Shown here: positions 1 to 64,000 of the stretch, piece by piece | Position numbering within the stretch: the stretch's first letter is position 1 | Layout: each line of letters opens with the position of its first letter | From: Desulfomonilia bacterium | GTDB taxonomy: Bacteria > Desulfobacterota > Desulfomonilia > UBA1062 | Assembly: GCA_050014195.1 (NCBI GenBank) | Contig: JBEKDT010000007.1 | Span: 96,001-160,000 of the forward strand | DNA length: 64,000 nt | Direction of reading: 5' to 3' | Translations under genes and position numbers: made by a program | Notes under the pieces: generated by a model | What the model was told of the DNA's origin: nothing | The model's database searches: none | What the model saw: the letters and a program-made list of their open reading frames with translations, nothing else

Positions 1-936
1 GAACCGGAAGAATTCATCTGTGATCTGATAAAGCCCCTTTTTGCTCTTAAGGGGTTTCTCTTCAGTCACGGGCAGCTCACGTTCAACGATTTTAAGGTCT
101 GCAAGAACTCCAAGATATTTATTTGCAACTGGCTGAGGGAGACCGGTTGCATTTACTATCTCTGAAAGCTTCCTCTTCCCCTGGGCAATCGCCTGAAGAA
201 GTGCGAAGTAATAACGTGGCTCACGGAGCTCCTCCCTCAATATGAATTCTACCTCGTCATAAAGGACCTCCCCTTTTTTCAACACGGAGTGTTTCAGATT
301 ATCTTCAAAGCCGATCTCATCATTGAAGTGAAGCCAGTATGCTGGTATCCCACCGGCTACTGAAAAGTGACATATCCTGTCTTCAAAGGACTTCCCTCGT
401 CTGAACAATTCCACCGAATTGAAGGGCATTGGGTCCACTCTCCATTGTCCGGTTCTTCTGCCATACAGTGGGGACTTATATCCCAGCACTTCATTCTCCA
501 TCATGGCAATGCTCGATCCAAGTAAGATGAGAAAAGAATTCCCATGAACCCAATACTCATCCATCGCCTTCTGAAAAAGGCTTGTTATTCCCGGATTCGA
601 AGAGATGAGATATGGGAATTCATCTATTGCGAGAATGAATCGTTTCTTTTTTGATTGAATGTATTGAAAGCATTCCTCCCAGGAAGAGAAGCCCCGGGTT
701 TCCAAGAGAGGCTCCTCGTAGAATTTACCAAGAGCCTGAGACAATCTTATAAGCTGCTCTTTCTCATTGGTGTTCTCGGACAGGTAGTATACATGAGGTT
801 TGTCCTTGATAAACTGTTTTACCAGTTCTGTCTTCCCTACCCTTCTCTTACCCCAGAGGACTATAAATTGAGCTTTCTTTGTCTTCCATTTATCCTCAAG
901 AAAGGAAAGCTCCTCATGTCTGTTGATGAAGGCCAT
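1..936 (-). CDS. Archaeal-type AAA ATPase (ATPase_2/DUF234-like), truncated by window edge
   Basis: Manual translation from ATG 936 (AGGAGG RBS upstream): MAFINRHEELSFL...LWGKRRVGKT (Walker A)...ILAIDEFPYL (Walker B)...LGSSIAMM...SPLYGRRT; frame stays open to position 1. Confidence 0.85.
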   Translation of the reverse strand, partial: MAFINRHEELSFLEDKWKTKKAQFIVLWGKRRVGKTELVKQFIKDKPHVYYLSENTNEKEQLIRLSQALGKFYEEPLLETRGFSSWEECFQYIQSKKKRFILAIDEFPYLISSNPGITSLFQKAMDEYWVHGNSFLILLGSSIAMMENEVLGYKSPLYGRRTGQWRVDPMPFNSVELFRRGKSFEDRICHFSVAGGIPAYWLHFNDEIGFEDNLKHSVLKKGEVLYDEVEFILREELREPRYYFALLQAIAQGKRKLSEIVNATGLPQPVANKYLGVLADLKIVERELPVTEEKPLKSKKGLYQITDEFFRF

Positions 937-956
937 ATTACCTCCTTAATGAACTT

Positions 957-980
957 ATGAGTATTATACTCATGAGTATA
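957..980. promoter_or_regulatory. Overlapping palindromes upstream of the ATPase gene (candidate operator)
   Basis: ATGAGTAT-T-ATACTCAT (957-973) overlaps the perfect 16-bp palindrome TATACTCATGAGTATA (965-980). Confidence 0.45.
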
Positions 981-1216
981 TTTATTACAAGGATTTATTT
1001 TGAAACGATCTCTTAAGTCAAAATACTGTTACCCCTTACCCATCTCATGATCTTGCTTGACTGAGATATGTCTACGAGATGATGTAGACAGTACAAGCCT
1101 TTATAAGGTTTTAAGAAAGAGATTTGAAAGAAAACAACAACTGGTTTGTAGTATTTAATAACATACTTAAAGATTATAGCGGAAAATGATAATAAATCAA
1201 GTGAGTTGAAGAGGAA

Positions 1217-2031
1217 AAGTATCCATTGATTGGTGTGAAAGTAACCGGGATTTGGTGGCTATCCCAGTTTTGGTGTCGAAAGTATCCCTGTTTTGGAGAA
1301 TTTCCAATAATAAATGAATAGCCCTGTAACTTAACATTATCATTGATATATTATTGCAATCTAAGAGCCCTTCCCTCTCTTGATGCTCTAAAAGTATCCC
1401 TATTTTGGTGAGGTTATGTATCCCTGATTTGGTGTCTCTACAAAAACAAAAGAATCTCTATATATTCTAGGCCACATGATTAACAATCTATGTGATATTA
1501 GCTTGTTATAATTTACTACTGAGATCCGGCCTCCTTTTGTTATGATCTTAAGTATCCCGGATTTGGAGTTGAAAGTATCCCTATTTTGGTGTCTCCGCGG
1601 CAATAGGAGCTTTCCTTATTGCAAAGTATCCCAGATTTGGTGCGGAGAAAGAGACGTTTATCCTCCTAGAGCTGCTTAAAAAGAGGTTCTCCTCTTTTGT
1701 AGCCAGCTTACTTATTGAATTAATTAATGATAATAATGAATACAAGCTAAAGTATCCCAGATTTGGTGTAGGGATTTATCTATCGTTGGGTCCATCTTCC
1801 ATGTTTATCCAAGAGGCTGCTGGTTTCCGTTAAGTATCAAAGTATCCCTGTTTTGGTGTGAAGGTGTACCCCTATCGACAATTTCTTCTGAAGGGAATTC
1901 CTGTAAGTATCCCATATTTGGTGTGGATGGTAAAGTATCCCTGTTTTGGTGTCACTCTTTGAAATCATCTCCTTCGCCTCATAATCATACATGAAGAAGG
2001 AATAATAATCGAAAGTATCCCACCTTTGGTG
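1217..2031 (+). repeat. Iteron array / replication origin: about 14 direct 19-bp repeats AAGTATCCCnnnTTTGGTG
   Basis: Copies start at 1217, 1239, 1257, 1280, 1392, 1416, 1550, 1573, 1624, 1750, 1840, 1905, 1933 and 2013; all in the same orientation, AT-rich flanks, directly upstream of a Rep_3-type initiator. Confidence 0.85.
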
Positions 2032-2086
2032 TCCCTAGCATACTTTCGATTGACGTGTATGGATTTATGATATAAATCATAACACT

Positions 2087-3394
2087 ATGAAAGCTGATAT
2101 TAAGGGCATGTTAACAAAATCATCTAATAAAAGCCCTATAGACACTAGTCTTGTCGTTAAGTCCAATAAGCTGATAGAAGCCAGATTTTCACTCGGAGTT
2201 ATCGAACAAAAGGTCGTTCTTGCATTCATCGCGATGATTAATTCTAACGATGCAAATTTTCAAGAGTACGAAATGGATGTCAGATCACTATGTAATATCA
2301 TGGGTGTTAAAGGAGAAAACTACTACCCCATAATTAAAGAGATGACCAAGGCCATCAGAGATAAGGGATTCACTATAAAAGAAGATGACGGCGATCTTCA
2401 GATTGGTTGGTTCTCTTCAATTAAGTACCACGACAAAAAAGGCAAGGTATCAGTTTCTTTTGACCCCAAGTTAAAGCCGTACTTATTAGATCTGAAAAAG
2501 GATTACACCAAATATAGGCTGTACAATGCCATTGTACTTAAGGGCAGCTACTCTATCAGGTTCTATGAGTTGCTTAAGCAGTATGAATTTTTAGGGGCAA
2601 GATCGATAGAGGTTGAAAAGCTCAAAGAGATACTAAGAATACCCACGAATAAGTATGCCAAGTATAACAGCTTCAAATTCAAAGTAATCAATAAAGCCAT
2701 AGCTGAGATAAACAAAAAAACAGACATAATGATAACCTACAAAGAAATACGGTCTGAACGCAAAGTACATAACCTGGAATTCACGATTGATTCCAACAAA
2801 GAGTTCTATGAGAAAAGAAAGTATGAAATGTTTATCTCTGTACCCGACGAGATAATCGAGATCATCCCTGAACAATACCGTGAAAGCGTCATAAGCCTTG
2901 TGGTTCAATACATAGACAAGAATGGCCCCGCATATGTTCAAAGAGCCATAGAATATACGAATCGTGTTGATTATCATGATTACCGCAAGTATTTGTACAC
3001 AGTTTTGAGTAAAAACCTTGCTAAAGATTGGGACCCGAAACAGCTCAATCTATTTTCAAAGCAAGGATTGAGAGATCATAAATTGCGGCTGAAAAGAGAA
3101 GCGGAGGAGATCGCCAGACAGAAGGCCCAAGAAGAGGTAAAGTTGCGAAACGAATTTTCAGCAAAGGCAACCAAGATAGCAAATGAGCGAATTGATATCT
3201 TGTCAGAGGAAGAACGAATGGAGTTAAGAGAGACCGTTTTGAAAAATAACCCTGAACTTAAAAAAGAAAAAGACATACAACAGTTTATGTACCTCCATTT
3301 AAAGGATGAAATTGAAAGAGAGCTTATTGAGCAAGTGATGACTAATCCTGAAAACGATGAGAGTATTTCAAACGGTTTACCCCCCCTACCCTAA
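2087..3394 (+). CDS. repA: Plasmid replication initiator (Rep_3 family) with charged C-terminal extension
   Basis: VVKSNKLIEARFSL..EQK, FDPKLKPYLLDLK, YSIRFYELLKQY and VINKAIAEIN motifs typical of Rep_3; iterons upstream. Confidence 0.9.
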   Translation: MKADIKGMLTKSSNKSPIDTSLVVKSNKLIEARFSLGVIEQKVVLAFIAMINSNDANFQEYEMDVRSLCNIMGVKGENYYPIIKEMTKAIRDKGFTIKEDDGDLQIGWFSSIKYHDKKGKVSVSFDPKLKPYLLDLKKDYTKYRLYNAIVLKGSYSIRFYELLKQYEFLGARSIEVEKLKEILRIPTNKYAKYNSFKFKVINKAIAEINKKTDIMITYKEIRSERKVHNLEFTIDSNKEFYEKRKYEMFISVPDEIIEIIPEQYRESVISLVVQYIDKNGPAYVQRAIEYTNRVDYHDYRKYLYTVLSKNLAKDWDPKQLNLFSKQGLRDHKLRLKREAEEIARQKAQEEVKLRNEFSAKATKIANERIDILSEEERMELRETVLKNNPELKKEKDIQQFMYLHLKDEIERELIEQVMTNPENDESISNGLPPLP

Positions 3395-3718
3395 CCCGTA
3401 TTCGATCAATAATTATCACCGATGCCGTTCCCTTTTCATGTGTATTGAGAGCAAGACAAATCATTTTTTCATGATCAATTCTATAAAGGCTTGACGAAAG
3501 CAGAATAATTACCTTACAGAGCATTCATGCTGTCTTGTTATAGAGTCATTCCCAGTGGAGATTTAAAGCAAAGACGAGCATTGACTCCCTCTCTGATAAT
3601 TTCGCATGATAAAATCGTGCGTTGCCTTCATATAAAAGATTCAATTTTCGAGAATCAAAACAACAGGGAATATCCCTGATGGCATTTATAAACTCTGGAG
3701 GATTAGAGGGGGTATGAA

Positions 3719-4546
3719 ATGGAATCAGCACAGGAAGGCCCAAAAATAATCGCAATCGCCAACAGGAAGGGCGGCTGCGGGAAAACGACAAGCTGTGTAA
3801 ATCTCGCATACGCCCTGGCAGAAGAAGGTTATAAAGTTCTCCTTATCGACTTGGACCCACAGGCAAATGCAACATCAGCCCTCGCACACGGCCTTAAAAA
3901 GTATAAATTAACCGTCCGTGAGTTTCTGGCAGGGAAGCTCGATGATAAAAAAATAAGCTACAAAGAAGTTGTCCTTGAAAGAGGAAACACTCTAAAGGTC
4001 CTCCCAGCCAAAGACAATCTTGCAAACATGGAAGACCTTTTTGCTGTAGCGAAACACACGAAAGGGATAAATCCGAACGTCTACCTTCGTCAGAGAATCA
4101 AACAGATAGATGATAAATTTGATTTTATTCTCATCGATTGTCCTCCTGGTGAAGGCTATCTTCTGAAGAATGCGCTTGTAGCTGCGCATGGTGTCATTAT
4201 TCCCGGTAATCCTGATATTGCTGCTATCGAAGGCGGTATGAAGATCATGAAGATAATCGATGATGAAATCAGATCACAAAATCCACATCTGAAAATGCTC
4301 GGTTTTCTCGTTGTGGATTATGGCAGCAGATTTATTATTGACAGATTTTTCTTAGGTCATCTGGAGAGACAGTTCTCGGGGCGCATCCTGAAAACAAAAA
4401 TACGTCACGACAAAAAGGTGGCGGAAGCATATTCCCAGGGGATGTCATTGTTTGAATATAAAAGATATTCCAACGCAGCTCAGGACTATGAGGCGTTGGC
4501 TAAAGAAATCATTGATATCCATGGAATGAATGGGAAAGGAAAGTAA
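3719..4546 (+). CDS. parA: ParA/Soj partition ATPase
   Basis: Deviant Walker A NRKGGCGKTT, LIDLDPQANAT, DFILIDCPP. Confidence 0.95.
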   Translation: MESAQEGPKIIAIANRKGGCGKTTSCVNLAYALAEEGYKVLLIDLDPQANATSALAHGLKKYKLTVREFLAGKLDDKKISYKEVVLERGNTLKVLPAKDNLANMEDLFAVAKHTKGINPNVYLRQRIKQIDDKFDFILIDCPPGEGYLLKNALVAAHGVIIPGNPDIAAIEGGMKIMKIIDDEIRSQNPHLKMLGFLVVDYGSRFIIDRFFLGHLERQFSGRILKTKIRHDKKVAEAYSQGMSLFEYKRYSNAAQDYEALAKEIIDIHGMNGKGK

Positions 4547-4548
4547 AA

Positions 4549-5445
4549 ATGGCCAAACTCTCTGACAAGAACGTATTAGAAAAGTATAGCCTCGTGGGTG
4601 ATGCGGTTGAAGACATTATGCTGGAAGGAAGCACCGGTGGAGCGCCAAAGACACATATTGTATCTGTTGGCATCAACATGATCGAAGCAGACCCTAGCCA
4701 ACCTCGCAAAACATTCGACCAGAAGGCACTCAAGGAGCTTGCCGAATCCATAAAAAGCGACGGACTCTTACAACCTATCCTGGTGAGAGTCAAGCCCCAG
4801 GATGATGGTTACCTGATTATTGCCGGAGAGAGAAGACATAGGGCTAGCATACTTGCAGGACTTGAATCAGTTCCTTGCATAGTGAAAGACATAAGTGACG
4901 AGGATGCTTTTAAGCTCAGCCTCATTGAGAATCTGCAACGTGAAGATCTTAACGCTATCGAAGAAGCCGAAGGGTACAAGAGGCTAAAGGATGAGTTTGG
5001 GATGACTCAGGAAGAGATAGCAAATACTATTAAGAAAACTCAGTCAATGGTAGCAAAAATAATGACGATAAATCGGCTCCCAGAGGTGATTAAGGAAAAA
5101 TATGACCCGGGTCATATTAGCAGGAAACATCTTATTGAATTGGCAAAGGCAGATCATGTATCCGATGAAGATAAAGCCCTCCTGGTCGCAGATATCTATA
5201 AAGACAAACTCACTGTGACACAGCTCATTGATAAGATTAATAAAATGAAAGAGCAGGGTAGGGGGCGTCCAAAGAAAGACCCTGTTTATGTAGTATTGCG
5301 GATGAAAACAGTATCTTATATAAAATCTCTGGCCAAGCTATCAGCAGTTGATCCCAAAAAGATTCCGGTAGACGAAAAGGTAAAACTGAAGAACGAGCTC
5401 AATGAGATAGTTCAGACAGCAACCAGTTTGATAGAAAGGCTCTAG
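4549..5445 (+). CDS. parB: ParB/Spo0J partition protein
   Basis: QPRKTF, GLLQPILV, IIAGERRHRA, ENLQREDL and an HTH; starts 2 bp after parA. Confidence 0.95.
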   Translation: MAKLSDKNVLEKYSLVGDAVEDIMLEGSTGGAPKTHIVSVGINMIEADPSQPRKTFDQKALKELAESIKSDGLLQPILVRVKPQDDGYLIIAGERRHRASILAGLESVPCIVKDISDEDAFKLSLIENLQREDLNAIEEAEGYKRLKDEFGMTQEEIANTIKKTQSMVAKIMTINRLPEVIKEKYDPGHISRKHLIELAKADHVSDEDKALLVADIYKDKLTVTQLIDKINKMKEQGRGRPKKDPVYVVLRMKTVSYIKSLAKLSAVDPKKIPVDEKVKLKNELNEIVQTATSLIERL

Positions 5446-5467
5446 GCTGTTAAAAGACATGGGGGAA

Positions 5468-5527
5468 CGGGGGCGAAGCCCCCGCGGGCCGGTCAAAAAT
5501 TAAAGGGTAGGGGGGTTACCCCTGCCC
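5468..5527. terminator. Double GC hairpin between convergent parB and ardC
   Basis: CGGGGGC-GAA-GCCCCCG (5468-5484) and GGGTAGGGG-GGTTA-CCCCTGCCC (5505-5527). Confidence 0.5.
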
Positions 5528-6397
5528 GTCCTTATCATCGTGGACCTCATCATCTTGCTGGCCGATGATGTGATTGACTGCCTTCTGTGCCTGGGCTGCA
5601 GCCAGGACAACAAGTCTTGAGTCCTTGCTGATCGTGTCCCTCCATCCCTGGATATATGCCGCTGAGTTCTCAATGGTGGCGTGGGCAATGCCGGTGATAC
5701 CGCACAGATAGGCAGCTCCCATCTCGGCTATGAGTTCTTCACGGGCGTAGTTCTTCGATCCGAAAGATGCAGATGTCGTGAGTGTTTCACGGTTAAGCCG
5801 GGAAGCTGTGCCTGTGGCATGGGTAAGCTCATGGTAGAGTGTGCTGAAATACTCTTCCTGGTTCACGAATGCGGCCTTGTTCGGCATCTTCACCAGGTCT
5901 TCAATAGGGTTGTAGCAGGCCTTGATAAACCCATGCTTTATCTCAGGTCTTCCCTGGAAGCCATTCACTATGGACTCGGCCTCTGTAATGGGGTCGGATT
6001 GAGACTCTTCCGTCTGCTCAGGGCTGGTTATTCCTTCGCACTGAAGGGCATTGAATACCCGGTAGTATTTCAAGAAAGGTATATTTTTCTTTTCCATCGC
6101 TCCTGTTACAGCGTTGAGCTCATCTACTTCCTTGAAGTTCCAGAAAACCACGATAGAGCTTTTCTCTCCCTTCTTGATATTTCCCCCGAGTGTCTTTGCT
6201 TGGTTGAACGTGAGCCAGTAAGGTGATGAATAGCTGGAAGCAAGGAGCAACCATACATTGATCCCTCGATACTTCTTGCCGGTCACCAGGTTACGGGGAA
6301 GCCGAATCTTGCTGGTCCAGGGTTTTCTCCAGGGGATGACACCATTGCCCAGGTGCGTCAGGATTTGTTCGGTCACGATCTCGAATACGTTTGCCAT
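5516..6397 (-). CDS. ardC: ArdC-family ssDNA-binding antirestriction protein
   Basis: PWRKPW, YRGINVWLL, WLTFNQA, YYRVFN, HELTHATG (HExxH), YAREELIAE. Confidence 0.92.
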   Translation of the reverse strand: MANVFEIVTEQILTHLGNGVIPWRKPWTSKIRLPRNLVTGKKYRGINVWLLLASSYSSPYWLTFNQAKTLGGNIKKGEKSSIVVFWNFKEVDELNAVTGAMEKKNIPFLKYYRVFNALQCEGITSPEQTEESQSDPITEAESIVNGFQGRPEIKHGFIKACYNPIEDLVKMPNKAAFVNQEEYFSTLYHELTHATGTASRLNRETLTTSASFGSKNYAREELIAEMGAAYLCGITGIAHATIENSAAYIQGWRDTISKDSRLVVLAAAQAQKAVNHIIGQQDDEVHDDKDGQG

Positions 6398-6414
6398 TAG
6401 TCTTTCCCTCCTCT

Positions 6415-6580
6415 AAAAATCAATTTTTTTTCAACCCGTTCACTCCTGACTCATGGGTTGAGAAAAAATCGGAGATAAAAGACCGCGAAGCACCCTTATA
6501 GGGAGCCCCTGGAACGTTGCAAGCATCGTGACAACTGGTTCTTTGTTGGCGCGATGCTTATAAAGCGAGTGGAAGGGCTG
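6415..6580. repeat. Conserved structured upstream element, copy 1 (upstream of ardC)
   Basis: T-run/AACCC..TTCAC..GGGTT/A-run hairpin, TGCAAGC..GTGACAAC-loop-GTTGGC and GCGAGTGGAAGGG blocks shared with 28859-29030 and 29638-29810. Confidence 0.7.
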
Positions 6581-6752
6581 GATGAATTAATGGATAAATG
6601 AACTAACCCGTAGCAAGCTTCAGGCGTCTAAACCAAAATGAGAGAAAATAAAATTCATGCAGAGGGATTGATCCCTTTATCAATAATGCAATTTACGCGC
6701 ATAATAACAGTATAATATGAATTATATAGCATATATAAATTAATAATATGCG

Positions 6753-6781
6753 TTGACAATGGATTTGAAACAGTTTACTTT
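6753..6781 (+). promoter_or_regulatory. Sigma70-type promoter of the trb operon
   Basis: TTGACA (6753-6758), 17 bp, TACTTT (6776-6781), then GAGGAGG RBS before trbC. Confidence 0.6.
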
Positions 6782-6813
6782 TTTAACATCTCCACAAGGA
6801 ATGAGGAGGCTTT

Positions 6814-7116
6814 ATGAAATGTCGCTTGTTGGCGATTACACTTGTTGCTTTTCTGGCCCCATCCATGCTGTTAGCCGCAGGAAGCGGTATGCCCTGGGAA
6901 GGACCTCTCGATCAAATCCTGAATTCTCTCACAGGCCCCTGGCTTCGGTTTGGAAGCGTTGTGGCGATTATGGCCGTTGGCTTCATGCTGGCCTTCGGAG
7001 AGACCGGAGGGATATTGAAGAGGGCACTGCAGGCAGTGCTCGGTCTTTCTGTGGCTTGCGCCGCAACCGGGTGGGGGCTTTCATTCTTCGGGTTCAACGG
7101 GGGCTTGGGATTCTGA
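6814..7116 (+). CDS. trbC: Pilin TrbC (VirB2)
   Basis: Signal peptide, GSGMPWEGPL motif, two hydrophobic helices; first gene of the trb operon. Confidence 0.9.
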   Translation: MKCRLLAITLVAFLAPSMLLAAGSGMPWEGPLDQILNSLTGPWLRFGSVVAIMAVGFMLAFGETGGILKRALQAVLGLSVACAATGWGLSFFGFNGGLGF

Positions 7117-7120
7117 AGTC

Positions 7121-7360
7121 ATGAAGATCCCAATCCACCGAGGTCTCATTGAAAGGAACATGATTGCCGGAGTGCCCCGGACAGTAGCGATCCTGGGGGG
7201 AACGTTAGGCGGCGCTCTGGTGCTGGGCATGCAGAATGCCTGGATGATACTGGTTCTTATACCCATTTATGTTATAATTGTTTTGCTATACAGATCAGAT
7301 CCATACCTCCTTGAAATATTGGTCTCTCATGTCAATGAAGACGACTACTTAGAGCCATAG
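7121..7360 (+). CDS. trbD: TrbD (VirB3)
   Basis: IPIHRGL..MIAGVPR..DPY motif, two TM segments, located between trbC and trbE. Confidence 0.85.
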   Translation: MKIPIHRGLIERNMIAGVPRTVAILGGTLGGALVLGMQNAWMILVLIPIYVIIVLLYRSDPYLLEILVSHVNEDDYLEP

Positions 7361-7420
7361 CTTTTAAAGCTATAGCGACAGCTTTGTTTACTGCCCATGG
7401 ATTGGGCGGGGGAGGTAGTG

Positions 7421-9823
7421 GTGCTGCATCTTAAGGAGTACAGAGAAACACCGAACAAACTGGCTCACAGGCTTCCCTGGGCGATGCTCATGGCTCCCGG
7501 AGTAGTCCTCAATAAGACAGGCTCCTTTCAGGCAACAATCATATTCAATGGCTCGGATCTTTACTCTTCGACAGAAGAGGAGCTCGATGCGGTCGCCGCA
7601 CAGGTAAACAACGCATTGATGCGCCTTCCTTCACCTTGGGCTTACTTCATTGAGGTTCAAAGACGGAAGTATAACTATTACCCTTATTCCGAGTTTCCGA
7701 ATCCGGCAAGCTGCCTGGTGGATGATGAGCGGAAGCGGATCTTCCTTGAGGACGGACACCATTTCACAAGCACGTACTACCTGACCTTCACGTACATGGC
7801 ACCCTCGGAACAATCCCAGAAGATTATTAACAAGTTCATAGATCAGCAGAAGATAGATTACACCAAGCACCTGGAATACTTCCAGGATGAGGTAAGGAAG
7901 ATCGTCGATATCCTGAAAACCATCTTCCCCTATGTAGAATATCTCGATGACGATGCGACACTCACCTATCTCCACTCCTGCATTTCAACCAAGCATCATC
8001 CGGTGAAGACACCGAAGACACCTGTCTTTCTGGATTATCTTCTTCCTGACGAACTCCTGATAGGAGGCTTTCAGCCCAAGCTCGGTGAATCATTTCTCAA
8101 GGTCATTTCAATCGATGGGTTTCCCTTGGAGTCCGATCCTCAAGTGTTGAAAGATCTGGATGGACTCGGGTGTGAATACCGCTGGTCTACACGGTTCATA
8201 TGCCTGTCAAAGAATGAGGCCATCAGCGAACTGAAAAAGTATTCAAAACAGTGGTTCTCCAAGAAGCGCTCATTGTGGAGCCTGGTGAAGATGTCCTTCA
8301 TGAATGAGATCGACGACGGCAAGGAAGATACTGATGCAGTGAATAAATCCTACGATTGCGATGCGGTTGCCGAAATGGTCGCGGGAGGGCTGGTATCTGC
8401 CGGATACTATACCTCCTGCATTGTCCTGTGGGACAATGACATCGATGCATTACATGAAAAAGTAAGCAGTGTTGAGCAGATCATCAACTCCGCAGGGTTT
8501 GTTACCAGGAACGAGTCATTAAATGTCGTTCAGGCATGGTTCGGTACGTTGCCTGGTCATTGTTGGGCCAATATAAGAAGGCCTCTTATCCATTCGCTTA
8601 ATCTCACTCACCTCATTCCCATCTCTTCAGACTGGGCAGGCCCGGAGAGGAACAAACACTTGAACGGCCCGCCGCTTTTCTATGCAAAGACATCGAGCAA
8701 TACTCCGTTCAGATATTCAACGCATGTTGGGGATGTGGGACATACGATGATCGTAGGTCCGACAGGTGCCGGCAAATCCGCCTTGTTATCGTTTATGGCC
8801 ATGCAATTTCAGAGATATAAAAACGCACAGAATTACATATTCGACAAGGACCGTTCCGCCCGGATCACGACCCTGCTTGCGGAAGGAGATCACTACGACC
8901 TGGGAGAGAATTCCGCCCTGGCATTCCAGCCTCTGTCCAATATCGATAACGAGAGCGAGAGGTCCTGGGCACTGGAGTGGATCACGGAGATCCTGGCCCA
9001 GGAAAACATATTGGTTACGCCAAAGATAAGGAATGAGCTCTGGGAGGCCCTGACAAATCTCTCTACGTCTCCCATGAGACAAAGGACCATCACGGGACTT
9101 GTCACCCTGGTGCAGAACAACGAGATCCGGGAGGCGCTCTACCTGTACACCCTTTCAGGGTCATATGGGCATCTCTTAGACGCTGAGAGCGATACGCTCA
9201 ATTATGGAAGAGTTCAATGTTTCGAGATGAATCACCTTATGGCCTACTTACCTAAGGCAGTTCCGCCGGTGCTGTCCTACCTGTTCCATCGTCTTGACCA
9301 AAGGTTCACCGGAGATCCGACACTGCTCCTGCTCGATGAGTCCTGGCTCTTCCTGTCTCATCCGATATTTTCAAACAAGATTCGTGACTGGCTCAAGACG
9401 CTTCGTAAAGCCAACGTGGCAGTCGTGTTTTCCACGCAGTCGCTGGCTGATATGGTTCAGAGCCCCATTTTCAGCACCTTGAACGAGTCGTGTCCCACAA
9501 GGATATTCCTGCCGAACCGCAAGGCATTTGAGCCCGAGATATGTGAGCAGTACAAGCGTTTCGGGCTGAATCACCGCCAGATCGAGATCATAGCCACCTC
9601 CATGCCCAAGAGGCAGTATTACTGCCAGTCCGACGCAGGAAACAGACTGTTCGATCTGGAGCTTGATCCTCTTTCACTCGCGATATGTGCTTCAAGCTCT
9701 AAGGAGGACCACAGGCTTATGGATGATTTGCTGGAAGAAGGGAAAGAAGACCTTTTGAACAGATGGCTGGACCTAAAAATGGGGACAAAGGAGGGGAAGC
9801 AATGCGCAAGCGCCGCTTCATAA
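7421..9823 (+). CDS. trbE: TrbE (VirB4) ATPase
   Basis: LPWA, GHTMIVGPTGAGKS, FDKDRS, LLDESW, WLKTLRK, STQS; GTG start after GGAGG (ORF track starts at 7397). Confidence 0.95.
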   Translation: MLHLKEYRETPNKLAHRLPWAMLMAPGVVLNKTGSFQATIIFNGSDLYSSTEEELDAVAAQVNNALMRLPSPWAYFIEVQRRKYNYYPYSEFPNPASCLVDDERKRIFLEDGHHFTSTYYLTFTYMAPSEQSQKIINKFIDQQKIDYTKHLEYFQDEVRKIVDILKTIFPYVEYLDDDATLTYLHSCISTKHHPVKTPKTPVFLDYLLPDELLIGGFQPKLGESFLKVISIDGFPLESDPQVLKDLDGLGCEYRWSTRFICLSKNEAISELKKYSKQWFSKKRSLWSLVKMSFMNEIDDGKEDTDAVNKSYDCDAVAEMVAGGLVSAGYYTSCIVLWDNDIDALHEKVSSVEQIINSAGFVTRNESLNVVQAWFGTLPGHCWANIRRPLIHSLNLTHLIPISSDWAGPERNKHLNGPPLFYAKTSSNTPFRYSTHVGDVGHTMIVGPTGAGKSALLSFMAMQFQRYKNAQNYIFDKDRSARITTLLAEGDHYDLGENSALAFQPLSNIDNESERSWALEWITEILAQENILVTPKIRNELWEALTNLSTSPMRQRTITGLVTLVQNNEIREALYLYTLSGSYGHLLDAESDTLNYGRVQCFEMNHLMAYLPKAVPPVLSYLFHRLDQRFTGDPTLLLLDESWLFLSHPIFSNKIRDWLKTLRKANVAVVFSTQSLADMVQSPIFSTLNESCPTRIFLPNRKAFEPEICEQYKRFGLNHRQIEIIATSMPKRQYYCQSDAGNRLFDLELDPLSLAICASSSKEDHRLMDDLLEEGKEDLLNRWLDLKMGTKEGKQCASAAS

Positions 9824-10551
9824 GGAGCTTTGTAATTATTTCGATTCTCACCGTATCCATTACTGCTGCATCATACAGCTTCGACACGGTATACGACCCG
9901 TGGAACTGGGCGGAAAACTTCTATGAAGCCTATCAGGCGGTTCAGCAAAACGAGAAGTTGCTCCAGCAGTTAAAAAACCAGGTCACCATGATCAATAATG
10001 AATATCAGAATCTTAGGGCTCTCCAGGCGAACATTGGGAATACTCCTATGCAGACTGCCCAGGAAATCGATGCCACGTTAGGCAAGATACAAGGCGTCGG
10101 GTATTCCATCCAAACTCTCGATAGGAGCTATCAGGACCTCTACCAGCAGTTCGGAAAAGAGATACAGGGGTCTTCCCCCAGCGACATACAGGCCAAGAGA
10201 CTGTCTCAGATTGTAGCAACGGCAAATGCAAACATCAATGCCATGAGGGTCCAGGCCCAGGCTGTGGAGGGGATCAACGATGACCTCATTGCTACTGATC
10301 GAGTCCTGATGGGTTCAAGGCATGCCTCTGGCAATCTCGATGCACAACAATACGGCAATGAGCTCGCTGCCATGCAGATCAAACAGCAGATCAAAACCCA
10401 GCAGCTCCTGGCTGTACAGAACCGGCTTGATTCTACAAGACTGGCTGAGCAGCAGGCAAAGGATTACGCCATGGAGCAGGACTACAAATACCGTATGAGG
10501 AATTGGGGTACAAAGAAATCTACCGCGGTCCCCCCAAGAGACTTTCCTTGA
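9802..10551 (+). CDS. trbJ: P-type conjugative transfer protein TrbJ (VirB5-like)
   Basis: Signal peptide, VYDPWNW motif, Gln-rich coiled coil, position after trbE. Confidence 0.85.
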   Translation: MRKRRFIRSFVIISILTVSITAASYSFDTVYDPWNWAENFYEAYQAVQQNEKLLQQLKNQVTMINNEYQNLRALQANIGNTPMQTAQEIDATLGKIQGVGYSIQTLDRSYQDLYQQFGKEIQGSSPSDIQAKRLSQIVATANANINAMRVQAQAVEGINDDLIATDRVLMGSRHASGNLDAQQYGNELAAMQIKQQIKTQQLLAVQNRLDSTRLAEQQAKDYAMEQDYKYRMRNWGTKKSTAVPPRDFP

Positions 10552-10580
10552 ATACAGTAGATAATGCAAGGAGGTACACG

Positions 10581-10721
10581 ATGATCAGGAAAGCAATCGC
10601 GTGTGGAGTCATCTTATTGTTGCTTGCGGGGTGTGGCTGTTCTGACAGTTCCAAAAAAGATCCTATGAGAAATTGGGGGACAAAAAAATCGACAGCTGTT
10701 CCTCCTAAGGATTTTCCTTGA
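10581..10721 (+). CDS. trbK: Small lipoprotein TrbK (entry exclusion)
   Basis: ATG 10581 with AGGAGG RBS; 46 aa; lipobox LAGC; lies between trbJ and trbL; C-terminus nearly identical to that of TrbJ. Confidence 0.8.
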   Translation: MIRKAIACGVILLLLAGCGCSDSSKKDPMRNWGTKKSTAVPPKDFP

Positions 10722-10767
10722 GATACGAAAAATACAAACGGAATGACAGAAGGGATAATCGATAATC

Positions 10768-11673
10768 ATGGATACAGGCATATTGACAACAGTACTGAAC
10801 CAGATAGCCGGACGACTGTCGCTTGGCTATGCAAGGCTTCTTCCGGATGCGCTTATCCTGATGCGTTACCTGGTTGCTTTTGAGATGGTAGTTCTAGGTG
10901 TTTTTTGGGCATTGGGAAAAAGTGATATCACAATCACAGCAATCAAGAAAATCACGGCTGTGGGTTTATTTCTCTGGATTATAACAGGGATGAAATCCTT
11001 ATCTCATGCCCTTATCAGCTCCTTTGCTCAGGCCGGGCTTGTGGCCGGGGGAAGTGTTTTAACAGTAGCTAATCTATTTGATCCATCAGCCATAATAGAC
11101 ATGGGGTTCAAAACCACAAAACCCATCTTTGACAATATTGGCGGGTTCACCAATATCGCCCTTCACCCTGTGAATTCTGCTTTACAATTCATCACAGGAC
11201 TGATGGGCCTTTTTGCTTATTTCCTTATCGCCTGGAATCTGTTTGTTGTAATCATTGAGTTCTATCTCTTCACGGTCTGTGCCGTAATTCTAATCCCGTT
11301 TGCTGTGTTCAAGCCGACTTCATGGCTGGCAGAAAAGGCTATCGGGGGGACATTCACTATTGGGGTAAAACTGATGGTTCTGGCCCTCATCGTCAGTATT
11401 GCTTACGACATCATAGGGAGTTTGGATCTAACACCTGTCGCAGATGATAATTATGCTCTTTACTGCGGGATTTCTATAGTTTGCGTCATTTCATATCTTT
11501 GTTGGAGTGCCCCTAACTTTGCAGCCGGGATGATATCAGGAGGCCCGAATTTGTCAGGATCGCACATGCTTGCAGGGGCCGCCGCCGTAGGGTTCGCAGG
11601 AGCATCCGCTATTAAGGGAAGTGTCAAAACCGTTAAAGAAGCCGCGGGAAAAGATAAGAAGAAAAGTTCATGA
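10768..11673 (+). CDS. trbL: TrbL (VirB6)
   Basis: Polytopic membrane protein, IIEFY..LIPF..LAEKAIG and SGGPNL motifs. Confidence 0.9.
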   Translation: MDTGILTTVLNQIAGRLSLGYARLLPDALILMRYLVAFEMVVLGVFWALGKSDITITAIKKITAVGLFLWIITGMKSLSHALISSFAQAGLVAGGSVLTVANLFDPSAIIDMGFKTTKPIFDNIGGFTNIALHPVNSALQFITGLMGLFAYFLIAWNLFVVIIEFYLFTVCAVILIPFAVFKPTSWLAEKAIGGTFTIGVKLMVLALIVSIAYDIIGSLDLTPVADDNYALYCGISIVCVISYLCWSAPNFAAGMISGGPNLSGSHMLAGAAAVGFAGASAIKGSVKTVKEAAGKDKKKSS

Positions 11674-11722
11674 GTGCAAGCGAACTGCAACTAATAGAAG
11701 GGGCAGGGGGGGTATAAACAAC

Positions 11723-12412
11723 ATGGATAAGTTGGCAATCGTTAAGAAGCTGAAGTTTGCACCGGAAGGTGAACCTGAAACCCCTTACCAGAGGGCGAGA
11801 CAGGAGTTCGATGATTTCATCGGTGCGGCCAGAGTCCAGGCGGCTAACTGGAGACTTATCGCCTTCGGGGAGCTCGCTGTCATAATCGTTTTATTGGTTG
11901 GCTTCATATTTTTAGCCTTAAATTCCTCTGTAGTGCCCTATATCGTCGAGGTCAATGAACATGGGTCCGTCAACCTAGTCGGCAAGGCCGACAAGCTATA
12001 CAGGCCAAATGAAGCGGCAACAGAGTATTTCCTGAGTCAGTTCGTGACACAGATACGGTCCATCCCGACGGATGCGATTATTATGAGGCACAACTATCTA
12101 TCCTCATATAATTTTCTGACCCCCAAAGGATCGAACACTCTCAATGCATACGCAAAGGAATGGGACCCGTTCAAACAGCTTGGAAAGAGGGCTGTGTCAG
12201 TGGAAGTGTCAAGTGCTGTCAAGATGAGCGAGAACAGTTACCAGGTGAACTGGTATGAGCAGGACTTCGAGAGCAACGGCACACCTTCGACCAGGCAGGC
12301 TTATACGGGCATATTCAACCTGGTCTTTCATACGCCGAAGGACGAGAAGCTCCTTCGTACCAATCCGCTCGGTATCTTCGTAGATTTCTTCAACATATCA
12401 AAGGTGAATTAG
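11723..12412 (+). CDS. trbF: TrbF (VirB8-like)
   Basis: PETPYQRARQEFD..G.ARVQAANWRL, VVPYIVEV, NPLGIFV. Confidence 0.92.
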   Translation: MDKLAIVKKLKFAPEGEPETPYQRARQEFDDFIGAARVQAANWRLIAFGELAVIIVLLVGFIFLALNSSVVPYIVEVNEHGSVNLVGKADKLYRPNEAATEYFLSQFVTQIRSIPTDAIIMRHNYLSSYNFLTPKGSNTLNAYAKEWDPFKQLGKRAVSVEVSSAVKMSENSYQVNWYEQDFESNGTPSTRQAYTGIFNLVFHTPKDEKLLRTNPLGIFVDFFNISKVN

Positions 12413-12429
12413 GGGAGGGGAGTAAAGTC

Positions 12430-13419
12430 ATGAAGAAGTGTATCATCACCGTACTCATAAGCTTTTTAGTATTATCTGGATGTGCCCAGAATCAGAAGAT
12501 CGTTGCTGCCCAGCAAGTGAAAGCTCCCTCACAGAAAGGTCCGGCTTTTGATATCCCGGTACCCGACCCTGTGCCTCAGGCCAAATACAAGAAAGTGGCA
12601 AGCCCTCAGCTGAAGAAAAAGGAGACGATAGCCTCCAGGAAGAAGAATCAGGATCCTGCCAAAGTGATAGAGGAGGCGAACAGGGAGGCGGCACAGAAGC
12701 CCACGGAGGACCGTTATATCAATGCCGTGACCATTTATGATTACATGGAAGGGGCCTTGTATGAGATCTATAGCGCTCCGTTCCACGTGACAGACATCAT
12801 GCTCCAGCCAGGAGAAACGCTTACCAGCCCTCCCGCTGCAGGTGATACCGCCAGGTGGTCTCTGGATGTGACGACAAGCGGAACCGGGAAAGATCAGAGG
12901 GTGCACATTTTTCTGAAGCCCCACCTGCCAAGCCTCCGCACAAATATCGCCGTATCGACTGACAAGCACATCTATCACCTGGAGTGTCAGAGCTTCAATG
13001 AGACGTACCAGGCGGGCGTGTCATGGTACTACCCCAAGGACGAGCTTGCGAACCTTACGAACAGGATCAAGGCAACAAACGATACCAAGATGGATATCAT
13101 TGCAAACCTCAAAGTCTCGGATCTCAACTTCAACTACACCATCAAGGGCAGTGCATCATGGAAACCCTTAAGGGCCTTCGATGACGGCAAGAAGGTATTC
13201 ATACAGTTCCCGTCCGACATCGAACAGGGGGAACTCCCGCCGCTGTTCATCGTGACCAGGGAGAGTGATTCCCAGCTGGTGAACTACCGTTACCAGAAGC
13301 ATTACTACATCGTGGACCGGCTCTTCGACAAAGCCTTGCTGCAGCTCGGCACCTCAAGTCCGGAAAAGGTATACATCAACCGCAACAAGGCTGACGAATA
13401 CAGCCTGGGCGGCTTTTGA
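12430..13419 (+). CDS. trbG: TrbG (VirB9)
   Basis: Lipobox LSGC, VTDIMLQPGE, AGDTARW, PLRAFDDG, LVNYR. Confidence 0.92.
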   Translation: MKKCIITVLISFLVLSGCAQNQKIVAAQQVKAPSQKGPAFDIPVPDPVPQAKYKKVASPQLKKKETIASRKKNQDPAKVIEEANREAAQKPTEDRYINAVTIYDYMEGALYEIYSAPFHVTDIMLQPGETLTSPPAAGDTARWSLDVTTSGTGKDQRVHIFLKPHLPSLRTNIAVSTDKHIYHLECQSFNETYQAGVSWYYPKDELANLTNRIKATNDTKMDIIANLKVSDLNFNYTIKGSASWKPLRAFDDGKKVFIQFPSDIEQGELPPLFIVTRESDSQLVNYRYQKHYYIVDRLFDKALLQLGTSSPEKVYINRNKADEYSLGGF

Positions 13420-13453
13420 TCAGGAGACCTTTGTGAATTGATATCAACATGGC

Positions 13454-14761
13454 GTGGAGGATGAGAACATGCTGGAGAAAATAAAACTGAAACCGGAAGG
13501 CATACGTAAGATAAATAAAAAGATGGTGGTAGGTCTCCTCTGTGGCTTGTTTTTCATCGCTATGGTCCTGTTCGGAATCGGCCTTGGACCAAAAAAGGTT
13601 ACAGCCCAGGCAATGCAGGCTACCACGAATCCGGAAGTAGCAATTGCGAGCCAGGATAAAGTGAACCTGGAATCTTTTGATAAACTGCCCAAAACCTATG
13701 GTGAGCAGCTGAGAGGGAGTAGGGTGGGTGACCAGACTCAGAACAACCAGCCGTCCTCTTACATGGACCCGAATATGCCCGGCATGAACAATGGGCAACC
13801 AGGTGCGCAGCAGCCCTATCAGTATGGTTATAATGCCGGTGATTCGCGATATGGCAGGACTCAGCCATATGACCCGTACAATCAGTCTACCCAAGGGGGA
13901 GGAGGAACGCAAGACTCGAAGAAACAGGCGCTTGACGAGGCACGCAAGTCGAAGATCTTTTTTTCTGAGACGAACTCTCCTGCAAAGATGCCTCAGGCCA
14001 CCCCTGCAACCGCTATGTCTCAAATGCCGAACATGCCCCAAATGCCTCCGGGTATGATGCTGGCACAGGCCCCTTCCGGCCAGGAACCTTACACAGACCA
14101 AGCCCGGAAGAGAGCCTTTCTCGATGAGTCCAAGAAATCGGATGAGGCCATATACCTGGAGCACCAGATCCAGGAGCCTGCATCACCCTATCAGGTCATG
14201 GCCGGCACCGTGCTGCCGGCTGTCTTGATCACCGGCATAAACTCCGATCTACCCGGGCAGATCATCGCCCAGCTTCGGGAGAACGTCTATGACTCGGTAT
14301 CGGGGCGATATCTTCTGGTCCCACAGGGAACCAAGCTGATCGGGACCTACGATAATCAGATCTCCTGGGGGCAGGACAGGGTCATGCAGGTTTGGACCAG
14401 GATGATATTCCCGGACGGGTCATCCATCCTCTTGAACGGCATGCAGGGGACCGACCTTTCCGGGTATGCCGGAGCAAATGACAAAGTGAATTATCACTAT
14501 GGAAGGATTGGAGGAGCTGTCCTTCTGAGTACGTTCTTAAGCGTCGGAGCCCGGCAGGCTGGTGGCAATAACTCTGAAGGCAACTATCCCACTACGAGAC
14601 AGCAGATGGCAGGAGATGCGGCGAGCGGAGTCAACCAGGCCGGGCAGAAGCTCCTTGATCGTGAGCTCAATGTCGCTCCCACCATCGAAATCAGACCGGG
14701 ATACAAATTCAATGTGATGGTGAACCGCGATATGATCCTGAGGCCGTATTCGCTTCAATGA
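13454..14761 (+). CDS. trbI: TrbI (VirB10)
   Basis: N-terminal TM, Pro/Gln-rich linker, AGTVLPAVLITGINSDLPG, PTIEIRPG. Confidence 0.93.
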   Translation: MEDENMLEKIKLKPEGIRKINKKMVVGLLCGLFFIAMVLFGIGLGPKKVTAQAMQATTNPEVAIASQDKVNLESFDKLPKTYGEQLRGSRVGDQTQNNQPSSYMDPNMPGMNNGQPGAQQPYQYGYNAGDSRYGRTQPYDPYNQSTQGGGGTQDSKKQALDEARKSKIFFSETNSPAKMPQATPATAMSQMPNMPQMPPGMMLAQAPSGQEPYTDQARKRAFLDESKKSDEAIYLEHQIQEPASPYQVMAGTVLPAVLITGINSDLPGQIIAQLRENVYDSVSGRYLLVPQGTKLIGTYDNQISWGQDRVMQVWTRMIFPDGSSILLNGMQGTDLSGYAGANDKVNYHYGRIGGAVLLSTFLSVGARQAGGNNSEGNYPTTRQQMAGDAASGVNQAGQKLLDRELNVAPTIEIRPGYKFNVMVNRDMILRPYSLQ

Positions 14762-15294
14762 GTGCCTGGATGTGGAGAAAAAAGCCAGAGCTGAAGGGCC
14801 TGATTCATGCACTCATAATAGTAATCGGATTTATGATTGCGTGTAAGGCCCTGAGCTACAAGATCATGTTCCAGATAACGCCGAGCCTCCCTAAGGGGAT
14901 CTATTGGATCAACCAGCCTGACAGGATTGATGCCGGGATGCTCTGCGTCTTCGATGTACCTCATAATGTTTATGGCCTGATAAAATCCAGAGGATGGTTA
15001 CCGGAACACTTAAGGTTCTATCTTATGAAGCCGGTGGTCGCAAAACAGGGGGATGTCGTAGAGGTCTCAGCGGCAGGGCTCTCCATAAACGGAAAGTACT
15101 TTGGACCGGTGAAGCAGTATGATTCGCAGGGGCTCCCGCTACCCAGGTTGTACCAGAAATACGTTCTGGGGCAGGGGGAGTTTTTCTTTGCCAGCACATA
15201 CGGCAACAGCTTCGACAGCAGGTATTTCGGGAAAATCAGAAAAGAGGATATCAGATGGGTGGCAAGGCCCCTGGTTGTTTTCGGAACGATATAA
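14758..15294 (+). CDS. traF: Conjugative S26 peptidase TraF (pilin maturation)
   Basis: TPSLPKGIY, LMKPVVA and SFDSRYFG motifs. Confidence 0.88.
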   Translation: MSAWMWRKKPELKGLIHALIIVIGFMIACKALSYKIMFQITPSLPKGIYWINQPDRIDAGMLCVFDVPHNVYGLIKSRGWLPEHLRFYLMKPVVAKQGDVVEVSAAGLSINGKYFGPVKQYDSQGLPLPRLYQKYVLGQGEFFFASTYGNSFDSRYFGKIRKEDIRWVARPLVVFGTI

Positions 15295-15321
15295 GCCTTT
15301 CACGGAGAGAAATAGAACACA

Positions 15322-17094
15322 ATGGAAAGACATCAGGTACAAAGCCAGAGTTATGAAGGGTTCGAGACATGGTGGAACCAGCTCCGCATGTCCGTCCAGA
15401 TGCATACCAAGATAATAGCCATTCTCTTTTGCTTTCATGTGCTGATATTCTTCCTCGCCTGTTATTACAAATTTGATAAGTCCTCTATCCATACCGCCTC
15501 GCAATGGCTCATGGCGTATGTCATGTGGCCCACGGCGAAAATGAAATTCACCAACCCCAACGGCACGGTTGCATATGCCGCGGCCCAACAGATCGCGGCA
15601 TGTGCTCCTTTACGAGACTATTCTATTGGAGTGCTCTACAAAATGCGGAACATCTTCTTCTGGAGTGCCGCAGTATATATTTTTTACATCCCGATCTGGA
15701 TGTACTTCCATGACAAGGCAAAGGATCAGTCCGACCGGAAACATGTTCGGGGGGCGAGACTCAGCACGGTAAAAGAATTTGACTCTCTGGTGAAGAAGAG
15801 GGGAGAGGAGCCCGGCCTTCATATCGGCAGCGTCCGTATGCCCAAGTCTTTAGAGCCACGGCACACGTTCATCATCGGGGGCCCGGGGGCAGGGAAAACA
15901 AATTGTGAAGCTCAGATCATAGAAGACTTGAAGGAACGGAATGCACAAGCAATCGTATATGATTTCAAAGGGGATTACTTAAGACGTTTCTATGACCCGG
16001 ATAAGGACATCATCTTCAATCCACTTGATGCAAGGTCCGTGGGCTGGAATCTCTTCAACGAGATCGAGACCTCCATGGATATAGATGCCATGGCCGCGTC
16101 CCTTATCCCCCATTCGATCTCGCAGCATGACACGTTCTTCCCTGATGCTGCCCGGGACGTATTCGCGGGAATTCTGTACTACTTGTACCATCTGAACATG
16201 AGGAGCAACAGTGACATATGGGATATGGTCACATCAGACGCCAGCCAGATCCTTCAATACCTGCGCAGCATACCGGAGGGTAGGGGGGCTGCCAAACATA
16301 TTGAGCTGCCCGGTTCTACACAGTCGCAAGGTGTTTTCGGCACCTTGATGGAATACGCGAAGGCCCTCAAATATATGGCGCAAACCGATGGCCCGTTCAG
16401 GATCAAGGACTGGCTGCATAGCGGGGAAGGGATGATCTTTGTCACGAATTATTCCATCATCCAGGAGGCCTTGAGGCCCATCCTCTCCCTGTTTGTGGAT
16501 CTGCTTGGGAGGCAGGTGCTGTCTCTGTCAGAATCAACGGACAGAAGGATCTTTTTCCTGCTCGATGAGTTCGGGACTCTGCAGAGGCTCCCAACGATCG
16601 TAAAGCTTCTGACCATGGCCAGGAGCAAGGGAGGATGTGTCTTTATCGGCATCCAGGACTATGGCCAGATCGACCAGACATATTCGAGCAATCACCGGCA
16701 GAGCATTATCAATGCCTGCGGGAACAAGATCATCTTCAACGTGGATGATCCGACCTCGGCTAAGATCAGCTCCGAGATCCTCAGCGAGACGGAATATGTG
16801 GAGATGAACAAGACCCGGTCCATGGGAGTGAACGACAACAGGGACGGGACCACCCTTGCGGAACGCACCAGGAAAGAAAGTCTCTTCCTCCCGGCAGAGA
16901 TCATGAAGCTGCCTGATCTTACGGCCATTGTCAGATTCAAGACCTATGATCCCCTGATAACCAAGTTCGAGTACAGGGATTATCCGGATAAGACAGAGGG
17001 ATTTGTTCTGCGAAAAGATCTTCTTCTGAAATCCAAGCTGACTGAGCCTTCACCTGATATCGCAGATGAGGACGTATCACCGGTTGTGTCATAA
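15322..17094 (+). CDS. traD: Type IV coupling protein, TraD/TrwB type
   Basis: Two N-terminal TMs, RGARL, GGPGAGKT, YDFKGDY, FNPLDARS, LDEFGTLQRL, RSKGG..GIQ. Confidence 0.85.
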   Translation: MERHQVQSQSYEGFETWWNQLRMSVQMHTKIIAILFCFHVLIFFLACYYKFDKSSIHTASQWLMAYVMWPTAKMKFTNPNGTVAYAAAQQIAACAPLRDYSIGVLYKMRNIFFWSAAVYIFYIPIWMYFHDKAKDQSDRKHVRGARLSTVKEFDSLVKKRGEEPGLHIGSVRMPKSLEPRHTFIIGGPGAGKTNCEAQIIEDLKERNAQAIVYDFKGDYLRRFYDPDKDIIFNPLDARSVGWNLFNEIETSMDIDAMAASLIPHSISQHDTFFPDAARDVFAGILYYLYHLNMRSNSDIWDMVTSDASQILQYLRSIPEGRGAAKHIELPGSTQSQGVFGTLMEYAKALKYMAQTDGPFRIKDWLHSGEGMIFVTNYSIIQEALRPILSLFVDLLGRQVLSLSESTDRRIFFLLDEFGTLQRLPTIVKLLTMARSKGGCVFIGIQDYGQIDQTYSSNHRQSIINACGNKIIFNVDDPTSAKISSEILSETEYVEMNKTRSMGVNDNRDGTTLAERTRKESLFLPAEIMKLPDLTAIVRFKTYDPLITKFEYRDYPDKTEGFVLRKDLLLKSKLTEPSPDIADEDVSPVVS

Positions 17095-17108
17095 AAGGAG
17101 CTGGTTAC

Positions 17109-18065
17109 ATGGACTACAGGAAACGTGAACAGGAAATGAACAGCAGGGTTTATGACATGCTGACGAGCTCCTTCGGCCTAACCATTCAGGAATTGATGCG
17201 TGACAAGGATGTGATCGAGATCATGCTCAACCCTGACGGGTGTCTGTGGGTTGATAGGTTGAGCACAGGACGATCCTATACAGGGCAGGATATGAGCGTT
17301 GCCGATGCAGAAAGAATTATCCGGATTGTCAGCTCAAAGACAAATACCATTTGCAACGCTGAAAACCCGATTCTCTCCGCCGAGCTCCCGGGATCCGGAG
17401 AGCGGTTCCAGGGGATGCTCCCGCCAGTTGTGGAAAGACCCACAATCACAATTCGGAAAAAGGCCCTCATGGTCTATACACTGGAAGATTATGTTAACCA
17501 GGGGATCATGACCATCAAAGCAGCTGACTTCTTGAGAGATGCTGTCCGGGAGAAATTGAACATCCTGGTTGTCGGAGGGACTGGCTCCGGAAAAACGACC
17601 CTTTCCAATGCGATCCTGGCTGAGATTGCTCTATATGAAGATCGGATTGTGCTCATCGAGGACACGCTCGAACTTCAATGCGAGGTTAAGGATTGCGTCT
17701 CGTTAAGGACCTGTGATGCTGCGGATATCACATCCTTGCTCAAGGCAACCATGCGTTTGCGGCCTGACAGGATCATTGTTGGAGAGGTGCGGGGAGGGGA
17801 GGCCCTGGGCCTCCTGAAGGCATGGAATACCGGCCATCCTGGCGGGTTATGCACTATTCACGCGAATGGTCCGAGGGAAGGGCTCATCCGGATTGAGCAA
17901 CTCGTCCAGGAGGTTGTGCCAGGAGTGCCGCGAAGCCTTATTGCCGCCACGGTCAATGTCCTTGTGTACATCAAGAGGGAAGGGCGGAGTAGGAAGGTTG
18001 AGAGCATTGCCATGGTTGAGGGTTGCAGGGATGATGATTATGTGTTGAGATTTCTGGAGGGGTAA
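17109..18065 (+). CDS. trbB: TrbB (VirB11) ATPase
   Basis: EIMLNPDG, GGTGSGKTT, IEDTLEL, MRLRPDRIIVGEVRG, WNTGHPGG. Confidence 0.95.
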   Translation: MDYRKREQEMNSRVYDMLTSSFGLTIQELMRDKDVIEIMLNPDGCLWVDRLSTGRSYTGQDMSVADAERIIRIVSSKTNTICNAENPILSAELPGSGERFQGMLPPVVERPTITIRKKALMVYTLEDYVNQGIMTIKAADFLRDAVREKLNILVVGGTGSGKTTLSNAILAEIALYEDRIVLIEDTLELQCEVKDCVSLRTCDAADITSLLKATMRLRPDRIIVGEVRGGEALGLLKAWNTGHPGGLCTIHANGPREGLIRIEQLVQEVVPGVPRSLIAATVNVLVYIKREGRSRKVESIAMVEGCRDDDYVLRFLEG

Positions 18066-18446
18066 GTGGAAAGGCGAGAAGGTGTCGTATCTGCTGCTCA
18101 GAGAAAGCTATTCAAGGTTGGCGACTGCTTTGTAAAGGTGCTCTCAGGAGAACCTCCTGTTGTGAATGATGGGGACCATGTGGCTGTGGCAGGGTATCTA
18201 CGGCATGGGTTTATAACCCCATATGCGTGTCACAATATTACGAAGCAGATCATTTGGCACCAATCCTATAGTCTTCATTTTATGGCCGGCATCCTTGTGC
18301 TGCTATGCGGGGTTTTTGTGTTATCGGGTTCCTCGATTTGGCTGATAGTGCTCGGGTGCATAGTGAGTCTGATTGGCATGGTGATGATCGCCAAAGGGAT
18401 TGTTATTCTCCGGGCAATAAGGTATGTATCGACTCCTCAAACATGA
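18066..18446 (+). CDS. Hypothetical membrane protein
   Basis: Starts immediately after the trbB stop; two C-terminal TM helices. Confidence 0.55.
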   Translation: MERREGVVSAAQRKLFKVGDCFVKVLSGEPPVVNDGDHVAVAGYLRHGFITPYACHNITKQIIWHQSYSLHFMAGILVLLCGVFVLSGSSIWLIVLGCIVSLIGMVMIAKGIVILRAIRYVSTPQT

Positions 18447-18666
18447 CAAAGAGGTTGCCGTGATCGCACTAAAATCTTCTACAAGTGATGGATCTTCATT
18501 TCGCGTTTATGATGATGAAAAACTCTTGGGCTATATCCGAAAGCAGAGGGGTTTGACCGGAGATAAATATCTGGCATCAATTGACAGAAATGGAGAAGAG
18601 GAGAGCAACAAGAAAGATTTTGATAGTCCTGACGATGCCCTACAGTGGATTGAGAAACAAATATAA
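18424..18666 (+). CDS. Small hypothetical protein
   Basis: 80-aa ORF; alternative GTG start near 18460 with GAGG RBS; ends with a F.S..DALQWI motif. Confidence 0.5.
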   Translation: MYRLLKHDKEVAVIALKSSTSDGSSFRVYDDEKLLGYIRKQRGLTGDKYLASIDRNGEEESNKKDFDSPDDALQWIEKQI

Positions 18667-19173
18667 GCCCTCATACTTATACTATTTCGATATTTTGTAG
18701 ATCATAAGTAAGGCACCTCTGATTATAAAGAATTCTCGCTGATATATCCAATCTGATAACAATGAAGAGTGCTTATAGAAATCTATGGATTGGTTATCCA
18801 TTGATCGGGATTAGATCTCCATCAGCAATCTGCATTCCTTCTCAACCATCAATACCTCAAGATCTGTATTGTTATGATGGTGTCATTTTTCGAAAGATCA
18901 TGGAATTATCTAAACACAAGAACAAGACGGTCAATTCTGTCAATCACTATAGGAGATTATTACTCTTATATATAGAAGCAGTCATCTTATCAGTAAATTG
19001 ATAGATGCTTGTTTATAACAATTACATACTCATCAAATTCTTCGCTATTCAAAGATAAGAAGTGTTTGGTGGAATGTTTATGATCTTTTATAAATTCATT
19101 CAAACTATTCAAACATTCCCCTTTTATAATCTTTAGAAATAATATAGTAATAATATAGAGAGCTTAATATATA

Positions 19174-19986
19174 ATGAGTGATGTGAAGACATTTTTACGT
19201 TGGGCAGGAAGTAAGAAGAGGCTCCTATCAAAAATACGCCCCTACTGGGGTGATGGTTTCACTCGGTATATTGAACCATTCATGGGTTCAGCGTCACTAT
19301 TCTTTGCGATAGAGCCATCTAAAGCAGTTCTGTCTGACATAAACACAGCCCTTGTCGAAACGTTTTGTGCGGTGCGGGATCACCCTCGTGCTATATATAA
19401 CCGATTAATGCGCCTGCCGTTGGGAGAAGAAGCTTATTATCGAATTCGTAAAGTAGAACCTTCGAGACTGCTTCCCATTGACCGAGCCGCACGTTTCATC
19501 TACCTGAACCGGTTTTGCTTTAACGGCCTTTACCGCACTAATTTGAAAGGGGATTTCAATGTTCCGTATGCCGCCTCAAAGACTGGCCAGTTACCTACAC
19601 AAGACGACCTATACAAATCAGCAAAAGCCCTATCTTGCGCTTATATAAGTGCAAGAGATTTTGAGGAAACAATTCATGATGTTCAGCCAGGCGATTTCAT
19701 CTACTTAGATCCTCCATTTGCTGTCAAGAATCGAAGAATCTTTCGCCAGTACGGACCGGATTCTTTTGGAACGGAAGATCTTGCCCGACTCTCTTCAGCA
19801 CTTAGTGATATTGATCGTTGCGGTGCGACATTCCTCGTGAGCTACGCTATCTGTCGAGAGGCCATGGAAGCATTTAAGGGATGGCATATTCGACGAGCAC
19901 AAACACAACGTAGTGTCGCAGGCTTCTCAAGACATCGAAGAAAAGCCATTGAACTACTCGTCTCAAACCGCGAATTACCGGAATAA
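19174..19986 (+). CDS. Dam-like (D12 class) N6-adenine DNA methyltransferase
   Basis: LRWAGSK, EPFMGSAS, SDIN, YLNRFCFNGLYR.N..G.FNVPY, IYLDPPF. Confidence 0.92.
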   Translation: MSDVKTFLRWAGSKKRLLSKIRPYWGDGFTRYIEPFMGSASLFFAIEPSKAVLSDINTALVETFCAVRDHPRAIYNRLMRLPLGEEAYYRIRKVEPSRLLPIDRAARFIYLNRFCFNGLYRTNLKGDFNVPYAASKTGQLPTQDDLYKSAKALSCAYISARDFEETIHDVQPGDFIYLDPPFAVKNRRIFRQYGPDSFGTEDLARLSSALSDIDRCGATFLVSYAICREAMEAFKGWHIRRAQTQRSVAGFSRHRRKAIELLVSNRELPE

Positions 19987-20021
19987 TAACAATATATTCA
20001 AATATTCAAACAGGGGCCACA

Positions 20022-21272
20022 ATGATTAAACTTGCAATAATGAGTGATCTTCATGTGGGACTGGCAGCTCGGTCAAAAGATCTCTGCCCTAAGCCATCTA
20101 ATACACAAAAGAACCGCCTCGCTAGATACAACAGAAAAATTGAAGATGCTTTTAAGCATAATTTTATCAAATTCGTTAAGGACAAGAATAACGAGATCTC
20201 TGCAGACTACCTTGTTCTTCCCGGAGATATTACCAGTGAAGCGAAACCGCCAGAAGTTCAACTCGCTTCAGAATTTATACTACAGGCAGCCGATGCTCTT
20301 GGTGTGGCACCCCATAAGATTGTTTTTGCTCCCGGAAATCACGACGTGGACTGGTCTGTGATCGATCCAAGTGATAATACAGGAGTGAGGTGGAGACAAA
20401 GATATACTCCAATAGGTGATGAAGGCTTTCATTTTAAGAAACTTGTGGACAAAGGAGAAGGTGACGTTTTCTCAACCCCGTATTTTGTAGCATGGAACTT
20501 TGATGATCTCCTTGTCGTTAGCTACAACTCGGCCAGCCATGATTCTCCCATTCACAAAGATGCTGCACATCATGGTCTTGCAGACCCTGATCATATTAAA
20601 AAGCTCCGTGATTACCTCACGGGTATAGGAACTGCGGATACTAGATTTCGTATTTTCATTGTTCACCATCACGTACATGATTTCAGCATGCCTATACCCC
20701 GCGACCCCGATTTCAGCCTAATGACAAATGCTGAAAGCCTGCTGACTCTTCTTCATGAGAGTTGTTTTGACATGCTCATACATGGTCACAGGCATCATCC
20801 ACGTTTCGAAACTCACAGCACTCAAACTTATCCTCATCTCCCAATCCTTTGTTCCGGCAGTTTCTCTGTCGAGATCGACACCCGATGGACGGGAACTATA
20901 GATAATCAGTTTCATTTAGTAACAATAAATGAGAGATCAGGGTGCGAGAACCAAATCACAGGTAAGATAACAAGTTGGGCATATAATCACTCCAGAAAAT
21001 GGTTTCCGAGTGAAGAATCAACAAGTGGCATTCACCACATTATTCCTTTTGGAAGCTATGTAATGCCTCATGAACTTGATGCACGTCTCGAGCCCTTCAT
21101 TAGACATTGGCTGACTAATCATGAATATATACTATGGAGGCATATTGTTGAAAATTTCCCAGAATTGGAACACCTCCCTCTTAGCAGTGCAATTGCGGCA
21201 TTTGATAGGATAGCAAGTCTTTTTAATAGGAAGAGCATGCATAAAACCTTAAATGATCTTATTCTATACTAG
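20022..21272 (+). CDS. Calcineurin-like metallophosphoesterase
   Basis: SDLH, PGD, PGNHD, HHH and HGHRH metal-binding motifs; C-terminal extension. Confidence 0.9.
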   Translation: MIKLAIMSDLHVGLAARSKDLCPKPSNTQKNRLARYNRKIEDAFKHNFIKFVKDKNNEISADYLVLPGDITSEAKPPEVQLASEFILQAADALGVAPHKIVFAPGNHDVDWSVIDPSDNTGVRWRQRYTPIGDEGFHFKKLVDKGEGDVFSTPYFVAWNFDDLLVVSYNSASHDSPIHKDAAHHGLADPDHIKKLRDYLTGIGTADTRFRIFIVHHHVHDFSMPIPRDPDFSLMTNAESLLTLLHESCFDMLIHGHRHHPRFETHSTQTYPHLPILCSGSFSVEIDTRWTGTIDNQFHLVTINERSGCENQITGKITSWAYNHSRKWFPSEESTSGIHHIIPFGSYVMPHELDARLEPFIRHWLTNHEYILWRHIVENFPELEHLPLSSAIAAFDRIASLFNRKSMHKTLNDLILY

Positions 21273-21284
21273 GAGAGTCAAGCT

Positions 21285-23168
21285 ATGGGAAACGAACTAC
21301 CAAAACATAGACGAAACCTCTTCGAAATCGAGAATGCACGGAATCTATCTAGGCAAGAATTAGTTGATACTTTCATACCCACACAATCGTTTTGGCGCCT
21401 TCTATCAGCAAAACATCATGTGGTTTTTGGGGCTCGTGGCCAAGGCAAAACAGCGTTGGCAAAAATGTTGTCCCATGACCATCTCGCCTTAATGGCACAG
21501 AGACGAGATGAACCACGCGCTCGATCAGCTGTTATCAATCAGGAATTTATCGGGATCTACCTTCCTACACGTCTAGAATGGGTTGGGGGCTTGAAAAATA
21601 AGCCTTGGTTGAACGAGAGGGAACAAGAAGAATTCTTCCAGTGGCATCTCAATATAGCCAGTTGTATAGCTTTTACTCCAATAGCAAGGAGCTGTATTAA
21701 TACTTATATTGAGGGAAAAGCAAAGCAAGCGGAAGCCGAAAGAGAATTATCGCTACAACTATCTAGAGATTGGATAAATAGACAGGAAAACAAATTCGAT
21801 GACCTTCTGCAACTTCGACGCCATTTGGAGTATACTGACTATCAAAAGCATATTCAGATCCTGCACAAACGAGCGACAAACCAAATCACTGAAGGTGATA
21901 TATCAGAGGGAATTGCTTTTGCTACTGACCTCTTTTCTCCTTTGAGACAAGGAATACGGCGACTTTCACATCTTCTTTCAATAAACACTAATTGCTCATG
22001 GCTTCTCTGCATTGATGAAGCAGAGTTCCTTGATAAGATTTATCAACGTATAATAAATTCACACATGCGTGCCTACCCAGATAACTTATTCATTAAAATG
22101 ACAACCATGCCATACTGCCATTATACGCTTGCAACAAATATTGGACCGGACTTGGTAAATGGACAAGACTTTGAATATTTGAATATGTACTCAGACCGGG
22201 TTTTTGAAGCCCGTGCTGATGGAGAAAATGAAACAATTGGGACGCTATTTGGTAGGACTCTCTTCAATAAACTTATCGATGCCTCTGATATCCAATTTCT
22301 AGATTCATATCATAGGGAGCCACCGAATATTATGGATGTTTTAGGCGAGAGCAAAATACTCGATCCACATCGCGAAAACTGGGGTGTTGAATCTGAAAAT
22401 ATGAAATTACTAGAAAAGTATGCATCACAAGAGACTGTTGCTCGTGCGAATAAGTTGGCCGGAACTAGTAGATTCCGTGATGAGATAAGTAGGAAAATAC
22501 ATGGTGCATTGTTGCTCCGCAAAGAGGTTGACGAATGGAGAGGAAACAAAGCGTTAAAGGTATATTCTGGAGCAAGGATGGCCATTCGTTGCGCAGATGG
22601 CAACCCAAGATACTTAATCAGGATATTTAATGCACTTCTTATGATTCGTACTAAGAAACAAAAGGCCCTTATGGCTAAAGGGCTCAAAGTGAACAAAATT
22701 TCAGCAATGGATCAAACTCGTGCCATACGTACATTATCTTCTAATACATTGAACCAAGTGAGCGGGTTTGTTGATATCGGACCTGAATTATACTCGTTTA
22801 TCTGCATGCTTGGTGAGTATATGAAAGATTCTCTCTATGAGAAACCGCTAACTACTGATCAAATAACCTCGGTAATAATTGATGATACTTTGTCGGAAAA
22901 AGAGTTGGAACTCATACACGCCGCAGTAGGTAATGGTCTCTTACATCCGAACGTTAATAGTTCGAATCCAGACGAAATGCCTTTGCGAGAAGGAACGTAT
23001 CGTCTGACCTATACTCTCGCACCTCATTTTCTTCTTTTGCCAAGACGTGGGAAAGCAGCAACACTCTCAACAATCAAAAAGTTCAACAATATGGTACGAA
23101 AAAAGAAATATCCATTAAAGAGTATTGAGCATGATCAACTTTCCTTGTTCGATGTAGGAGATAAATAA
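21285..23168 (+). CDS. ORC/CDC6-like (STAND-related) P-loop ATPase
   Basis: Walker A GARGQGKT, Walker B LLCIDEAE, GQDF and DGNPRYLI motifs, probable C-terminal wHTH. Confidence 0.75.
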   Translation: MGNELPKHRRNLFEIENARNLSRQELVDTFIPTQSFWRLLSAKHHVVFGARGQGKTALAKMLSHDHLALMAQRRDEPRARSAVINQEFIGIYLPTRLEWVGGLKNKPWLNEREQEEFFQWHLNIASCIAFTPIARSCINTYIEGKAKQAEAERELSLQLSRDWINRQENKFDDLLQLRRHLEYTDYQKHIQILHKRATNQITEGDISEGIAFATDLFSPLRQGIRRLSHLLSINTNCSWLLCIDEAEFLDKIYQRIINSHMRAYPDNLFIKMTTMPYCHYTLATNIGPDLVNGQDFEYLNMYSDRVFEARADGENETIGTLFGRTLFNKLIDASDIQFLDSYHREPPNIMDVLGESKILDPHRENWGVESENMKLLEKYASQETVARANKLAGTSRFRDEISRKIHGALLLRKEVDEWRGNKALKVYSGARMAIRCADGNPRYLIRIFNALLMIRTKKQKALMAKGLKVNKISAMDQTRAIRTLSSNTLNQVSGFVDIGPELYSFICMLGEYMKDSLYEKPLTTDQITSVIIDDTLSEKELELIHAAVGNGLLHPNVNSSNPDEMPLREGTYRLTYTLAPHFLLLPRRGKAATLSTIKKFNNMVRKKKYPLKSIEHDQLSLFDVGDK

Positions 23169-24115
23169 TGAGATCTATCCAAGTGATCGATACTGATTTT
23201 GATTCAGTGTGCGAGGAACGATACGATGTCTCATTGTTCTCCAGCGGATATGAATCGAGATGTATTCATATACCCCATTTCATCAATCCCTGTACAGTTA
23301 CTAACCCGCTTGTTTTAGGTTTCATGGAGGAACCACATTCAGGAAAAAGAGATGATAATGATAAGTTTTATCGAGAACAATGGAATCTTGACCCCCTTCC
23401 ATTGAGCAGAGATGACGAGAAGCCAATCTATGAGCATCTTTACAAACACACACGTTTACATCAAGTTAAACGTCCCATTAAGATCCTTATGGACTATTCA
23501 TCCATGTCACGCCTCTGGTATGCTGCGGTTCTGAACTGGGCTCGTTTGGGAACCTGCCCCAAGGATATAATTATTGATTTCATATACTCAATGGGCAGAT
23601 ATGAGGAGGATGAGAATCAGCCTATGGTTATCCGTGGAGACATGCCTTCCATACCTGGATGTGAAGGTCGTGCTTATCGTTTACGAGAGTCAGTTGCAGT
23701 CTTTGGGCTTGGATCTCATGGGATGACCGCTCTTAGTGTTCTTGATCGGCTTGAGGCAGACACTGTATATACCTTTCTGGCTATAGGTGGATCATCGGAA
23801 CATATAGAGAAGATAAGAAATAACAACAAAGAACTTATAAATAGCCATAAAACAAAAGGTAATCTCGAATTACCCTTGGCAAGCGTAGAGAACTGTTACC
23901 GCCATCTCGCGGAGACCATTGCACCCCATCGGCCTGACGGAGAAATAACGCTTGTACCAATGGGACCCAAACCGCATATTCTAGCCTCAATCCTTGTTGC
24001 AATGCGTTTTCAGGAAGTCGCTTGTCTTCGAGTCAGCGGCGCGCCTGCCCCACAAGATGTAAATCCTACAGGTGACATTGTGGCAACACGTGTAATTGTG
24101 AGAGGGGAACCTTAA
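23168..24115 (+). CDS. Hypothetical Rossmann-like protein (CARF-like by motif)
   Basis: Overlaps the ATPase stop (TAATG); GYESR, DYSSM and LVPMGPKPH motifs; fold assignment is inference. Confidence 0.6.
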   Translation: MRSIQVIDTDFDSVCEERYDVSLFSSGYESRCIHIPHFINPCTVTNPLVLGFMEEPHSGKRDDNDKFYREQWNLDPLPLSRDDEKPIYEHLYKHTRLHQVKRPIKILMDYSSMSRLWYAAVLNWARLGTCPKDIIIDFIYSMGRYEEDENQPMVIRGDMPSIPGCEGRAYRLRESVAVFGLGSHGMTALSVLDRLEADTVYTFLAIGGSSEHIEKIRNNNKELINSHKTKGNLELPLASVENCYRHLAETIAPHRPDGEITLVPMGPKPHILASILVAMRFQEVACLRVSGAPAPQDVNPTGDIVATRVIVRGEP

Positions 24116-24426
24116 TAAGTTCAAGTTCATAGAATATTTCAGGTGTTATTAGCTCATTGAACTGAAAGACAGATTACAATAAGATCCCGCATAAATATAA
24201 GTACATATATCTGCAATTGATGATCGCTTTCAAGATGACTTGAAAAGTATAGGTTGTCGGAATATATCTGTGCTTTTAGGGCATTATGTATGGTCTATAG
24301 ATAATGGCACGTAATGTTATTATTTTGGCATTTGAAAATTAAGAAATTATTGGTCTCCTGCTATCGAATGCACCAGCCCATCAAAATACGGAATGGGCAT
24401 TATCTACCAGAATAGTGCCTATTGAT

Positions 24427-25152
24427 CTATATCAGTTTATCCTGCTTAGAAACCCAACCTTGCAAGACCCTGGTTATGGTTTGTATATCCTCTGAGATGA
24501 GGCTCTCCTGCTGCTTTGAGAGGTATGTTGTGAGATACTTTATATTGACCACAGTGATTCCTTTAACCGGCATACGAACTATTACAAATGCCCGAGTAAA
24601 ACAGAGGATTGGCTTTACTGCCCATTCCCTTGAAGTCTGCCTCTTAAGAAAATCTCTGAGTTGATAGGTTTGGCTCCATGTCTGGTTCAAGAAATTCTTA
24701 GGAGGTTGAACACCATCCAATAAGAGGGTATCACCTTGGGCATCAATTTTTCCTTTATGGCTCTTTGTTTCCACAAGAAAGATCCCACCTGGACCTACCG
24801 CAACATGATCTATGTTAAAGCCATCGAATGCAATGTCATGAAAAACATGATAGCCCTCCGGAAGATTCATGAGCCTTTCAGCAACCACTTCTTCAGCACA
24901 GGCACCACGATCAGCATCTTTTGCTCTCTTCTTTATGTAAAGACCTTTCTTTTCTATGTGATCTGCAACCAGTTTGATAACAACGGCAAGGATTATAGCG
25001 GCAGGAAACCCAAGTTTGACCACGGTATTAAGGTTGGAGAGTAATAGAAGACCTATAATAAAGAGCAAAGCCGCGTAGATTGTCACCTTCTTATAACGCT
25101 GCTGAGCCATTTCACGAGCGTTTTTTCCGGCTGTTCCGTGACTGTTCATCAT
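24427..25152 (-). CDS. Membrane-anchored NERD-domain nuclease
   Basis: Two TMs, then GACAEE..FHD..NIDHVAVGPGGIFLVETK. Confidence 0.85.
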   Translation of the reverse strand: MMNSHGTAGKNAREMAQQRYKKVTIYAALLFIIGLLLLSNLNTVVKLGFPAAIILAVVIKLVADHIEKKGLYIKKRAKDADRGACAEEVVAERLMNLPEGYHVFHDIAFDGFNIDHVAVGPGGIFLVETKSHKGKIDAQGDTLLLDGVQPPKNFLNQTWSQTYQLRDFLKRQTSREWAVKPILCFTRAFVIVRMPVKGITVVNIKYLTTYLSKQQESLISEDIQTITRVLQGWVSKQDKLI

Positions 25153-25213
25153 GCTCTATCCCTGCTTATAAGTTAAGGTTCACCATAAAGGCAGATACAT
25201 TATATCGGCATAT

Positions 25214-25242
25214 AAAAAAATCAGGTCAATTACTGACCTGAT
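25214..25242 (-). terminator. Intrinsic terminator (minus strand)
   Basis: 9-bp stem ATCAGGTCA-ATTAC-TGACCTGAT followed by a T-run on the minus strand. Confidence 0.65.
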
Positions 25243-25642
25243 AAAGAGGAGGTTCTATGGAGATGAATCTTGAAGAACCTATATTCCTCATCGACGTGAA
25301 TCGGTTTCGCAGTGCCCGGTTATTATCACTCAAGTTCTTTAGTTTTCACAATCCCAGTGAGCCCAGAATTCAAACGTGAGGGTATAGGGAAGCATCCTCG
25401 CGACACAGCATGAAAGCACGTCCACATGTGATTGATTGTTTGGATGCCCCCCTGCGATCAATTTAATGCAATGCAATGGTTATAGGATAATGAGCGGGAG
25501 GGGAAAGTCAAATGAGTAATGGTTATGGTTGCGGATATTCAGTATAGGGGAAGCGCAGCAGGAAGCACGGGATCTTCAGGAGGGGTCAACCAGAAACTAC
25601 CTCAAGTAATATTTAATTATTCAACCAGTCATAATCTGGTTT

Positions 25643-26905
25643 TCAGTAAGCCTTAACGATGGGCAATTCTGCCCATGAAGTGGTAAACCTTGCAGATTTT
25701 CTTGTTTGCCTCATCCACCAGGGCCTCGTGAATCCAGAGGCAGCATGAATAAGTGTTCCTCTTCCCCATCGTCGATTGACTTCATCCATGGTCTTCATAA
25801 GGGCTAATTCTCTTTCTCCCTCTCGTGAAGAATGGAACAGGTTCATTTGTACCTGGCCACGCTGTACGATGCCTGAGAGCATGACTCCAACCTTCCGATA
25901 GGCAGGACCCTTGTGATAGACACGTTTCAAGAGAGCCTTGGAGTAACGGATAAGATCAGGGGTGTAGGCTGTTGCCACAGGTATGGCCGTAGAACAGATA
26001 CGGGTTTTGGGGTGCCCATCATTGAACGGGAATTCCATGAGTATTACCTGGATAAATGATGCCGCTGAGTTCTGTTCACGAAGCTTTTCCGCTGCCCTGG
26101 CAATATATGCTGCTGCAGCCTCCTTGAGTTCATCAAGACTATATACCTTGCGCCCGAAGGATCTGGAACACATGATGGATTTCTTTGGCTGCACTGCTTC
26201 ATCAAGAGGAATGCAAGATGTACCTCTCAACTCCATAACCGTACGCAGTCCAACAATGGTCATGTGTTTTTTCACCCATTCATCTGGTGTATTTCTCAGA
26301 TCCAAAGCTGTTAGGATTCCATGACGTCTGAGGAGTTTTGCATATTGCCAGCCGATGCCCCAGATGTCTCCCACTTCGATATCGGCCAGGGATTCTTCAA
26401 TCCGGTTTGAGATATCGAACACCCCTTCATGCTTAGGCACTTTCTTAGCGATCTTTCCCGCTATTTTAGCCAGGGTTTTTGATGGACCTATACCTACTGA
26501 CACAGGTATGTGAGTGCTTATCTTTACGGTTTCCCTTATGGTCGTCCCATATTTGGTGAGGTCACCAGGTATGCCATCAAGATCCAGGAAGGCTTCATCT
26601 ATGCTGTATATCTCCATGTCCGGAGAGAATGTTGAGAGTATCTCCATGACCCGGCGTGACATGTCACCATACAAAGGGAAATTCGATGAGAAGACATACA
26701 CCTTGTGCTTAGTTATGAGATTCTGGCACTGATGAATGGGCTCGCCCATCTTGATGCCGAGACCCTTGGCTTCGTTGGACCTGGCAATGATACATCCGTC
26801 ATTATTACTGAGCACTACAACCGGCTTATTCTCAAGGTTAGGGCAGAAAATACGCTCACAGGAGGCGTAGAAGTTGTTACAGTCAATGAGGGCAACTCTG
26901 TTCAT
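25643..26905 (-). CDS. umuC: Y-family DNA polymerase V subunit UmuC
   Basis: DCNNFYASCE, VVLSNNDGC, YSIDEAF, SRSFG, C-terminal W.MR...S.RFTT.W. Confidence 0.95.
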   Translation of the reverse strand: MNRVALIDCNNFYASCERIFCPNLENKPVVVLSNNDGCIIARSNEAKGLGIKMGEPIHQCQNLITKHKVYVFSSNFPLYGDMSRRVMEILSTFSPDMEIYSIDEAFLDLDGIPGDLTKYGTTIRETVKISTHIPVSVGIGPSKTLAKIAGKIAKKVPKHEGVFDISNRIEESLADIEVGDIWGIGWQYAKLLRRHGILTALDLRNTPDEWVKKHMTIVGLRTVMELRGTSCIPLDEAVQPKKSIMCSRSFGRKVYSLDELKEAAAAYIARAAEKLREQNSAASFIQVILMEFPFNDGHPKTRICSTAIPVATAYTPDLIRYSKALLKRVYHKGPAYRKVGVMLSGIVQRGQVQMNLFHSSREGERELALMKTMDEVNRRWGRGTLIHAASGFTRPWWMRQTRKSARFTTSWAELPIVKAY

Positions 26906-26907
26906 GC

Positions 26908-27369
26908 TTACTTTGTCTTACGGAATATATGCAGTCCGCTCGTAACCACACCCCTTACTTCAAGGTCCATATTGTCCGTGATTTCGATAGGCGGGTATTT
27001 AGGATTCCCTGCAAGCAAGAAGCACTTCTTGTTATCAGGCTGACAATGGAACGTCTTGACCACAAACTCTCCATTGATCATAGCAATCACAACATCACCG
27101 GACTTAGGTTGGAGTGACCAGTCCACGATGAGGATATCTCCGGATTGAATACCAGCTTCAATCATGGAATCCCCTTCAACCCTTACAAAATACGTAGCTG
27201 CAGGATGAGCTATAAGAAACTCGTTCAGATCGAGATGCTTATCAATGTTATCCTCAGCAGGAGAGGGAAACCCAGCTGATATACGTACCTGATATAGAGG
27301 CAGCTCAAGCCTGGTCTTTGGTTCATAGTCCCATATCTCAGTGACATGCATTTCATTGGTCCTGGTCAT
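26908..27369 (-). CDS. umuD: UmuD (S24 peptidase)
   Basis: SAGFPSPA, VEGDSM and VVK catalytic motifs; adjacent to umuC. Confidence 0.95.
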   Translation of the reverse strand: MTRTNEMHVTEIWDYEPKTRLELPLYQVRISAGFPSPAEDNIDKHLDLNEFLIAHPAATYFVRVEGDSMIEAGIQSGDILIVDWSLQPKSGDVVIAMINGEFVVKTFHCQPDNKKCFLLAGNPKYPPIEITDNMDLEVRGVVTSGLHIFRKTK

Positions 27370-27496
27370 AGGGTAAAGATTCTATCACTCCACCGGATCA
27401 GAGTAAAGGATGGGACAGAAGAGAATACAATAGCTGTATGGACTTTTCAAAGGACCCTGATATCTATAGGTGTATCAACAGGAGGTAAAGAAAACC

Positions 27497-28171
27497 ATGT
27501 GTGGCAGATTCATCCAGATATCTGATCCCGAGAAGATAAAGGTCAGTATCCCTGACCTGGAGATAGATGATACTGTGCGTGAGAAGTTCAAGCAGCACTA
27601 TAACATTGCCCCTACTCAGGACATCCTCACAGTGTTGAATACCTATCCTCCCAAACTTACTTTCACCCATTGGGGTCTGGTGCCTTTCTGGGCAAAGGAT
27701 AAGAATATCGGATACAAGATGATCAATGCCAGAGCTGAAACCCTTATGACAAAGCAATCATTCCGAGAACCACTAAAGAAACGTAGGTGCATAGTCTTCT
27801 CTGATGGGTTCTATGAATGGAGTGTGGATAAATCAAAGACACCTTACTTCATTCATATGAGATCCGGAGAGCCGTTTGCTTTTGCCAGCCTATGGGATCA
27901 TTGGACTGATAAGGAGACTGGTGAGACTATCAACTCAAGCACCATCATCACTACAGAGGCCAATCCACTTATAGTTGGAATCCATAACAGGATGCCAACT
28001 ATACTTGATCCTGATCATTACCAGGTGTGGCTGTCTCCTGAACCTGTTCCACAACAATTACTGTTGGAATGTCTCCATCCGTATCCACATGAGAAGATGG
28101 AAGCATATGAGATCTCAAGGCTAGTAAACAGTCCACGAAATGATTCAGCGGAGATCATTAAGCCAATTTGA
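27497..28171 (+). CDS. SOS response-associated peptidase (SRAP/YedK/HMCES)
   Basis: N-terminal MCGRF after GGAGG, YNIAPTQ, INARAET, GFYEW, IHNRMP. Confidence 0.93.
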   Translation: MCGRFIQISDPEKIKVSIPDLEIDDTVREKFKQHYNIAPTQDILTVLNTYPPKLTFTHWGLVPFWAKDKNIGYKMINARAETLMTKQSFREPLKKRRCIVFSDGFYEWSVDKSKTPYFIHMRSGEPFAFASLWDHWTDKETGETINSSTIITTEANPLIVGIHNRMPTILDPDHYQVWLSPEPVPQQLLLECLHPYPHEKMEAYEISRLVNSPRNDSAEIIKPI

Positions 28172-28191
28172 GATGTTTAAAAAATGAGGAC

Positions 28192-28241
28192 CGGGGCGAA
28201 GCCCCGCCGGCGCTAGGAGAGTAGTGGGGGCTTACGCCCCC
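28192..28241. terminator. Double GC hairpin between convergent genes
   Basis: CGGGGC-GAA-GCCCCG (28192-28206) and GGGGGC-TTAC-GCCCCC (28226-28241). Confidence 0.5.
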
Positions 28242-28248
28242 TTCAATA

Positions 28249-28818
28249 TTAAGCATACCATGAGCAATACATTTTTTCTCCTTCCTTCCATACTCCGATG
28301 CTCCCATGTTTTGAGGGTATGTAATGATGGATATTGTCATCTGAACCCATGTAAACCTGTATTGTCTTGGTTATGGGGTCACCGGTGAAATGGTCAGGAT
28401 CGGGAATTGTTTGCCCACTCATAGAGCCTGTTGCTTCGACAATCTGGCCTGCTATTGGCCTTAAGGTTACCGACCGAGGGCCTATCTTGACTATCTGATA
28501 CCAATCAATATTGGTCTGATCATATCCCCATGAGTCATAGACTATCTGATCCACAGTATACGGGTTTACAAACTGCTCCCGTGCCTTCCGATTTCTTTCT
28601 ATACGGTCGGTCTTTCGTTGGTAGCGAGCATCAGCTTGTCCTTTCACATAATCGATGTACTTTCTAGCTGCAGATTCTACCTCTCCAGTTTTAAAGAAAC
28701 TAACTGAGGGCCTCCGAGCGTTCTTACGATAAACATATACGGCGATCCCATTCTCTTTCACATGATAGATGATCCTGATGTCCTTGTATGTTTCCTCTTG
28801 CCGGTTGTTCTCTTCCAT
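28249..28818 (-). CDS. Hypothetical protein (establishment/leading-region type)
   Basis: 189 aa, GGAGG RBS, SWGYDQTNIDWYQIV motif; preceded by the element also found upstream of ardC. Confidence 0.75.
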   Translation of the reverse strand: MEENNRQEETYKDIRIIYHVKENGIAVYVYRKNARRPSVSFFKTGEVESAARKYIDYVKGQADARYQRKTDRIERNRKAREQFVNPYTVDQIVYDSWGYDQTNIDWYQIVKIGPRSVTLRPIAGQIVEATGSMSGQTIPDPDHFTGDPITKTIQVYMGSDDNIHHYIPSKHGSIGVWKEGEKMYCSWYA

Positions 28819-28858
28819 GGTTCCCTCCTTAGATTTATAGCTCCTGGAGATCTTCCCC

Positions 28859-29030
28859 CAAAAACCATTTTTTTCCTGACCCCCTTCACAAAGCGCTGAG
28901 GGGTTAGAAAAAAATAAAAGGATGGTTCTGTTCTATCTTAGAAGGGACTTGTATTTAGGACCCATGGAGCGCTGCAAGCGGAGTGACAACTTCGTTGGCA
29001 TGACGGTTTTAAGGCAAGCGGAATGGGTGA
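28859..29030. repeat. Conserved structured upstream element, copy 2
   Basis: CCCCTTCACAAAGCGCTGAGGGGTTAGAAAAA hairpin and AGCGCTGCAAGCGGAGTGACAACTTCGTTGGCATGACG block. Confidence 0.75.
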
Positions 29031-29137
29031 ATGGTCCCCTGGGTCCCTGGGGAACTAGGGGGGTAGGGTAAGGGGGGGGGCGATTTTTCGGGCTTTTGCT
29101 GATCCTTAAAGATGTAGTCAATCTATCGGCTATAATA

Positions 29138-29602
29138 TTAAAGGAAGAGAGTGTCCCGAATTGGCTTTACGCTTGCTTTATTAGAGGAAGAGAGAGCTGC
29201 GCTTAGCATTCCTGGCGTGGACATTTCATGTCTATTGACGACCGAGAGGAGTTGGTCAATGTAGTCTTCAATGGTTTGACCTTCTTCGATCGATTCATAT
29301 CGGTAGGTTTCCAGCATATCACCTATCTGATCAGCAATTACCGATCTTATATCATGGATAACGCCAGCTTTTTCATCCTGGAGGGAAATCTTACTAAGAT
29401 ACCTATCTAGTTGTTTCTGAGTGAGTACCCTTTGATCTATCTTATCCAAAACTACCAGATCACGTCCCGCTGGTTCAAGAATGAGGATATCCTTGTATTT
29501 TTCTTCCTTCTGTCGGTAGAACTCTGCAAAAAGGTCCTGAGATTTTTTCTTGGATCTAACGGCCTCATTCTTTTGTTTGTATTGTAGTATTGAAGCGTTC
29601 AT
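29138..29602 (-). CDS. Hypothetical protein
   Basis: Long charged ORF, likely ATG at 29602; preceded by copy 3 of the upstream element. Confidence 0.6.
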   Translation of the reverse strand: MNASILQYKQKNEAVRSKKKSQDLFAEFYRQKEEKYKDILILEPAGRDLVVLDKIDQRVLTQKQLDRYLSKISLQDEKAGVIHDIRSVIADQIGDMLETYRYESIEEGQTIEDYIDQLLSVVNRHEMSTPGMLSAALSSSNKASVKPIRDTLFL

Positions 29603-29637
29603 AAGGTAACTCTTTTCAGTCTTCAAAAATGTTCCCC

Positions 29638-29810
29638 AAAAAAACAATTTTCCTGAACCCCTTCACAAAGCACTGAGGGTTCAGAAAAATGATTAAAAAA
29701 AGACTGCGAAGCTACCATTTGCAAAGTCTTGATCATCTGGACACCTGCAGCGCTGCAAGCGGAGTGACAACTATGTTGGCGTGACGATTAGATGGCGAGC
29801 GGAAGGGGCA
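29638..29810. repeat. Conserved structured upstream element, copy 3
   Basis: CCCCTTCACAAAGCACTGAGGGTTCAGAAAAA hairpin, AAAAGACTGCGAAGC and AGCGCTGCAAGCGGAGTGACAACTATGTTGGCGTGACG. Confidence 0.75.
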
Positions 29811-30120
29811 GCAGTGCTACATAGAGATAAAGTTGAAATGTAACATCTGTGGGAGATTTTATGTCGGAGCATATTTATCAGGGGAGAACACAGTATTCGG
29901 AAAAATTGAACGCTAAGACTGGCGGTTGGTTAGGGACTATATCCCTTGTTTTGATGTCTGATGTGGAGAACTAATACATCACAGATCAAGGTCTTGCCCA
30001 AACTGAAGATTTCTTAACAAAACATCTACTATTTCTTGTCTGATTCAAGCTATTGATTTATCGAAGAAATCAATTATATTAGAAAATCGTCTACCCCAAC
30101 TTCCGTTTTACTCAGACAAC

Positions 30121-33100
30121 CTACAACACTCGTTCCATGAATTCACCAAGGGGGTGCCTTAAAGCCTCCGCAGCCGCAACAAGCAAGGTCTTCAGAGTAC
30201 TTCTCCCGCTGTCAACGCCATCGATTGTTTTGAGCAACGCAGGCACAGATATGCTTGGAGAGTAAAACTGAAAACGGTTCTGAGCATGCCTACGCCAGGA
30301 ACCAGCGAAGCACCGAGCAACGTGTCGATTGAAAAGCACTTGACGGGCGACACTTTTGTCGCTCATAAGCCCTGAAGTCAAAAAAGCTTGAAATTGCAAA
30401 GTTTTTTCGGGGGGTAACATACCCTGTAATAATCGGGCTGCAGCTCCACAACGCATGGTCGATGGAGATGCAGTGTCAATGGTGGCTGGTTGAAGTAAAT
30501 CAGCAGGTAGTGAGGCCCCCTTGAGGAGCAACCGAATATTGTTCGTCAGAACAGCTTCTTCACCGAGGAGTTGGTTACTCACATCGAGCCAGAGCTTCAA
30601 GTGAGCTAGCAAATCTGCGCCTGTACAAATAACACCAGCACACAGCAGACCAAACCAGCTTTCAGGAGCAATTGGAAAACTTGATTTGGGTACATCATCT
30701 TGATCCAGCAGGGTCAGGCCCTGTTGCATGTTAACTGATAACTCAGCTGTAGCTCTGTCGAAGGCCAAAAGAGTCTCAATGAAACCAGCCCCTGCGCCAG
30801 TGGAATAAGCCAATGCGAGTTTTGCTTCAATCGCAAACCATCGAACAACGAAGTACCTTGAAGTCTCCAACACTTCCAATTCCTGAGCAATCCCTGCCGG
30901 TTCCTTCTCCAATGTCGAAACTAGGTGCAGAATTTGAGCTCGGGTTATCTCGCTACGAGCGACTTGCCCGGGCTCGATCTTGGAGACTTTCAGATCGGGT
31001 GAGCTAGCATATCCTGGCTCAAACTGTGGCTCGATCTGAGTTGTCTTCCACAGGCTATTCTCGATTGTTCTGTAAACCGCAAAAGCTGCTCGTTGCACTG
31101 CTTCCCATCGTTCATCATCTTCCACCGCAGCCTCTGCTGGTAATAACAAGACAGCTTCTGCCAATAGCCTTGCCGCGATGGCCTGGTCTCCTGTAAGTGA
31201 TATTGCTAACGCTGCATCCACCTGAAGTCCGAATTTGGTTAGCGCAAAGGAACCTGGCTGAACGGAATTTGCAGCGTTAAGGAAGATTTGTCCTGCTTTA
31301 TCCCATTGTTTGAGTCGAGCGGCACTTATGCCAGCTCGTCGATAGGCAAACGGGTCGAGAGTAGTTCTGCTGACGGGGTCATTGGTCAACTGATCCCAGA
31401 TCTCAAGAACGGATTTATCATCTTGTGCGTGAAAAAGGACGTTGGCTCGCTGCTCCATGAGCACGACCGACGGACCGAATGCCATCTCGGCTTGTTCAAG
31501 TACAGAGAGAGCCTCTTCACTTCGTTTAAGGTACTCTGTCAGAATGATTGCTCTGGCTTTCGCAGCTTCTCGGCCAAATCGAGGTGAGGCTCGTCGCTTC
31601 GCGTACTCTTCTATACGTTCAAATAGCTCTATCCAGGGATTCCAATCCTTAATTTGTTCATGTGCAGTGGCCCATGCACTATGTACGAATGCACCTAAGC
31701 TCTGAACGAGAGGCCATTCCAGCATTGCATCAAATTGCTGCCTAATGTCTTCTGTTGCAACGTTATCCAACCAGTGCAACAATTCGTCGAGGTTGCTCAA
31801 CTCGCGAATGCTTCGACTGGCATAAAGAAATATTACTTGGGTTATTGTTCCACCTTTGGGCATACCGTCTTCTGCATTGGCATTTTCAAAAAACTGTATA
31901 CCCAAATTTGAGTGAGCATCTAAAATCTCCCTCGGTAGCGTTGGAATTCCCATGATGGCCTCAAGGCGAAATTTGAGCGGTATCTTGGAATTATCTGTAA
32001 AGCTTGCAGAGTGCCACATCATCGCGTGGCTTATGGCCTTGGCCATAGGGTGCTGAATCCGCTCAATGTCATCTTCCCATCGTGCACAGATTTGAGGTAA
32101 GCACTCTGTATTCAACGTCAATGCAACCCGAAATTGTAACCCTCTCAGAATCGCCCCGGCCATCGCATCATCCGTGATGGATTGTCCGGTCTCGAGTGCG
32201 ACAAACGGCAGCCATAGGAGTTGTCGCTCAACTTCACATTTTGCATCTTTACCATCTATTAATTGGAGTCGTATCGCTGTCTGGGCGAGCCGTCGAGGTT
32301 CACCTCCAATGTATGCGTGGAAAAGAAGTGCGGCAGCCTCAAATGAGTCAAGTGTGTGTTTGGCTAGGATGGCGTCATGCAGGCAGATGTGTGCCCATTT
32401 GCGTTTCTCCGGAGACCAGACATCTATCGCGACTCCGCTGAGTAGCGCCGTAGTTCGAAACCACTGACCTTCGACCAGCTCAAGCCATTTCCCAGTGAGA
32501 TTGTCGAGGACATCCCCCCCGTTTGTAAGCCCCTCAACGGCCTCAGCCAGTCGAATCGCAATTGATCTGTGCATTAGTATGGAGCATTCAGAAACCATAT
32601 AGACAAACTCAGCAATAGGGCCAGGCACAGAGTCGCTGAGTAGCTGTCTGGCCATCTGATGAACTGAAGTCACCGCCGATGATTGTGTGACGAGGTCAGT
32701 TGCATTAGGTCTTGGCCAGTTGCGAGCAGCAATTTCGGCTAACCGAACCTGGACAAGTTTAGGATGGCCTCTCGTCCACGCCGTAATGAGAGTGCTCCAG
32801 TACTTGGCAATCTCATGTGGACAACCGTGTTCGATGCACAAAGTCTCAGTTTCATCGGAACTGAGCTCAGGTACTTCGAGAAGCTCGATGTCGTTGAAAT
32901 CCTGTACAATGGCCGAGTCGCTAGTTCCCCCTCGTGCGGTAAGAAGGATGCCTCGCCCTGAAGAACAAGCTCGATGCAAGACCAACGCAAGCGAATCTCG
33001 ATAGACACGGTGAGCCGACGGGCTGATATCCAGGTCATCGATAATAATTAAACTTGGGCAATACCCACTTTCGATTTGGCCTGCTAGTGCGAGAAGCACG

Positions 33101-34188
33101 CTGTCGACTTGGTCGACCATTCTCTCGGTTAGATTGATCCACCATGCCTCAGGGCACAGAGTTGAAGTAACAAGCTGTGCAGCTGTTGTCTTACCCTTGT
33201 AAACTGTACCAGTCAGCAAGACGACCTTGCGATGCTTGACCAAATCCTTCAGACGATGCGTGAGTGCAGGTCTTCTAAGTAGAGGCTCGGGCGGTCTTGG
33301 TGACTTCTCAAGCAAGAGATTAAGTAATCCCAATCCAGGCTGTACTTTAAAAATCAAAGCTTGGAGCTGATCCACCGCCACCGGTAGGTATATAGTGCTT
33401 GCTGTTTCGACCTGGCGAAGCAAATCGCCTCGGGTCAGATACCTTCTTGCAAGCGAGGGCTCCACAATAATCTCCCAGAAGCGGGACTCGAGATACTTTC
33501 GCACGGTTGGAATTAAGGCCAAAGAGCGTCGTTGATTGCTAAGGAAGACTGAGATACGGTCGTCAACACTTCGTTTGACTACATCAAGGTCCGGCTGATT
33601 GGTGAGCCAATGAAATCTTTGGATAAGACGTTTCTGGGCATGTTCTGGTGTTGTAGAAGTCAGGAACGCCTGTAACGGGCTGCTTTTATCCAGTTTTGAA
33701 ATAAGGTACTTTATCACAACAATGGCTAATTCGAGATTAGTCTGAGCTGCTCGCCAAACCTCAATGCCTTTTAAACCATCAAAGTTAGCATCCTGTTCCA
33801 TAGCAATGGAGCTGGTGGTCAGAAAGTGAAAGTCGATTTGTCGGTTCGATTCTTGGCTGGACAGGGTCCAGAAGTTCTCTAACGCCTCATGCGCTTTGGC
33901 GGTACCTAAAGAGATAGTCCCCATGTTCCGCTTGACTTGAACTGTGATAGCGGAATCAGTCCTGACAATGTCGAAGTCTTCTGCGCCTTCAAGGTAGATG
34001 ACTTCATCTGCATCAACTAACCGGAGCCATGCATCAATAGACCACCAAGCTTGATATACGTCCCCATAAGTTGAAGATACAGCTTGCCGCCGAGGGTCCC
34101 CAGCTAGTTGTTCAGGAAGACCTGTGATTTTTGCAAGAATATCGTCAATGTCTGGCAGACCACCAAGTCTAGATTCATGGTCAGGCAT
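30121..34188 (-). CDS. PD-(D/E)xK nuclease - STAND NTPase - helical repeat protein (Avs-like)
   Basis: N-terminal YQ..EGAEDFD..VQVK nuclease motif; Walker A GTVYKGKT; Walker B LIIIDDLD; GHP motif; long TPR-like C-terminus. Confidence 0.75.
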   Translation of the reverse strand: MPDHESRLGGLPDIDDILAKITGLPEQLAGDPRRQAVSSTYGDVYQAWWSIDAWLRLVDADEVIYLEGAEDFDIVRTDSAITVQVKRNMGTISLGTAKAHEALENFWTLSSQESNRQIDFHFLTTSSIAMEQDANFDGLKGIEVWRAAQTNLELAIVVIKYLISKLDKSSPLQAFLTSTTPEHAQKRLIQRFHWLTNQPDLDVVKRSVDDRISVFLSNQRRSLALIPTVRKYLESRFWEIIVEPSLARRYLTRGDLLRQVETASTIYLPVAVDQLQALIFKVQPGLGLLNLLLEKSPRPPEPLLRRPALTHRLKDLVKHRKVVLLTGTVYKGKTTAAQLVTSTLCPEAWWINLTERMVDQVDSVLLALAGQIESGYCPSLIIIDDLDISPSAHRVYRDSLALVLHRACSSGRGILLTARGGTSDSAIVQDFNDIELLEVPELSSDETETLCIEHGCPHEIAKYWSTLITAWTRGHPKLVQVRLAEIAARNWPRPNATDLVTQSSAVTSVHQMARQLLSDSVPGPIAEFVYMVSECSILMHRSIAIRLAEAVEGLTNGGDVLDNLTGKWLELVEGQWFRTTALLSGVAIDVWSPEKRKWAHICLHDAILAKHTLDSFEAAALLFHAYIGGEPRRLAQTAIRLQLIDGKDAKCEVERQLLWLPFVALETGQSITDDAMAGAILRGLQFRVALTLNTECLPQICARWEDDIERIQHPMAKAISHAMMWHSASFTDNSKIPLKFRLEAIMGIPTLPREILDAHSNLGIQFFENANAEDGMPKGGTITQVIFLYASRSIRELSNLDELLHWLDNVATEDIRQQFDAMLEWPLVQSLGAFVHSAWATAHEQIKDWNPWIELFERIEEYAKRRASPRFGREAAKARAIILTEYLKRSEEALSVLEQAEMAFGPSVVLMEQRANVLFHAQDDKSVLEIWDQLTNDPVSRTTLDPFAYRRAGISAARLKQWDKAGQIFLNAANSVQPGSFALTKFGLQVDAALAISLTGDQAIAARLLAEAVLLLPAEAAVEDDERWEAVQRAAFAVYRTIENSLWKTTQIEPQFEPGYASSPDLKVSKIEPGQVARSEITRAQILHLVSTLEKEPAGIAQELEVLETSRYFVVRWFAIEAKLALAYSTGAGAGFIETLLAFDRATAELSVNMQQGLTLLDQDDVPKSSFPIAPESWFGLLCAGVICTGADLLAHLKLWLDVSNQLLGEEAVLTNNIRLLLKGASLPADLLQPATIDTASPSTMRCGAAARLLQGMLPPEKTLQFQAFLTSGLMSDKSVARQVLFNRHVARCFAGSWRRHAQNRFQFYSPSISVPALLKTIDGVDSGRSTLKTLLVAAAEALRHPLGEFMERVL

Positions 34189-34713
34189 ATCTATAATCTT
34201 TCTCTAATACCAAGGGGCGGGGTGATGTTCTCGTATTCTGAATACCGGTACGAAAACCTGCAATGGAGCCACCATTGAAATAATACAACATTAATGGTGT
34301 TGAGGAGAGATCTTTCATCTCATTTTTCACCCAAAAAATAACTAAACAGCACTTCTGGAACAATCCACCATTATGAACCGAAGTATAATTGAAGTATATC
34401 CGTATATTGAGTCCGTGGCAATATGCTATTATAATTCATAAACAACATGGTTCTAGTGTAATACTTGTGAGCAGGATGAAGTAATAATAGCTCGTTGACC
34501 TTGACTGGAGATAATGTGCCATACACAACGCTTCCCCCATACTGAATATTTCTTTTGATAATCTCTACAAGTCGATGAACAGGATAGCCTTTAGATTTCC
34601 TGTAAAATATTGCTCATAATTTGAGCTACATCGCATTATTTCAGAATCACCTGCATGATTGCATCTCCCCAAAATCGTGATGGAAGAGTAGGTGGAGAGA
34701 AAATGCATTAATA

Positions 34714-34741
34714 GCTATACAAAAGGTATCTTTCCTATAGC
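34714..34741. other. Candidate tyrosine-recombinase crossover site (11-6-11)
   Basis: GCTATACAAAA-GGTATC-TTTCCTATAGC; arms 9/11 complementary; directly upstream of the recombinase. Confidence 0.45.
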
Positions 34742-34777
34742 GATATGTGTTATAGTGATTATCTGAGAGGGGTTGGA

Positions 34778-35839
34778 ATGGGTGAAAATCAGCATCAAAT
34801 CGCTATACGAAATAATTCTTATGAGATCAGCATCCCTGAAGGTGATCAGGACACCTTATACTTCTGGCTGAAAAATTATCTCGAGCATGCCGTCACTACC
34901 GCAGAGAACTCCCGCAAAGTTCAGGTGAGGGACCTATCGCTCTTCATCCGGTTCGCTGAAAAAGAAGGCGCTCTCATGAGATCGGTGTGGACTCCCAGGT
35001 TATCCCGGGCGTTCATAGACTTCCTGAGGACAACCCTCAGGTCCGGAGGACAACGGTACTGGGCAGACAGGACTATCAACCGGATCCTGGCGCACGTGAA
35101 GACCTTTGCGAAGTGGATCCACAAGCTTGCTCCTTTTCCGCTTGGGAACCCCATGGGGAATATCAGGCTCATGGGGGTAGGGGAGAACCTCGATATCGAA
35201 CGGGCATTCTCCGATGGCGAACGTCGCAAGCTGCTCGATGCTGCAGACCTTCTGCCTTCGGTCTGGGGGAAGAGTAGGGACCGTAGGAGAAATAAGAATA
35301 CTGAACCTGTGGCCAGGCCCAGGAGGAAGTACGCACGCCCATGGCGCAACCGGGCCATGATGTATACCTTGATCGAAACCGGCATGCGCAGGGCTGCATT
35401 AGTGAATATCAATATCAGTGACATTGACTGGGATCATCATCTTATCATTACAGTAGAGAAGGGTGGGTATTCCCATTCCTATTCAATCAGTGATCAGGGA
35501 TTGAAGGCGATCCTAGATTATCTGGCCGATGAGCGTGAAGTGGATAAAGGAGAGGGATTGAATGCTCTGTTCCTGCCGGCAAGTACCATCCGGAACAGCA
35601 GTGGCCGTCTTACACCCCTCGTGGTCAACCATGTATGGGACGAGGTGTGCACTCTTGCCCAGGTCTCAGGTAAAACACCGCACTCTGCCCGGCATGCTAT
35701 GGGGAGGCACATTATTGAGAAGACCGGGAACATTGCTGCAGTCCAGAGGCAGCTTGGGCATAGGAATGTAGCTTACTCGGTGCAATATGCGAGGGTGTCA
35801 AATAAAGAGTTGAGGGATGTGCTAAATAATCGATCATGA
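34778..35839 (+). CDS. Tyrosine recombinase (XerC/D-like integrase/resolvase)
   Basis: ETGMR, EKGG, PHSARH, LGH and terminal Y catalytic residues. Confidence 0.92.
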   Translation: MGENQHQIAIRNNSYEISIPEGDQDTLYFWLKNYLEHAVTTAENSRKVQVRDLSLFIRFAEKEGALMRSVWTPRLSRAFIDFLRTTLRSGGQRYWADRTINRILAHVKTFAKWIHKLAPFPLGNPMGNIRLMGVGENLDIERAFSDGERRKLLDAADLLPSVWGKSRDRRRNKNTEPVARPRRKYARPWRNRAMMYTLIETGMRRAALVNINISDIDWDHHLIITVEKGGYSHSYSISDQGLKAILDYLADEREVDKGEGLNALFLPASTIRNSSGRLTPLVVNHVWDEVCTLAQVSGKTPHSARHAMGRHIIEKTGNIAAVQRQLGHRNVAYSVQYARVSNKELRDVLNNRS

Positions 35840-35926
35840 ATCCTTTGTCATGCTTAACTCTGTTAAACGATCCATTAATGCGTATGTAGGAACATTGAAT
35901 AATCTAATGGTATTCTATTAGTTCAT

Positions 35927-37537
35927 ATGCTTTACGACCATATAGGCTATCTATATGTAAGGAAACAGAATGGTCAAGCAAGGATGAAGAAGAGCGGTGA
36001 TTCCAAGAAGATTGAACGTCGTTTCCGTGAACTTCACACTACTCTGTGTGCTCTGATCGATAAAGATCCAAAGTTGGCAATCAAAGCTGCTCATGCGTTA
36101 ACTCCTGATGATGTTTTAAATGAACAAAACATCAATGCAATAAGGGCAGGGATACTGATTGACGCAGGAATTTATGGGAATGATGTTCAAACCGTAGATG
36201 AAGGTATTGCCTTATATCAATGTATTTTGGATAGCGTTCCAAACAGAGGCGACTTCCAATACTGTCTGGCTAACGGACTTGTAGGAAAGGCTGATCTCCT
36301 CTCATACTCAGGCCCAGAATGGTTCTGCTTAACAGCAGAACTGCGACGAAGGGCTAGATACCTATACCGATTCGCAGGAGAAGAAGAGATTGGTTCTGTT
36401 ATTGCCTCACGATCACTCACCAATCTTGGTAATTCCCTAATAAAAGCTTACCGATTTATCGAGGCATACGACTGTTATCTGAGTGCATTAAAGCATGACA
36501 CCTCTAATGGAGTTGCTCTGACTGGTGCTGCAAGAATTCTTCTGCGATTCGCCAACGAAGGCACTGGGGACCGTGGTGCCTTACTCGCTGTTGCTGCTCG
36601 ACATTTACAAACTGCGCGAGAGAACCCTGACAGGATTCGTGAGCTAGCTGGAGAGCGAGCGTTCAGAGAATTATCTAAATTGATGAAGACCAAGATTGTT
36701 GGTGGGGCTGTGCCGGACTTGGCTACGGCTACTGATTACCAGCTGTTTGTGGCAAACCATCGTTTGGCCTTGGCTCCAACCATTGAGGGTCTCGACCTAT
36801 CTATGTCACGGTGGGATTCGCTTCGCATCAAGAGCATTACCGAGCATATGAACACCGAGGATTGTATTCCTCCAATCTTCGCGATGTTCAATGTACTCAA
36901 ATCTGACTATTTAACAGCTCGGTTCCTAGCATATCTGGCTTTAGAAGGTGAACTTAACGACAGTGGTAAATACTCCGACACACTGGACTATGCAATCTAT
37001 GGCATGCGGTCTTCGGTTCTTACACTTGCCCAGAGGGCCTGTATGGACATCCTCGACAAGATTGCAGTTGGAGCTAGCGAATATCTTGGTCTCCCAGGCA
37101 ATTATAGGTCAATCAAATTCCCGACGAGATGGTTCCTAAATCCAAATGATGAAGAGCAACTAACCTGGCAATCTGATGTATTCGACGAAATTAAATTAGG
37201 GAACACAGCTTTGATTGCTTTATCTGAGGTCTCTTATGACCTTCAGAAGAGCGGATTCCTGCAGGAGAAGAGGTCGATTCGAAACACATCAACACACCGT
37301 TTTACGGTGCTGCATGACCTTGATAAGAGAACAAGCCGAAAGTGTCGATACATTGACCACTATGTCATGGAAGCTTTCAAGGACCAGTTGATAGAAACTC
37401 TCCAACTTACGCGAGCTGTTTTATTTTACTTTGTCGAAATGATCAATCTTCGTGAGAAACGTCTATCAAGAGATGGGGTGCTGCCTCTACACGTCCCAGA
37501 TCATGACTGGATCCGGGGCGAGGATGATGAGCCGTAG
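35927..37537 (+). CDS. TPR + HEPN (LA2681-like) protein
   Basis: TPR-like NLGNSL..AYDCY..AL; DILDKIA; RNTSTH (RxxxxH) HEPN motif. Confidence 0.8.
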   Translation: MLYDHIGYLYVRKQNGQARMKKSGDSKKIERRFRELHTTLCALIDKDPKLAIKAAHALTPDDVLNEQNINAIRAGILIDAGIYGNDVQTVDEGIALYQCILDSVPNRGDFQYCLANGLVGKADLLSYSGPEWFCLTAELRRRARYLYRFAGEEEIGSVIASRSLTNLGNSLIKAYRFIEAYDCYLSALKHDTSNGVALTGAARILLRFANEGTGDRGALLAVAARHLQTARENPDRIRELAGERAFRELSKLMKTKIVGGAVPDLATATDYQLFVANHRLALAPTIEGLDLSMSRWDSLRIKSITEHMNTEDCIPPIFAMFNVLKSDYLTARFLAYLALEGELNDSGKYSDTLDYAIYGMRSSVLTLAQRACMDILDKIAVGASEYLGLPGNYRSIKFPTRWFLNPNDEEQLTWQSDVFDEIKLGNTALIALSEVSYDLQKSGFLQEKRSIRNTSTHRFTVLHDLDKRTSRKCRYIDHYVMEAFKDQLIETLQLTRAVLFYFVEMINLREKRLSRDGVLPLHVPDHDWIRGEDDEP

Positions 37538-37620
37538 TTTGGATATTTACAATGTGTAATGTGTTACTCAACGCGGATACCCAGTTATAATGACCATTTC
37601 GTCTAATGCACATCATACTA

Positions 37621-38511
37621 CTATTCATTCCAGAGGCTGATCACAGCATTCAGAAAGATATCACAATTTGCATTCGACCATGACGTGTGTGAATTATCAC
37701 GAAGAAGATAATATTGCTCATTTGCGCACACCAGATTGGTCTTATCTGCTTCAGTTTGAATCCAGTCAATTGCATTAACAAAGCAGTCTTGAAAAGAGGT
37801 TGTAAACAAATGATTGGGAACATTGTAAAGGAGGCCTTCAAGGTAGTACGAGGGAGCAGTACCTCCTTTGATGATGCCTTCATCTACAAGTTTTGAACGC
37901 ATATTCTTAAGAATTCGAACCATTGGTTTGAACCACCTTTTGGTACCTTGGTGCTTGGTTGTAAGGTTTGCAGAATGTTGTTTGGGGTAATTTGCAATAC
38001 TTATACCTTCAGAGGTGTAGAAACAGATTCCTTCATAGTAAAGTTGGTCATCTATACTTTTAAACCTGTAGTACCGTCGGTATTGAATTGCAGCAATAAC
38101 ATCAGCCTTTCGACGACTTCCATTAGCGGCAATGGCTATTGCTTTATTTCCGGCGAGAACATTCCGGCCATATTTGTCCTTAAGAACCCTTAACACATCT
38201 CGTTTGAAGTCGTTATACGTGTATGTTGCATCAGGAAATGTACCTTTATAAGCGTTCTGATCATCCGGAGATAACGCACTAAGGTCGCTTTGGAAACAAT
38301 CGTCTAGTTTAATTACAATGTCAACATCACTCTCAGCAAAGATATTTGTATCGTTCCCGTATGAGCCTTGAAGAAACACGGAAAAATTCTTGGCTGCATA
38401 TGGTGTATCAACAGCTACCAACACAGTCTTAATTGTATTGTAAGTGGAACTAGATTGAGTGACGGACCCTTGATGTGACCATGTTTCGAGTTGAGATTCA
38501 AGAATTGCCAT
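37621..38511 (-). CDS. cdnE: CBASS CD-NTase, CdnE-like
   Basis: [12 protein letters not shown]-terminus, [35 protein letters not shown]. Confidence 0.88.
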
Positions 38512-38525
38512 GGCATTTCTCCTGA

Positions 38526-39482
38526 TTAAAGTAAAATATTTTTAAGCTGGGCTTCTCGCGCAGCAAAAGATTCGCGTCCTCTCTGGCGCAATAAGTTTAA
38601 TTTATCTAGGTCATGTTCCAACAGATCGGTTGCCAGTTCCGGCTGATCGAATGTATCGCTGATACGAATAGTGGTGACATCCTTGAAGAGGACTTCACGA
38701 AGCTGATCCATCGATTGTGTATTGATCTCTAATGTTTTCTGTAATAACTGAACGCTAACAAGATTTCTGGCTATGCGCATTTTGAAGCTAGGTTTTGGTT
38801 CAGGATATATACCGACACCAACATTAACTGCTCGGATGTCTTTCCGTTCCTTTTGTAAACCTGAAACAGCTTCAGCAATCGCATACAGAGTTGGGTTATT
38901 TGCACAATAGCCCCCATCGAGGAGCTCAATCTTATCGCCTGTAGCTGTATTAACGATCTTTCTTTTGAAGAAAGGATATGCTGAACAGGATGCTTGTACT
39001 GCATCAGCGATGCTTACTCCAAATCCTGGTATGAATGTCCCTTGGCGGCCATGAGCTTGTTCAATACTTCCTTTAAAAATCATTGGTTTCTCAGTCATCC
39101 ATCTTGTGGTAACAATTCCAATCCTAGTTTTTACATCTTCAAAAGATCGATCGCCGAAGACCTCTTTGGCAAGTTTTGACAATTCTGCAGACCTTGAACT
39201 TGGAAAACTCTTTGCCATGACACTTGGCACATGCGTCTTATACAGGTTGTGAATTTCATCGATTTCATACCCTAGAGCAATAAGCGAAGCTATAATCGCC
39301 CCAGTGCTAGTTCCAAATACAAGATCAAATCGTTTATAAAGAGGACACTTGAGCATGCCCTCGATTTCTTTAAGGACACCCAGCGTATAGAATCCCTTTG
39401 CACCTCCACCGTCAAGTGCAAGTATACGAAAAATACCATCTCTTTGGTACTCGGCCGTCAATCCCGTGGTGAGTTCCCCCAT
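38526..39482 (-). CDS. CBASS patatin-like phospholipase effector (CapE-like)
   Basis: DGGGAKG, GTSTG and DGG motifs; 14 bp upstream of the CD-NTase. Confidence 0.9.
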
Positions 39483-39623
39483 AATGAGCCTCTAGTATAA
39501 GAAATGATTGTTTATCCAGACATTAAGTATTCTACAATATGCTATTTTAAAGCATAATCTATATTGTTGTGGGTTCTTATTAACTTGAATAGCCATTTTT
39601 CATTGCAATAATACATTTCTTCC

Positions 39624-39968
39624 TTAGACAGGTAGTACAGCAACAAGAAAATATTTTAAAGCAGTAGTGACTACCTTATCGATCAAATCATTTTTTAATT
39701 TATCCAAGTCAACTTGGGCAAGTCCTTGTTGCGTTAAAGATTCTAGGGTTATAGAAGGCTTTTTAGAATTAACTAACCAGATAAAATCTTTTTGCGAAAG
39801 CTCACCTGTTGAAAGTTGTTTGGTCCAGCTATCGAGATCATTTTCAAGATTTTGAAGAAAACAATTACAATCCCCAATAGCTTCATCTTTACATGTCTTA
39901 AAACTACTTTCAGCTAATTCCTCAATTTGTCCTTTAAGATCTTTGTAAAAGTCATCAAATGTAGCCAT
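39624..39968 (-). CDS. Hypothetical helical protein
   Basis: 114 aa, AGGAG RBS, co-oriented with the lipoprotein gene and CBASS. Confidence 0.75.
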   Translation of the reverse strand: MATFDDFYKDLKGQIEELAESSFKTCKDEAIGDCNCFLQNLENDLDSWTKQLSTGELSQKDFIWLVNSKKPSITLESLTQQGLAQVDLDKLKNDLIDKVVTTALKYFLVAVLPV

Positions 39969-39996
39969 ATCGATCTCCTTTTATTCAGATGTTAGA

Positions 39997-40419
39997 CTAG
40001 GATCCTTTTTTCCCTTCTTCGAGACGAATTATTGAATCAAAGTGACCGGAGATCACTTTCTTGGCTCCGGTAATAAAAACTGGTGAAAGAGATCCTTCGT
40101 CTTCCCATTTCTTTAAAAATCCACCTAATGAATTACCGTTTGGATCTTTTACGATTTCCCATTGCTTTGTAGTTATTTCGTTTTTAGATTCTGCTTTTGC
40201 ATATTCATATGCTTTTTCCATATCGAGTTTCAGATTTTCTATTTCACTTTTATGGAGTGTAAAAGATTCTGTGGCCTTATCCATTAAGGACAATGCTTCA
40301 GCCTTTATTGCAAGATCTTGCTGGTCTGCTGTTTTATTAAAGGGCGCAATAGTAGAGCATGCGAAAATCATGGTTAAAATCCCAATTAGTAAAGAAAGCC
40401 TTATTACCTGTTTATTCAT
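39997..40419 (-). CDS. Hypothetical lipoprotein
   Basis: Signal peptide with lipobox IFAC; AAGGGGG RBS. Confidence 0.8.
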   Translation of the reverse strand: MNKQVIRLSLLIGILTMIFACSTIAPFNKTADQQDLAIKAEALSLMDKATESFTLHKSEIENLKLDMEKAYEYAKAESKNEITTKQWEIVKDPNGNSLGGFLKKWEDEGSLSPVFITGAKKVISGHFDSIIRLEEGKKGS

Positions 40420-40555
40420 ATATCCCCCTTTTTAAGGCTTTATTTTTAGTTTGATATTTCCTCTTATATTTTTGACTGCCGGCCGTAGCCTAACCAACAA
40501 TATTACTGTCAGTATTATTTTATTTGACTCTCTCCATTGAATCTGTCATTAATCT

Positions 40556-40623
40556 CCTATAGCGAACAGAATCACATCTATGTTCGATATACACTATATA
40601 GTTCGTTAAAGACGATATGTCAA
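40556..40623 (-). promoter_or_regulatory. Leftward promoter overlapped by GTTCG/CGAAC operator half-sites
   Basis: Minus-strand TTGACA (40623-40618), 17 bp, TATATA (40600-40595); CGAACA at 40563, TGTTCG at 40581, AGTTCG at 40600. Confidence 0.55.
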
Positions 40624-40707
40624 GGGGGAGATTTTCCCTTCTGGCTTTTAACTCCTCATTGAGGACACAACACGATTCTTATTAATGAAATGAAAGGATA
40701 ACAGGGA

Positions 40708-41121
40708 ATGTCATCATTGGGAGAAAGGATTAAAGAGTTGCGGCAATCCATGGGATGGACACAAGATAGGCTAGCTCAAGAGGCTGAAATTAGTAAGAGC
40801 TTTTTGAGCGAAATAGAAAACAATAAAGTTAGCCTTAGTGGAGAAAATCTCCTGAAGATTGCCAATGTTTTGAACACGTCTCTTGATTATTTAATGAAGG
40901 GTAATTATGTCTCAAGTGAAAAAAAACCTTCAAAACCAATTGAAATACCAAGGGAATTATCAGAGTTAGCAGAAGACCTTTCACTATCCCATAAAGCTAC
41001 ACTTGCTCTACTAGAGGCACATAACTCTCTGATTGCTAGGAGAAGTGATAAAGAAAAGACTGAGATGACCAAGGATAATTGGAGGGATTTATTTGAAAAA
41101 CTAAAAGAATATTTAAAATAA
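40708..41121 (+). CDS. XRE-family HTH regulator (CapH-like)
   Basis: LGERIKELR..WTQDRLA..ISKSFLSEIEN..IANVLNTSLDYL; divergent from the CBASS operon. Confidence 0.9.
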   Translation: MSSLGERIKELRQSMGWTQDRLAQEAEISKSFLSEIENNKVSLSGENLLKIANVLNTSLDYLMKGNYVSSEKKPSKPIEIPRELSELAEDLSLSHKATLALLEAHNSLIARRSDKEKTEMTKDNWRDLFEKLKEYLK

Positions 41122-41123
41122 AT

Positions 41124-42164
41124 ATGGACAAGCTTAACAATTCAAAAATTATTCAAAAAATAGCTAGTGAACTCGGATTAAAAAGGTATCGAGATGGACA
41201 AAATGCGATCCGAGAGTTCTGTATACAGGAAGTTGAGAATATAAAAACCCAGTTTGGCTTAATTGATAATCTTTCAAAGCTGTTAGAAGTTGTAAGTTCT
41301 TTTCTAAGGATTCGCTTTGAAGAGGTTAATGATGATAATGATATTGAAGCCATAAGTAAGAAATATCTAGCCCAAGGAGAACTAAAATTCGCTGATCTCT
41401 CAAGGGAATTGGATGCATCTACTGATGCAGTAATGATTTGTTTGATGAAAGATAAAGTATGGAGATATTCGGCAGTAATTGATTGTAGAGGATATAAAAA
41501 ATTCAGGGCTTATTTTACTAAATGGCATGAGGTTGCTCACATACTTACAAGATCTCCTCAAACTTTTCTTTTTCACCGAACTCCTTATTTTAAGAGAGAT
41601 CCTGAGGAAATATTGGTCGATAGGATAGCAGGTGATTTAGCCTTTTATACTCCCCTTTTTCTACCCGAATTATTGGCAAGGACAAAAACTACGAAACGGC
41701 TTACATTTGATATAATAGAGGAAATCCGTGAAATTGTTTGCCAAGGTGCAAGTAGAGAGGCAACAATTCGAGGAGCTATCTCAAGAGCACCTTTCCCTCA
41801 ATTAATGGTTATTGCAGATTATGGATTGAAAAAAAGTGAAGAAAAAGAATTATCCTCGAATCAGGGATTATTATTTACAGAGGGGAATGGTCAATTTTTA
41901 CCAAAGTTACGAGCCGTTGATGTTATTGTAAATAAACCAGCTCTTAATATAGGTTTATGGATTCATAAGAACATGGAAGTACCACAAGAATCCATTATTA
42001 GAAAAGCATATGAAGAATCATCTCCAAATGAGATTTATCATAACCGCGAAAACCTAAGCTGGTGGAAACATTCCCGAGGGGGACAGCTTAATAATATATG
42101 TGTTGATGTAGAAGTTACAAAGATAGGCAGACGTGTCTATGCTTTTATTAGTATATGCCCCTGA
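41124..42164 (+). CDS. ImmA/IrrE-like Zn metallopeptidase (CapP-like)
   Basis: R..FTKWHEVAH (HExxH) and downstream EE; starts 2 bp after the XRE gene. Confidence 0.8.
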   Translation: MDKLNNSKIIQKIASELGLKRYRDGQNAIREFCIQEVENIKTQFGLIDNLSKLLEVVSSFLRIRFEEVNDDNDIEAISKKYLAQGELKFADLSRELDASTDAVMICLMKDKVWRYSAVIDCRGYKKFRAYFTKWHEVAHILTRSPQTFLFHRTPYFKRDPEEILVDRIAGDLAFYTPLFLPELLARTKTTKRLTFDIIEEIREIVCQGASREATIRGAISRAPFPQLMVIADYGLKKSEEKELSSNQGLLFTEGNGQFLPKLRAVDVIVNKPALNIGLWIHKNMEVPQESIIRKAYEESSPNEIYHNRENLSWWKHSRGGQLNNICVDVEVTKIGRRVYAFISICP

Positions 42165-42217
42165 TTACCCAAAAAGCGCCGATAACAAGGAATATGTAAT
42201 GTTTGAGAACCATGGTA

Positions 42218-42340
42218 TTCTATATAGATCGTGCCAATATTTATACTTCTGCATGAGGCCATGAAAAGTATAGATCTTATCAGGAGATAGAAGCTTTCCT
42301 TGGCGTGCTAGAGTACATGTTAATCGTAGTAACCTATACT
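42218..42340 (+). repeat. Diverged non-coding direct repeat, copy A
   Basis: Aligns with 48359-48480; shares the exact 21-mer GAGATAGAAGCTTTCCTTGGC. Confidence 0.7.
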
Positions 42341-42624
42341 TTCGCATATATATGCCGAAATTTTAAGAGATCTATGCTGTGGCGATCTATTCCTTAAGTG
42401 CAGATCTCATTCGAGGCTGTTGAAAAACTCAGGGGCGAATAAAGATAAAAATTTCGACCTCACAGAATGCCCGACATTAGATTTTTCGTGAAAGAGACTT
42501 ATGTTTTGATGGTTCAATTTGGGGATTTTTCCAACTTTTTGGAGTTTTTTGATACCCATCTAAAAGGTTTACTCTTCCAAACATAAGAGCCGTTAACGGA
42601 TAAAAAGCAAAAGGAGGCAATCTT

Positions 42625-43650
42625 ATGGGAGAGCTGTATGTAGGGTTGGATCTGCATTCAGTGAACACGTACGTGGGCATCATGGAAGGTGAAACAAAGA
42701 GAAGGATATACCAGAACAGGCACAGGAATGAACTAGGGGAGATCCTGCAAGCGCTGGAACCGTATCGATGTGAGGTAAAAGGGATCGTTGTTGAGAGCAC
42801 GTATAATTGGTGTTGGCTTGTCGATGGGTTGATGGATGCTGGATATGATTGCGTTCATTTGGCGAATCCAGCTGCAATGAAACAGTATGAGGGGATCAAG
42901 TATAAAGATGACCGTCATGATGCATTCTGGCTCGCTCAGCTACTTATCCTTGGCATCCTTCCTGAAGGATATATCTATCCCAAAGAAGACAGGCCGGTGA
43001 GAGATCTATTGAGGAAACGAGCGTTTTTGATGCGGCACAGGACAGCCAATATCCTCTCATGCCAATCGATGATTGAGAGGAACACTGGGTTACGAATATC
43101 TGGAGCTGGGATCAAGAAGCTCTGTACAGAGGACTTGAGGAAGATCTTCGCTGATGATCATCTATTATTTTCAGGGAAGATGAGTACATTCATCATCGAT
43201 GTCCTGGATCACCATATTAAGAGTATTGAAAAGATGGTGCGCAAGGTCTTGAAGATTCGCCCGGGGTTTGAGGATCTGCTGACCGTCACTGGCATAGGAG
43301 ATATCCTGGCGATGACCATCATGCTGGAGGTGGGGAATATATCCCGGTTCCCTGGGGTAGGCAATTTTTCTTCGTACTGCAGGTGTGTCAACAGCGTTCA
43401 TACCAGCAATGGGAAGAAGAAGGGTGTTGGCAACACAAAGAACGGGAACAAGTATTTAGCCTGGGCATTTATGGAAGCGAGCAATTTTGCCAGGATGCAC
43501 AGTGAACGGGCGAATGCGTACTATCAGCGCAAGTCCCGGGAGACGAATCCTATCATTGCGAGGAAGGCGCTTGCGAACAAGCTTTCCCGTGCGTGCTACT
43601 ACATCATGAGAGATCAGGTTCCTTTCAGGGAGGAGGCCTTGTTCTCATAG
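42625..43650 (+). CDS. IS110-family DEDD recombinase/transposase
   Basis: VGLDLH, VVEST, KDDRHDA, TVTGIG, SNGK..G..KNGNKYL, ALANKL. Confidence 0.95.
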   Translation: MGELYVGLDLHSVNTYVGIMEGETKRRIYQNRHRNELGEILQALEPYRCEVKGIVVESTYNWCWLVDGLMDAGYDCVHLANPAAMKQYEGIKYKDDRHDAFWLAQLLILGILPEGYIYPKEDRPVRDLLRKRAFLMRHRTANILSCQSMIERNTGLRISGAGIKKLCTEDLRKIFADDHLLFSGKMSTFIIDVLDHHIKSIEKMVRKVLKIRPGFEDLLTVTGIGDILAMTIMLEVGNISRFPGVGNFSSYCRCVNSVHTSNGKKKGVGNTKNGNKYLAWAFMEASNFARMHSERANAYYQRKSRETNPIIARKALANKLSRACYYIMRDQVPFREEALFS

Positions 43651-44120
43651 AATGGCTGGGGTGGTGAATCCGGAGAGACTGTTGGCTGACAACCAGTGTT
43701 TTTTGATTGATCCGCCACCCTATGCCCTAAAACTGAGATTATCCGGCAGGGAAGGATAATCCGTTTCTGATCCGCCTCTGGCATGAACCATGCGAGTTTG
43801 GACAAAGAGCCAAGGATTTTGAAATGAACATTTTGGACATGCCAGGGAACAGACGATTTTCTGGGGCCTGAAAATCAGGCCAAGGGTTACTAAGGCATTG
43901 GCTGTTGCTACGCTCCGAGATCCCTTTTGTCTCTCCGCTCCGCAACAGCCAGGCATGGCAACCTTGATCCCGATGGGTGACCGGTGCGGTTCAGGATAAA
44001 TGAATCGTAACCACATAAGAAAGAAATAACTGGTGTGGTATCGGAGATAGATAATCGTCCATGTTGGCGATACGGTAAACTCTGCAAGAGAAAAACGACT
44101 CTTGTATTGGGAGAGCTATT
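43651..44120 (+). ncRNA. Candidate bridge/seek RNA of the IS110 element
   Basis: Stem-loop 43659-43720 whose internal loop matches both halves of the insertion target; further hairpin 43899-43951; boundaries approximate. Confidence 0.6.
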
Positions 44121-44433
44121 TTCTCATTGACAGAACCTTTTAATGGGCAACAGCCTCTTCTGATACCTTCAAGACAGCTAAAGCACAGATGTCCTCACGA
44201 GATGTGCTCATGTATGACAAGGTCATTTCTAGAAAGATCGTTATATCGATAGCCAAAAAATAAGCTTCTGATGAAGCATAGATATCATTTGAGAACCTGA
44301 TTCGATCCCTTTCATAATGTTATATGATATAGTATCATTTAATTTAAATAATACCGATATATTACTGCGGTAGAACTTATGTAGGCTAATTTAAGTATCA
44401 ACAGTCAAGAACATTGGGATAAATTATTGTCAC

Positions 44434-45195
44434 ATGAATACATTCTTGAAGTATATTAAATTATCTATACTTGCAATATCGATCTTCCTTTGCTCAGGAT
44501 GTGGTTCAATCTTTACATACTCTTGGATGCACTTTGGTACATATATCCAGCCAAAAACAAATAGAGAGAGGATAGATTATTTCATGGGTTCTCGAAGTGA
44601 TAGTTCTTTAATATATTCTCCACTTGCATCTTCAGGGGATAATATTTTAAGAGCACTTGCCATTTTTGATTTTCCATTGTCTTTTACTATTGATACGGTG
44701 TTATTTCCCTTCCTCATTGTTGAAAATACCACCCTTCAGCCCAAGTATCATTTTTTTAAATATCCTTTCGATGTAAGTCGATCAGATAGTAAGCTTATCC
44801 AAGATCTATGGATTTCTGACGATCGTGGTTGTGTACTTTATCTAGAGTTCGACTATACTGATTTGTCGGATGCGGACCGTGTTTTTAAGCTTGTTGGTGA
44901 AGCTAAAGGGCATGATCCTGGGATAGTAATTCCACTCCATCTAAGGATTCTGAACATTGACAACAAGGAATTACCCCCAAAATTAATTCATGAATACACA
45001 GTCTTAACACAAAATCAGTATTCGCATGGTGCTCGGGATTATTGGCGAGAATTATCAAGAATTGCTCTTACTCAAGGAATTTATCGTGTTGAAGTCAGTA
45101 CCATAAAAGAGATTCCCGAATTCTCAGGAATTTCAACATATATTCAAATGTCGAAGCCAATTCCATTCTGGAGCCCATACATGTTCCATGATTGA
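44434..45195 (+). CDS. Lipoprotein with YceK/YidQ-like N-terminal domain and extra C-terminal beta domain
   Basis: Lipobox SGCGS, Y.G.R.D and DFPLSFTIDTVLFP motifs. Confidence 0.7.
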   Translation: MNTFLKYIKLSILAISIFLCSGCGSIFTYSWMHFGTYIQPKTNRERIDYFMGSRSDSSLIYSPLASSGDNILRALAIFDFPLSFTIDTVLFPFLIVENTTLQPKYHFFKYPFDVSRSDSKLIQDLWISDDRGCVLYLEFDYTDLSDADRVFKLVGEAKGHDPGIVIPLHLRILNIDNKELPPKLIHEYTVLTQNQYSHGARDYWRELSRIALTQGIYRVEVSTIKEIPEFSGISTYIQMSKPIPFWSPYMFHD

Positions 45196-45652
45196 CATTG
45201 TGAAATTGATAAAATTTATAGATATCTATAAGCACATGAAGCTCGAATCATAGTATATATAACTCCTAAGAAAGTGCTTTTTTAATTAATATTATCAATT
45301 GGATATAAAAAGCAAAAACTGGAACTTTCTTCCATGAATAACCGGGGCATTGCCTCGGTCGGGGCTGTAATCAAGGTGGACTTTTCAAGATCCCGAAAAC
45401 CTATGATCTCCAAAAGATATTGAAATAAGCCCATCTCGGTGATCTGGTTACGAGAGCCTCACGGTATATGGACTTTCATCAAGGTAATATAAAGAGTACA
45501 AAAAGCAGGGTCCGTAAACCTTGTTTTCCTTACTAAAAACCGATATGAAATAGTGAGATTATCTGGAAAGTCACAGTGATCGTTGTAGTTGAAGAAGATA
45601 ATCTGATTAATTTCTCTAAATGACATAGCATCCATTAAGAAAAAGGATTTTA

Positions 45653-48139
45653 ATGAAAAAACATTTTTCTGTTAGTTTGATGGCCATTCTAATTCTAGTC
45701 TTGACTCTCTCTGGCTGCTATCTCCACAGCCGAGCTTTGACCACAACTTCATCTTCATCCACAAAATATTTTGCCTATGTCGCTGGTGGAGTACGCAATT
45801 ACATCTACGCCTATTCCATTAACGCCACGACCGGCGCGTTGACAGTTGCTTGCGGAAGTCCCTTTGCCACCAGTTCGAGTCCTCAATCAATCACAGTGGA
45901 CCCGATCGGTAAATTCGCTTATGTGACAAGTCAATTTTCAAATAATATCTCGATTTATTCCATTGACGCCACGACCGGTGCGTTGACTAAAATAAGTGAT
46001 AGCCCCTGTGCTGCCGGGTTGAGGCCTCTGTCAATCACCATGGACCCGACAGGTAAGTTTACTTATGTCACAAGTCATTTTTCAAATAATATCTCGGTTT
46101 ATTCCATTGACGCCACGACCGGCGCATTGACAGAAATAAGTGATAGCCCCTTTGCTGCCGGTTTGAAGCCTCAGTCAGTCACCGTGGACCCGACAGGTAA
46201 ATTCGCCTATGTCGCAAATCTTGGTTCAAATAACATCTCCACCTACTCTATTGATGCCACAACCGGTTCTTTGAGAGCTATTAACGGAAGTCCTTTTGCC
46301 GCTGCTTTAAACCCTAAATCAGTCACAGTGGACCCGACCGGTAAGTTCGCCTATGTCGCAAATCTTGGTTCAAATAACATCTCCGCCTACTCTATTGATA
46401 CCACAACCGGTTCTTTGCGAGCTATTGACGGAAGTCCTTTTGCCGCTGCTTTAAACCCTGAATCAGTCACAGTGGACCCGACCGGTAAGTTCGCCTATGT
46501 CGCAAATCATTCTTCAAATAATGTCTCAGCCTATTCCATTGACGCCACGACCGGCGCGTTGACGGAAATAAGCGATAGCCCCTTTGCTGCCGGTTTGAGG
46601 CCTCTGTCAGTAACAGTGGACCCAACAGGTAAATTCGCTTATGTCGTAAATTTTAGTTCAAATAATATCTCAGCCTATTCCATTAATGCCACGAGCGGAG
46701 CATTGACGTCTATTAGCGGAAGCCCCTTTGATACCGTTTCGGAATTTTCATCAATTATTACTGTAAGAATAAAGCATACACTGAGTTGTGGTAGCAATTG
46801 TAACACAGGAAGTGTAGGCACTCCTTCGGTTAAAATGAAAAATACAAATCTTGTAGATCTAACAAGAAATATTTCTTTATGGACATGGGTATCCGGGGAT
46901 ATTTCGGTTGACCAGATCGGGGTTTATGGCACTAAAGGAGTTGCTGCAGCCACAAATAAACCGGGAGGGCGGGTTGCTAGCATAAGTTGGACGGACAGCA
47001 AAGGTAATCTCTATCTCTTCGGTGGGTTTGGATATGACAGCGCAGGAAGTTTGGGATGGCTCAATGACCTATGGAAATATGACAGATCTGACTGGACATG
47101 GGTATCCGGGGATATTTCGGTTAACCAGATCGGAGCCTATGGCACTAAAGGAGTTGCTGCAGCCACAAATAAACCAGGGAGTCGGTGTGAAAGCATAAGT
47201 TGGACGGACAGCAGAGGTAATTTCTGGCTCTTCGGTGGGAATGGGAATGACAGCTCAGGAACGACCAACGGCGGTTATCTTAATGACCTATGGAAATATG
47301 ACGGAACGAACTGGACCTGGGTATCCGGGGATAATACGCAAGGCCAGCTTGGGGTCTATGGCACTAAAAGAGTAACATCAGCCACGAATAAGCCGGGGGC
47401 TCGGATCGGCAGTATAAGCTGGATGGACAGTAGTGGCAATCTCTGGCTCTTCGGCGGAAGGGGATTTGATGGCACAGGCATTGGGTATCTCAACGACCTG
47501 TGGAAATTCGACGGTGCCAACTGGACCTGGGTATCCGGGGATAGTATGGTTGCCCAGAACGGGGTTTATGGTACTAAAAAAGTTGCTGCTGGCACTAACA
47601 AACCAGGTGCGCGGAGTGGGAGCATAAGCTGGATAGACAGCAGCGGTAATCTGTGGCTCTTGGGTGGAGGTGGGTTTGACAGGGCAGGAAATTGGGGTTG
47701 TCTCAACGACCTGTGGAAATACGACGGTGTCAACTGGACCTGGGTATCCGGGGATAGTTACGTTAACCAGATCGGAGCCTATGGCACTAAAGGAGTTGCT
47801 GCAGTCACGAATAAACCAGGGGCACGGTTCGACAGCATAAGCTGGATGGATAAAAGTGATAATCTCTGGCTATTCGGCGGGATAGGTTATGACAACACAG
47901 GAAAATATAGTAGTCTCAACGATCTGTGGAAATTTGACAGAAAGGACTGGATCTGGATATCCGGGGATAGTACTGTTGACCAGAGCGCAGTCAATGGCAC
48001 TAAAGGAATTGCTGCAGCCACGAATAAACCGGGGGCACGGTTCGGCAGTATAAGCTGGATGGACAGCAATGGCAATCTCTGGCTCTTCGGCGGAAGGGGA
48101 CAAGGTGTTTTCAACGACTTATGGAAAGTCTCACCATAG
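45653..48139 (+). CDS. Lipoprotein with 7 lactonase-type propeller repeats and 6 Kelch-like repeats
   Basis: Lipobox LSGC; 48-aa DPTGKFAYV repeats; WTWVSGD..KPG.R..SW.D..GNLWLFGG..LNDLWK repeats. Confidence 0.88.
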   Translation: MKKHFSVSLMAILILVLTLSGCYLHSRALTTTSSSSTKYFAYVAGGVRNYIYAYSINATTGALTVACGSPFATSSSPQSITVDPIGKFAYVTSQFSNNISIYSIDATTGALTKISDSPCAAGLRPLSITMDPTGKFTYVTSHFSNNISVYSIDATTGALTEISDSPFAAGLKPQSVTVDPTGKFAYVANLGSNNISTYSIDATTGSLRAINGSPFAAALNPKSVTVDPTGKFAYVANLGSNNISAYSIDTTTGSLRAIDGSPFAAALNPESVTVDPTGKFAYVANHSSNNVSAYSIDATTGALTEISDSPFAAGLRPLSVTVDPTGKFAYVVNFSSNNISAYSINATSGALTSISGSPFDTVSEFSSIITVRIKHTLSCGSNCNTGSVGTPSVKMKNTNLVDLTRNISLWTWVSGDISVDQIGVYGTKGVAAATNKPGGRVASISWTDSKGNLYLFGGFGYDSAGSLGWLNDLWKYDRSDWTWVSGDISVNQIGAYGTKGVAAATNKPGSRCESISWTDSRGNFWLFGGNGNDSSGTTNGGYLNDLWKYDGTNWTWVSGDNTQGQLGVYGTKRVTSATNKPGARIGSISWMDSSGNLWLFGGRGFDGTGIGYLNDLWKFDGANWTWVSGDSMVAQNGVYGTKKVAAGTNKPGARSGSISWIDSSGNLWLLGGGGFDRAGNWGCLNDLWKYDGVNWTWVSGDSYVNQIGAYGTKGVAAVTNKPGARFDSISWMDKSDNLWLFGGIGYDNTGKYSSLNDLWKFDRKDWIWISGDSTVDQSAVNGTKGIAAATNKPGARFGSISWMDSNGNLWLFGGRGQGVFNDLWKVSP

Positions 48140-48358
48140 GCCGGTGAAGCGCCTAGTAGCAGTCCAATAAGGTTATCTTTTCATAATGACGACGAAGGTA
48201 TCAGACCATAAAAAAGCACCTGAAGGATAAACGTGGTTATAGATAGCTGTAATAGATGGATGCTTTCATATTGGTCTGAAAAGTTGATATATTCGGATAC
48301 CTTCAAAACGACCTACTACAGATAGCCTAACGCATCTATCATTTTTAAGATGGATAAT

Positions 48359-48480
48359 TTCTATATCAACCATGCCACTAGTTATACTTCTGCACGAGGG
48401 TAAAAAATATAGATCTCATCTAGAGATAGAAGCTTTCCTTGGCTTTCTGGAGCACACGTTTATCGTAGATATCGATAGTA
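48359..48480 (+). repeat. Diverged non-coding direct repeat, copy B
   Basis: Aligns with 42218-42340. Confidence 0.7.
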
Positions 48481-48626
48481 TGGCTTCGGAAGCAAGTTCT
48501 TATAGATCTTTACAGTCCACCTGGTTCATTGGCGAGTATAGATTGTGTGTAGATATCTTCAGTATGATCAGAGCGTTGAGTGTAACAAGATCTACACCTA
48601 TGGCTGACTCGGAATACGTATAAGAT

Positions 48627-50369
48627 TCATTCCAGGATAGAGGCCTGTGCACGTAAAAGGTCATGAAGGGTTACAATACCGGTTATGTTACCTGTTTTAT
48701 CATCAATAACAATGATGACGCCACTCGGTGATTCGATGAATTTATTACCTACATCCTTGACAGTTTGATCCGGATGACAGAATACAGCTTTGGGAATATC
48801 CGGTACTGCTTTATGGGTAATAAAGGATTCCATTTGATTCCGGGTAATAATGCCAACCTCATTATTTTCTAAAAGGATGGGGAAACAATTATAAGGGTGA
48901 TTATCGAGTATCGGCTGAAGATGGTTTTCATCAAGATTATCCACGACAATCGGGTGTGGATTGGCAATAGAAGATATGGGGAGGTTTTGCCAACTCTTGA
49001 TATCAAGAGGAGGCCGTATCTTGATGAGTTCGTGTCCATCCTGCAGCAGTAATGCGTCGTAGAAATTATTCCTGCCGGCTAAATGTGATACGATAACGCT
49101 GATGAATGTTCCAATCATCAACCCTGGTATAAGAGAGAACTGATGGGTCATTTCAAAGACAATTAATAATGAAGTAAGTGGAGCCCTCACTACAGCTCCA
49201 AGACATGTACTCATTCCGACCGCTGATAGAATAATTCGATCAGAAGACGTTAATGGTACCCATTGACCTATGAAACCTCCAATAAAATAACCGCACATAC
49301 CCCCGATAAAGAGCATGGGTGAAAAGATGCCTCCACATCCCCCGAAACTATAAGAGAATATCGTTGCAAAAAGTTTGGCGACCACGAGGATTCCTGCAAT
49401 CCACCAGATGATTTTATTGTCAAGTGCCTGCGAGAGATCCTGATACCCAAGACCGAAGACACCGATCTTCCCCACCGTCAGAAAAACGGAAACTCCTATT
49501 ATCCATGTAAGAATACCGCCACAGCAGGGAATAAGCCAGGCAGGGATACTCTTCTGTCTTTTGAGGTGATCTCGGAAGAAAAGAGTCGTGCGTTGAAAAA
49601 CAACACCAGCCAGTGATGCGACTGCAGCAACTAAAGGGACAAAGAAATAGTGAGTCCAGGTCGCATATTCAATGAAAGGCAGTCTAAAGGCAGGCTGCTT
49701 TCCAATGAAGGCAAACACGACAAACGCCCCGATCAGGGCAGATAAGACGACACGTCCGATAAAACGGTTATTTATATCGCTGACAAACTCCTCAAGGATA
49801 AATGTTATCGCTGCCAGCGGCGCATTGAAGGCCGCGGCTAATCCCGCGGAAGCGCCGATGACAACAGCACTTCGCCGCTGCCGAGCCGGTGTTCCCATGA
49901 TTCCTGCTATATTTGAAGCTATCCCGCCTCCGATATAGACCGTAGGTCCTTCTCGACCAAGGCTGGCACCTCCGCCTATGCTGAGAATGCCGGCTATGAA
50001 CTTAAGAAGGATGGGCCGCCATGGTACATATCCCAAATCCTTCCAGTAAGCCGCCTTTAGTTGTGGAATACCGCTCCCGGCTGCATCAGGGTTGAACCTA
50101 TAGAGGAGAATCCCCACGATAAGGGATGATCCGACAACAAAAATAAAGCTGGCTGCCAGGAAAAAGAGCTTTGAGTGAGTTGAGAATGCAATGAAAGTAT
50201 GTGCATATACATAGTTGAGAGCTGTCATGAAACAAATGGCTGATATACCTGCCAACATGGCATAAATGATTGTTTGAACAAGGGTACGTGTATTGTCAGG
50301 AAGTATTTTCAACAAAGAAAGTAATGAGTTGAATATATCTGTTTTCATGTTCATGTCATCCAAAAACAA
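48627..50369 (-). CDS. ClC chloride channel/antiporter with CBS domains
   Basis: GSGIP, GREGP and GGIFSP signature motifs; C-terminal CBS pair. Confidence 0.93.
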   Translation of the reverse strand: MFLDDMNMKTDIFNSLLSLLKILPDNTRTLVQTIIYAMLAGISAICFMTALNYVYAHTFIAFSTHSKLFFLAASFIFVVGSSLIVGILLYRFNPDAAGSGIPQLKAAYWKDLGYVPWRPILLKFIAGILSIGGGASLGREGPTVYIGGGIASNIAGIMGTPARQRRSAVVIGASAGLAAAFNAPLAAITFILEEFVSDINNRFIGRVVLSALIGAFVVFAFIGKQPAFRLPFIEYATWTHYFFVPLVAAVASLAGVVFQRTTLFFRDHLKRQKSIPAWLIPCCGGILTWIIGVSVFLTVGKIGVFGLGYQDLSQALDNKIIWWIAGILVVAKLFATIFSYSFGGCGGIFSPMLFIGGMCGYFIGGFIGQWVPLTSSDRIILSAVGMSTCLGAVVRAPLTSLLIVFEMTHQFSLIPGLMIGTFISVIVSHLAGRNNFYDALLLQDGHELIKIRPPLDIKSWQNLPISSIANPHPIVVDNLDENHLQPILDNHPYNCFPILLENNEVGIITRNQMESFITHKAVPDIPKAVFCHPDQTVKDVGNKFIESPSGVIIVIDDKTGNITGIVTLHDLLRAQASILE

Positions 50370-50464
50370 AGAAAGAATCTCAACCGGTCACATTATACCG
50401 AACGTGGAGGATCGGAATCCATACCCTTGATCGCATTAATTTATCGCTGTGCATGCAACTTACT

Positions 50465-50773
50465 TTAATGAACCAAACCAAGAACAGTTACTATAGTTAT
50501 CAGACATAAGAAGCTTAAGGCACTGATGAATATCGTGTCTGCATACTTTTCATAGGATTCTTGATTATTGTGAGAACGTATAGAAATATAGGATAATACA
50601 CTTGCAGCCATGAATAAAAGTATCCCTACCAGGCATAAATCATCTAACAAGGTTTTCTCATGCATTCTTGATACCCTGATTATACTGAAAATCAAAAAGC
50701 ATATCCCTAACAGATTCGATGATGCTGACAGGATATGATGGCTCTTTGAATTTTGAGGATTGTTCTCGGTCAT
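50465..50773 (-). CDS. Small membrane protein
   Basis: Three TM helices, HILSASSNLLGIC motif, AGGAG RBS. Confidence 0.7.
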   Translation of the reverse strand: MTENNPQNSKSHHILSASSNLLGICFLIFSIIRVSRMHEKTLLDDLCLVGILLFMAASVLSYISIRSHNNQESYEKYADTIFISALSFLCLITIVTVLGLVH

Positions 50774-50903
50774 GTTTTGCTCCTTTATGTACGGGTCATG
50801 ATAATCCTGGACTTAATATTCAAAAGGATATGGGGCAGCGCCACGGACGGTGCTCCTTTTGGTTTGTAGCAAAGTCGGCGGCGCCACCACATTGCGGGCA
50901 GTG

Positions 50904-51452
50904 CTATTTATTTACCACTACAAAATGATCTCTTCTGTTTTTTGCCCATGCTTCTTCATTATGCCCTGGATCAAGGGGACGTTCTTTTCCATAACTGATG
51001 GTGGAGATCCGGTCTTTTGCAATCCCCAGTTCAACCAAGTAGTTTTGAGCAGCTTTGGCCCTCCTGTCTCCAAGCGCAATGTTGTACTCTGTAGTGCCTC
51101 TCTCATCACAGTTCCCCTCAATCCGGATTTTTAGATTAGAATGGGCCATCAGGAAAGAAGCCTTATCGTTGAGTATTTTAGTGTCCTCTGAGTTAAGATC
51201 ATACTTGTCGAAATCAAAATGGATGTCCTTGTTCTCAAATGTCTTTATCTCATCTTTTATTTCTTGCATGGCAGATGGTGCTTCAGTTTTGGAAGATTCA
51301 AACGTTGGAGGTGGTGTCTGCACGGATTGCTTTTGCACCGGGGGCTTCACCTCTTCAGTTTTTTCCATTATATTCTTCTTTGCACAGCCAACCGTGATAA
51401 AACCTATTCCGACAAACAAGATAATGATTATATTTAACCATGTTCTCTTCAT
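50904..51452 (-). CDS. pal: Peptidoglycan-associated lipoprotein
   Basis: Lipobox VGC, IHFDFDK, EGNCDERGTTEYNIALGDRRA, SYGKERP, KNRR. Confidence 0.93.
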   Translation of the reverse strand: MKRTWLNIIIILFVGIGFITVGCAKKNIMEKTEEVKPPVQKQSVQTPPPTFESSKTEAPSAMQEIKDEIKTFENKDIHFDFDKYDLNSEDTKILNDKASFLMAHSNLKIRIEGNCDERGTTEYNIALGDRRAKAAQNYLVELGIAKDRISTISYGKERPLDPGHNEEAWAKNRRDHFVVVNK

Positions 51453-51633
51453 GGTATTCCTCCACTGTAGTTAATTGTTGAGTATGAATAGTTACCGCTT
51501 ATTGCTCCGGGGATAACGACCTTATTACAGGTGCTTTATCCTATACAGCCATTATCCCAGACTCAAGACGACCAGATGCCGGGGCAATAGTGAGATGAAA
51601 TATCCCTAATAAATCGTTTGCTCTGTGGGGATC

Positions 51634-51921
51634 TTATTCAGGGGGAGGCCTTGCATATAAGGTGAACGGCTGTTGAAATGACCATGATGAAACAATGTAT
51701 TTATATTCAGTTTGAGAAATTAATATCGTGTTCCTGATTTCAGGACCGAGAGCCGCTATGGGTACTTCTTCGATACTGCCTTTGACATCATTTACCTGAA
51801 AGGACTTAAAATCAAAGTTGGTGGTCGATACACTTCTCACCGGCCTGATAGCTTGACCTGCAAGGCATAGAGAATAACTGAGCCCCAGTATCGAGAGTAG
51901 TATTAATATCTTTTTCATCAC
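51634..51921 (-). CDS. Hypothetical secreted protein
   Basis: N-terminal signal peptide; co-oriented with the upstream gene. Confidence 0.5.
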   Translation of the reverse strand: MMKKILILLSILGLSYSLCLAGQAIRPVRSVSTTNFDFKSFQVNDVKGSIEEVPIAALGPEIRNTILISQTEYKYIVSSWSFQQPFTLYARPPPE

Positions 51922-51934
51922 AATAACCGATTGA

Positions 51935-52369
51935 TTATTTCTTCAACTCCACCTTGATATCTTTATTGGGTTCCTGCAAGATATTCGCTGGTGCTGAACC
52001 TATCTTGGAAGGCTTGATGGAGAGTGCCACTGAATACCCCTCCTTATTGATTTTGTATTTTATCCTCACGAATTGTCCTTTCGTAATCTTATCCAATGTC
52101 GTGGCGTTCCACCCTGGATCATAGATCGTCGTGGTCGGCCGTATGACAAAGGTGTGTTTCTGACCATCCCATGTAATAATCGTGATCTTCGGCCTTACCT
52201 CATTTACTAGATCTTCAAGGACTACCTCCTCAACCTTGCCCTTGATCTCCTTGGACCTTCCGGCCTTTGCCTGTATATCCTTGGTCGGAGCCGATTCAGG
52301 CTGTACGGCAAGGCAGACTGAGGAGATGAGTCCAAAGATGCACACGATCATCAGAATTCTTTTCATCAT
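51935..52369 (-). CDS. Secreted OB-fold-like protein (paralog of 54517-54903)
   Basis: Signal peptide from ATG 52369; RPKI..TTTIY.P.W..DK.T.GQ.VR..Y.INKEG..A.SIKP shared with the paralog. Confidence 0.7.
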   Translation of the reverse strand: MMKRILMIVCIFGLISSVCLAVQPESAPTKDIQAKAGRSKEIKGKVEEVVLEDLVNEVRPKITIITWDGQKHTFVIRPTTTIYDPGWNATTLDKITKGQFVRIKYKINKEGYSVALSIKPSKIGSAPANILQEPNKDIKVELKK

Positions 52370-52658
52370 CCCAGCAGGGGAACGGCTGTATATTCCCTGG
52401 CAAACAATGGAAACTGGGGTTATCTGGCAGAACATGTCTTTTCCCATCTTTTCCATGCATTTTCTTTCATTATTATACGACATCATCATTAAAATATGAT
52501 TAGAGATACATTAAATCTTTCTAATAATCCATGACTTTAGATAATTGAACGGGGATTGTGGTATTCTCGGATTTGTTATAACAGATGAAAACAAAGTAGT
52601 CTTTATAGTCGAGTAAGGCCACTTCCGTGAAAGCTGGCACAACAAGGAGAATAAATCC

Positions 52659-53357
52659 GTGAAACGCCAGTTTGTATCCATGATCCTATTGTTTGCAGTA
52701 TTTTACCCTTCCTTAAGCTCAACAGCTGTTGGTCCGACCGGAGAGACAACGCTTAATGAATCCATCCAGGCATTCTCAGCAATCATGACATCTCCTGACA
52801 CAAGTATCCCACCTACACTCCTCCAGACTGCATCCGGGATCATAATCATACCCCATATGGTCAAGGCCAGCTTCCTGATGGGTGTACGATACGGAAAGGG
52901 TGTGCTCATGGTAAAATATAAAGATGGTCATTGGAGCAACCCGGTCATCATCACCATAACCGGAGGGAGCTTCGGACTGCAGATGGGAATACAATCCACT
53001 GATCTCATCCTGGTCTTCACGAGAAGTCAGGCACTGGATATGAAATCTAAGGGGAATGTTCTCTTGGGGGCTGATGTATCCATCGTTGCTGGTCCTTTGA
53101 ATTTCAAGCTGGATGAAAATGACGAAGCCAGCCAAAAGGGAGAAGTCTATTCTTTCTCGAAGGCAGTGGGTCTTAACGCAGGTTTTGCCCTCCAAGGTGC
53201 ATGTATACGCATGGATGATGATGCCACCGCAACCGTTTATGGAAAGAGCAGACTGACTGCCTATGATGTCCTCTGGGGAAGAGCGGTGACGGTGCCATCC
53301 GAGGTGCTCAGATTCAAGGAAAATTTCAACAGACTCACCGACAAGACCTCGCATTGA
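52659..53357 (+). CDS. Lipid-binding SYLF (Ysc84-like) domain protein
   Basis: Signal peptide, IIIPHMVKA..G..YGKG, GGSFGLQMG.QSTDL. Confidence 0.85.
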   Translation: MKRQFVSMILLFAVFYPSLSSTAVGPTGETTLNESIQAFSAIMTSPDTSIPPTLLQTASGIIIIPHMVKASFLMGVRYGKGVLMVKYKDGHWSNPVIITITGGSFGLQMGIQSTDLILVFTRSQALDMKSKGNVLLGADVSIVAGPLNFKLDENDEASQKGEVYSFSKAVGLNAGFALQGACIRMDDDATATVYGKSRLTAYDVLWGRAVTVPSEVLRFKENFNRLTDKTSH

Positions 53358-54333
53358 CACATTGCGTGTAATACAATGGTGGTACCGATTGTGGTCCCAA
53401 CAATCGTATCAAGTTGTTCAGCAGGGTATGGTCAAATTCAGTTAAAGCCTCATCCTTGATGATCTTCAGGGCTTCGAATGGTTTCATGGCGGTCTTGTAG
53501 GGTCGTATGGATGTCAATGCATCATAAATATCTGCAATAGTGCAGATCCTGGCACAAGGGTGGATGTCCGTCATTCCATAAGGATATCCTGATCCGTCAG
53601 GGCGCTCATGGTGTTGCATCGAAATATAAGCAGCCTCTTTGGTAAGCTGACCTGTTTCCATAAGGATGTTATAACCCCATTCAGGGTGCTTCTTGATGAT
53701 GTCCCACTCTTCCTGATTCAGTTTTCCACGTTTCCTGATAATACTTAGTGGGACTTTGGATTTTCCTATATCGTGAAGAAAATATCCATAACTCAAGCGT
53801 TCAATTTCCTCCATCCCTATTGAACGGTCTCCCTTATAGAAACTAATTGCAAGAGAGGTGGCATAGATTCCAACATTGACGCTGTGAGTGTAGGTGTTGA
53901 AATCATACTCCGTTATTGAGATGAGATCGCTGAGCAGCACCTTATTCTTTATGATGTTCTTTAACATGGGCTTGAGTGTTTCCTTTATCTTCTCAACCCG
54001 CTCCGGATTTGGGTTATCAAATGCACTCCTGAGCGCATGGATGGATGAAACATAGAATGTTGCTGCTTTCACCTTAGATGGAAGAGTTGGATCAATGAGA
54101 ATCTCTTTCGTGCGGGAACTTATATATTCTTCAAAGACATTCATCTCCGCCTGACCCCTTATAAATAATTTGCTGAGGCCAAAGCGGCTGAGCTCGGCAA
54201 GGTGCTCTCTGGTCAACACGCATCCCTTCTCAAGAAAGAGCACGAGCTTGTTATCGTGCTTTATAAACAGATCGACGACATTCTTTTCGTTGATCTGAAT
54301 GACATCAATAGGGATAGGACGGAATACATTCAT
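53335..54333 (-). CDS. HD-GYP phosphohydrolase
   Basis: HSVNV, LHDIGK, HHERPDGSGYP, ADIYDAL..RPYK. Confidence 0.92.
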   Translation of the reverse strand: MNVFRPIPIDVIQINEKNVVDLFIKHDNKLVLFLEKGCVLTREHLAELSRFGLSKLFIRGQAEMNVFEEYISSRTKEILIDPTLPSKVKAATFYVSSIHALRSAFDNPNPERVEKIKETLKPMLKNIIKNKVLLSDLISITEYDFNTYTHSVNVGIYATSLAISFYKGDRSIGMEEIERLSYGYFLHDIGKSKVPLSIIRKRGKLNQEEWDIIKKHPEWGYNILMETGQLTKEAAYISMQHHERPDGSGYPYGMTDIHPCARICTIADIYDALTSIRPYKTAMKPFEALKIIKDEALTEFDHTLLNNLIRLLGPQSVPPLYYTQCVNARSCR

Positions 54334-54516
54334 GCCAAATATTTCGGCATGTTAACTTCTATAGATAAATTGATATATTAGCAGCTTTGGGCATTACTAA
54401 GAACATATATTTCTGCAATAGATAATCGATTTTTCTAACTCTGAAATATGAACATCGTGAGATGAGATTTATGATGGTCAAGATGCTATGGTCAGAGTGG
54501 AAAGATCGACACCTGA

Positions 54517-54903
54517 TCAATATTGTATCGGTTTAATAGATCGAGCTTCTTGGATACCTTCTTTATTGATAATATAGTGCACTCTCACCTGCTGCCCAAC
54601 TGTTAGCTTATCAAACGGTATTGCTTTCCAATCTGGTCCATAAATTGTCGTAGTGGTCACTATAAAGAAGATGTAACTCTTTCCTACTTTATCAGTTAGA
54701 AATATCTTTGGCCTTATTCCTTTTGAAGGATTAGCGAGGTGGATGTCATCTAACTTCCCTATCACTTCTAATGGGGCGATTACTTTCTTAGATACAGGAG
54801 GAGGGGTTCCCCTTTTCTGCTGGGACATGTCTGTATTCTGTCCATTGCAGGAAAAGAGGAGAACCCCAAGGGTGCAGATCGAAATTATTGCAACCCTCTT
54901 CAC
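54517..54903 (-). CDS. Lipoprotein, OB-fold-like (paralog of 51935-52369)
   Basis: Lipobox LFSC; C-terminal domain shared with the paralog. Confidence 0.7.
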   Translation of the reverse strand: MKRVAIISICTLGVLLFSCNGQNTDMSQQKRGTPPPVSKKVIAPLEVIGKLDDIHLANPSKGIRPKIFLTDKVGKSYIFFIVTTTTIYGPDWKAIPFDKLTVGQQVRVHYIINKEGIQEARSIKPIQY

Positions 54904-54938
54904 CCTCCATTCACTCCTTTATTGTTACCTTGCTTATC

Positions 54939-55319
54939 TTACTCTGCAGGCTTCGCTGGTGGCGTCTCTTCTGCTTTCTTTTCCTTCATAACTGCCTTCT
55001 TCATTGCCTTCTTTGCCTTAATAACCTCGATCTTGTCTGCGTTCAGGGTGCCGGCTGCCGCTGTAATCTTTACCATCTGACCCTTCTTCAGGTTAGCAAT
55101 ATCTTCCGCCTTCACGGTGAAGGTCTTGCCCTTTACATCGATCGTGTTAGCTGTTTTGTCGATCTTGGTAATCTTGCCCTTGATTACATCGGGCTTTGCC
55201 ATCTCTGTCTTTGCAGGCTCTGCCTTTGCTGCTGCGGGTGCTGCTGCGTCGGCTGCGAAGACCATCGTGGTGAAGCACACCAGTGCCAGTACTGCGATTA
55301 AGCTGATAACTTTCTTCAT
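54939..55319 (-). CDS. Secreted Lys/Ala-rich OB-fold-like protein
   Basis: Signal peptide, GKITKID..TIDV..LKKGQMVKI; GGAGG RBS. Confidence 0.75.
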   Translation of the reverse strand: MKKVISLIAVLALVCFTTMVFAADAAAPAAAKAEPAKTEMAKPDVIKGKITKIDKTANTIDVKGKTFTVKAEDIANLKKGQMVKITAAAGTLNADKIEVIKAKKAMKKAVMKEKKAEETPPAKPAE

Positions 55320-55730
55320 GGTTCATTCCTCCTGTGGTTTTTTATTGATGGTACATTCTATACGCAAAGAATGATTAAATGATGATTAGAAGAAGATTAA
55401 AAGATTCTAATATTGCATGGAAGAACAGGGAAAGGCACTGTCCTTATCAAGTAATTATCCTTCTTTAAAAAGAACTCCTGAGATTATCCTAACCATTTTG
55501 TCTTATACTATAGATCTGCGATAGATTAGCGTTCTCAATCACTTACTATCAAGCGTAGATTTCTTCGATAGATAAACGAGTTACAAGATCTTCAAGACTG
55601 GAAATCTCTTGATGAAATATTCACATCAAGATTTTAGAGTAATCTTCAATCCTTGTTTTTTGGAAAATCGATATGAATCATTTCAATCTTTGCATCGTCT
55701 AAGTTGTAATCTCCTCAAAGAGGATTAATC

Positions 55731-56801
55731 ATGAAAAGAATCTTGCTGATACTGTTGCTTTTTGTTCTACCGATTTATTCCGGCTTTACTGCTGACACAA
55801 AATATGAGGTAGCTACCTTTGCAGGCGGCTGCTTCTGGTGCATGGACGCTGCTTTCGAAGATATCCCGGGCGTCATTGAAGTGATAACCGGATACACGGG
55901 TGGGCATACTAAGAACCCAACCTATGAAGAAGTTTCAGCCGGCGGAACAGGCCATGCCGAGGCAATCCAGGTTACATACGATCCAGCTAAGGTTACCTAT
56001 TCAAAGCTCCTTGATGTCTTCTGGAAGCAAGTCGACCCTACAGACCGCAGTGGTCAGATGGCTGACAGGGGATCACAATATAGAACGGTAATCTTCTATC
56101 ATACGGAGGAACAAAAGCGGCTTGCCGAGCAGTCAAAGCAAGTCCTTAAAGAATCAGGTAGGTTTAATAAACCTATTGTCACAGAAATTACAAAGGCAAC
56201 AGATTTCTACCCTGCAGAAGAGTACCACCAGCATTATTTCAAAAAGAATCCACTTGGCTATAACTCGGGACGCGATAACTATCTGAAGAAGGTATGGGCA
56301 GACAACAACAGTGTTTCACTCCCACGATATACAGATAAGGACTACAGAAAACCATCAAAAGTTGAACTGAAAAAGAAGCTCACACCCCTGCAATTCAGGG
56401 TGACCCAGAACAAGAGCACGGAACAACCATTCGATAACGAGTACTGGAATAATGAGCATGAGGGGATCTATGTTGATATTGTGTCCGGTGAGCCTCTATT
56501 CAGCTCTAAGGACAAATACGACTCTGGTACTGGATGGCCTAGCTTCACAAAACCGCTTGAACCTGGAAACATTGTAGAGAGGCAGGATGGAAGCTTGTAC
56601 ATGCTGAGGATCGATGTGAAGGAGGTTAGGAGTAAACTTGCTGACTCACACCTTGGCCATGTCTTTACGGATGGTCCTGCACCAACAGGACTGCGTTACT
56701 GCATGAATTCGGCTGCTCTGCTGTTTATTCCAAAAGAAGACCTGACAAAAGAAGGTTATGGGCGGTATCTTAATCTTTTCAAAAAAGATAATGAGTTCTA
56801 A
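55731..56801 (+). CDS. msrAB: Secreted methionine sulfoxide reductase MsrAB, copy 1
   Basis: Signal peptide; [34 protein letters not shown]. Confidence 0.93.
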
Positions 56802-56960
56802 AGAACTCAACTCCTCATCCTATTCAAGTTAGAGTCGTTTCCTTGATGGTATCGTTGAAGCCTGCAATATTTATAGACATCTCTAATCTCTCTGGTTTTT
56901 TCAAATAAGAACATTATTTCTTAGGGGGAGATCAAAACCGAAACGAAAGGAGCATGATCC

Positions 56961-57269
56961 ATGAATAATGGCTTTCTTATGAGGAAGTTTGCCATTGCAG
57001 GGTGCCTGCTTTTACTCTTGTGCGGGGTGCATTGGACTGCGCAGGCTTCTGATGAAGAGAAAAAAGTGGTATTTGTCGTGGCTTGATATGACGTAGGCAA
57101 AGAGGCCTTGGAGAGGCTTCCAGGTGTAAAAAGGGTCGAAAAAGGATTCCATTTTTTTCAAGAAATAAACACTGTTTTTTATGACCCGTCAAAGATAACC
57201 GTCGACGAAATGGAAAGGGCGTTGAAGAAGGCAGGAACATATAAGAAGACATTGGGAGCGAAACCGTGA
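56961..57269 (+). CDS. Secreted selenoprotein, HMA/mini-MsrA-like fold (UGA at 57084-57086)
   Basis: Manual translation: signal peptide..KKVVFVVA-U-YDVGKEALERLPGVKRVEKGF..NTVFYDPSKITVDEMERALKKAG; frame continues 60 codons past TGA; SECIS-like hairpin at 57102-57120. Confidence 0.7.
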
Positions 57270-57437
57270 GCATCCTTCCTGTCAAACCGGGAATGAGGTG
57301 AAGGAATGTCCGGGTCGTATCATCTCAGTTTGATGCTCTCTGAAAACTAAAGATAGTTAAGGTATGGGTTTCTTTTTACTCAAGACAAACACTACATAAA
57401 TAACTATAAGTTTCCAATTATTCAGGAGGAATAAAAG

Positions 57438-58511
57438 ATGATCAGAAATATCATGAAAGGATTTATAGCCATATTGCTTGTATTGCCACTATCTACCGGG
57501 AACGCAGCTAATACAAAATATGAACTGGCTACCTTTGCCGGGGGATGCTTCTGGTGCATGGTGCATCCCTTTGATAAGCTCCCTGGGGTGAAGGAGGTTC
57601 TCTCAGGATACACCGGGGGACATACCGTCAACCCCACCTATGAGGAGAACTCATCCGGGACAACAGGCCATGCCGAGTCCATCCAGATAACCTATGACCC
57701 AGCGAAGATATCATATGCGGACCTGCTAGAGGTATTCTGGCGGCAGATTGACCCGACCGATGCAGGGGGGCAGTTTGTGGACAGGGGAAACCAGTATAGG
57801 AGCGCCATCTTCTATCACAACGATGAGCAGAAGAGACTCGCAGAGGAGTCCAGGGACCGTCTCGCAAAGTCAGGCAGATTTACAAAACCCATCGTCACCG
57901 AGATTGTGAAGGCTGGCCCGTTCTATAAGGCAGAAGAATACCACCAATATTACTACAAGAAAAACCCGGTCCGGTATAAATATTATAGGTACAGATCAGG
58001 CCGAGACCAATTCCTTGACAAGGTCTGGGGGAAAGACAGGGAAGATACACCAGCAAAGGTTAAAACAGGTTCATACACCAAGCCGAGTGCAGAGGTCCTG
58101 AAAAAGAAGCTCACACCAATGCAGTTCAAGGTAACCCAGAAGGGTGGAACAGAACCGGCTTTTGATAATGCATATTGGAACAACAAGCATGAAGGGATTT
58201 ACGTGGATATCGTCTCCGGAGAACCACTATTCAGCTCCAAGGATAAGTATGACTCCGGCACCGGCTGGCCAAGCTTTACCCGGCCTCTGGAGCCGGGCAA
58301 TATCGTGGAGAAGCAGGATAATACCCTGTTCACTACAAGGACAGAGGTCAGGAGCAGGCATGCAGATTCTCATGTTGGGCATGTATTCAATGACGGCCCA
58401 CCCCCTACGGGACTGCGCTATTGCATGAACTCGGCTGCCTTGCGCTTTATCCCCAAGGAAGACCTGCAAAAGGAAGGATACGGACAGTATCTTAAACTAT
58501 TTGATAAATAA
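57438..58511 (+). CDS. msrAB: Secreted methionine sulfoxide reductase MsrAB, copy 2
   Basis: Same motifs as copy 1; signal peptide; GGAGG RBS. Confidence 0.93.
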
Positions 58512-58577
58512 AATGAATCTTCCTGATAAGATGGATGATTCCTTTTATCATAGGTTGATTCCCTGAGACTCAAATGC

Positions 58578-59279
58578 TCAAGTTAAAGGTCCCGACTGCC
58601 CCTTTATTTGAAGGGATGCCTTGATCTTCTTGTAGACTGTCGGGATCAATGCAAAAAGCCCAAGGAGTGCAAAGGAGATGAGCACACGGGGACTCGCAAC
58701 ATCACGCATGGTATTGATGGATGCAATGCTCGAACCTGCATTCGCATAGACGAAGCTTCCGGGAAGAATCCCCACCATGGTACCTATGATGTAGGTCCTC
58801 AGCTGCAGGCCCGTGATCCCACAGGCAAGGTTGACGAGGAAAAATGGAAAGAGTGGGACTAGTCGCAAAAAGAGGAGGTACGACATCCCGCTTTCGCTGA
58901 GTCCCCTATCCAGGGCCTCCATTTGTTTGCCGAACTTTTTCACCACCCAGTCCCGCAGCAGGTTACGGGCCAGGAGAAAGGCCAGGACAGCCCCCATCGT
59001 GGCCCCGATATTCACCCATATCGTTCCCATTAGCGCCCCAAATACGGCTCCGCCAGCCAGGGTAAGGATGGCCGCCCCAGGCAGGGAAAGGGCGGTCTGC
59101 ACAGTATAGATGACGATGTAGCTCACGATGAAGATGAGCATGTGGTTTGAATAGTAATTCAGGAGATAGTCTCTGTTTGTCTTGAGGCTTTCAAGTGTGA
59201 GGTATCTTCCGAGATCCAAATAGTAAAATATGCCGATCGCGAGGGCAATGATAATGAGTAATGCTATCTTCTTTTTCAT
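58578..59279 (-). CDS. TVP38/TMEM64 (DedA/VTT) membrane protein
   Basis: LSLPGAAILTLAGG..FG and LFLRLVPLFPFFLVN motifs. Confidence 0.92.
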   Translation of the reverse strand: MKKKIALLIIIALAIGIFYYLDLGRYLTLESLKTNRDYLLNYYSNHMLIFIVSYIVIYTVQTALSLPGAAILTLAGGAVFGALMGTIWVNIGATMGAVLAFLLARNLLRDWVVKKFGKQMEALDRGLSESGMSYLLFLRLVPLFPFFLVNLACGITGLQLRTYIIGTMVGILPGSFVYANAGSSIASINTMRDVASPRVLISFALLGLFALIPTVYKKIKASLQIKGQSGPLT

Positions 59280-59431
59280 TGGTTCTCCGCTATCGCTTCT
59301 TCTCCATTGAGAGATACAGAATAATCATGATCATCATCCGGGAGCTTGAAAATATCTCCATTTACCATCTGCAGATTTAATAAAGGGAATTGATCACCAG
59401 TATCCAATGCATTTGAACTCACCCTGGCCAT
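59276..59431 (-). pseudogene. Truncated AhpC/TSA peroxiredoxin-like N-terminal fragment (51 aa)
   Basis: GGAGG RBS; MARVSSNALDTGDQFPLLNLQMVNGDIFKLPDD resembles a Prx N-terminus but lacks the active-site strand; stop overlaps the TVP38 start (ATGA). Confidence 0.45.
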
Positions 59432-59638
59432 GTTTTTCCTCCAAGATTGGATTATCTTCTGTATAATGATAAGCTTCTAATGTCAGGAATCAAAAAGGTT
59501 GATATTTTTATCATGCCCTGAGTCCTTGTTTAATTCTTATATCTCCCTATCATAATCTACCAATTTGCTGAGAAAAAATCCTAAGCAAAAAACAAACTTC
59601 ATGAACACGGTATCATCTTGAGTGAGGGAGGACAGAAG

Positions 59639-61126
59639 ATGCCAACCTTTGATTATGATCTCGGAATCATCGGCGGAGGAGCTGCAGGGCTGACAGCCGC
59701 GGCAGGCAGCGCACAGTTCGGTGCAAAGACCATCCTTATAGAGAAAACAGACAAGCTAGGGGGAGATTGCCTCCATGTGGGCTGCGTTCCGTCAAAGACA
59801 CTCATCCGCACTGCACGGGTATGGGCACAGGCAAAAAGATCCAAAGAATTCGGTCTGCCGGAACTGTTGCTTCCCCCTGTCGATCTCGGTGCAGTCATGG
59901 ACCGAGTACATGCGGTCATAGAGAAGATCCAGCACCACGATTCTGCTGAACGGTTCTGCTCTCTCGGGGCGCGCGTCCGCTTCGGGAGCCCTGCCTTTGT
60001 GGATAACCATGTAGTAAACCTTGACGGTGAACGCATCTCGGCAAAGAGCTGGATCATCGCCACCGGGTCGAGCCCTGCCCTGCCTCCGGTAGAGGGATTG
60101 AGTAGTGTGGCGTTCTGGACCAACGAGACCGTATTCTCTCAGAGGAAGCTCCCCAGGTGCCTCATCGTGCTGGGTGGCGGACCTATCGGCCTGGAGCTGG
60201 CCCAGTCATTTGCACGTCTGGGAGCAAAAGTTATCGTTGTAGAATTCATGGGCCAGATCCTGGGCCCTGAAGACGCTGACCTCGCTGACATCCTGAAAGA
60301 GCGACTTGTTGCCGAGGGTGTGGAAATCCATACCGATACCAAGGCTATCAGAGCAGAATCAAGTGGCGAAATGATTGCACTGACTATTGGGCCTTCAAAG
60401 GGGGAGGGACCAACCCAAGTCATCGAAGGGGATGCCATTCTTGTTGCAGCTGGACGCAAGCCGAATATTGAAGGTCTTAATCTCGATGCCGCCGGAGTAA
60501 AATATACTCCGAGGGGCATCCCTACAAACGACCGGATGAAGACCAATATCTCCCATATCTATGCCTGCGGTGACATCAACGGAGTCATGCCGTTCACCCA
60601 CGTTGCTGGCTATGAAGGCGGGATCGCGCTCACCAACGCCGTGCTCCGCCTGCCTAGGAAGGCGGACTATTCAAAGATCGGGTGGTGCACCTACACAGAC
60701 CCTGAGGTCGCGAGCATCGGGCTCAATGAAAAACGCGCCCAGAAAGAAGGCACCGGGTACCGCGTCATCGAAGAGCACTTTGTAGATAACGACCGGGCAC
60801 TTGCAGAGGGAGAGACGTTGGGCAAGATTAAGATGCTCGTGAGCCCGAAAGGCTCTCTGCTTGGCTGTCAAATCATCGGGGCGCATGCGGGAGAGCTCAT
60901 CCATGAGTGGATAGTGTCCATGGCTGCTGGTATTAAACTTTCAACCATGGCGGGCACAGTGCATATCTACCCTACCATGTCTGAAATCTCCAAGCGCGTA
61001 GCAGGCGACCTATTCGCATCGAAGATCTTTTCGGAAAAGACCAAGACTGTGCTCCGCCTGCTTTTCAACCTCAAAGGCAGGGCGTGCAGCCTGACTGAAG
61101 CAGTTGCTGATAACCTTCACTCGTGA
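59639..61126 (+). CDS. FAD-dependent pyridine nucleotide-disulfide oxidoreductase (Lpd/MerA-like)
   Basis: GGGAAG, GGDCLHVGCVPSK, GGGPIG, HIYPTMSE; no MerA C-terminal CC pair. Confidence 0.9.
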   Translation: MPTFDYDLGIIGGGAAGLTAAAGSAQFGAKTILIEKTDKLGGDCLHVGCVPSKTLIRTARVWAQAKRSKEFGLPELLLPPVDLGAVMDRVHAVIEKIQHHDSAERFCSLGARVRFGSPAFVDNHVVNLDGERISAKSWIIATGSSPALPPVEGLSSVAFWTNETVFSQRKLPRCLIVLGGGPIGLELAQSFARLGAKVIVVEFMGQILGPEDADLADILKERLVAEGVEIHTDTKAIRAESSGEMIALTIGPSKGEGPTQVIEGDAILVAAGRKPNIEGLNLDAAGVKYTPRGIPTNDRMKTNISHIYACGDINGVMPFTHVAGYEGGIALTNAVLRLPRKADYSKIGWCTYTDPEVASIGLNEKRAQKEGTGYRVIEEHFVDNDRALAEGETLGKIKMLVSPKGSLLGCQIIGAHAGELIHEWIVSMAAGIKLSTMAGTVHIYPTMSEISKRVAGDLFASKIFSEKTKTVLRLLFNLKGRACSLTEAVADNLHS

Positions 61127-61227
61127 TTAATATTAATACGCCATGGAATAGTGTCCTTGACACTTGTTTTTTTGATGATCTTAAAGCGGGGAATATAGTA
61201 CATGATATAAGAAGAAGGAAATGTAGC

Positions 61228-62220
61228 ATGACGTCTTCTGAGCAGATCAGGCTGCTCAATGACAATCCATTGAACATATCGTTTCATAAGAGGATCATCT
61301 CGCCTCTCTGCGCTGATGCCATCGACATACTCCAGATAAATGTGGGTAAAAGATGCAACCTCTCGTGCAGGCACTGCCATGTTGAGGCCGGGCCACACAG
61401 GTCAGAGGTAATGGGCATGCAGGTTTTCGAGAAGTGTCTTCAAGTGCTCCAAGATCACCCGATCGGTACCATAGATATTACCGGTGGTGCTCCGGAAATG
61501 AACCCTGAGCTTCCATGGTTTATTCAGGAAGCTGCCGGATTGAAGCGCAGGCTGATGGTTCGCTCGAACCTCGTTATCCTCCTTGAGAAGCCCTATGAGC
61601 ATCTCATAGACCTTTATGCAGATAATAAGGTCGAGATTATCGCCTCCTTGCCTGATTACCACGAAGAACGGGGCAACAGACAGAGGGGGGAAGGAGTTTT
61701 CAAGCGAATCCTGGAAGTGATGCGACTGCTCAATGAGCGGGGATACGGCAAGCCTGGGAGTAGCCTGATCCTGGATCTTGTCTATAATCCTGTGGGCACC
61801 TACCTGCCCGGGGCGCAGCAGGCCCTGGAGTATGAATATAAAACCAGGATGGAAAGCGAGCACGGAGTCGTCTTCAATACCCTCTATTGCCTGGTCAACT
61901 CACCAGTGGGCAGGTATCTCGACTATCTAATCCGATCGGAGAACTTTGAAGATTACATGCATGCCCTCAATACATCCTTTAACCCATCTACTATTCATTG
62001 TCTGATGTGCCGGAATACCCTGTCCGTAGGATGGGATGGGCACTTGTATGACTGTGACTTCAATCAGATGCTGGGTCTGACGGTTGAATGTACTCCCTCA
62101 AACAATATCAACAATTTTGATTTTGAAAGATTGAGAAACCGGAAGATCGTCATCGGCAATCACTGCTTTTCCTGTACTGCAGGTGCAGGTTCATCATGCC
62201 AGGGAGCTCTTGAAAAATAG
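61228..62220 (+). CDS. arsS: Radical SAM protein, ArsS/DUF3641 family (Cys form)
   Basis: LQINVGKRCNLSCRHCHV, DITGGAPE, YDCDFNQM, HCFSCTAGAGSSCQG. Confidence 0.85.
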   Translation: MTSSEQIRLLNDNPLNISFHKRIISPLCADAIDILQINVGKRCNLSCRHCHVEAGPHRSEVMGMQVFEKCLQVLQDHPIGTIDITGGAPEMNPELPWFIQEAAGLKRRLMVRSNLVILLEKPYEHLIDLYADNKVEIIASLPDYHEERGNRQRGEGVFKRILEVMRLLNERGYGKPGSSLILDLVYNPVGTYLPGAQQALEYEYKTRMESEHGVVFNTLYCLVNSPVGRYLDYLIRSENFEDYMHALNTSFNPSTIHCLMCRNTLSVGWDGHLYDCDFNQMLGLTVECTPSNNINNFDFERLRNRKIVIGNHCFSCTAGAGSSCQGALEK

Positions 62221-62309
62221 TTCACAACTGGAGATACCTTTACTTAGCATAGGTTGATCAAGCGGTAATAAACTTATATCCTCAATATTATGAAAAAGAG
62301 GTGGTAAAA

Positions 62310-62771
62310 ATGGGAGAGATCGTTCACACTTCACGCATCAAAATTTTCCGTGAAAAAGGCCCCACCCGAAGAGCACTCATTGAGGGGTTTAATGAGCCTG
62401 TATATTACGGTGTACATGGTGGGATAAAGAAGTTTTATAAAGTCGAACCTGAAAAGGAGCACGCTGCGACTCTTGATCATATCGTAGCAGCAGTTGCTGC
62501 CTGAATGATGGGAACACTGGCCACGGTGCTGGCCGGAAAAAAGATCCCCACCCCTGAAGATAAATACTGGGCAGAAGTTGAAGGTGATATCGAGGATGTC
62601 AATGGTATACTCAAGATCACCCGGATACGGGTGAATTACCATCTCAGATTGCTTCAGGAGAAAATCGGAGAGGCAAAAGAGGCCTTTTCTCTCTATCTCC
62701 CCTTTTGTCCCGCAGCCCAAAGCGTCATAGGCTGTATCGATATCAGGGATGATTTGATCATAGAGCAATAG
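62310..62771 (+). CDS. OsmC-like selenoprotein (UGA at 62502-62504)
   Basis: Two in-frame ORFs joined by TGA at the catalytic position AAVAA-U-MMGT; resolving FCPAAQS; SECIS-like hairpin CTGGCCACGGTGCTGGCCGG (62517-62536). Confidence 0.85.
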
Positions 62772-63257
62772 ACTGTATCATTGATTCGGGACAAGTTAAA
62801 TCATTGAGCTAAGAGTCCGGATGTCAGATCTTGTTCTCCAGATTGTCATTTTTTATGATCCACACAGAACACATAGATTCCGTGATAATCAAAGCCTGAG
62901 TTGAAGTTCTCGATACATAGATAATATGCCAAGGCCAATGGTTATTCCAGAGCATTTCTTTCCAAACGGAACGGTTTGCCCATAGTGAATATTTGTAACA
63001 AATAATCACCAATTGTTCATTAGCCGTGTGGAAGAGTGATATTTATTATTTCTATCAAGGATTTCTTTGGAGCTGCTTATCAAGCTTGTTTTTTGACTTT
63101 TGCTTCTGTTTTTCGATGTTCTGTTTTCGACCCTTTTCCTTATCTTTCTTGCCGCCCTTGTCTCCCATTACGTTTCTCCTTCATTATTAATTGTAATCTT
63201 GCATACTTTTCAAAACCGTGAATTCCACTTTCAGGAAGTACATCAAACGGATGAACC

Positions 63258-63551
63258 TTATTTCTCATCACTGTCATCTAATTTTGCCCTCAATGCAGTG
63301 GATAAGGAGAAGGTAATAGCACGCCTTGGGGATATGATCATTTCTTCGCCGGTCTTCGGATTACGACCTCTTCTCGCTCGCTTCTCCCTTACATGGAATT
63401 TACCAAAACCGGAGAAATTAACATCCTCACCCTTGCTCAGATTGGATTTGATAATCTGAATGAAAGTTTCGATACCTTCAGATGCAGTTACTTTATCCAG
63501 ACCTGTGTTCATGAGTATATCCTCAATAATATCCTCTTTGGTCAGATTCAT
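63258..63551 (-). CDS. IHF-alpha/HU-family DNA-binding protein
   Basis: MNLTKEDI..SGFGKF..R.GRNPKTGEE; AGGAG RBS before ATG 63551. Confidence 0.9.
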   Translation of the reverse strand: MNLTKEDIIEDILMNTGLDKVTASEGIETFIQIIKSNLSKGEDVNFSGFGKFHVREKRARRGRNPKTGEEMIISPRRAITFSLSTALRAKLDDSDEK

Positions 63552-63789
63552 ATGGTCTCCTCTTAAGAATAAAATTCTTACTGTGCTTATAAGGAATATA
63601 CCATATGTAAGATAACATTCCATAAGTTATCTTCAAACTGACCCCCCCCTCCCTTAATGCTTTGTTGATAGGATTGAGATGGTTTGAAGTATGATCCCGC
63701 ATGCAGCATGAAGATAGGAATATTATAATCAACCTTGCAAAGTAACTTTAACAATCATAGAATCAAATATTATATCAAGAGGAGTTTCC

Positions 63790-64000
63790 ATGAGGAAAAA
63801 GAGTCTGGAGTTCGTTCTGATGGTCAATGCTGTACTGGAGATCAAGGGTGATCAGGCACAGGTTGTTGTAAAAAATATCAAAGTAAAACCATCCATCATA
63901 TCTTTGCCAGTTGAGGCAGCTCCTACCATGAAGAGGAAACGTATAAAGAAGAAGCTCAGTAAATCAATCCATGACATAATCTTAGAATCTGCGAAAAAGG
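63790..64000 (+). CDS. Hypothetical protein, truncated by window edge
   Basis: GAGGAG RBS, ATG 63790, frame open to the end (MRKKSLEFVLMVNAVLEIKG...). Confidence 0.55.
   Translation, partial: MRKKSLEFVLMVNAVLEIKGDQAQVVVKNIKVKPSIISLPVEAAPTMKRKRIKKKLSKSIHDIILESAKK

Follow-up and report, generated by a model that had tools for sequence, protein, structure and literature searches.

Which function could unite a DNA adenine methylase, a calcineurin-like phosphoesterase, an ORC-CDC6-like ATPase and a tandem-CARF protein encoded side by side on a bacterial plasmid? The four genes are listed in this order as ORFs on the plus strand at 19174-24115 of the window (the whole 64-kb stretch of DNA that was analysed, a conjugative plasmid). 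They are numbered here 1 to 4 in the 5' to 3' direction, and genes 2, 3 and 4 are referred to as the core trio.

Organization of the cassette

The ORF coordinates confirm the original prediction of four tightly linked genes on the same strand, with gaps of 35 bp between genes 1 and 2 and of 12 bp between genes 2 and 3, and with a single base shared by genes 3 and 4. The cassette is also, as had been claimed, more AT-rich than the neighbouring T4SS/trb genes, the GC fraction being 0.40-0.43 across 18-25 kb and 0.50-0.54 where the T4SS genes lie (12-18 kb). The flanks had been described as long non-coding tracts, which is generous, as they measure 172 bp upstream, where three small ORFs without family matches follow, and 311 bp downstream, up to a NERD nuclease-related gene on the opposite strand. 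This NERD gene is not a recurrent neighbour (0 of 145 flanking ORFs at other loci match NERD). The AT-rich intergenic stretch at 19002-19173 (+) is the presumed promoter region, and a consensus promoter scan of the plus strand upstream of the cassette gave nothing convincing (13 sites versus 17.3 expected from shuffles).

In agreement with the original prediction, no restriction-endonuclease family was found inside the four genes with Pfam, NCBIfam or PADLOC, and the same three collections gave no nucleotide cyclase within the cassette. Moreover, none of the four proteins matched the PADLOC Brx/Pgl models of BREX (PglZ, PglX/BrxX, BrxC) at E<=0.1. A CBASS system with its cyclase lies 13 kb from the cassette.

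Products of the four genes

Gene 1 (19174-19986, +) encodes a Dam-family N6-adenine DNA methyltransferase of 270 aa, matching TIGR00571 with an E-value of 2.8e-59 (201 bits, cut-off 114.85) and PF02086 with 1.1e-41; the DPPF motif is visible in the Dam alignment. The nearest solved structures are those of the GATC methylases DpnM (1.1e-39) and E. coli Dam (2.3e-28), and GATC is probably the specificity of gene 1 as well, judging from sequence.

Gene 2 (20022-21272, +) encodes a calcineurin-like metallophosphoesterase of 416 aa (Metallophos PF00149, 2.6e-9) with a C-terminal helical, wHTH-like tail. Its top NCBIfam match is DS9_1 (NF053862, "anti-phage phosphoesterase", 4.5e-23), residues 7-283 being aligned to positions 199-475 of the 486 in the profile, and the score of 81.8 bits, far under the equivalog cut-off of 420, means homology of the domain only. 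The PUA-like N-terminal domain is absent from the protein, which opens at motif I, leaves DS9_1 positions 1-198 unmatched and has no extra N-terminal domain in the AF2 model (pLDDT 90.2). D9/H11, G68-D69, G105-N106-H107-D108, H215-217 and G255-H256-x-H258 vary little or not at all among 36 phosphoesterase orthologues. The fold matches YydB (Z 27.6), Rv0805 (Z 23), SMPDL3A (Z 22) and Mre11 (Z 17), which places it nearer to the nucleotide phosphodiesterases (Rv0805, SMPDL3A, Lmo2642; Z 22-24) than to Mre11. The wHTH family PF24408 matches the window copy weakly at 21099-21182 (15.7 bits, E 0.063, cut-off 27) and was detected in 6 of the 36 orthologues at E<=0.01 (best 5.5e-14). PADLOC additionally reported a short match to an "Endonuclease" effector model (1e-7). 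Gene 2 is predicted to be the effector; its domain is most like the phosphoesterase known as DS-9A, MisA or PUA-Cal.

The product of gene 3 (21285-23168, +) is an ORC-CDC6-like AAA+/STAND-like ATPase of 627 aa that covers positions 1-570 of the 571 in PF24389 (8.6e-92, 309.1 bits, cut-off 27). The residues of Walker A (G49, R51, G52, G54, K55, T56) and Walker B (D244, E245) do not vary among 19 ATPase sequences. The DPPF, the phosphoesterase metal motifs and the Walker motifs, all noted earlier in the single sequence, are seen in the alignments as well (36 sequences for gene 2 and 19 for gene 3). Homologues sharing 60-71% identity are spread over many phyla and include one from an archaeal MAG, and the Atlas gives relatives fused to protein kinases, together with Sll1717/KAP/nSTAND-like neighbours. 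A role as transducer or oligomerisation switch is predicted.

Gene 4 (23168-24115, +) encodes a protein of 315 aa with no Pfam or NCBIfam match, which is matched over its full length by the PADLOC model CARF6 (PDLC01912, 8.3e-61). It had been called CARF-like, and structure prediction followed by fold comparison identifies a tandem CARF. In the AF2 model (pLDDT 94.6) residues 173-293 match the CARF domains of Can2, Cam1, Csm6, Card1 and Csa3 by VIA-align (Can2 Z 13.3, rmsd 2.0, 110 residues aligned; Cam1 Z 12.9), residues 19-292 can be superposed on Can1, a protein with two CARFs (Z 12.8 over 228 residues), and Foldseek gave a probability of 1.00 for both Can2 and Csm6. Structure comparison therefore resolves the protein into two CARF domains and no effector domain. 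The invariant residues (G27, E29, R31, D109, M113, R115, W117, Y118, Y140, G266 and K268) are located in the loops after beta1 and beta4 of both halves.

The products of genes 3 and 4 are predicted to form a complex with an ipSAE of 0.84 (0.83, 0.84 and 0.84 in the separate runs) versus 0.00 for the best control. Of 80 solved complexes 58 attained this mark, as did 2 of 110 mismatched pairs. The runs agreed in at least 68% of contacts, and the partner pLDDT was at least 85. A sequence search returned no solved homologue, so that a score derived from a memorised structure is unlikely. Gene 4 is predicted to be a ligand sensor docking on the ATPase, a contact that the structural models support.

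The nearest structural relatives of gene 4 suggest one alternative for the whole module, namely that the CARF senses a cyclic oligonucleotide made by a type III CRISPR or CBASS system in the same cell, a 2',3'-cyclic nucleotide or a phage-made nucleotide. The phosphoesterase would degrade this signal or deplete nucleotides, and Dam would have a separate role in epigenetic control of expression or in protecting the mobile element from restriction. We consider this improbable. It would agree with the top matches of gene 4, the cyclic-oligoadenylate-binding CARFs of Can2, Cam1, Csm6, Card1 and Can1, with the resemblance of the gene 2 fold to the cyclic-nucleotide phosphodiesterases Rv0805, Lmo2642 and SMPDL3A, and with the presence of a CBASS cyclase on the same plasmid. 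However, no Cas10/CD-NTase-type synthase was found in the cassette or as a recurring gene in the variable flanks of the other loci (145 ORFs), and the CBASS cyclase is a feature of this plasmid only.

Conservation and genomic context

Related loci, 127 in number, were drawn from genomes, metagenomes and IMG/VR, and 95 of them contain all three core genes. Most of the incomplete ones (29 of 32) end at a contig edge within 300 bp. In locus L007 gene 3 was found by tblastn but with 23 N, in L017 gene 2 has been replaced by an IS3-type transposase, and L047 is a distant fused variant. When the 82 loci anchored on CARF6 are taken, gene 3 is present in 75, the seven misses having at most 124 bp of upstream sequence, and gene 2 is present in 56, with at most 148 bp upstream in 19 of the misses. 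Genes 2, 3 and 4 are thus an obligate trio, linked far above chance.

The trio is hosted by Pseudomonadota, Nitrospirota, Verrucomicrobiota, Acidobacteriota, Bacteroidota, Bacillota, Mycoplasmatota and others, with plasmids and satellite-like elements also among its carriers. The other loci are flanked by 145 ORFs, which include integrases, transposases, relaxases, toxin-antitoxin, R-M, AbiH, Abi_2, DndB and Schlafen-like genes, with no conserved fifth gene among them. The cassette is a conserved, horizontally mobile module in defence and mobile-element settings.

This constant mobility, together with the conjugative plasmid that carries the present copy, could also indicate a non-immune function, such as a maintenance, addiction or DNA-metabolism module of mobile elements that acts, for example, by post-segregational killing of cells that no longer have the methylase. 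Addictive R-M modules likewise combine a methylase with an enzyme that can be toxic. Nevertheless, we find this the least probable of the alternatives, and a very improbable one: the surrounding genes are those commonly seen in defence islands, the effector domain has a homologue in a validated anti-phage effector (PMC13092281), and addiction to the element would be defeated in 15 members of one clade that have no methylase of their own and use that of the host.

Relation to Dam methylation

Dam adjoins the trio in 53 of the 73 loci that have at least 1 kb on both sides, and is found there upstream on the same strand (47 loci), downstream on the same strand (4) or downstream on the opposite strand (2). 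All eight tested genome loci without a cassette Dam have an above-cut-off Dam elsewhere in the genome. Where the cassette does carry Dam it is the sole above-cut-off Dam of the genome in seven of seven cases, consisting of all five tested genomes, the window's own genome and G109. For background, an above-cut-off Dam is encoded by 6 of the 122 genomes from the window's class, by none of the 14 further genomes from its genus and by 3 of the 14 controls. The genome of L036, a Planctomycetota MAG with the locus on a 6.8-kb contig, gave only a weak Dam match (31.5 bits). In the gene 3 tree a Dam-less clade of 15 rows, comprising Enterobacterales, Vibrio, Alteromonadales and two viral contigs, is sister to a Dam-bearing Pseudomonas clade (support 98). 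The complementarity amounts to few independent events, that is one large gammaproteobacterial clade and L021 with genome-level data, while in L042 and L046 the Dam is displaced.

Since a host Dam is present where the cassette lacks one, and the cassette Dam is otherwise the only one of the genome, we infer that the module requires Dam methylation and that the host is able to supply it. Gene 1 would write the mark on which the module depends. The conservation of the gene neighbourhood thus supports the four-gene unit of the original prediction as regards co-occurrence, but not as an obligate unit, the core being the trio, with a Dam that may come from the host. The alternative in which Dam has a role separate from a cyclic or phage-made signal leaves unexplained why Dam lies beside the trio so often and is missing precisely from the cassettes whose host has one.

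The complementarity is equally expected under a model resembling R-M or BREX, in which Dam would shield the GATC sites of self DNA. The ATPase, together with the phosphoesterase's wHTH tail, would survey DNA, and foreign molecules without the methyl mark would set off the response. The phosphoesterase would be a nuclease or a DNA-triggered depleter of nucleotides, and the CARF an allosteric regulator. Several features point in this direction: Dam is tightly linked and mostly first in the operon, a host Dam stands in where present, the closest solved methylase (DpnM) belongs to a real GATC R-M system, and gene 2 shows the wHTH in some orthologues, the Mre11 match and the short "Endonuclease" match. 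ORC/Cdc6-class ATPases also take part in DNA-directed defence, an example being BrxC of BREX (10.1101/2025.10.09.681413). We nevertheless judge this model unlikely. The cassette has no recognised restriction-endonuclease family, a single methylase family is found throughout the loci whereas R-M specificities usually diversify, and DNA nucleases resemble gene 2 less than do the nucleotide phosphodiesterases and the DS-9A effector. Moreover, a strictly conserved, effector-less tandem CARF with invariant pocket loops would be left without a ligand.

Proposed function and relation to known systems

The best explanation, to which we give a little less than an even chance, is a mobile anti-phage module that senses genome degradation in a Metis-like way through its CARF and ATPase, depends on Dam, and carries a Dam gene itself in hosts devoid of one. 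The analysis shows the families and folds, the intact catalytic and NTP-binding motifs, the linkage of the trio, the complementarity of Dam and the mobile and defence-island contexts. The phage-defence phenotype and the succession of steps are inferred, while ligand and substrate are proposed by analogy. Dam would mark the chromosome, and breakdown of host DNA by a lytic phage would cause m6dAMP or a short m6A-bearing fragment to build up. The tandem CARF, already docked on the ATPase, may capture this molecule; the ATPase would switch or oligomerise and release the calcineurin-like phosphoesterase, which may hydrolyse NAD+ and/or (d)NTPs so that the infection is aborted. A methylated-nucleotide cue was one of the options of the original prediction and is likewise our preferred reading, with Metis/PUA-Cal-HAD as published precedent, and its mechanism is put forward here as a proposal.

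Metis (DS-9, PUA-Cal-HAD) is described as sensing m6dAMP from degraded Dam-methylated DNA, and DS-9A (MisA, PUA-Cal) as being activated by m6dAMP, needing host Dam, and cleaving NAD+ or depleting dNTPs (PMC13092281, 10.1101/2025.11.05.686725, 10.64898/2026.01.15.699771). Type I Metis (MisA/MisB) and the present cassette have in common a homologous calcineurin-like phosphoesterase effector, a Dam dependence that is experimental there and deduced from genomes here, and abortive infection by nucleotide or NAD+ depletion, which is proposed here by analogy. In contrast, gene 2 lacks the PUA-like sensor domain and lies far below the DS9_1 cut-off, the cassette usually carries its own Dam, and an ORC-CDC6-like ATPase and a standalone tandem CARF take the place of PUA and HAD. 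No HAD/MisB partner was found in the four genes or in any of the 145 flanking ORFs at E<=1e-5. These differences weigh against the Metis-like reading, as the analogy is with a system whose PUA sensor and HAD/MisB are both absent here, and tolerance of basal m6dAMP is not accounted for without a MisB-like scavenger. The wHTH of the gene 2 orthologues and the DNA-binding class of the gene 3 ATPase suit DNA sensing at least as well.

It is possible, although we are rather doubtful, that CARF6 is the first CARF receptor for a non-cyclic mononucleotide with an epigenetic mark, namely m6dAMP from the cell's own Dam-methylated chromosome, signalling through a bound ORC/STAND-like ATPase to a phosphoesterase that destroys NAD+ or dNTPs. 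To our knowledge the CARF ligands known so far are cyclic oligoadenylates or RNA ends, with no methylated mononucleotide among them. With the CARF effectors of type III CRISPR, above all Can1 (PDB 6sce), gene 4 shares the tandem-CARF fold and conserved ligand loops, but it has no fused nuclease or effector, no Cas10 or cyclase nearby, no CRISPR association and a predicted docking on an ATPase. The resemblance to DpnII-type GATC R-M is confined to the methylase, three unrelated partner genes being found instead of a restriction endonuclease.

The description of the system as undescribed was too strong. Its parts are already catalogued: gene 3 is a full-length PF24389, gene 4 a full-length CARF6 and orthologues of gene 2 contain PF24408. 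PF24389 (ORC-CDC6-like) and PF24408 (wHTH-Calcineurin_assc) reportedly originate from Nicastro et al. 2023 (NAR, "Calcineurin-CE"), and the PADLOC CARF6 models are said to derive from Makarova et al. 2020. These Pfam and PADLOC entries are domain catalogues and computational predictions, in which no named system, phenotype or link to Dam complementarity was found. A "putative type III Metis", in which a MisA homologue is in an operon with a methyltransferase, MisD, has moreover been put forward as a prediction only (10.1101/2025.11.05.686725). It has in common with the cassette a MisA-like phosphoesterase beside a DNA adenine methylase, here with Dam 35 bp upstream of gene 2, and the idea of a self-installed mark. 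In the text of that report "CARF" and "ATPase" both have 0 occurrences. Our literature search found no experiment on this module.

Should the R-M-like model be true, a restriction-type system made of a metallophosphoesterase, an ORC-like ATPase and a CARF would be likewise unusual. If the Metis-like reading is true, the recently discovered principle of a methylome-derived danger signal that reports genome degradation would extend to a second, widespread architecture, and the orphan CARF6 would gain a non-CRISPR ligand hypothesis. It would also explain the "orphan" Dam found on mobile elements in Dam-less bacteria. If CARF6 is indeed a receptor for m6dAMP, CARF sensing would not be limited to cyclic-oligoadenylate signalling, the sensing of self-genome shredding would have arisen on at least two occasions, with PUA and CARF as unrelated sensors, and the module would install its own epigenetic reporter on transfer to Dam-less hosts.

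Cassette organization and plasmid setting

The four linked and co-oriented genes of the original prediction were recovered in the ORF listing at 19174-19986, 20022-21272, 21285-23168 and 23168-24115, all on the forward strand, with gaps of 35 bp and 12 bp and a 1-base overlap of the last two genes, exactly as had been described. The cassette is also more AT-rich than its surroundings, as claimed, with a GC content of 0.40-0.43, compared with 0.50-0.54 in the type IV secretion genes that precede it. The window consists of conjugative plasmid sequence, with a backbone comprising genes for a Rep3 initiator, ParA/ParB, ArdC, VirB4/6/8/9/10-type proteins, a coupling protein and VirB11. No near-identical DNA was found among PLSDB plasmids, and a scan for promoters and terminators around the cassette returned fewer sites than were obtained in shuffles.

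Downstream of the cassette lies a cargo region with a NERD-domain gene, UmuDC, SRAP, an integrase, a HEPN protein, a type I CBASS and an IS110 element. The NERD nuclease-related gene (24427-25152) is separated from the downstream end of the cassette by 311 bp and is encoded on the reverse strand. It was considered as the missing nuclease and rejected because it is absent from the other loci (0/145 flanking ORFs); HAD genes were likewise not found among these 145 ORFs. The UmuC-like and UmuD-like pair (25643-26905 and 26908-27369, reverse strand), the SRAP/YedK-like gene (27470-28171, forward strand) and the tyrosine integrase followed by a HEPN_LA2681 protein (within 34745-37537) make this part of the plasmid look still more like a cargo and defence region. 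Between them, a 1355-aa ORF (30121-34188, reverse strand) resembles the PADLOC LmuA model at its N-terminus only (residues 34-242, 1.5e-10) and has no Pfam match. The same plasmid carries a complete type I CBASS (37621-42164), with a CD-NTase cyclase (37621-38511, reverse strand, PADLOC 2.6e-131) and a patatin phospholipase effector (38526-39482, reverse strand, PADLOC 4.4e-164); a Csx23-like small protein (39997-40419, reverse strand), a CapH-like HTH protein (40708-41121, forward strand) and a 346-aa ORF are found near these genes.

Proteins encoded by the cassette

The first gene encodes a Dam-family methylase that exceeded the cut-off of TIGR00571 in the NCBIfam search (2.8e-59). Among solved structures it is closest to two GATC enzymes, DpnM (1.1e-39) and E. 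coli Dam (2.3e-28), and it carries a DPPF motif. The second gene encodes a calcineurin-like metallophosphoesterase in which every metal-binding motif is invariant or almost invariant across 36 orthologues. Its best NCBIfam match is DS9_1, 'anti-phage phosphoesterase' (4.5e-23), confined to the phosphoesterase part (profile positions 199-475 of 486). The AF2 model (pLDDT 90.2) is nearest in fold to B. subtilis YydB (Z 27.6), Lmo2642, the cyclic-nucleotide phosphodiesterase Rv0805 (Z 23) and SMPDL3A (Z 22), with Mre11 ranking lower (Z 17). Moreover, the genome's single best match to PF24408, 'wHTH-Calcineurin_assc', falls on the C-terminal helices of this protein, sub-threshold at 15.7 bits, and the same family was matched in 6/36 orthologues (best 5.5e-14).

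The third gene encodes a full-length PF24389 ORC-CDC6-like ATPase (8.6e-92) with invariant Walker A and Walker B motifs. Among its neighbours in the Atlas are PF24389 proteins fused to kinases, as well as Sll1717/KAP/nSTAND-like ATPases. One Atlas cluster, with 344 members, consists of PF24389 ATPases fused to protein-kinase domains, which suggests that this family is a reusable switch combined with different effectors.

The fourth protein had been called CARF-like, and this is upheld by a match to PADLOC 'CARF6' over its full length (8.3e-61), in the presence of no match in Pfam or NCBIfam. The AF2 model (pLDDT 94.6) has two Rossmann-like halves. Residues 173-293 fit the CARF domains of Can2 (Z 13.3), Cam1, Csm6, Card1 and Csa3, and residues 19-292 align over 228 residues to the two-CARF protein Can1 (Z 12.8). 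No effector domain was found in it. Its invariant residues are located in the loops following beta1 and beta4 of both halves, which we take to be the CARF ligand-binding loops. PDB sequence searches with the phosphoesterase, the ATPase (profile A1) and CARF6 gave nothing useful.

Complex prediction supports a contact between the modelled ATPase and CARF6. The pair reached an ipSAE of 0.84 (runs 0.83, 0.84 and 0.84) vs 0.00 for the best control, a mark met by 58/80 solved complexes and by 2/110 mismatched pairs. Contacts agreed between runs at 68% or more, with partner pLDDT of at least 85. The predicted interface joins an invariant ATPase block (94-108) to the CARF6 inter-domain segment (152-172), and no invariant residue of the CARF6 loops is listed there.

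Linkage and distribution of the phosphoesterase-ATPase-CARF6 trio

Related loci were gathered in two independent sets, one anchored on the ATPase (44 loci, one genome per species) and the other on CARF6 (80 metagenome loci and 2 IMG/VR loci), and all their ORFs were scanned by HMM and phmmer. A distant PF24389 match (L049, 66.8 bits) with the other cassette genes absent in its 4.7 kb was left out. The phosphoesterase, ATPase and CARF6 genes follow one another in that order in 95/127 loci with matches, and 29 of the 32 incomplete loci have a contig end within 300 bp; the trio is therefore obligate. In locus L007 the ATPase, its ORF broken by 23 N, was found by tblastn, and in L017 (Flagellimonas) an IS3-family transposase occupies the phosphoesterase position (172-1167). 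A distant relative from a Myxococcales MAG (L047) has a single ORF (18-1901) matching both phosphoesterase and ATPase, perhaps as a fusion of the two, with no CARF6 gene after it.

The carriers belong to Pseudomonadota, Nitrospirota, Thermodesulfobacteriota, Verrucomicrobiota, Acidobacteriota, Gemmatimonadota, Bacteroidota, Bacillota and Mycoplasmatota, and include a Planctomycetota MAG and an archaeal MAG. ATPase identity is held at 60-71% across several of these phyla, which points to horizontal transfer. PF24389 is present in only 3/122 genomes of the window's own class and in 0/14 other genomes of its genus. Two metagenome contigs (L050 and L051) carry a CARF6 match 100% identical to that of the window in the same cassette layout and spacing.

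The flanks (145 ORFs) are variable and abundant in integrases, transposases, relaxases, toxin-antitoxin, R-M, AbiH, Abi_2, DndB and Schlafen-like genes, so a fifth conserved cassette gene was rejected. In Serratia (L029, 4391-13498) a trio without Dam is flanked by a P4-type integrase on one side and by a primase-helicase and Ash gene on the other, a layout that resembles a phage satellite. The Dam-less trio is also found on two viral-collection contigs (L130 and L131, IMG/VR).

Complementarity of cassette and host Dam

Dam adjacency was counted in the 73 loci that hold the trio with 1 kb or more of sequence on either side. Dam adjoins the trio in 53 of them (47 upstream and 4 downstream on the same strand, 2 downstream on the opposite strand); in the other 20 it is not adjacent, lying 2-3 kb off in two (L042 and L046). 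All four genes do co-occur elsewhere, with a Dam that does not adjoin the trio in every locus.

In each of the eight genomes in which the locus has no cassette Dam (Morganella, Cedecea, Vibrio, Pseudoalteromonas, Serratia, Enterobacter, Paraglaciecola and a Chitinophagaceae MAG) a Dam exceeding the model cut-off is encoded elsewhere (8/8). The cassette Dam is the sole above-cut-off copy in 5/5 genomes tested (two Pseudomonas, Ferrigenium, Flagellimonas and a Verrucomicrobiae MAG), and this is also so for the genome of the window and for G109, another genome with a cassette Dam. As background, above-cut-off Dam is found in 6/122 genomes of the window's class, two of the six being cassette-borne, in 0/14 other genomes of its genus and in 3/14 control genomes. 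The Planctomycetota MAG (L036), which is incomplete, gave a weak Dam match only.

On the ATPase tree the Dam-less state requires 6 changes, of which 5 or more are forced. Fifteen Dam-less rows (Enterobacterales, Vibrio, Alteromonadales and both viral contigs) form a clade whose sister, with support 98, is a Pseudomonas clade that bears Dam. The tree was built in quick mode under LG+G4 and drew long-branch warnings; it omits L050 and L051, which match the window exactly over CARF6, and it was used only for this well-supported clade and the change count. Independent events with genome-level data are few, namely the 15-row clade and locus L021. The pattern of cassette and host Dam nevertheless indicates that the trio needs the host DNA to carry Dam-type methylation, for which a single source suffices. 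That another nucleotide is sensed and the role of Dam is unrelated appears improbable.

Relation to Metis and proposed mechanism

The closest known system is that reported by DefensePredictor as DS-9, a metallophosphatase with a HAD protein validated against phage (PMC13092281). It is the same system as Metis type I and PUA-Cal-HAD (10.1101/2025.11.05.686725; 10.64898/2026.01.15.699771). Its MisA protein joins a PUA-like sensor to a calcineurin-like NAD+ diphosphatase and has m6dAMP as specific activator, MisB is a HAD removing basal m6dAMP, defence is abolished by dam deletion and phage escape mutants map to denA (10.1101/2025.11.05.686725). Both groups noted relatives linked to an N6-adenine methylase (10.1101/2025.11.05.686725; 10.64898/2026.01.15.699771), labelled 'putative type III Metis' by the Metis authors, and neither CARF nor ATPase occurs in the text of their paper (10.1101/2025.11.05.686725). 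This cassette was also not found in the passages of a BREX-diversity preprint that treat ORC/Cdc6 ATPases (10.1101/2025.10.09.681413). The effector domain of Metis type I is homologous to the phosphoesterase described here, whereas its PUA sensor and HAD partner are missing from the cassette, their place being taken in every locus by the ATPase and tandem CARF.

The most economical reading, held tentatively and at somewhat under even chances for the whole chain, is a Metis-like one. Dam would put a methyl mark on the DNA, and genome degradation driven by phage would release m6A deoxynucleotides. These would be bound by the tandem CARF seated on the ATPase, which would turn on the phosphoesterase to drain NAD+ and/or (d)NTPs. 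As the main rival, the ATPase and the wHTH could tell methylated from unmethylated DNA, the phosphoesterase being a nuclease or a depleting effector; Dam would be accounted for equally well, but the CARF pocket would be left without a ligand, and we regard this as rather unlikely. Less likely still, and very improbable, is a non-immune role in addiction.

The cassette had been proposed as undescribed. That term is too strong, as its parts are already catalogued (Pfam PF24389 and PF24408, PADLOC CARF6); for the architecture, neither experimental work nor a name was found in the published literature searched, and a search for 'CARF6' also gave no relevant paper. The comparative genomics behind the catalogued parts (Nicastro 2023, Makarova 2020) may already cover this neighbourhood. 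The present analysis adds the complementarity between the Dam of the cassette and that of the host, the tandem-CARF fold and a predicted contact between CARF and ATPase.

Follow-up and report, generated by a model that had tools for sequence, protein, structure and literature searches.

An IS110-family element, probably RNA-guided, inside the terminal inverted repeat of an IS1182-type MITE from a Desulfomonilia bacterium

The strategy of inserting into the inverted repeats (IRs) of another mobile element is already known from IS1383 and IS4321. One host element of this kind, IS1384, belongs to the IS5 family. IS1383 reportedly inserts into the inverted repeats of IS1384 in the work of Mueller, Lauf & Herrmann from 2001, and IS4321 and IS5075 are said by Partridge & Hall (2003) to lie in the terminal IRs of the Tn21 family. 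The target logo of IS4321 confirms the Tn21-family terminal IR (PMC11187229); the initial annotation of this DNA had likewise named the terminal repeats of transposons as targets of IS4321 and IS5075. In the IS1111 and IS110 elements tested in the seekRNA paper, the NCR RNA is needed for targeting (PMC11187229).

The window described here, a stretch of 64,000 nucleotides from a Desulfomonilia bacterium (contig JBEKDT010000007.1, positions 96,001 to 160,000), contains an arrangement that is very probably a three-layer nest: an IS1182-type MITE and then, in its right IR, an RNA-guided, site- and orientation-specific insertion of an IS110-family element. The features, in positions of the window and with the basis of each in brackets, are the following.

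42410..42412, no strand: left copy of the 3-bp target duplication (TTC) of the MITE (sequence and 3-bp duplications in genus relatives)
42413..42430, plus strand: intact left terminal IR of the MITE, IS1182-type (sequence)
42413..42549, no strand: the 137 bp (of 147) of the MITE body that precede the insertion point (64-88% alignment with C4, C9, C18 and the MITEs hit in L081, L124 and L125)
42542..42549, plus strand: split right IR, inner 8 bp, left half of the IS target (sequence)
42550..44147, plus strand: IS110-family element, 1598 bp (donor and target differ at the junction)
42561..42569, plus strand: left sub-terminal IR of 9 bp, set 11 bp in from the end (covariation with its right counterpart)
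42625..43650, plus strand: DEDD transposase/recombinase, 341 aa (catalytic residues align with IS621)
43654..43724, plus strand: predicted target-binding hairpin, seekRNA or bridge-RNA target loop (folding)
43675..43684, plus strand: putative top-strand guide, the complement of the outermost 10 IR bases, ending at the terminal base of the IR (sequence match)
43696..43706, plus strand: putative bottom-strand guide, matching the inner IR half and the core position (sequence match)
43973..43980, plus strand: candidate donor guide, a conserved stretch identical to the joined element ends (motif in 69 of 70 elements)
44127..44132, plus strand: TTGACA, candidate -35 box of a circle-junction promoter (sequence; only a weak -10 counterpart in the left end)
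44134..44142, plus strand: right sub-terminal IR of 9 bp, set 5 bp in from the end (sequence and covariation)
44148..44157, plus strand: split right IR, outer 10 bp, right half of the IS target (sequence)
44158..44160, no strand: right copy of the 3-bp target duplication (TTC) of the MITE (sequence)

The left terminal IR of the MITE at 42413-42430 is an 18-bp sequence, GAGGCTGTTGAAAAACTC, and excision in silico of the 1598 bp from 42550 to 44147 leaves a unit of 147 bp whose right end is the exact reverse complement of that IR, with TTC at both borders (42410-42412 and 44158-44160); two claims made beforehand, that removal of this segment restores the exact 18-bp IR and that a MITE of about 147 bp flanked on each side by TTC results, are thereby confirmed. 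The ends of the element at 42550 and 44147 are fixed because donor and target bases differ at the junction, and the insertion divides the right IR of the MITE into 8 and 10 bp. Since the genome was assembled from a metagenome, in which repeats can be mis-joined, the junction might be an assembly artefact or a chance arrangement, and locus L125, whose MITE is nearly identical to G000 C9:4692-4839 but has unmatched 3-bp flanks, is possibly an assembly join through two IS copies. For the window this explanation is extremely improbable: the element is a single copy in the source genome, the whole region is spanned by single contigs in three of the four sequencing runs (which may be the assembly's own source), the same junction occurs in another species of the genus (L081), a split of this kind happens to complete a random 18-mer in 6 of 20,000 trials even with the transposase and the duplication not yet counted in, and the independent insertion sites described below contradict it. 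A 184-bp contig of run X14 contains the empty junction at another site, where 42520-42549 is followed directly by CAACAGCCTC and then by different flanking DNA. The left flank of the MITE had no match among 51 other genomes of the family that would represent the empty site preceding the MITE, and neither an abutted-end circle nor an excision joint was present among the contigs of the four runs, contigs being a form of data that drops rare forms.

The IR of the MITE is common to the element at C3:13111-14949, whose 524-aa transposase reaches 311.7 bits with NF033551 (cut-off 270) and is of the IS1182 type, and the same IR type is found on IS1182 loci of related genomes; the proposed resemblance of this IR to IS1182 ends was thus well founded. 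Intact relatives of the MITE, the uninterrupted copies that the initial annotation had proposed to look for, are present in the source genome (C4, C9 and C18) and among genus relatives; of 15 genomes examined in the genus, 7 hold sequences related to the MITE. Exact 3-bp duplications occur at 8 of the 12 intact relatives in the genus and at 5 of 9 IR pairs in the source genome. Being short, non-coding and multicopy at unrelated sites with target duplication, these sequences are a genuine MITE family. In a BLAST comparison of the MITE with 29 IS1182 loci, the matches were of IR length only; the shared IR and the shared flank motif suggest that the MITE is mobilised in trans by the IS1182 transposase. 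A second MITE family, of 108 bp and with the same IR, has four copies in G000 (C1:77342-77449, C6:192031-192138, C10:107324-107431 and C18:1582-1689), all four with exact 3-bp duplications; several of its ends match the top-strand guide at 7 of 7 positions, yet no IS copy was seen in this family. Other remnants are an internally deleted IS1182 at G000 C8:10266-11195, with a 230-aa ORF and both IRs retained, and a truncated relative of the IS110-family element at G000 C17:55206-55418. At L188 (G003:C43) two MITEs separated by about 1.2 kb have the same 6 bp flanking them on each side, which suggests repeated targeting of a repeated site.

The MITE lies just downstream of a CBASS-like region (37621-39482, minus strand, and 40708-42164, plus strand). 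It includes a nucleotidyltransferase and a patatin lipase gene, a pair over the cut-offs of NF053871/NF053870 and recognised by PADLOC as cyclase and effector. Next to the pair, a divergent gene encodes an HTH protein (PADLOC capH, E 2e-14) and another gene a 346-aa product that has an HEVAH motif and no family match; the two look like a CapH/CapP-type regulator. The neighbours in this defence island (30121-37537 and 39997-40419) include a 1355-aa protein with weak LmuA/DUF4297 matches, a tyrosine integrase, an LA2681-like HEPN protein and a small lipoprotein with a PADLOC Csx23 match. A 110-bp intergenic repeat with many words resembling AGATCT, a type of motif also seen beside the IS1182 MITEs, is present at 42218-42329 and 48359-48468 with 81% identity, and also at G000 C7:82213-82266 and C1:128900-129003; it may be a gene-cassette boundary repeat.

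The transposase of the inserted element exceeds the cut-offs of PF01548 and PF02371 and scores 172.1 bits with NF033542 (cut-off 140), its residues D9, E57, D96, D99 and S261 align with the catalytic residues of IS621, and on these sequence features the element is assigned to the IS110 family in the broad ISfinder sense. The non-coding region, about 500 bp downstream of tnp against 75 bp upstream, has the IS1111 layout, and it matches both target strands at the sequence level, which is the IS110 criterion. IS1111 in the sense of Partridge & Hall is described as having sub-terminal IRs of 11-13 bp that lie 7 bp and 3 bp from the ends (PMC11187229). The window element departs from this geometry, with sub-terminal IRs that are perfect over 9 bp at 11 and 5 bp from the ends and longer only with a 1-base gap; the left and right copies covary among relatives (7.9 versus 6.5 of 9, 31 distinct pairs). 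Likewise, the GL-P----S(t)G motif of the IS1111 C-terminal domain is absent and RCVNSVHTSNG stands in its place; no transposase listed in the seekRNA source data carries the motifs of the window element. The nearest named transposase family is ISGsu4 (47% identity over 97%), which lies at the far end of the published identity matrix, where its neighbours ISShfr7 and ISShwo5 have about 15-23% identity to the first ~156 entries, including IS1111, IS4321 and IS1383 (PMC11187229). Owing to the deviating IR geometry and C-terminal motif, and to the ISGsu4 group being its nearest named relative, the element is not filed under IS1111 proper; it is best described as IS1111-like in layout without all the IS1111 criteria.

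The other copies of the element indicate where it lands. In a target-blind scan, metagenome contigs were searched with the right end of the IS alone as the pattern, and 31 loci were obtained; 16 of these are close copies, at least 85% identical over the last 60 bases, two of which repeat the window's own site, and together with the window and G007 the close copies represent 13 distinct sites. At 12 of the 13 the element adjoins the same base of an IS1182-type IR and the sequence runs on into its outer 10 bp, so that the refuting outcome named beforehand, other insertions at unrelated sequences, did not occur. Most sites come from a few related metagenomes and therefore do not form a wide sample, and only the right junction is available for 8 of the 12 IR sites. 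The remaining 15 of the 31 loci are distant relatives, none of them in an IS1182-type IR. Beyond the 10-bp IR half, the flank motif scores 3.75 of 5 at the 12 sites, against 3.68 at 19 intact IS1182/MITE ends and 1.50 in random sequence, and the sites are therefore true element ends. The insertions have one orientation and lack a target duplication of the IS, and all four copies with both flanks rebuild a MITE of 147/148 bp, three of them with a 3-bp duplication. In addition, a 24-bp left-end remnant of the element adjoins a MITE end in G002, and run X22 contains a further right end joined to an IS1182-type IR with a different flank. The exception among the 13 sites, L130 (82-85% nucleotide identity), lies outside the IR and has different guides, which match its own target poorly (1 and 3 of 7), a point that speaks against guide-directed targeting.

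These sites might also be copies of one event, if a single ancient insertion had produced a MITE::IS composite that was then moved as a unit by the IS1182 transposase. Such an origin would fit the six of 12 IR sites that carry the window's exact IR half, the IS1182-type outer flanks found at all sites and the occurrence of L080 and L124 in one MITE subfamily (88%). It is nevertheless quite unlikely as a general account, because IS right ends with at most one difference in 95 bases adjoin five IR variants and thus derive from separate insertion events, the MITEs hit are only 65-88% alike and were entered at both ends (in L081 at the opposite one), the MITE subfamily of the window has an empty member at another site, and the guides of the IS encode the IR; at most, movement as a composite explains some of the six identical-IR sites. 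Separate insertions into the IR are thus preferred here. The earlier proposal of an IS specialised on the ends of another IS family and its MITEs stands for the IR sequence and for the MITEs and does not extend to full-length IS1182 members: no insertion into an autonomous IS1182 was seen in 29 loci, a small sample, and 'another IS family' is hence established for the IR sequence alone.

In wider searches, the junction pattern was found only in the source genome among 401 genomes of the phylum, the left-end pattern had matches in 5 of 122 genomes of the class, and viral contigs contained no copy by either the left- or the right-end pattern. L091 is a 266-bp relic that has lost the guide region and has an unrelated left flank, and an odd end in L158, considered as a possible insertion, was rejected as a mutated IR. 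Among relatives with 50-68% amino acid identity (L002, L009-L079, L096, L102, L105, L117 and L136), many target a repeat of the type AGAC(C/T)|TGACCCC; the targets of other relatives are GATAACG|TGCCA or AGAAA|TGTCCT.

A hairpin is predicted at 43654-43724, directly behind the stop codon (-35.1 kcal/mol, z -4.9), and its outer stem is kept in the five relatives that were folded; in the free RNA fold the two guides partly pair with each other. The top-strand guide of the window element forms 9 of 10 pairs with its own site (one mismatch) and 10 of 10 with the L081 site, while the bottom-strand guide, starting 11 bases after it, matches the inner half of the IR; the top-strand match of IS1111 seekRNAs also lies 5' of the bottom-strand match (PMC11187229). 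The element very probably lands at one exact base of the IR because the guides spell out both IR halves, and the target specificity suggested in the initial annotation thus has a counterpart in the element's own guide region, which encodes that IR. All five exact matches to the guide-defined 16-mer in the source genome are MITE IRs.

The agreement between guide and target was also followed across the clade by a covariation test anchored on the conserved scaffold, in which the target was not used. Among 70 related elements with both ends, the scaffold pattern matched 36 (34 were missed) and gave 29 distinct guide pairs, which agree with their own targets at 4.76 and 4.79 of 7 positions, compared with 3.34 and 2.67 for shuffled targets; none of 5000 permutations reached these values, a result that is not a clean probability since the elements are kin and not independent. 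A guide search that was not anchored gave a weak signal (11.4 versus 10.6). The four IR-targeting elements have three top-strand guide variants; those of L124, L125 and L001 match their own IR variant at 7 of 7 positions each and that of the window at 6 of 7, and by sequence the three guide variants are seen to copy three natural IR variants. Targeting by protein or DNA shape, in which the IR or the bound IS1182 transposase would be recognised and the guide-like matches would be incidental, gains something from the shortness of the matches (7-10 nt each) and from a guide reading that rests on sequence; it is very improbable, given that the matches keep a constant place in the scaffold and vary in step with the targets of the different clade members, and that the NCR RNA is required in the IS1111/IS110 elements reported as tested (PMC11187229). 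Guidance by the hairpin RNA is therefore retained as the preferred reading. For the donor side, the candidate guide motif at 43973-43980 is present in 69 of 70 elements; a right donor guide near 44040 was considered and rejected, as it is not conserved in L001. The search of Rfam gave no match, and the promoter scan no signal above shuffles.

The left end of the element begins with TG in 69 of 70 elements and the right flank begins with TG in 63 of 70, a pattern that resembles a core common to both. At the core position of the IR insertions, CA or CG stands in the target, versus TG in the donor; all 12 right junctions keep the CA/CG of the target and all five left junctions keep the TG of the donor. 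With G:U/G:T wobble allowed, T-G-A, C-G-A and C-A-A are all possible partners of the conserved guide triplets UUG and UGA. In IS621, donor and target alike carry CT (PMC11208160, PMC11208158), and according to the seekRNA paper target duplication is not characteristic of either the IS110 or the IS1111 family (PMC11187229), for which reason the missing core, and with it the core mismatch, may be ordinary in this group.

The nest very probably arose in two steps. An IS1182-family transposase first inserted the 147-bp MITE, producing the 3-bp duplication, and the IS110-family element then entered the right IR of the MITE under RNA guidance. By analogy with the work on IS1111/IS110 elements, the hairpin would be transcribed and bound by the DEDD/serine recombinase, and its RNA would pair with both target strands so that the circular donor is inserted; strand exchange would be carried out by the DEDD/serine active site, whose residues are conserved. 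The IR may serve as a harmless multicopy landing site whose number another transposase, that of IS1182, goes on increasing. As long as the IS stays in place, the split in the IR probably holds the MITE where it is.

In a tree of 56 proteins, from which seven broken ORFs including L130 and L136 were omitted, the four elements that target the IR fall into a single clade (support 1.0) amid elements with other targets, which points to one branch having specialised through a change of its guides; support for the deeper nodes is poor and no ancestral target is claimed. Judged from guides and targets, the IR specialisation is recent and confined to one small branch, with the sister L130 and all more distant relatives having other guides and other targets. 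A broader interpretation, tentative and less likely to hold than to fail, is that a bridge recombinase of the ISGsu4 branch, apart from the IS4321/IS1383 lineage, independently became an RNA-guided hyperparasite of IS1182, with guides that track the IR variants and with wobble allowing donor and target to recombine without a shared core. If this were true, the element would represent a naturally occurring bridge recombinase to which the matched-core rule does not apply, and it would act as a natural check on an IS family. The core mismatch bears on whether the matched core of IS621 is general, a matched core being a limit on genome-engineering aims. Here guide, target and natural retargeting events are all readable from sequence, and the clade, with 70 elements having both ends and many targets, is a natural collection from which guide rules could be read for a branch of bridge recombinases that has not been studied.

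Among the known systems, IS1383 is similar in that an IS110/IS1111-type element has the terminal IR of an unrelated IS as its specific target; in the present case the target is an IS1182 IR, with copies seen in MITEs. IS1383 itself is placed together with ISEc11 within the IS1111 cluster and is separate from the ISGsu4 group (PMC11187229). The fixed position and orientation inside a foreign terminal repeat, the sub-terminal IRs and the 3' non-coding region are shared with IS4321 and IS5075, whereas the target family is another and the sub-terminal IRs are of 9 bp at 11/5 bp, not of 11-13 bp at 7/3. As in the IS1111 seekRNA elements ISEc11, ISKpn4 and ISPa11, the hairpin lies just past the stop codon with the top-strand match 5' of the bottom-strand one, relatives have undergone natural retargeting and the transposase falls in the range of 330-350 aa; in contrast to them, the window transposase has RCVNSVHTSNG in place of GL-P----S(t)G and the non-coding region is about 500 bp long (PMC11187229). 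The ISGsu4/ISGsu5/ISShfr7/ISShwo5 group contains the closest named transposases (47% over 97%), and L182, an ISGsu4-family element, shares its end layout and conserved non-coding motifs with the window element; unlike this group, for which no target or guide was found in the literature searched, the window contains a distinct element with an IR-reading guide. The catalytic residues, the two guides overlapping at a short core and the candidate donor guide recall the bridge recombinases IS621 and ISCro4, from which the element differs in its downstream guide RNA and reversed guide order and, with respect to IS621 with CT in donor and target, in having no core dinucleotide common to donor and target in the IR insertions (PMC11208160, PMC11208158). 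The literature search yielded no paper on an IS110/IS1111 element that inserts into IS1182 ends or into the MITEs that carry them, ISfinder, TnPedia and most subscription papers being beyond the reach of that search. In comparison with IS1383 and IS4321, what is new is the IS1182/MITE target, an ISGsu4-like transposase that departs from IS1111 in two of its criteria, and junctions without a core common to donor and target; IS1182 and its MITEs thus join the short list of mobile-element ends exploited by IS110/IS1111 elements.

Follow-up and report, generated by a model that had tools for sequence, protein, structure and literature searches.

A predicted guide RNA encoded 3' of the transposase gene in an IS1111-group insertion sequence of an uncultured peat bacterium

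The locus examined here lies in a 64,000-nucleotide stretch of Desulfomonilia DNA (the window, whose positions are used throughout) and raises the question of what is encoded in the 497 nt that follow the stop codon of a transposase gene, and of how this segment might relate to the place at which the element was inserted. We conclude, with a probability of about 0.88, that 43651-44147 is the right non-coding end of an IS1111-group insertion sequence (IS) and that it encodes the predicted guide RNA of the DEDD transposase of the element. An earlier, sequence-only reading of this DNA had proposed an IS1111-type element with a guide RNA encoded 3' of its gene, and this is upheld by the protein family, by the order of the guide segments and by their covariation with the flanks. 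The same reading had suggested a new kind of recombinase/RNA pair. This part is given up, as the pair belongs to a class already known: Durrant et al. 2024 (PMC11208160) predicted bridge RNAs for 93% of the catalogued IS1111 elements, placing them in the right end.

Positions 42550-44147 of the window are a 1598-bp insertion sequence of the IS1111 group (IS110 family). The element and its immediate surroundings are laid out as follows.

42413-42549, forward strand: MITE-like repeat bearing the IS, with its left terminal repeat at 42413-42430
42541-42549, forward strand: left target half GGAGTTTTT, within the MITE-like repeat
42550-42624, forward strand: left end of the IS, 75 bp, which begins TGATACC, followed by CATCTAAAAGG (42557-42567) and a ribosome-binding site
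42625-43650, forward strand: transposase gene, 341 aa, DEDD/RuvC-like plus Tnp domain (Pfam, NCBIfam and alignment to IS621)
44127-44132, forward strand: outward -35 hexamer TTGACA of a presumed circle-junction promoter, kept as TTGAC in the alignment
44136-44147, forward strand: right subterminal inverted repeat CCTTTTAATG plus terminal GG, the IS ending at 44147
44148-44157, forward strand: right target half CAACAGCCTC, the remainder of the right terminal repeat of the MITE

The transposase matches PF01548 with 35.4 bits and PF02371 with 55.3 bits, both over their cut-offs, and the NCBIfam model NF033542, "IS110 family RNA-guided transposase", with 172 bits against a cut-off of 140. Residues D9, E57, D96, D99 and S261 align to the catalytic D11, E60, D102, D105 and S241 of the IS621 recombinase, the structure of which is solved. 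A DEDD N-terminal domain is combined with a PF02371 C-terminal domain and its conserved serine, this serine being followed by N-G rather than G. The alignment to IS621 runs end to end but is weak (E = 1.7e-6). The IS1111 group is described as having transposases of 330-350 aa and a longer non-coding region 3' of the gene (PMC11187229), and the element has the same proportions, with 341 aa, a left end of 75 bp and a right end of 497 bp. Its nearest named label is "ISGsu4 family", an annotation on plasmid records at 47% protein identity. We take ISGsu4 to be a member of the IS1111 group, and a literature search on ISGsu4 found no paper on its RNA.

The ends of the element point to the same group. 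CATCTAAAAGG and CCTTTTAATG (44136-44145) form an inverted repeat in which 10 of 11 positions match and one base is extra, beyond which the element extends by 7 bp at its left end and by 2 bp at its right end. For IS1111 elements, subterminal inverted repeats of about 11-13 bp with asymmetric extensions of 7 bp left and 3 bp right are described in PMC11187229. Amongst relatives the left end TGATAATCAT... is kept and the two arms co-vary, as in ..TAGAAGG with CCTTCTA... Judged from the letters of its ends, the element thus carries the subterminal inverted repeats with short asymmetric extensions that are a hallmark of the IS1111 group.

The host repeat runs to 42549 and resumes at 44148, and the IS lies between these positions, inside the right terminal repeat. 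By BLAST against the genome, the sequence upstream of the transposase gene belongs to a repeat some 135-150 bp long that is bounded by terminal inverted repeats. Elsewhere in the genome this repeat is intact on contigs C18, C4 and C9 and is present in part on C12. Reassembled from 42413-42549 and 44148-44157, this MITE-like repeat has 18-bp terminal inverted repeats and five genome copies by BLAST; no transposase was linked to its copies. Further sites in the genome carry related terminal repeats, which suggests that there are several related repeat families.

Insertion took place between the T and the C of a TTTTT/CAACAG run in the terminal repeat of the MITE, with no target bases duplicated. 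An exact 11-mer spanning the uninterrupted insertion point has 16 copies in the same genome, 10 of which continue like the terminal repeat (one being the left repeat of the same MITE, on the 42413 side), and these 10 repeat-like empty sites carry the uninterrupted TTTTTCAACAG run. Furthermore, 42520-42549 is followed directly by the ten right-flank bases in a low-depth metagenome contig of 184 nt (depth 2.4), whose run is a possible source of this DNA. Since unoccupied target sites are seen, the boundaries of the IS are fixed, and the lack of a core duplication, which had been put forward from the sequence alone, is borne out both by the empty sites in the genome and by the metagenome contig.

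A second IS, 89% identical in protein (L005), occupies the same position in the same kind of repeat in a related genome. There the host repeat is oppositely oriented and has other sequence around it, which indicates an independent insertion. The right flank of L005 agrees with the 5' guide at 10 of 10 positions. Insertion at one position and in one orientation without duplication is therefore seen on two insertions of this lineage, that of the window and that of L005, and since a metagenome scan for close relatives returned none (best 66% identity), it is on these two that the target logo of the exact lineage rests. About a third of the related elements (L040, L046-L048, L054, L061, L068 and many others) share a target that reads ..AAGAC(C/T) / TGACCCC..., which hints at a common repeat or at the end of another mobile element.

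Directly 3' of the stop codon, the right end begins with a stem-loop, SL1, with these parts.

43654-43726, forward strand: SL1, the predicted seekRNA or target-binding loop, with a closing stem at about 43654-43666 / 43713-43726
43673-43684, forward strand: 5' guide (right target), complementary to the top strand of the right flank at 10 of 12 positions
43683-43694, forward strand: loop cap with UGG ... CC, invariant in the alignment columns
43695-43707, forward strand: 3' guide (left target), in the sense of the left flank and extending into the TGAT of the IS start

The minimum-free-energy fold of SL1 has -35.1 kcal/mol (z = -4.9 against shuffled sequence). In this fold the two guide strands are paired with each other, and the open loop drawn here is a model. 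Compensatory changes are seen at each of the eight predicted pairs of the closing stem in an alignment of 78 distinct sequences, from which L050 (too short) and L058, L067 and L073 (loop disrupted) were left out. The outer stem that the sequence-only reading had drawn at 43659-43670/43709-43720 is thus real but is better placed as listed above. Of the two words that had been picked out inside the loop, GAGACTGTTG at 43675-43684 does agree at 9 of 10 positions with GAGGCTGTTG, a sequence read on the bottom strand of 44148-44157 in the right flank and met again in the left repeat of the MITE at 42413-42422. The other, GTGTTTTTTGA at 43696-43706, differs from the uninterrupted target by one mismatch and by a UG opposite CA, just as had been claimed, and agrees at 10 of 11 positions with the actual left junction GAGTTTTTTGA (42542-42552). 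Within this region, 43698-43707 is identical to 42544-42553, so that the 3' guide matches the left flank and the start of the IS. In the window, guides and flanks do not match perfectly, agreeing at 10 of 12 and 7 of 9 positions. SL1 has the segment order of IS1111 seekRNAs, in which the top-strand complement comes first, 5' of the bottom-strand complement (PMC11187229).

It might be asked whether these matches are due to chance, or are a by-product of a palindromic target, SL1 then being a terminator-like hairpin after the gene. The target is part of an inverted repeat, so that short self-similar words are common, and the 11-mer, one mismatch allowed, is no rarity in the window, four being found against 2.0 expected (the expectation for the 10-mer is 3.3, in each case over 64 kb and both strands). 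However, finding both words on one strand within one 75-nt loop has chance odds of about 1e-6 by our own arithmetic, no terminator-like site was called at SL1, and the invariant loop bases and covarying stem indicate a structure under selection. Since, in addition, both guide positions follow the flanks over many different targets in two data sets (see below), we consider an origin by chance highly improbable.

The first of these sets was assembled by searching the taxonomic family and scanning a single genome for each species, which gave 91 usable loci, or 88 after three duplicates were dropped, with 48%-89% protein identity to the query. Almost all of them have the same hairpin directly 3' of the stop codon and the cap with the invariant UGG...CC. 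The second set was taken from metagenome contigs, where 73 loci were aligned and five without anchor bases were dropped, leaving 68. The loop was extracted by MAFFT alignment. In set 1 the last five bases of the 3' guide were identical to the left flank of their own locus at 73-86% per position, against a column-composition background of 32-44% (n = 74), and the 5' guide agreed with the complement of right-flank bases 3-10 at 48-82% (n = 67). The observed totals were reached by none of 10,000 shuffles of the flanks amongst the loci, for either strand, and the outcome was unchanged when one locus was kept per distinct guide (51 and 45 guides). The result for set 2 was the same, with 0 of 10,000 shuffles for both strands (n = 56 and 52). 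These shuffle tests overstate independence, since related elements inherit guide and target together; nevertheless, dozens of different guide-target pairs agree. In the comparison across homologous right ends that had been proposed as a check, both segments therefore follow the flanks, and do so in two sets; the lack of covariation that would have refuted the sequence-only reading is thus not what is observed. This supports SL1 as a seekRNA or bridge-RNA target-binding loop, a predicted guide that would read both sides of the host repeat.

We propose that the RNA would be made from a circle-junction promoter or by read-through from the transposase gene, and would bind the transposase; no RNA sequencing run containing the stretch was found. 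On the right target half the top strand could then be bound by the 5' strand of SL1 (43673-43684), and on the left half the bottom strand by the 3' strand (43695-43707), and such two-sided pairing would result in one fixed insertion position and no target duplication. With CA at the target centre, the 5' guide would form Watson-Crick pairs there and the 3' guide wobble pairs (U-G and G-T).

The centre deserves attention, since it is here that the window departs from an identical donor and target central dinucleotide of the IS621 type: the target has CA and the element starts with TG. Amongst the relatives, left end and right flank begin with the same dinucleotide in 54 of 64 loci, 53 of these being TG/TG. 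In the 10 differing loci the flank is CG (four), CA (two, namely the window and L005), TA (two) or GG (one), and the last has TG against a GG left end; nine of the 10 have a left end that retains TG. In SL1, each of the two guide strands has UG at the centre. By standard pairing rules this dinucleotide admits TG, CG, TA and CA as partners, whichever strand is read, via Watson-Crick or G-U/G-T pairs, and we infer that wobble pairing of this kind would cover eight of the 10 exceptional centres. We also considered whether the TG/CA difference might have come from a staggered cut followed by replication, by way of a heteroduplex; the loci do not show the cut positions.

Beyond SL1 the right end continues with a long structured region, the parts of which are given below.

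43769-43992, forward strand: conserved structured domain, closed by the long-range helix 43769-43775 / 43986-43992 (RNAalifold)
43776-43847, forward strand: SL2, a second loop built like SL1, the 3' strand of which follows the left flank in relatives and does so weakly in the window
43854-43863, forward strand: invariant linker GATTTTCTGG in the multiloop, an unproven candidate for a left-end partner
43865-43881, forward strand: hairpin P3, six pairs, all with compensatory changes
43884-43964, forward strand: helix P4, 43884-43887 / 43961-43964, around a variable hairpin (RNAalifold)
43972-43981, forward strand: GATGGGTGAC in the multiloop, a candidate donor guide made up of right-end bases, TG and right-flank bases 3-4

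The length of this right end, about 500 bp, had been singled out as a trait of the element. It is indeed 497 nt from the stop codon but is typical of the subfamily, the medians being 452 nt (n = 66) and 458 nt (n = 56) in the two sets, and so does not distinguish it. RNAalifold on 24 right ends predicted 47 pairs, 35 of them with compensatory changes. An Rfam scan of 41500-45000 with E-values up to 10 returned four hits, all at chance level, and no family.

The multiloop motif ATGGGTGA had been reported at 43973-43980 as equal to the predicted circle junction, and it is found there, unpaired in the multiloop between helices P4 and P2. Its identity as the circle junction does not stand, since the motif follows the right end and right-flank bases 3-4; it resembles the circle junction only because the third base of the flank happens to be A. 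Amongst relatives the motif reads GATGGG-TG-NN, where NN are right-flank bases 3 and 4 in 58 and 54 of 63 loci in set 1 and in 51 and 51 of 54 loci in set 2. The types of NN seen are AC, CC, TC, GC and CA, and in neither set was the observed value reached by any of 10,000 shuffles. In loci whose right end has GGA in place of GGG, the motif has GGA as well (L051; L081, L087, L088 and L089; L114; L134), a rule that L180 breaks. The groups with flanks starting TGCC, TGGC and TGTC show that the motif does not follow the left end, TGAT, and in L069, where the left end reads CG, the motif keeps UG. We therefore read the multiloop GAUGGGUGAC as a probable guide for the right end that would run two bases into the right flank, a DNA-level inner copy of the right junction being also possible, and the last dinucleotide of GATGGGTGAC is a candidate for a handshake-like contact. 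This reading fits the remark in PMC11208160 that many IS1111 elements have their donor-binding nucleotides in a multiloop, and resembles the handshake guides described in PMC11208158.

A bridge-RNA donor loop has guides for both strands, of which one was found here (GATGGGTGAC, for the right end). No consistently placed match to the left end, direct or complementary, was found when 66 right ends were scanned for 9-mers with at most one mismatch. The linker GATTTTCTGG resembles the common left-end complement with one bulge but is invariant where the left end varies, and was not counted as a left-end guide.

SL2 raises the question of whether more than one loop reads the target. At non-consensus positions of the left flank, its 3' strand matches in 72 of 128 cases in one set and in 51 of 95 in the other, compared with 98 of 128 and 67 of 95 for SL1, and its 5' strand follows the right flank weakly. 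SL2 matches the flanks of the window poorly. It could be that the right end encodes a composite guide, in which SL1 is joined by a bridge-like domain comprising SL2 and a right-end multiloop guide that reaches two target bases. The target loops would then act at different steps (excision and insertion) or in direct transfer, a route that has been proposed for an IS110 element of Caloranaerobacter (bioRxiv 10.1101/2025.10.25.684509). With UG on its two guide strands, the element would be able to accept any centre of the pyrimidine-purine type (TG, CG, TA, CA) via wobble, so that donor and target centres need not be identical. We offer this elaboration tentatively and regard it as doubtful in its full form.

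A simpler arrangement would have SL1 alone as the guide, the inner ATGGGTGAC motif being a DNA-level copy of the right junction or an alternative end for modular circles, and SL2 a decaying duplicate of SL1. In its favour, the 82-nt seekRNA of ISEc11 alone is reported to have given transposition at 42% (PMC11187229), ISPpu9 is described as forming circles from alternative modules (PMC12288879), and the motif with its two next bases is a direct repeat of the right junction; the looser tie of SL2 to the left flank and the weak one of its 5' strand to the right flank also lean this way. However, the motif is unpaired between P4 and P2 in a fold rich in compensatory changes, and many IS1111 elements are reported in PMC11208160 to have donor-binding nucleotides in a multiloop. 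In addition, no element ending at the inner motif was seen, the short right ends of L058 and L067 being internal deletions, and the SL2 match beat all 10,000 shuffles in both sets. We consider it rather unlikely that SL1 is the whole of the guide. The reading of the right end as encoding a predicted guide RNA, with SL1 as its target-binding loop, is the one retained in what follows.

Some further features of the right end were observed. The variable hairpin stem in P4 (43898-43951) contains GCAACAGCC and its complement, which is the first 8-mer of the right flank, and L005 has the same P4 hairpin with 7 of 8 bases matching its own flank; relatives with this hairpin read GCAACC.., and the GCAACAGCC match may be due to chance. 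Contigs in runs X11 and X19 join 43865 to 43960/43963 with about 30 different letters between the conserved blocks, so that other members of the IS subfamily live in the same peat-metagenome habitats. No circle junction was seen in the metagenome contigs, which says nothing about its absence, and three joints in them belong to other family members with a different variable hairpin. The right ends of L058, L067 and L073 have SL1 or SL2 deleted or disrupted and keep the end motifs; these elements may be non-autonomous or decaying.

Is the element in the window still in use? Its transposase gene is single-copy, and the 4.2-Mb genome holds one copy of the IS. The outward hexamer TTGACA does lie at 44127, where the sequence-only reading had located it, and is kept as TTGAC in the alignment of 24 right ends. 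The same reading had made out no clear -10 across the circle junction, and a poor -10 is indeed what is seen, the would-be -10 being GATACC in the window, after a 16-nt spacer, and GATAAT in relatives. Since the IS is single-copy despite empty targets and has this weak -10, it may be barely active. A more radical view would be that the IS is a fixed relic, its guide features inherited and out of use. This would account for the single copy with nine further repeat-like targets empty, for the degraded -10 and for an SL2 that hardly matches the flanks of the window. Against it, the reading frame is open with all catalytic residues present, the guides still match the flanks, and the 89%-identical element has been inserted separately in a related genome. 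A locus unchanged in runs X11 and X14, where contigs span the whole stretch, argues weakly in the same direction, both runs being possible sources of the DNA. On this evidence we think that a relic is possible but on the unlikely side.

The element resembles the IS1111 elements with bench-tested seekRNAs described by Siddiquee et al. 2024 (ISEc11, ISPa11, ISKpn4 and ISPst6; PMC11187229) in several respects. It has a 341-aa DEDD transposase with a long non-coding region 3' of the gene, a hairpin of about 75 nt just 3' of the stop codon with the top-strand complement 5' of the bottom-strand complement, subterminal inverted repeats, no target duplication and foldable repeat targets. It differs from the published elements in that the sequences are unrelated, in that the target is the terminal repeat of a MITE, and in that it is known from sequence alone. 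Its right end is also the longer, at 497 nt with about 340 nt of further conserved fold, the published long forms being given as 148-172 nt (PMC13604230).

Compared with the IS621 bridge RNA, as presented in PMC11208160 and PMC11208158, the likeness lies in the internal-loop sides that would read both target strands, in a second guide region that would read the element's own end, in the catalytic residues common to both, and in guide bases that would pass the centre into the partner DNA, as in the handshake guides of IS621 (Hiraizumi et al. 2024, PMC11208158). Unlike IS621 in these accounts, the element has its RNA in the right end and not the left, with the guide order reversed, and its donor-like guide lies in a multiloop and not in a simple internal loop, with one donor-strand guide found. 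IS621 recombines at a shared CT, in contrast to the CA target and TG element here.

As to the choice of target, the element can be likened, by description only, to a pair of IS1111-type elements that also have the terminal inverted repeat of another mobile element as a specific target. These are IS4321 and IS5075, of the IS1111 family, which reportedly insert into the terminal repeats of Tn21-family transposons (work attributed to Partridge and Hall, 2003). The target here is, unlike theirs, a MITE-like repeat of 135-150 bp in an uncultured peat bacterium.

Since the class was described in 2024, the finding confirms known biology and does not change it. Its value lies in a cleanly delimited transposase-guide pair from an uncultured peat bacterium, with both target halves known and empty targets in the same genome. 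The family comparison furthermore yields three testable rules for IS1111 guides, which state which loop positions would read which flank bases, that a right-end guide in the multiloop would continue into the flank, and that a mismatch between donor and target centres would be tolerated. Recombinases of the IS1111 type have received less study than IS621, and such rules could help in designing their guides.

The genes around the element were also noted. On its 5' side, 40708-42164 encodes an HTH_3 (Cro/C1-type) regulator of 137 aa, 2 bp before a 346-aa protein without a Pfam match that contains an HEVAH motif, and the pair looks like a repressor with a metallopeptidase-like partner. On its 3' side lie a predicted lipoprotein with DUF5625 (44434-45195) and an 828-aa protein (45653-48139) that has many near-identical repeats of about 45 aa followed by Kelch-like-looking repeats.

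Follow-up and report, generated by a model that had tools for sequence, protein, structure and literature searches.

An uncatalogued bacterial selenoprotein family with a predicted HMA-type fold, frequently encoded near methionine sulfoxide reductases

A short gene between two msrAB genes in the window (the whole 64,000-nucleotide stretch of Desulfomonilia DNA analysed here) very probably encodes a real selenoprotein and, judged by its homologues, is the founding member of a selenoprotein family that is both widespread and uncatalogued. The assignment is based on a selenocysteine (Sec)/Cys pair in the family, conserved flanks, a hairpin of the bSECIS type and the Sec machinery of the host. The mature protein is predicted to adopt an HMA-type fold with its single Sec at the position of the catalytic Cys of MsrA, and a combined reading as a genuine exported selenoprotein with a redox role linked to methionine sulfoxide reductases (Msr) is modestly favoured. 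The features are collected in Table 1.

Table 1. Features of the selenoprotein gene and its two flanking genes, in window coordinates.
Feature	Position	Strand	Description	Basis
Upstream gene for an exported MsrA-MsrB fusion	55731–56801	+	Motifs include RYCMNS	Pfam PMSR 1.2e-66, SelR 4.3e-44
Shine-Dalgarno-like AGGAG	56948–56952	+	8 nt 5' of the ATG at 56961	Direct reading of the sequence
Whole selenoprotein gene	56961–57269	+	102 codons including one Sec codon, then a TGA stop	Translation with TGA=U
Signal peptide	56961–57047	+	29 codons, putative cleavage after AQA	Judged by eye
Mature HMA-fold domain (predicted)	57048–57266	+	73 residues	AlphaFold2 model, Foldseek and VIA matches
Sec codon UGA	57084–57086	+	Residue 42 of the precursor and 13 of the mature protein, just before helix a1
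SECIS-like hairpin	57102–57120	+	8-bp stem, apical loop GGA, loop starts 23 nt after the UGA
Downstream gene for an exported MsrA-MsrB fusion	57438–58511	+	Same motifs as the upstream copy	Pfam PMSR 2e-65, SelR 3.9e-47

The gene, its UGA codon and the hairpin

The gene consists of a single frame of 41 sense codons, the internal TGA, 60 further sense codons and a terminal TGA at 57267–57269. Because calling with translation table 11 splits this frame at the internal TGA, into a 41-aa ORF and a 53-aa ORF with a TTG start, the gene is missing from the ORF track, as the initial annotation had recognized when it pointed to a hidden gene at this place. The N-terminus has, by eye, the pattern of a Sec-type signal peptide (MNNGFLMRK, FAIAGCLLLLLCGV, HWTAQA-SDEE), and a hydrophobic N-terminal leader is common to all homologues. 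Translation with TGA read as U yields a mature part with zero Cys. The protein that the annotation had envisaged, exported, about 70 residues long and with one Sec and no other Cys after processing, agrees well with the roughly 73 residues and single Sec obtained here, export being predicted from the leader sequence. The frame is kept in 123 homologues identified at the DNA level, and the sequence beyond the gene's own TGA stop shows no conservation. In a second copy of the gene in the host genome the TGA and the frame are likewise kept, with 12 synonymous versus 13 non-synonymous codon differences. A search of sequencing runs returned 24 DNA runs from peat and wetland metagenomes and listed no RNA run as containing the stretch.

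The Sec column was compared in the 123 DNA-level homologues: TGA is found in 112, a Cys codon in 10, CGA in one and TGG in none. The protein sequence is conserved on both sides of the TGA, where F (-4), V (-2), G (+4) and L (+8) are invariant, and the TGA-bearing homologues come from several phyla. The initial annotation had asked whether homologues carry TGA or Cys at this column between conserved flanks and had considered a non-Cys residue such as Trp or Arg there as contrary evidence; the former is what the homologues show, with the one CGA codon as the exception. When the motif, written as a degenerate DNA pattern, was searched with TGA, at least 120 genomes were matched (family motif in 103 of 120), and the same pattern with TGG gave one match, which lies outside the family.

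At the protein level, 48 of the 81 database representatives covering the Sec column have Cys and 29 have Trp; taken at face value, the latter would be non-Cys residues of the very kind that the annotation had named. Those W forms that were traced to their contigs, 7 members belonging to 5 clusters, sit only on contigs of 517–1376 bp. Since TGG is missing at the DNA level and the W forms lie on such contigs, the Trp entries are best explained, as far as the sequences go, as TGA codons of very short contigs that a TGA=Trp model has mistranslated. The exact DNA behind the W-form proteins P0002 and P0004 was sought and not found. The family would thus account for a database artefact, and it illustrates that current gene callers split or mistranslate genes of this kind. 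A quick tree of the Sec and Cys forms was poorly resolved, with about nine label changes, only one of which is forced by supported branches.

Starting 15 nt past the UGA, the hairpin GAGGCCUU-GGA-GAGGCUUC forms 8 pairs (two of them G-U) with an energy of -9.3 kcal/mol when folded alone; the initial annotation had marked a SECIS-like hairpin at exactly these positions. The published bSECIS constraints are a loop of 3–9 nt, a stem of 4–16 bp, a G in the first two loop positions, a spacing of 16–37 nt and an MFE of at most -7.5 kcal/mol (PMC13188914, Fig. 2 legend), and the window hairpin satisfies them with its GGA loop, 8 bp, spacing of 23 nt and the energy given above. The hairpin of a single sequence proves nothing alone, because the 71-nt stretch around it is no more stable than shuffled sequences (z -0.69).

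Comparison within the family was more informative. Under a strict bSECIS test, 56 of 81 Sec forms passed versus 0 of 7 Cys forms; the 25 Sec forms failing this strict implementation mostly have one internal mismatch or stems of -6 kcal/mol. The mean local folding energy was -8.9 kcal/mol in 75 Sec forms versus about -3.4 kcal/mol in 7 Cys forms. The core 5 pairs are present in 87–100% of 39 distinct Sec sequences, at two stem pairs C-G is exchanged for U-A in a compensatory manner, and an extra lower stem is found in one clade. Covariation is modest, i.e. the observed score was reached by 5 of 500 shuffles and few independent events stand behind it. Synonymous sites in the stem are frozen (GCC in 37/39, CTG in 36/40 and GGG in 31/36 sequences), and at the Gly codon three positions further on all four codons are used evenly. 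RNAalifold did not recover the hairpin from a 40-sequence alignment, predicting only a 3-pair helix elsewhere, and conservation was consequently judged from pair counts. Scanning the whole window with Rfam at the gathering threshold gave no match; we know of no general model for bacterial SECIS elements, so this null result is uninformative. Going by the alignments, the hairpin is kept by constraint on synonymous sites and by a small number of compensatory changes, and the Cys forms do not have it.

The machinery needed for Sec incorporation, which the initial annotation had proposed to look for, is complete in the host genome: selA (525 bits), selB (332 bits), selD (381 bits) and tRNA-Sec (72.9 bits) all score above curated cut-offs. 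The host selD carries an in-frame TGA of its own and is itself Sec-containing.

Family distribution and gene neighbourhood

The family comprises 272 representative protein clusters, and its members are spread over Desulfobacterota, Nitrospirota, SAR324, Planctomycetota, Olavius symbionts and the two cultured strains Desulfospira joergensenii DSM 10085 and Desulforhopalus sp. IMCC35007, so that together with the at least 120 genomes found at the DNA level it represents a widespread addition to the bacterial selenoproteome. None of the NCBIfam or Pfam models listed for the 119 selenoprotein families of a 2026 review (PMC13188914, Table 1) reaches its cut-off. The best NCBIfam matches were NF041115, the UxxU metal-binding (seleno)protein (1.1e-6, 28.6 bits, cut-off 95), and the HMA-like segment of NF041383, VPGUxxT type 2 (3.5e-7, 30.2 bits, cut-off 275). 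Both are known selenoprotein families that likewise have an HMA-like segment, but NF041115 has two Sec (UxxU) and NF041383 a thioredoxin-like VPGU site, whereas the only Sec of the new family lies in another motif. The suspicion that this is an uncharacterised selenoprotein family, voiced in the initial annotation, is supported in that no Pfam or NCBIfam model covers the protein. A description of the family was not encountered in the openly accessible article text searched, and tblastn against a plasmid collection gave no match. The protein clusters nearest to the Cys form P0005 are unnamed hypothetical proteins. TsoY (UxxV motif) was set aside, its 366-position model having no match in the genome; OS_HP1/OS_HP2 of the 2007 Olavius paper were also weighed and, going by the order of later tables, may correspond to DUF3179 and DUF1573.

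Both copies of the gene in the host genome are flanked by two msrAB genes. Across 44 genome loci, MsrA and/or MsrB is encoded within about 4 kb in 24 and no Msr gene lies within 4 kb in 20, so the link to Msr is frequent and not obligatory. MsrP-like or sulfite-oxidase-like molybdoenzymes are present in 7 loci. The neighbouring MsrB domains read GTGWPSF in 28 of 28 cases and the recycling Cys is missing; the MsrB signature with recycling Cys is given as CGWP(S/A)F in PMC6316033. Pfam scans of 233 of the 257 neighbour ORFs revealed no gene for a thioredoxin-like periplasmic reductant.

In 6 of the 44 loci the next-door gene encodes a YHS-domain (seleno)protein of NF041384, one of them in the Sec form. 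It is also small and exported with one Cys/Sec (GGY-[C/U]-AYAV), but it has an unrelated fold, belongs to an unrelated family that is already catalogued (PMC1976440, PMC13188914) and does not occur in the genome of the window. About 20 of 44 loci have a two-component system of the OmpR type next to the gene. The neighbouring kinases score on heavy-metal sensor models below cut-off, and BaeS, WalK and PhoR rank as high; an identity as HprRS or CusRS was discarded as an assignment, all matches being generic and below their cut-offs. No metal pump or multicopper oxidase recurs among the neighbours, which include one unrelated P-type cation ATPase (locus L039).

Predicted fold, relatives and alternative readings

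The AlphaFold2 model (pLDDT 93.9) has the beta-alpha-beta-beta-alpha-beta arrangement of HMA domains, with b1 at 5–11, a1 at 14–22, b2 at 27–35, b3 at 38–45, a2 at 52–62 and b4 at 65–70 in mature numbering. Best matches in Foldseek and VIA were MerP, CopA and HMA7; MerP superposed with Z 10.8 and an rmsd of 1.7 Å over 66 residues, and the top 50 VIA matches are HMA domains without exception. With hhalign the family aligned to HMA domains at 96.4% and E 1.2e-9, and MerP in the PDB was matched at E 0.0018. The predicted fold is the one suggested in the initial annotation, which had also seen a parallel to the MsrA core with Sec near the catalytic Cys, and the profile comparison below supports this parallel.

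The protein has its fold in common with MerP, CopZ and the N-terminal HMA domains of CopA/ATP7, has the reactive residue at the start of a1 as they do, and resembles MerP in being a small, presumably periplasmic protein. HMA proteins carry GMTCxxC, however, and the family a single Sec in its place: by alignment register this Sec corresponds to the second Cys of CxxC, the position of the first is occupied by hydrophobic or varied residues, and the metal-binding GMxCxxC is absent from the b1-a1 loop, where a single Sec/Cys is found. The context differs as well, with mer or cop operons for the HMA relatives and Msr for the selenoprotein family. Conserved motifs are U-[YF]-D-V-G and E-I-N-T-V-Y-Y-D-P, and Glu, Asn, Thr, Asp and Tyr are invariant; going by the topology of the fold, the Sec would have as neighbours the invariant Glu39 and Asn41, with which b3 begins, and Thr64-Tyr65, with which b4 begins. 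A Pfam scan at E up to 1 returned no family match and hence none to HMA (PF00403), and the NCBIfam matches to MerP (8.2e-5) and CopZ are both far below their cut-offs. The host genome was found to have no canonical HMA domain, and so were 12 genomes of the genus.

These relationships underlie the main alternative, which we consider unlikely, namely that the gene encodes a real selenoprotein acting as a periplasmic chaperone or scavenger of soft metals such as Cu(I), Hg(II) or Ag(I) and not as a redox enzyme. The selenolate would serve as metal ligand on the HMA fold, a dimer partner or a neighbouring YHS (seleno)protein would supply the second ligand, and the Msr link would reflect a common copper/oxidant envelope-stress regulon. 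The closest families in sequence and fold (MerP, CopZ and the UxxU proteins) are indeed metal binders, which also speaks against an Msr-redox reading; the adjoining YHS (seleno)proteins and the OmpR-type systems with their sub-threshold resemblance to heavy-metal sensors fit a metal-related role, and the chaperone niche could be open because the host and its 12 congeneric genomes are without a canonical HMA domain. On the other hand, there is a single soft ligand, the first CxxC Cys being replaced, and the invariant Glu, Asn and Thr, placed beside the Sec by topology, would resemble a polar catalytic pocket more than a thiophilic site. The lack of a recurrent metal pump or multicopper oxidase and the generic, below-cut-off character of all kinase and regulator matches argue in the same direction.

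Alignment to MsrAB by hhalign extended over 56 columns with a probability of 93.7% and E 2e-7. In this alignment the Sec is paired with the catalytic Cys in GGCFWC, and Glu39 with the GHAE Glu, which we take to be Glu-94 in E. coli numbering; PGV..V..G[FY] and YDP also match. The N-terminal core aligns between the two proteins, with the nucleophile at the same helix N-terminus and the Glu conserved. The catalytic motif GCFW(G/C) of MsrA reads U-[YF]-D-V in the family, i.e. FW is replaced by Y/F-D. MsrA in addition carries a 17-residue loop and a C-terminal half of about 100 residues with the rest of the active site, and with the absence of both most of the substrate pocket is gone. The sulfoxide-oxygen subsite of MsrA consists of Tyr-82 along with Glu-94 and Tyr-134 (PMC6316033), of which the selenoprotein keeps only the Glu, aligned to that of GHAE. 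Pfam PMSR (PF01625) gave no match at E up to 1, TIGR00401 (MsrA) scored 12.8 bits at E 0.12, its cut-off being 108, several MsrA structures recurred at noise level, and MsrA chains were among the Foldseek matches with TMq 0.67–0.68.

A further alternative, which we regard as improbable, is a minimal sulfoxide (or sulfenate/selenoxide) reductase in its own right. In such a stripped MsrA core, Sec would stand in for the catalytic Cys, the conserved Glu would be the acid, and free methionine sulfoxide would be an example of the small substrates. The 56-column alignment with its two catalytic residues in register, the faint TIGR00401 and structural matches and the existence of Sec-containing MsrA enzymes (PMC13188914, Table 1) are in line with such an activity; the missing loop and C-terminal half, the oxygen subsite reduced to the Glu, the altered GCFW motif and the lack of a PMSR match weigh against it. 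That the UGA is simply a stop (in a pseudogene or between two unrelated small ORFs) or is read as Trp is highly improbable: the two short table 11 ORFs, the W forms in databases, the unexceptional stability of the single hairpin and the missing RNA runs are outweighed by 112 sequences of several phyla in which the frame is conserved on either side of the TGA, natural Cys homologues, the lack of any TGG codon at the DNA level, the confinement of the inspected W forms to short contigs, a full Sec machinery with a Sec-type selD, and conservation that ends at the gene's own stop, which is also TGA.

Compared directly, the HMA and MsrA profiles matched each other at E 1.6e-4. Because both are matched much more closely by the selenoprotein profile (E 1.2e-9 and 2e-7) than by one another, MsrA may have arisen from, or given rise to, an HMA-like one-Cys redox domain, and the family links HMA domains in sequence to the core of MsrA.

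A possible role in methionine sulfoxide repair

We return to the favoured Msr-linked redox reading. The ribosome would read the UGA as selenocysteine, with the hairpin inside the coding sequence recruiting SelB and its Sec-tRNA(Sec), and removal of the 29-residue signal peptide would release a periplasmic protein of about 73 residues. Its sole redox-active residue would be the Sec at the N-terminal end of a1, the position of the MsrA catalytic Cys and of the second HMA Cys. From the fold, the likeness to MsrA and the neighbourhood, we tentatively propose a periplasmic redox partner in methionine sulfoxide repair, an assignment to which we give slightly less than an even chance. The initial annotation had raised the possibility that the protein recycles the exported MsrABs, and the presence of Msr genes at 24 of 44 loci would fit such a role. 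As the redox component of an envelope repair module, the selenolate could attack oxidised sulfur, be it the sulfenic acid on an exported one-Cys MsrB, the oxidised CxxC of MsrA, or a sulfoxide or oxidant directly; the resulting selenenylsulfide or selenenic acid would then be re-reduced by some electron donor. A lone Sec without a partner Cys cannot itself deliver two electrons; this point tells against the Msr-redox reading, as do the loss of most of the MsrA substrate pocket and the 20 loci that have no Msr gene nearby.

A possible functional analogue is the N-terminal thioredoxin-like domain of Neisseria PilB, which is described in PMC6316033 as a periplasmic recycler of MsrA/MsrB active sites. 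As a hypothesis, both might be extracytoplasmic partners encoded together with MsrA-MsrB; the PilB domain, however, has a thioredoxin fold and a CxxC and is fused to the enzyme, whereas the selenoprotein has an HMA fold, a single Sec and a gene of its own. The family would be a candidate answer to how anaerobes regenerate, in the periplasm, exported MsrA/MsrB that have no fused thioredoxin domain, especially the one-Cys MsrB. The most specific form of the proposal, a selenium-dependent and thioredoxin-independent recycling partner or minimal catalytic module for extracytoplasmic methionine sulfoxide repair that is also an intermediate in sequence space between HMA domains and the MsrA core, is speculative and has a low probability in our estimate. 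With cultured carriers at hand, the key experiments are feasible.

Recoding signals and Sec machinery

The gene for the small selenoprotein runs in a single frame of ATG, 41 sense codons, TGA, 60 sense codons and a TGA stop, with an AGGAG ahead of the ATG (see table). Because table 11 splits this frame into a 41-aa ORF and a 53-aa ORF starting at TTG, the gene is unannotated, which accounts for its absence from the ORF track noticed in the initial annotation. At its N-terminus the precursor has a basic n-region followed by a hydrophobic core and then an AQA-S cleavage-type site (recognised by eye), in agreement with the signal peptide reported there, and the protein is presumably exported. Its predicted mature part comprises 73 residues and, as had been stated, no cysteine. 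The host genome (100% complete, 29 contigs) holds all the components whose presence was to be checked: selA (profile score 524.6 bits), selB (332.2 bits), selD and a tRNA-Sec (72.9 bits versus a gathering score of 47). The selD gene contains one in-frame TGA, so that selenophosphate synthetase is itself a selenoprotein here. About 67 kb from the first, the same contig carries a second msrAB-selenoprotein-msrAB cassette; its selenoprotein gene again has the TGA, and its MsrAB proteins are 92-94% identical to those of the window. The two selenoprotein genes differ by 12 synonymous and 13 non-synonymous codons; only two of the eight differences ahead of the TGA are non-synonymous, and both halves are therefore under purifying selection.

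Features in the window, elsewhere in the host genome (G000) and at a related locus (L042)
Feature	Location	Strand	Remark
Small ORF	54517-54903	-	upstream of cassette
Small ORF	54939-55319	-	upstream of cassette
AGGAG	56948-56952	+	read from sequence
Selenoprotein gene	56961-57269	+	ATG at 56961
Sec-codon TGA	57084-57086	+	in frame, by translation
Hairpin GAGGCCUU-GGA-GAGGCUUC	57102-57120	+	begins 15 nt past UGA
VTT/DedA, MerA/RclA-like FAD pyridine-nucleotide-disulfide oxidoreductase, DUF3641 radical-SAM	58578-62220		after cassette; VTT/DedA on - strand
Second cassette	G000:C7:84356-87146 (L151:246-3036)	-	inverted
selD	G000:C2:353599-354516 (L010)	-	381.1 bits
NF041383 profile, weak matches	G000:C7:151794-152027 and 86847-87071
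NF041384 YHS gene	L042:1186-1653		in-frame TGA at GGY-U-AYAV

A first protein search returned three relatives, with Cys in one and Trp in two at the alignment position of the window TGA. Since Trp at this column was the observation named beforehand as speaking against Sec, the comparison was moved to the DNA level. Relatives were encoded at 44 loci on one-genome-per-species contigs; three of these are fragments and stand outside the codon count, and the window together with the 41 column-covering loci gave TGA 40 times and TGT twice. The best 80 of 232 relatives on JGI metagenome contigs had TGA in 71 cases, Cys codons in eight and CGA in one. Pooled with the second host copy (n=123), the column holds 112 TGA, six TGC, four TGT, one CGA and no TGG; Sec and Cys are thus paired, as predicted, with an Arg codon in a single homolog and a Trp codon in none. 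When the motif was searched as a degenerate DNA pattern with TGG, it matched one place in 185,579 genomes, which does not belong to the family, whereas the pattern with TGA matched at least 120 places, the full family motif being present in 103 of 120 among the matches listed.

At the protein level, the family profile retrieved 272 proteins at E up to 0.001 from a library of 1.84 billion representative proteins. The 153 examined comprised 48 with Cys at the column, 29 with Trp, four with other residues and 72 fragments, many of which start directly past the column; Trp is found in 29 of the 81 column-covering database proteins (including the representatives P0002, P0004, P0008 and P0014). The Trp forms that were looked up lie on contigs of 517-1376 bp, the Cys forms on contigs of up to 17.8 and 44 kb. 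It looks as if the Trp residues arose where gene calling on short metagenome contigs used a TGA=Trp model; an artefact of this kind can hide selenoproteins or seemingly refute them. Sec and Cys forms were interleaved in a quick tree with poorly supported branches. The metagenome copy with CGA (L142:882) also has a degraded motif, and four genome loci (L062-L065) carry truncated or frame-shifted family copies; all five are probably decaying genes or assembly errors.

The hairpin, for which bacterial SECIS geometry had been proposed, agrees with the bSECIS constraints in the Fig. 2 legend of PMC13188914 (loop 3-9 nt, stem 4-16 bp, G in the first two loop positions, spacing 16-37 nt, MFE at or below -7.5 kcal/mol), having the loop GGA, 8 bp, a spacing of 23 nt and an isolated folding energy of -9.3 kcal/mol. 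A strict implementation of these constraints passed 56 of 81 Sec forms, none of seven Cys forms and not the one CGA form, and the mean folding energy of the 27-nt region was -8.9 kcal/mol in 75 distinct Sec forms versus about -3.4 kcal/mol in the seven Cys forms. The 71-nt stretch around the window hairpin was not more stable than its shuffles (z -0.69), and the single sequence is therefore suggestive only. When 40 Sec-type genes were aligned without gaps over 60 nt from the TGA, five core pairs of the 8-pair structure formed in 87-100% of 39 distinct Sec sequences, and 76.6% of cells were paired in the true register versus 26-59% with the partner slid. Pairs 25-31 (window clade) and 24-32 (locus L059) show double changes from C-G to U-A, and one clade has lost pair 23-33 and gained three basal pairs. 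The covariation signal is modest, with few underlying events, and 5 of 500 shuffles attained its score. The hairpin was missed by RNAalifold, and Rfam gave no match. Constraint at synonymous sites of the stem is the stronger evidence: GCC encodes Ala+7 in 37 of 39, CTG Leu+8 in 36 of 40 and GGG Gly+10 in 31 of 36 sequences, compared with 13/11/10/6 for the four codons of Gly+13.

An HMA fold and the MsrA core

The initial annotation had seen both an HMA-type fold and a parallel to the MsrA core in this protein, and both readings are borne out. Pfam gave no match at E up to 1, and all NCBIfam matches were sub-threshold: VPGUxxT type 2 (3.5e-7, profile positions 141-208), UxxU metal-binding (seleno)protein (1.1e-6), MerP (8.2e-5), CopZ and msrA (0.12). 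A search of the PDB with a 40-sequence family profile found MerP (E 0.0018) and HMA domains of copper ATPases, and MsrA chains only at E 1-3. AlphaFold2 with the family alignment produced a confident beta-alpha-beta-beta-alpha-beta model (pLDDT 93.9), for which Foldseek placed CopA, MerP and HMA7 at the top (TM 0.70-0.76) and MsrA chains at ranks 30 and 42 (TMq 0.68 and 0.67); with VIA, MerP had a Z of 10.8 (rmsd 1.7 A, 66 residues) and all 50 top entries were HMA domains. Profile-profile comparison aligned the family with 30 HMA domains from class relatives (96.4%, E 1.2e-9, 47 columns, residues 16-64) and with 15 MsrAB proteins (93.7%, E 2e-7, 56 columns, residues 4-59, with a 17-residue insertion on the MsrA side), while HMA versus MsrAB reached 50% (E 1.6e-4, 41 columns). 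In the MsrA alignment, Sec is matched with the first Cys of GGCFWC and the invariant Glu of E-I-N-T-V with that of GHAE; in the HMA register Sec corresponds to the second Cys of CxxC.

Invariant residues are F9, V11, U13 (the Sec), G17, L21, G26, E39, N41, T42, V43, L59 and T64 in mature numbering; the Cys forms share invariant F, V, C, G, G and E. Going by the topology of this fold, the starts of b3 (E39, N41) and b4 (T64, Y65) would lie beside the end of b1, which holds Sec. The protein has the fold of HMA domains but no CxxC, and it does not reach the cut-offs of HMA models; despite its similarity to the MsrA core it is not an MsrA, of which the loop, the C-terminal half and most residues of the Tyr-82/Glu-94/Tyr-134 subsite described in PMC6316033 are missing in the family. 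The catalogued selenoprotein profile NF041383 (VPGUxxT type 2, positions 141-209) has weak matches to the family and, in the neighbouring MsrABs, to the N-terminal MsrA core, and by this sequence resemblance NF041383 may contain the same HMA/MsrA-like module.

Gene neighbourhood and putative function

MsrA and/or MsrB were found by tblastn within about 4 kb at 24 of the 44 genome loci. The neighbour Pfam scan, with NCBIfam names added, covered 233 of 257 called ORFs (150 + 83), i.e. all except the 24 farthest from the gene. GGCFWC was present in 23/23 neighbouring MsrA domains, and SGTGWPSF in 28/28 MsrB domains, which are hence of the GTGWP form, the one without recycling Cys (PMC6316033). 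Molybdopterin oxidoreductases occur at seven loci, three of them paired with cytochrome b; their best match is MsrP (about 98 bits), under the cut-off of 207, and others look SorA-like. OmpR-type response regulators and HAMP histidine kinases lie at about 20 loci, with matches that single out no specific system. At six loci (L024, L026, L029, L033, L038, L042) the gene adjoins one for a YHS-domain protein of NF041384, a catalogued (seleno)protein family. The YHS gene has Cys in L026 at the place of the TGA in L042, so that in L042 two exported single-Sec genes stand side by side. Lactonase-type beta-propellers, DUF7482 and GH15 also recur, as do the three genes following the window cassette (L022-L025, L028-L030, L037). 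Just upstream of the cassette, two small ORFs without Pfam or NCBIfam family match have N-terminal hydrophobic leaders; one carries a lipoprotein-like Cys, the second is rich in Ala and Lys.

The evidence speaks best for a redox function in the repair of methionine sulfoxides in the cell envelope. A selenolate, presumably activated at the helix N-terminus beside a putative Glu/Asn/Thr pocket, could be what resolves oxidised MsrA or the sulfenic acid on the one-Cys MsrB domains; that the Sec protein itself reduces sulfoxides or oxidants is less likely. One Sec by itself does not suffice for a full two-electron cycle, so that a further partner would be needed, for which a dimer, the YHS protein, a CcdA-fed thiol or a quinol-linked system are candidates. 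The host has one CcdA/DsbD-type gene, away from the locus, and no periplasmic thioredoxin-like gene was among the 233 scanned neighbour ORFs. The main rival to this redox role is a soft-metal chaperone, as the nearest relatives of the family and the YHS and sensor neighbours would suggest, but this reading is weakened by the polar residues among the invariant ones and by the protein having no second soft ligand. A search for canonical HMA domains (PF00403, E 1e-8) found none in the host or in 12 genomes of the host genus and 3-4 in each of eight class relatives.

Novelty and distribution

None of the 119 selenoprotein families or subfamilies in Table 1 of a 2026 review (PMC13188914) fits, and no curated Pfam or NCBIfam model was reached at cut-off. 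No description of the family was found in the available portions of the deep-Sep paper (PMC12013277), a 2022 review (PMC9312934) and the Haft preprint (10.1101/2022.07.06.499078), nor in the text of the 2007 Olavius paper (PMC1976440), which gives its OS_HP alignments as figures and does not list its '15 additional TGA-containing sequences'; full-text literature searches found no account either. The family, suspected from the outset to be uncharacterised, is therefore rated new: a single-Sec selenoprotein family with an HMA fold, whose similarity to the MsrA core was unexpected and has statistical support, and which is physically linked to exported Msr systems. Source records name homologs 'copper chaperone CopZ' or 'hypothetical protein', with one evident misnomer, and ESM Atlas neighbours are unnamed.

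In a phylum sample the family was present in 15 of 401 genomes, with none in two other genomes of the host genus or six of the host family; the 16 matches have one TGA in 13 cases, none in two and are partial in one. Of the sequencing runs listed with near-identical sequence, 24 are DNA runs from peat and wetland metagenomes and none is an RNA run. By record title, carriers include Desulfobacterales, Syntrophales, Syntrophorhabdales, Nitrospirota/Thermodesulfovibrionia, Deferrimicrobia, SAR324, Planctomycetota and the Olavius Delta 3 and Delta 4 symbionts, and the isolates Desulfospira joergensenii DSM 10085 and Desulforhopalus sp. IMCC35007 also have the family.
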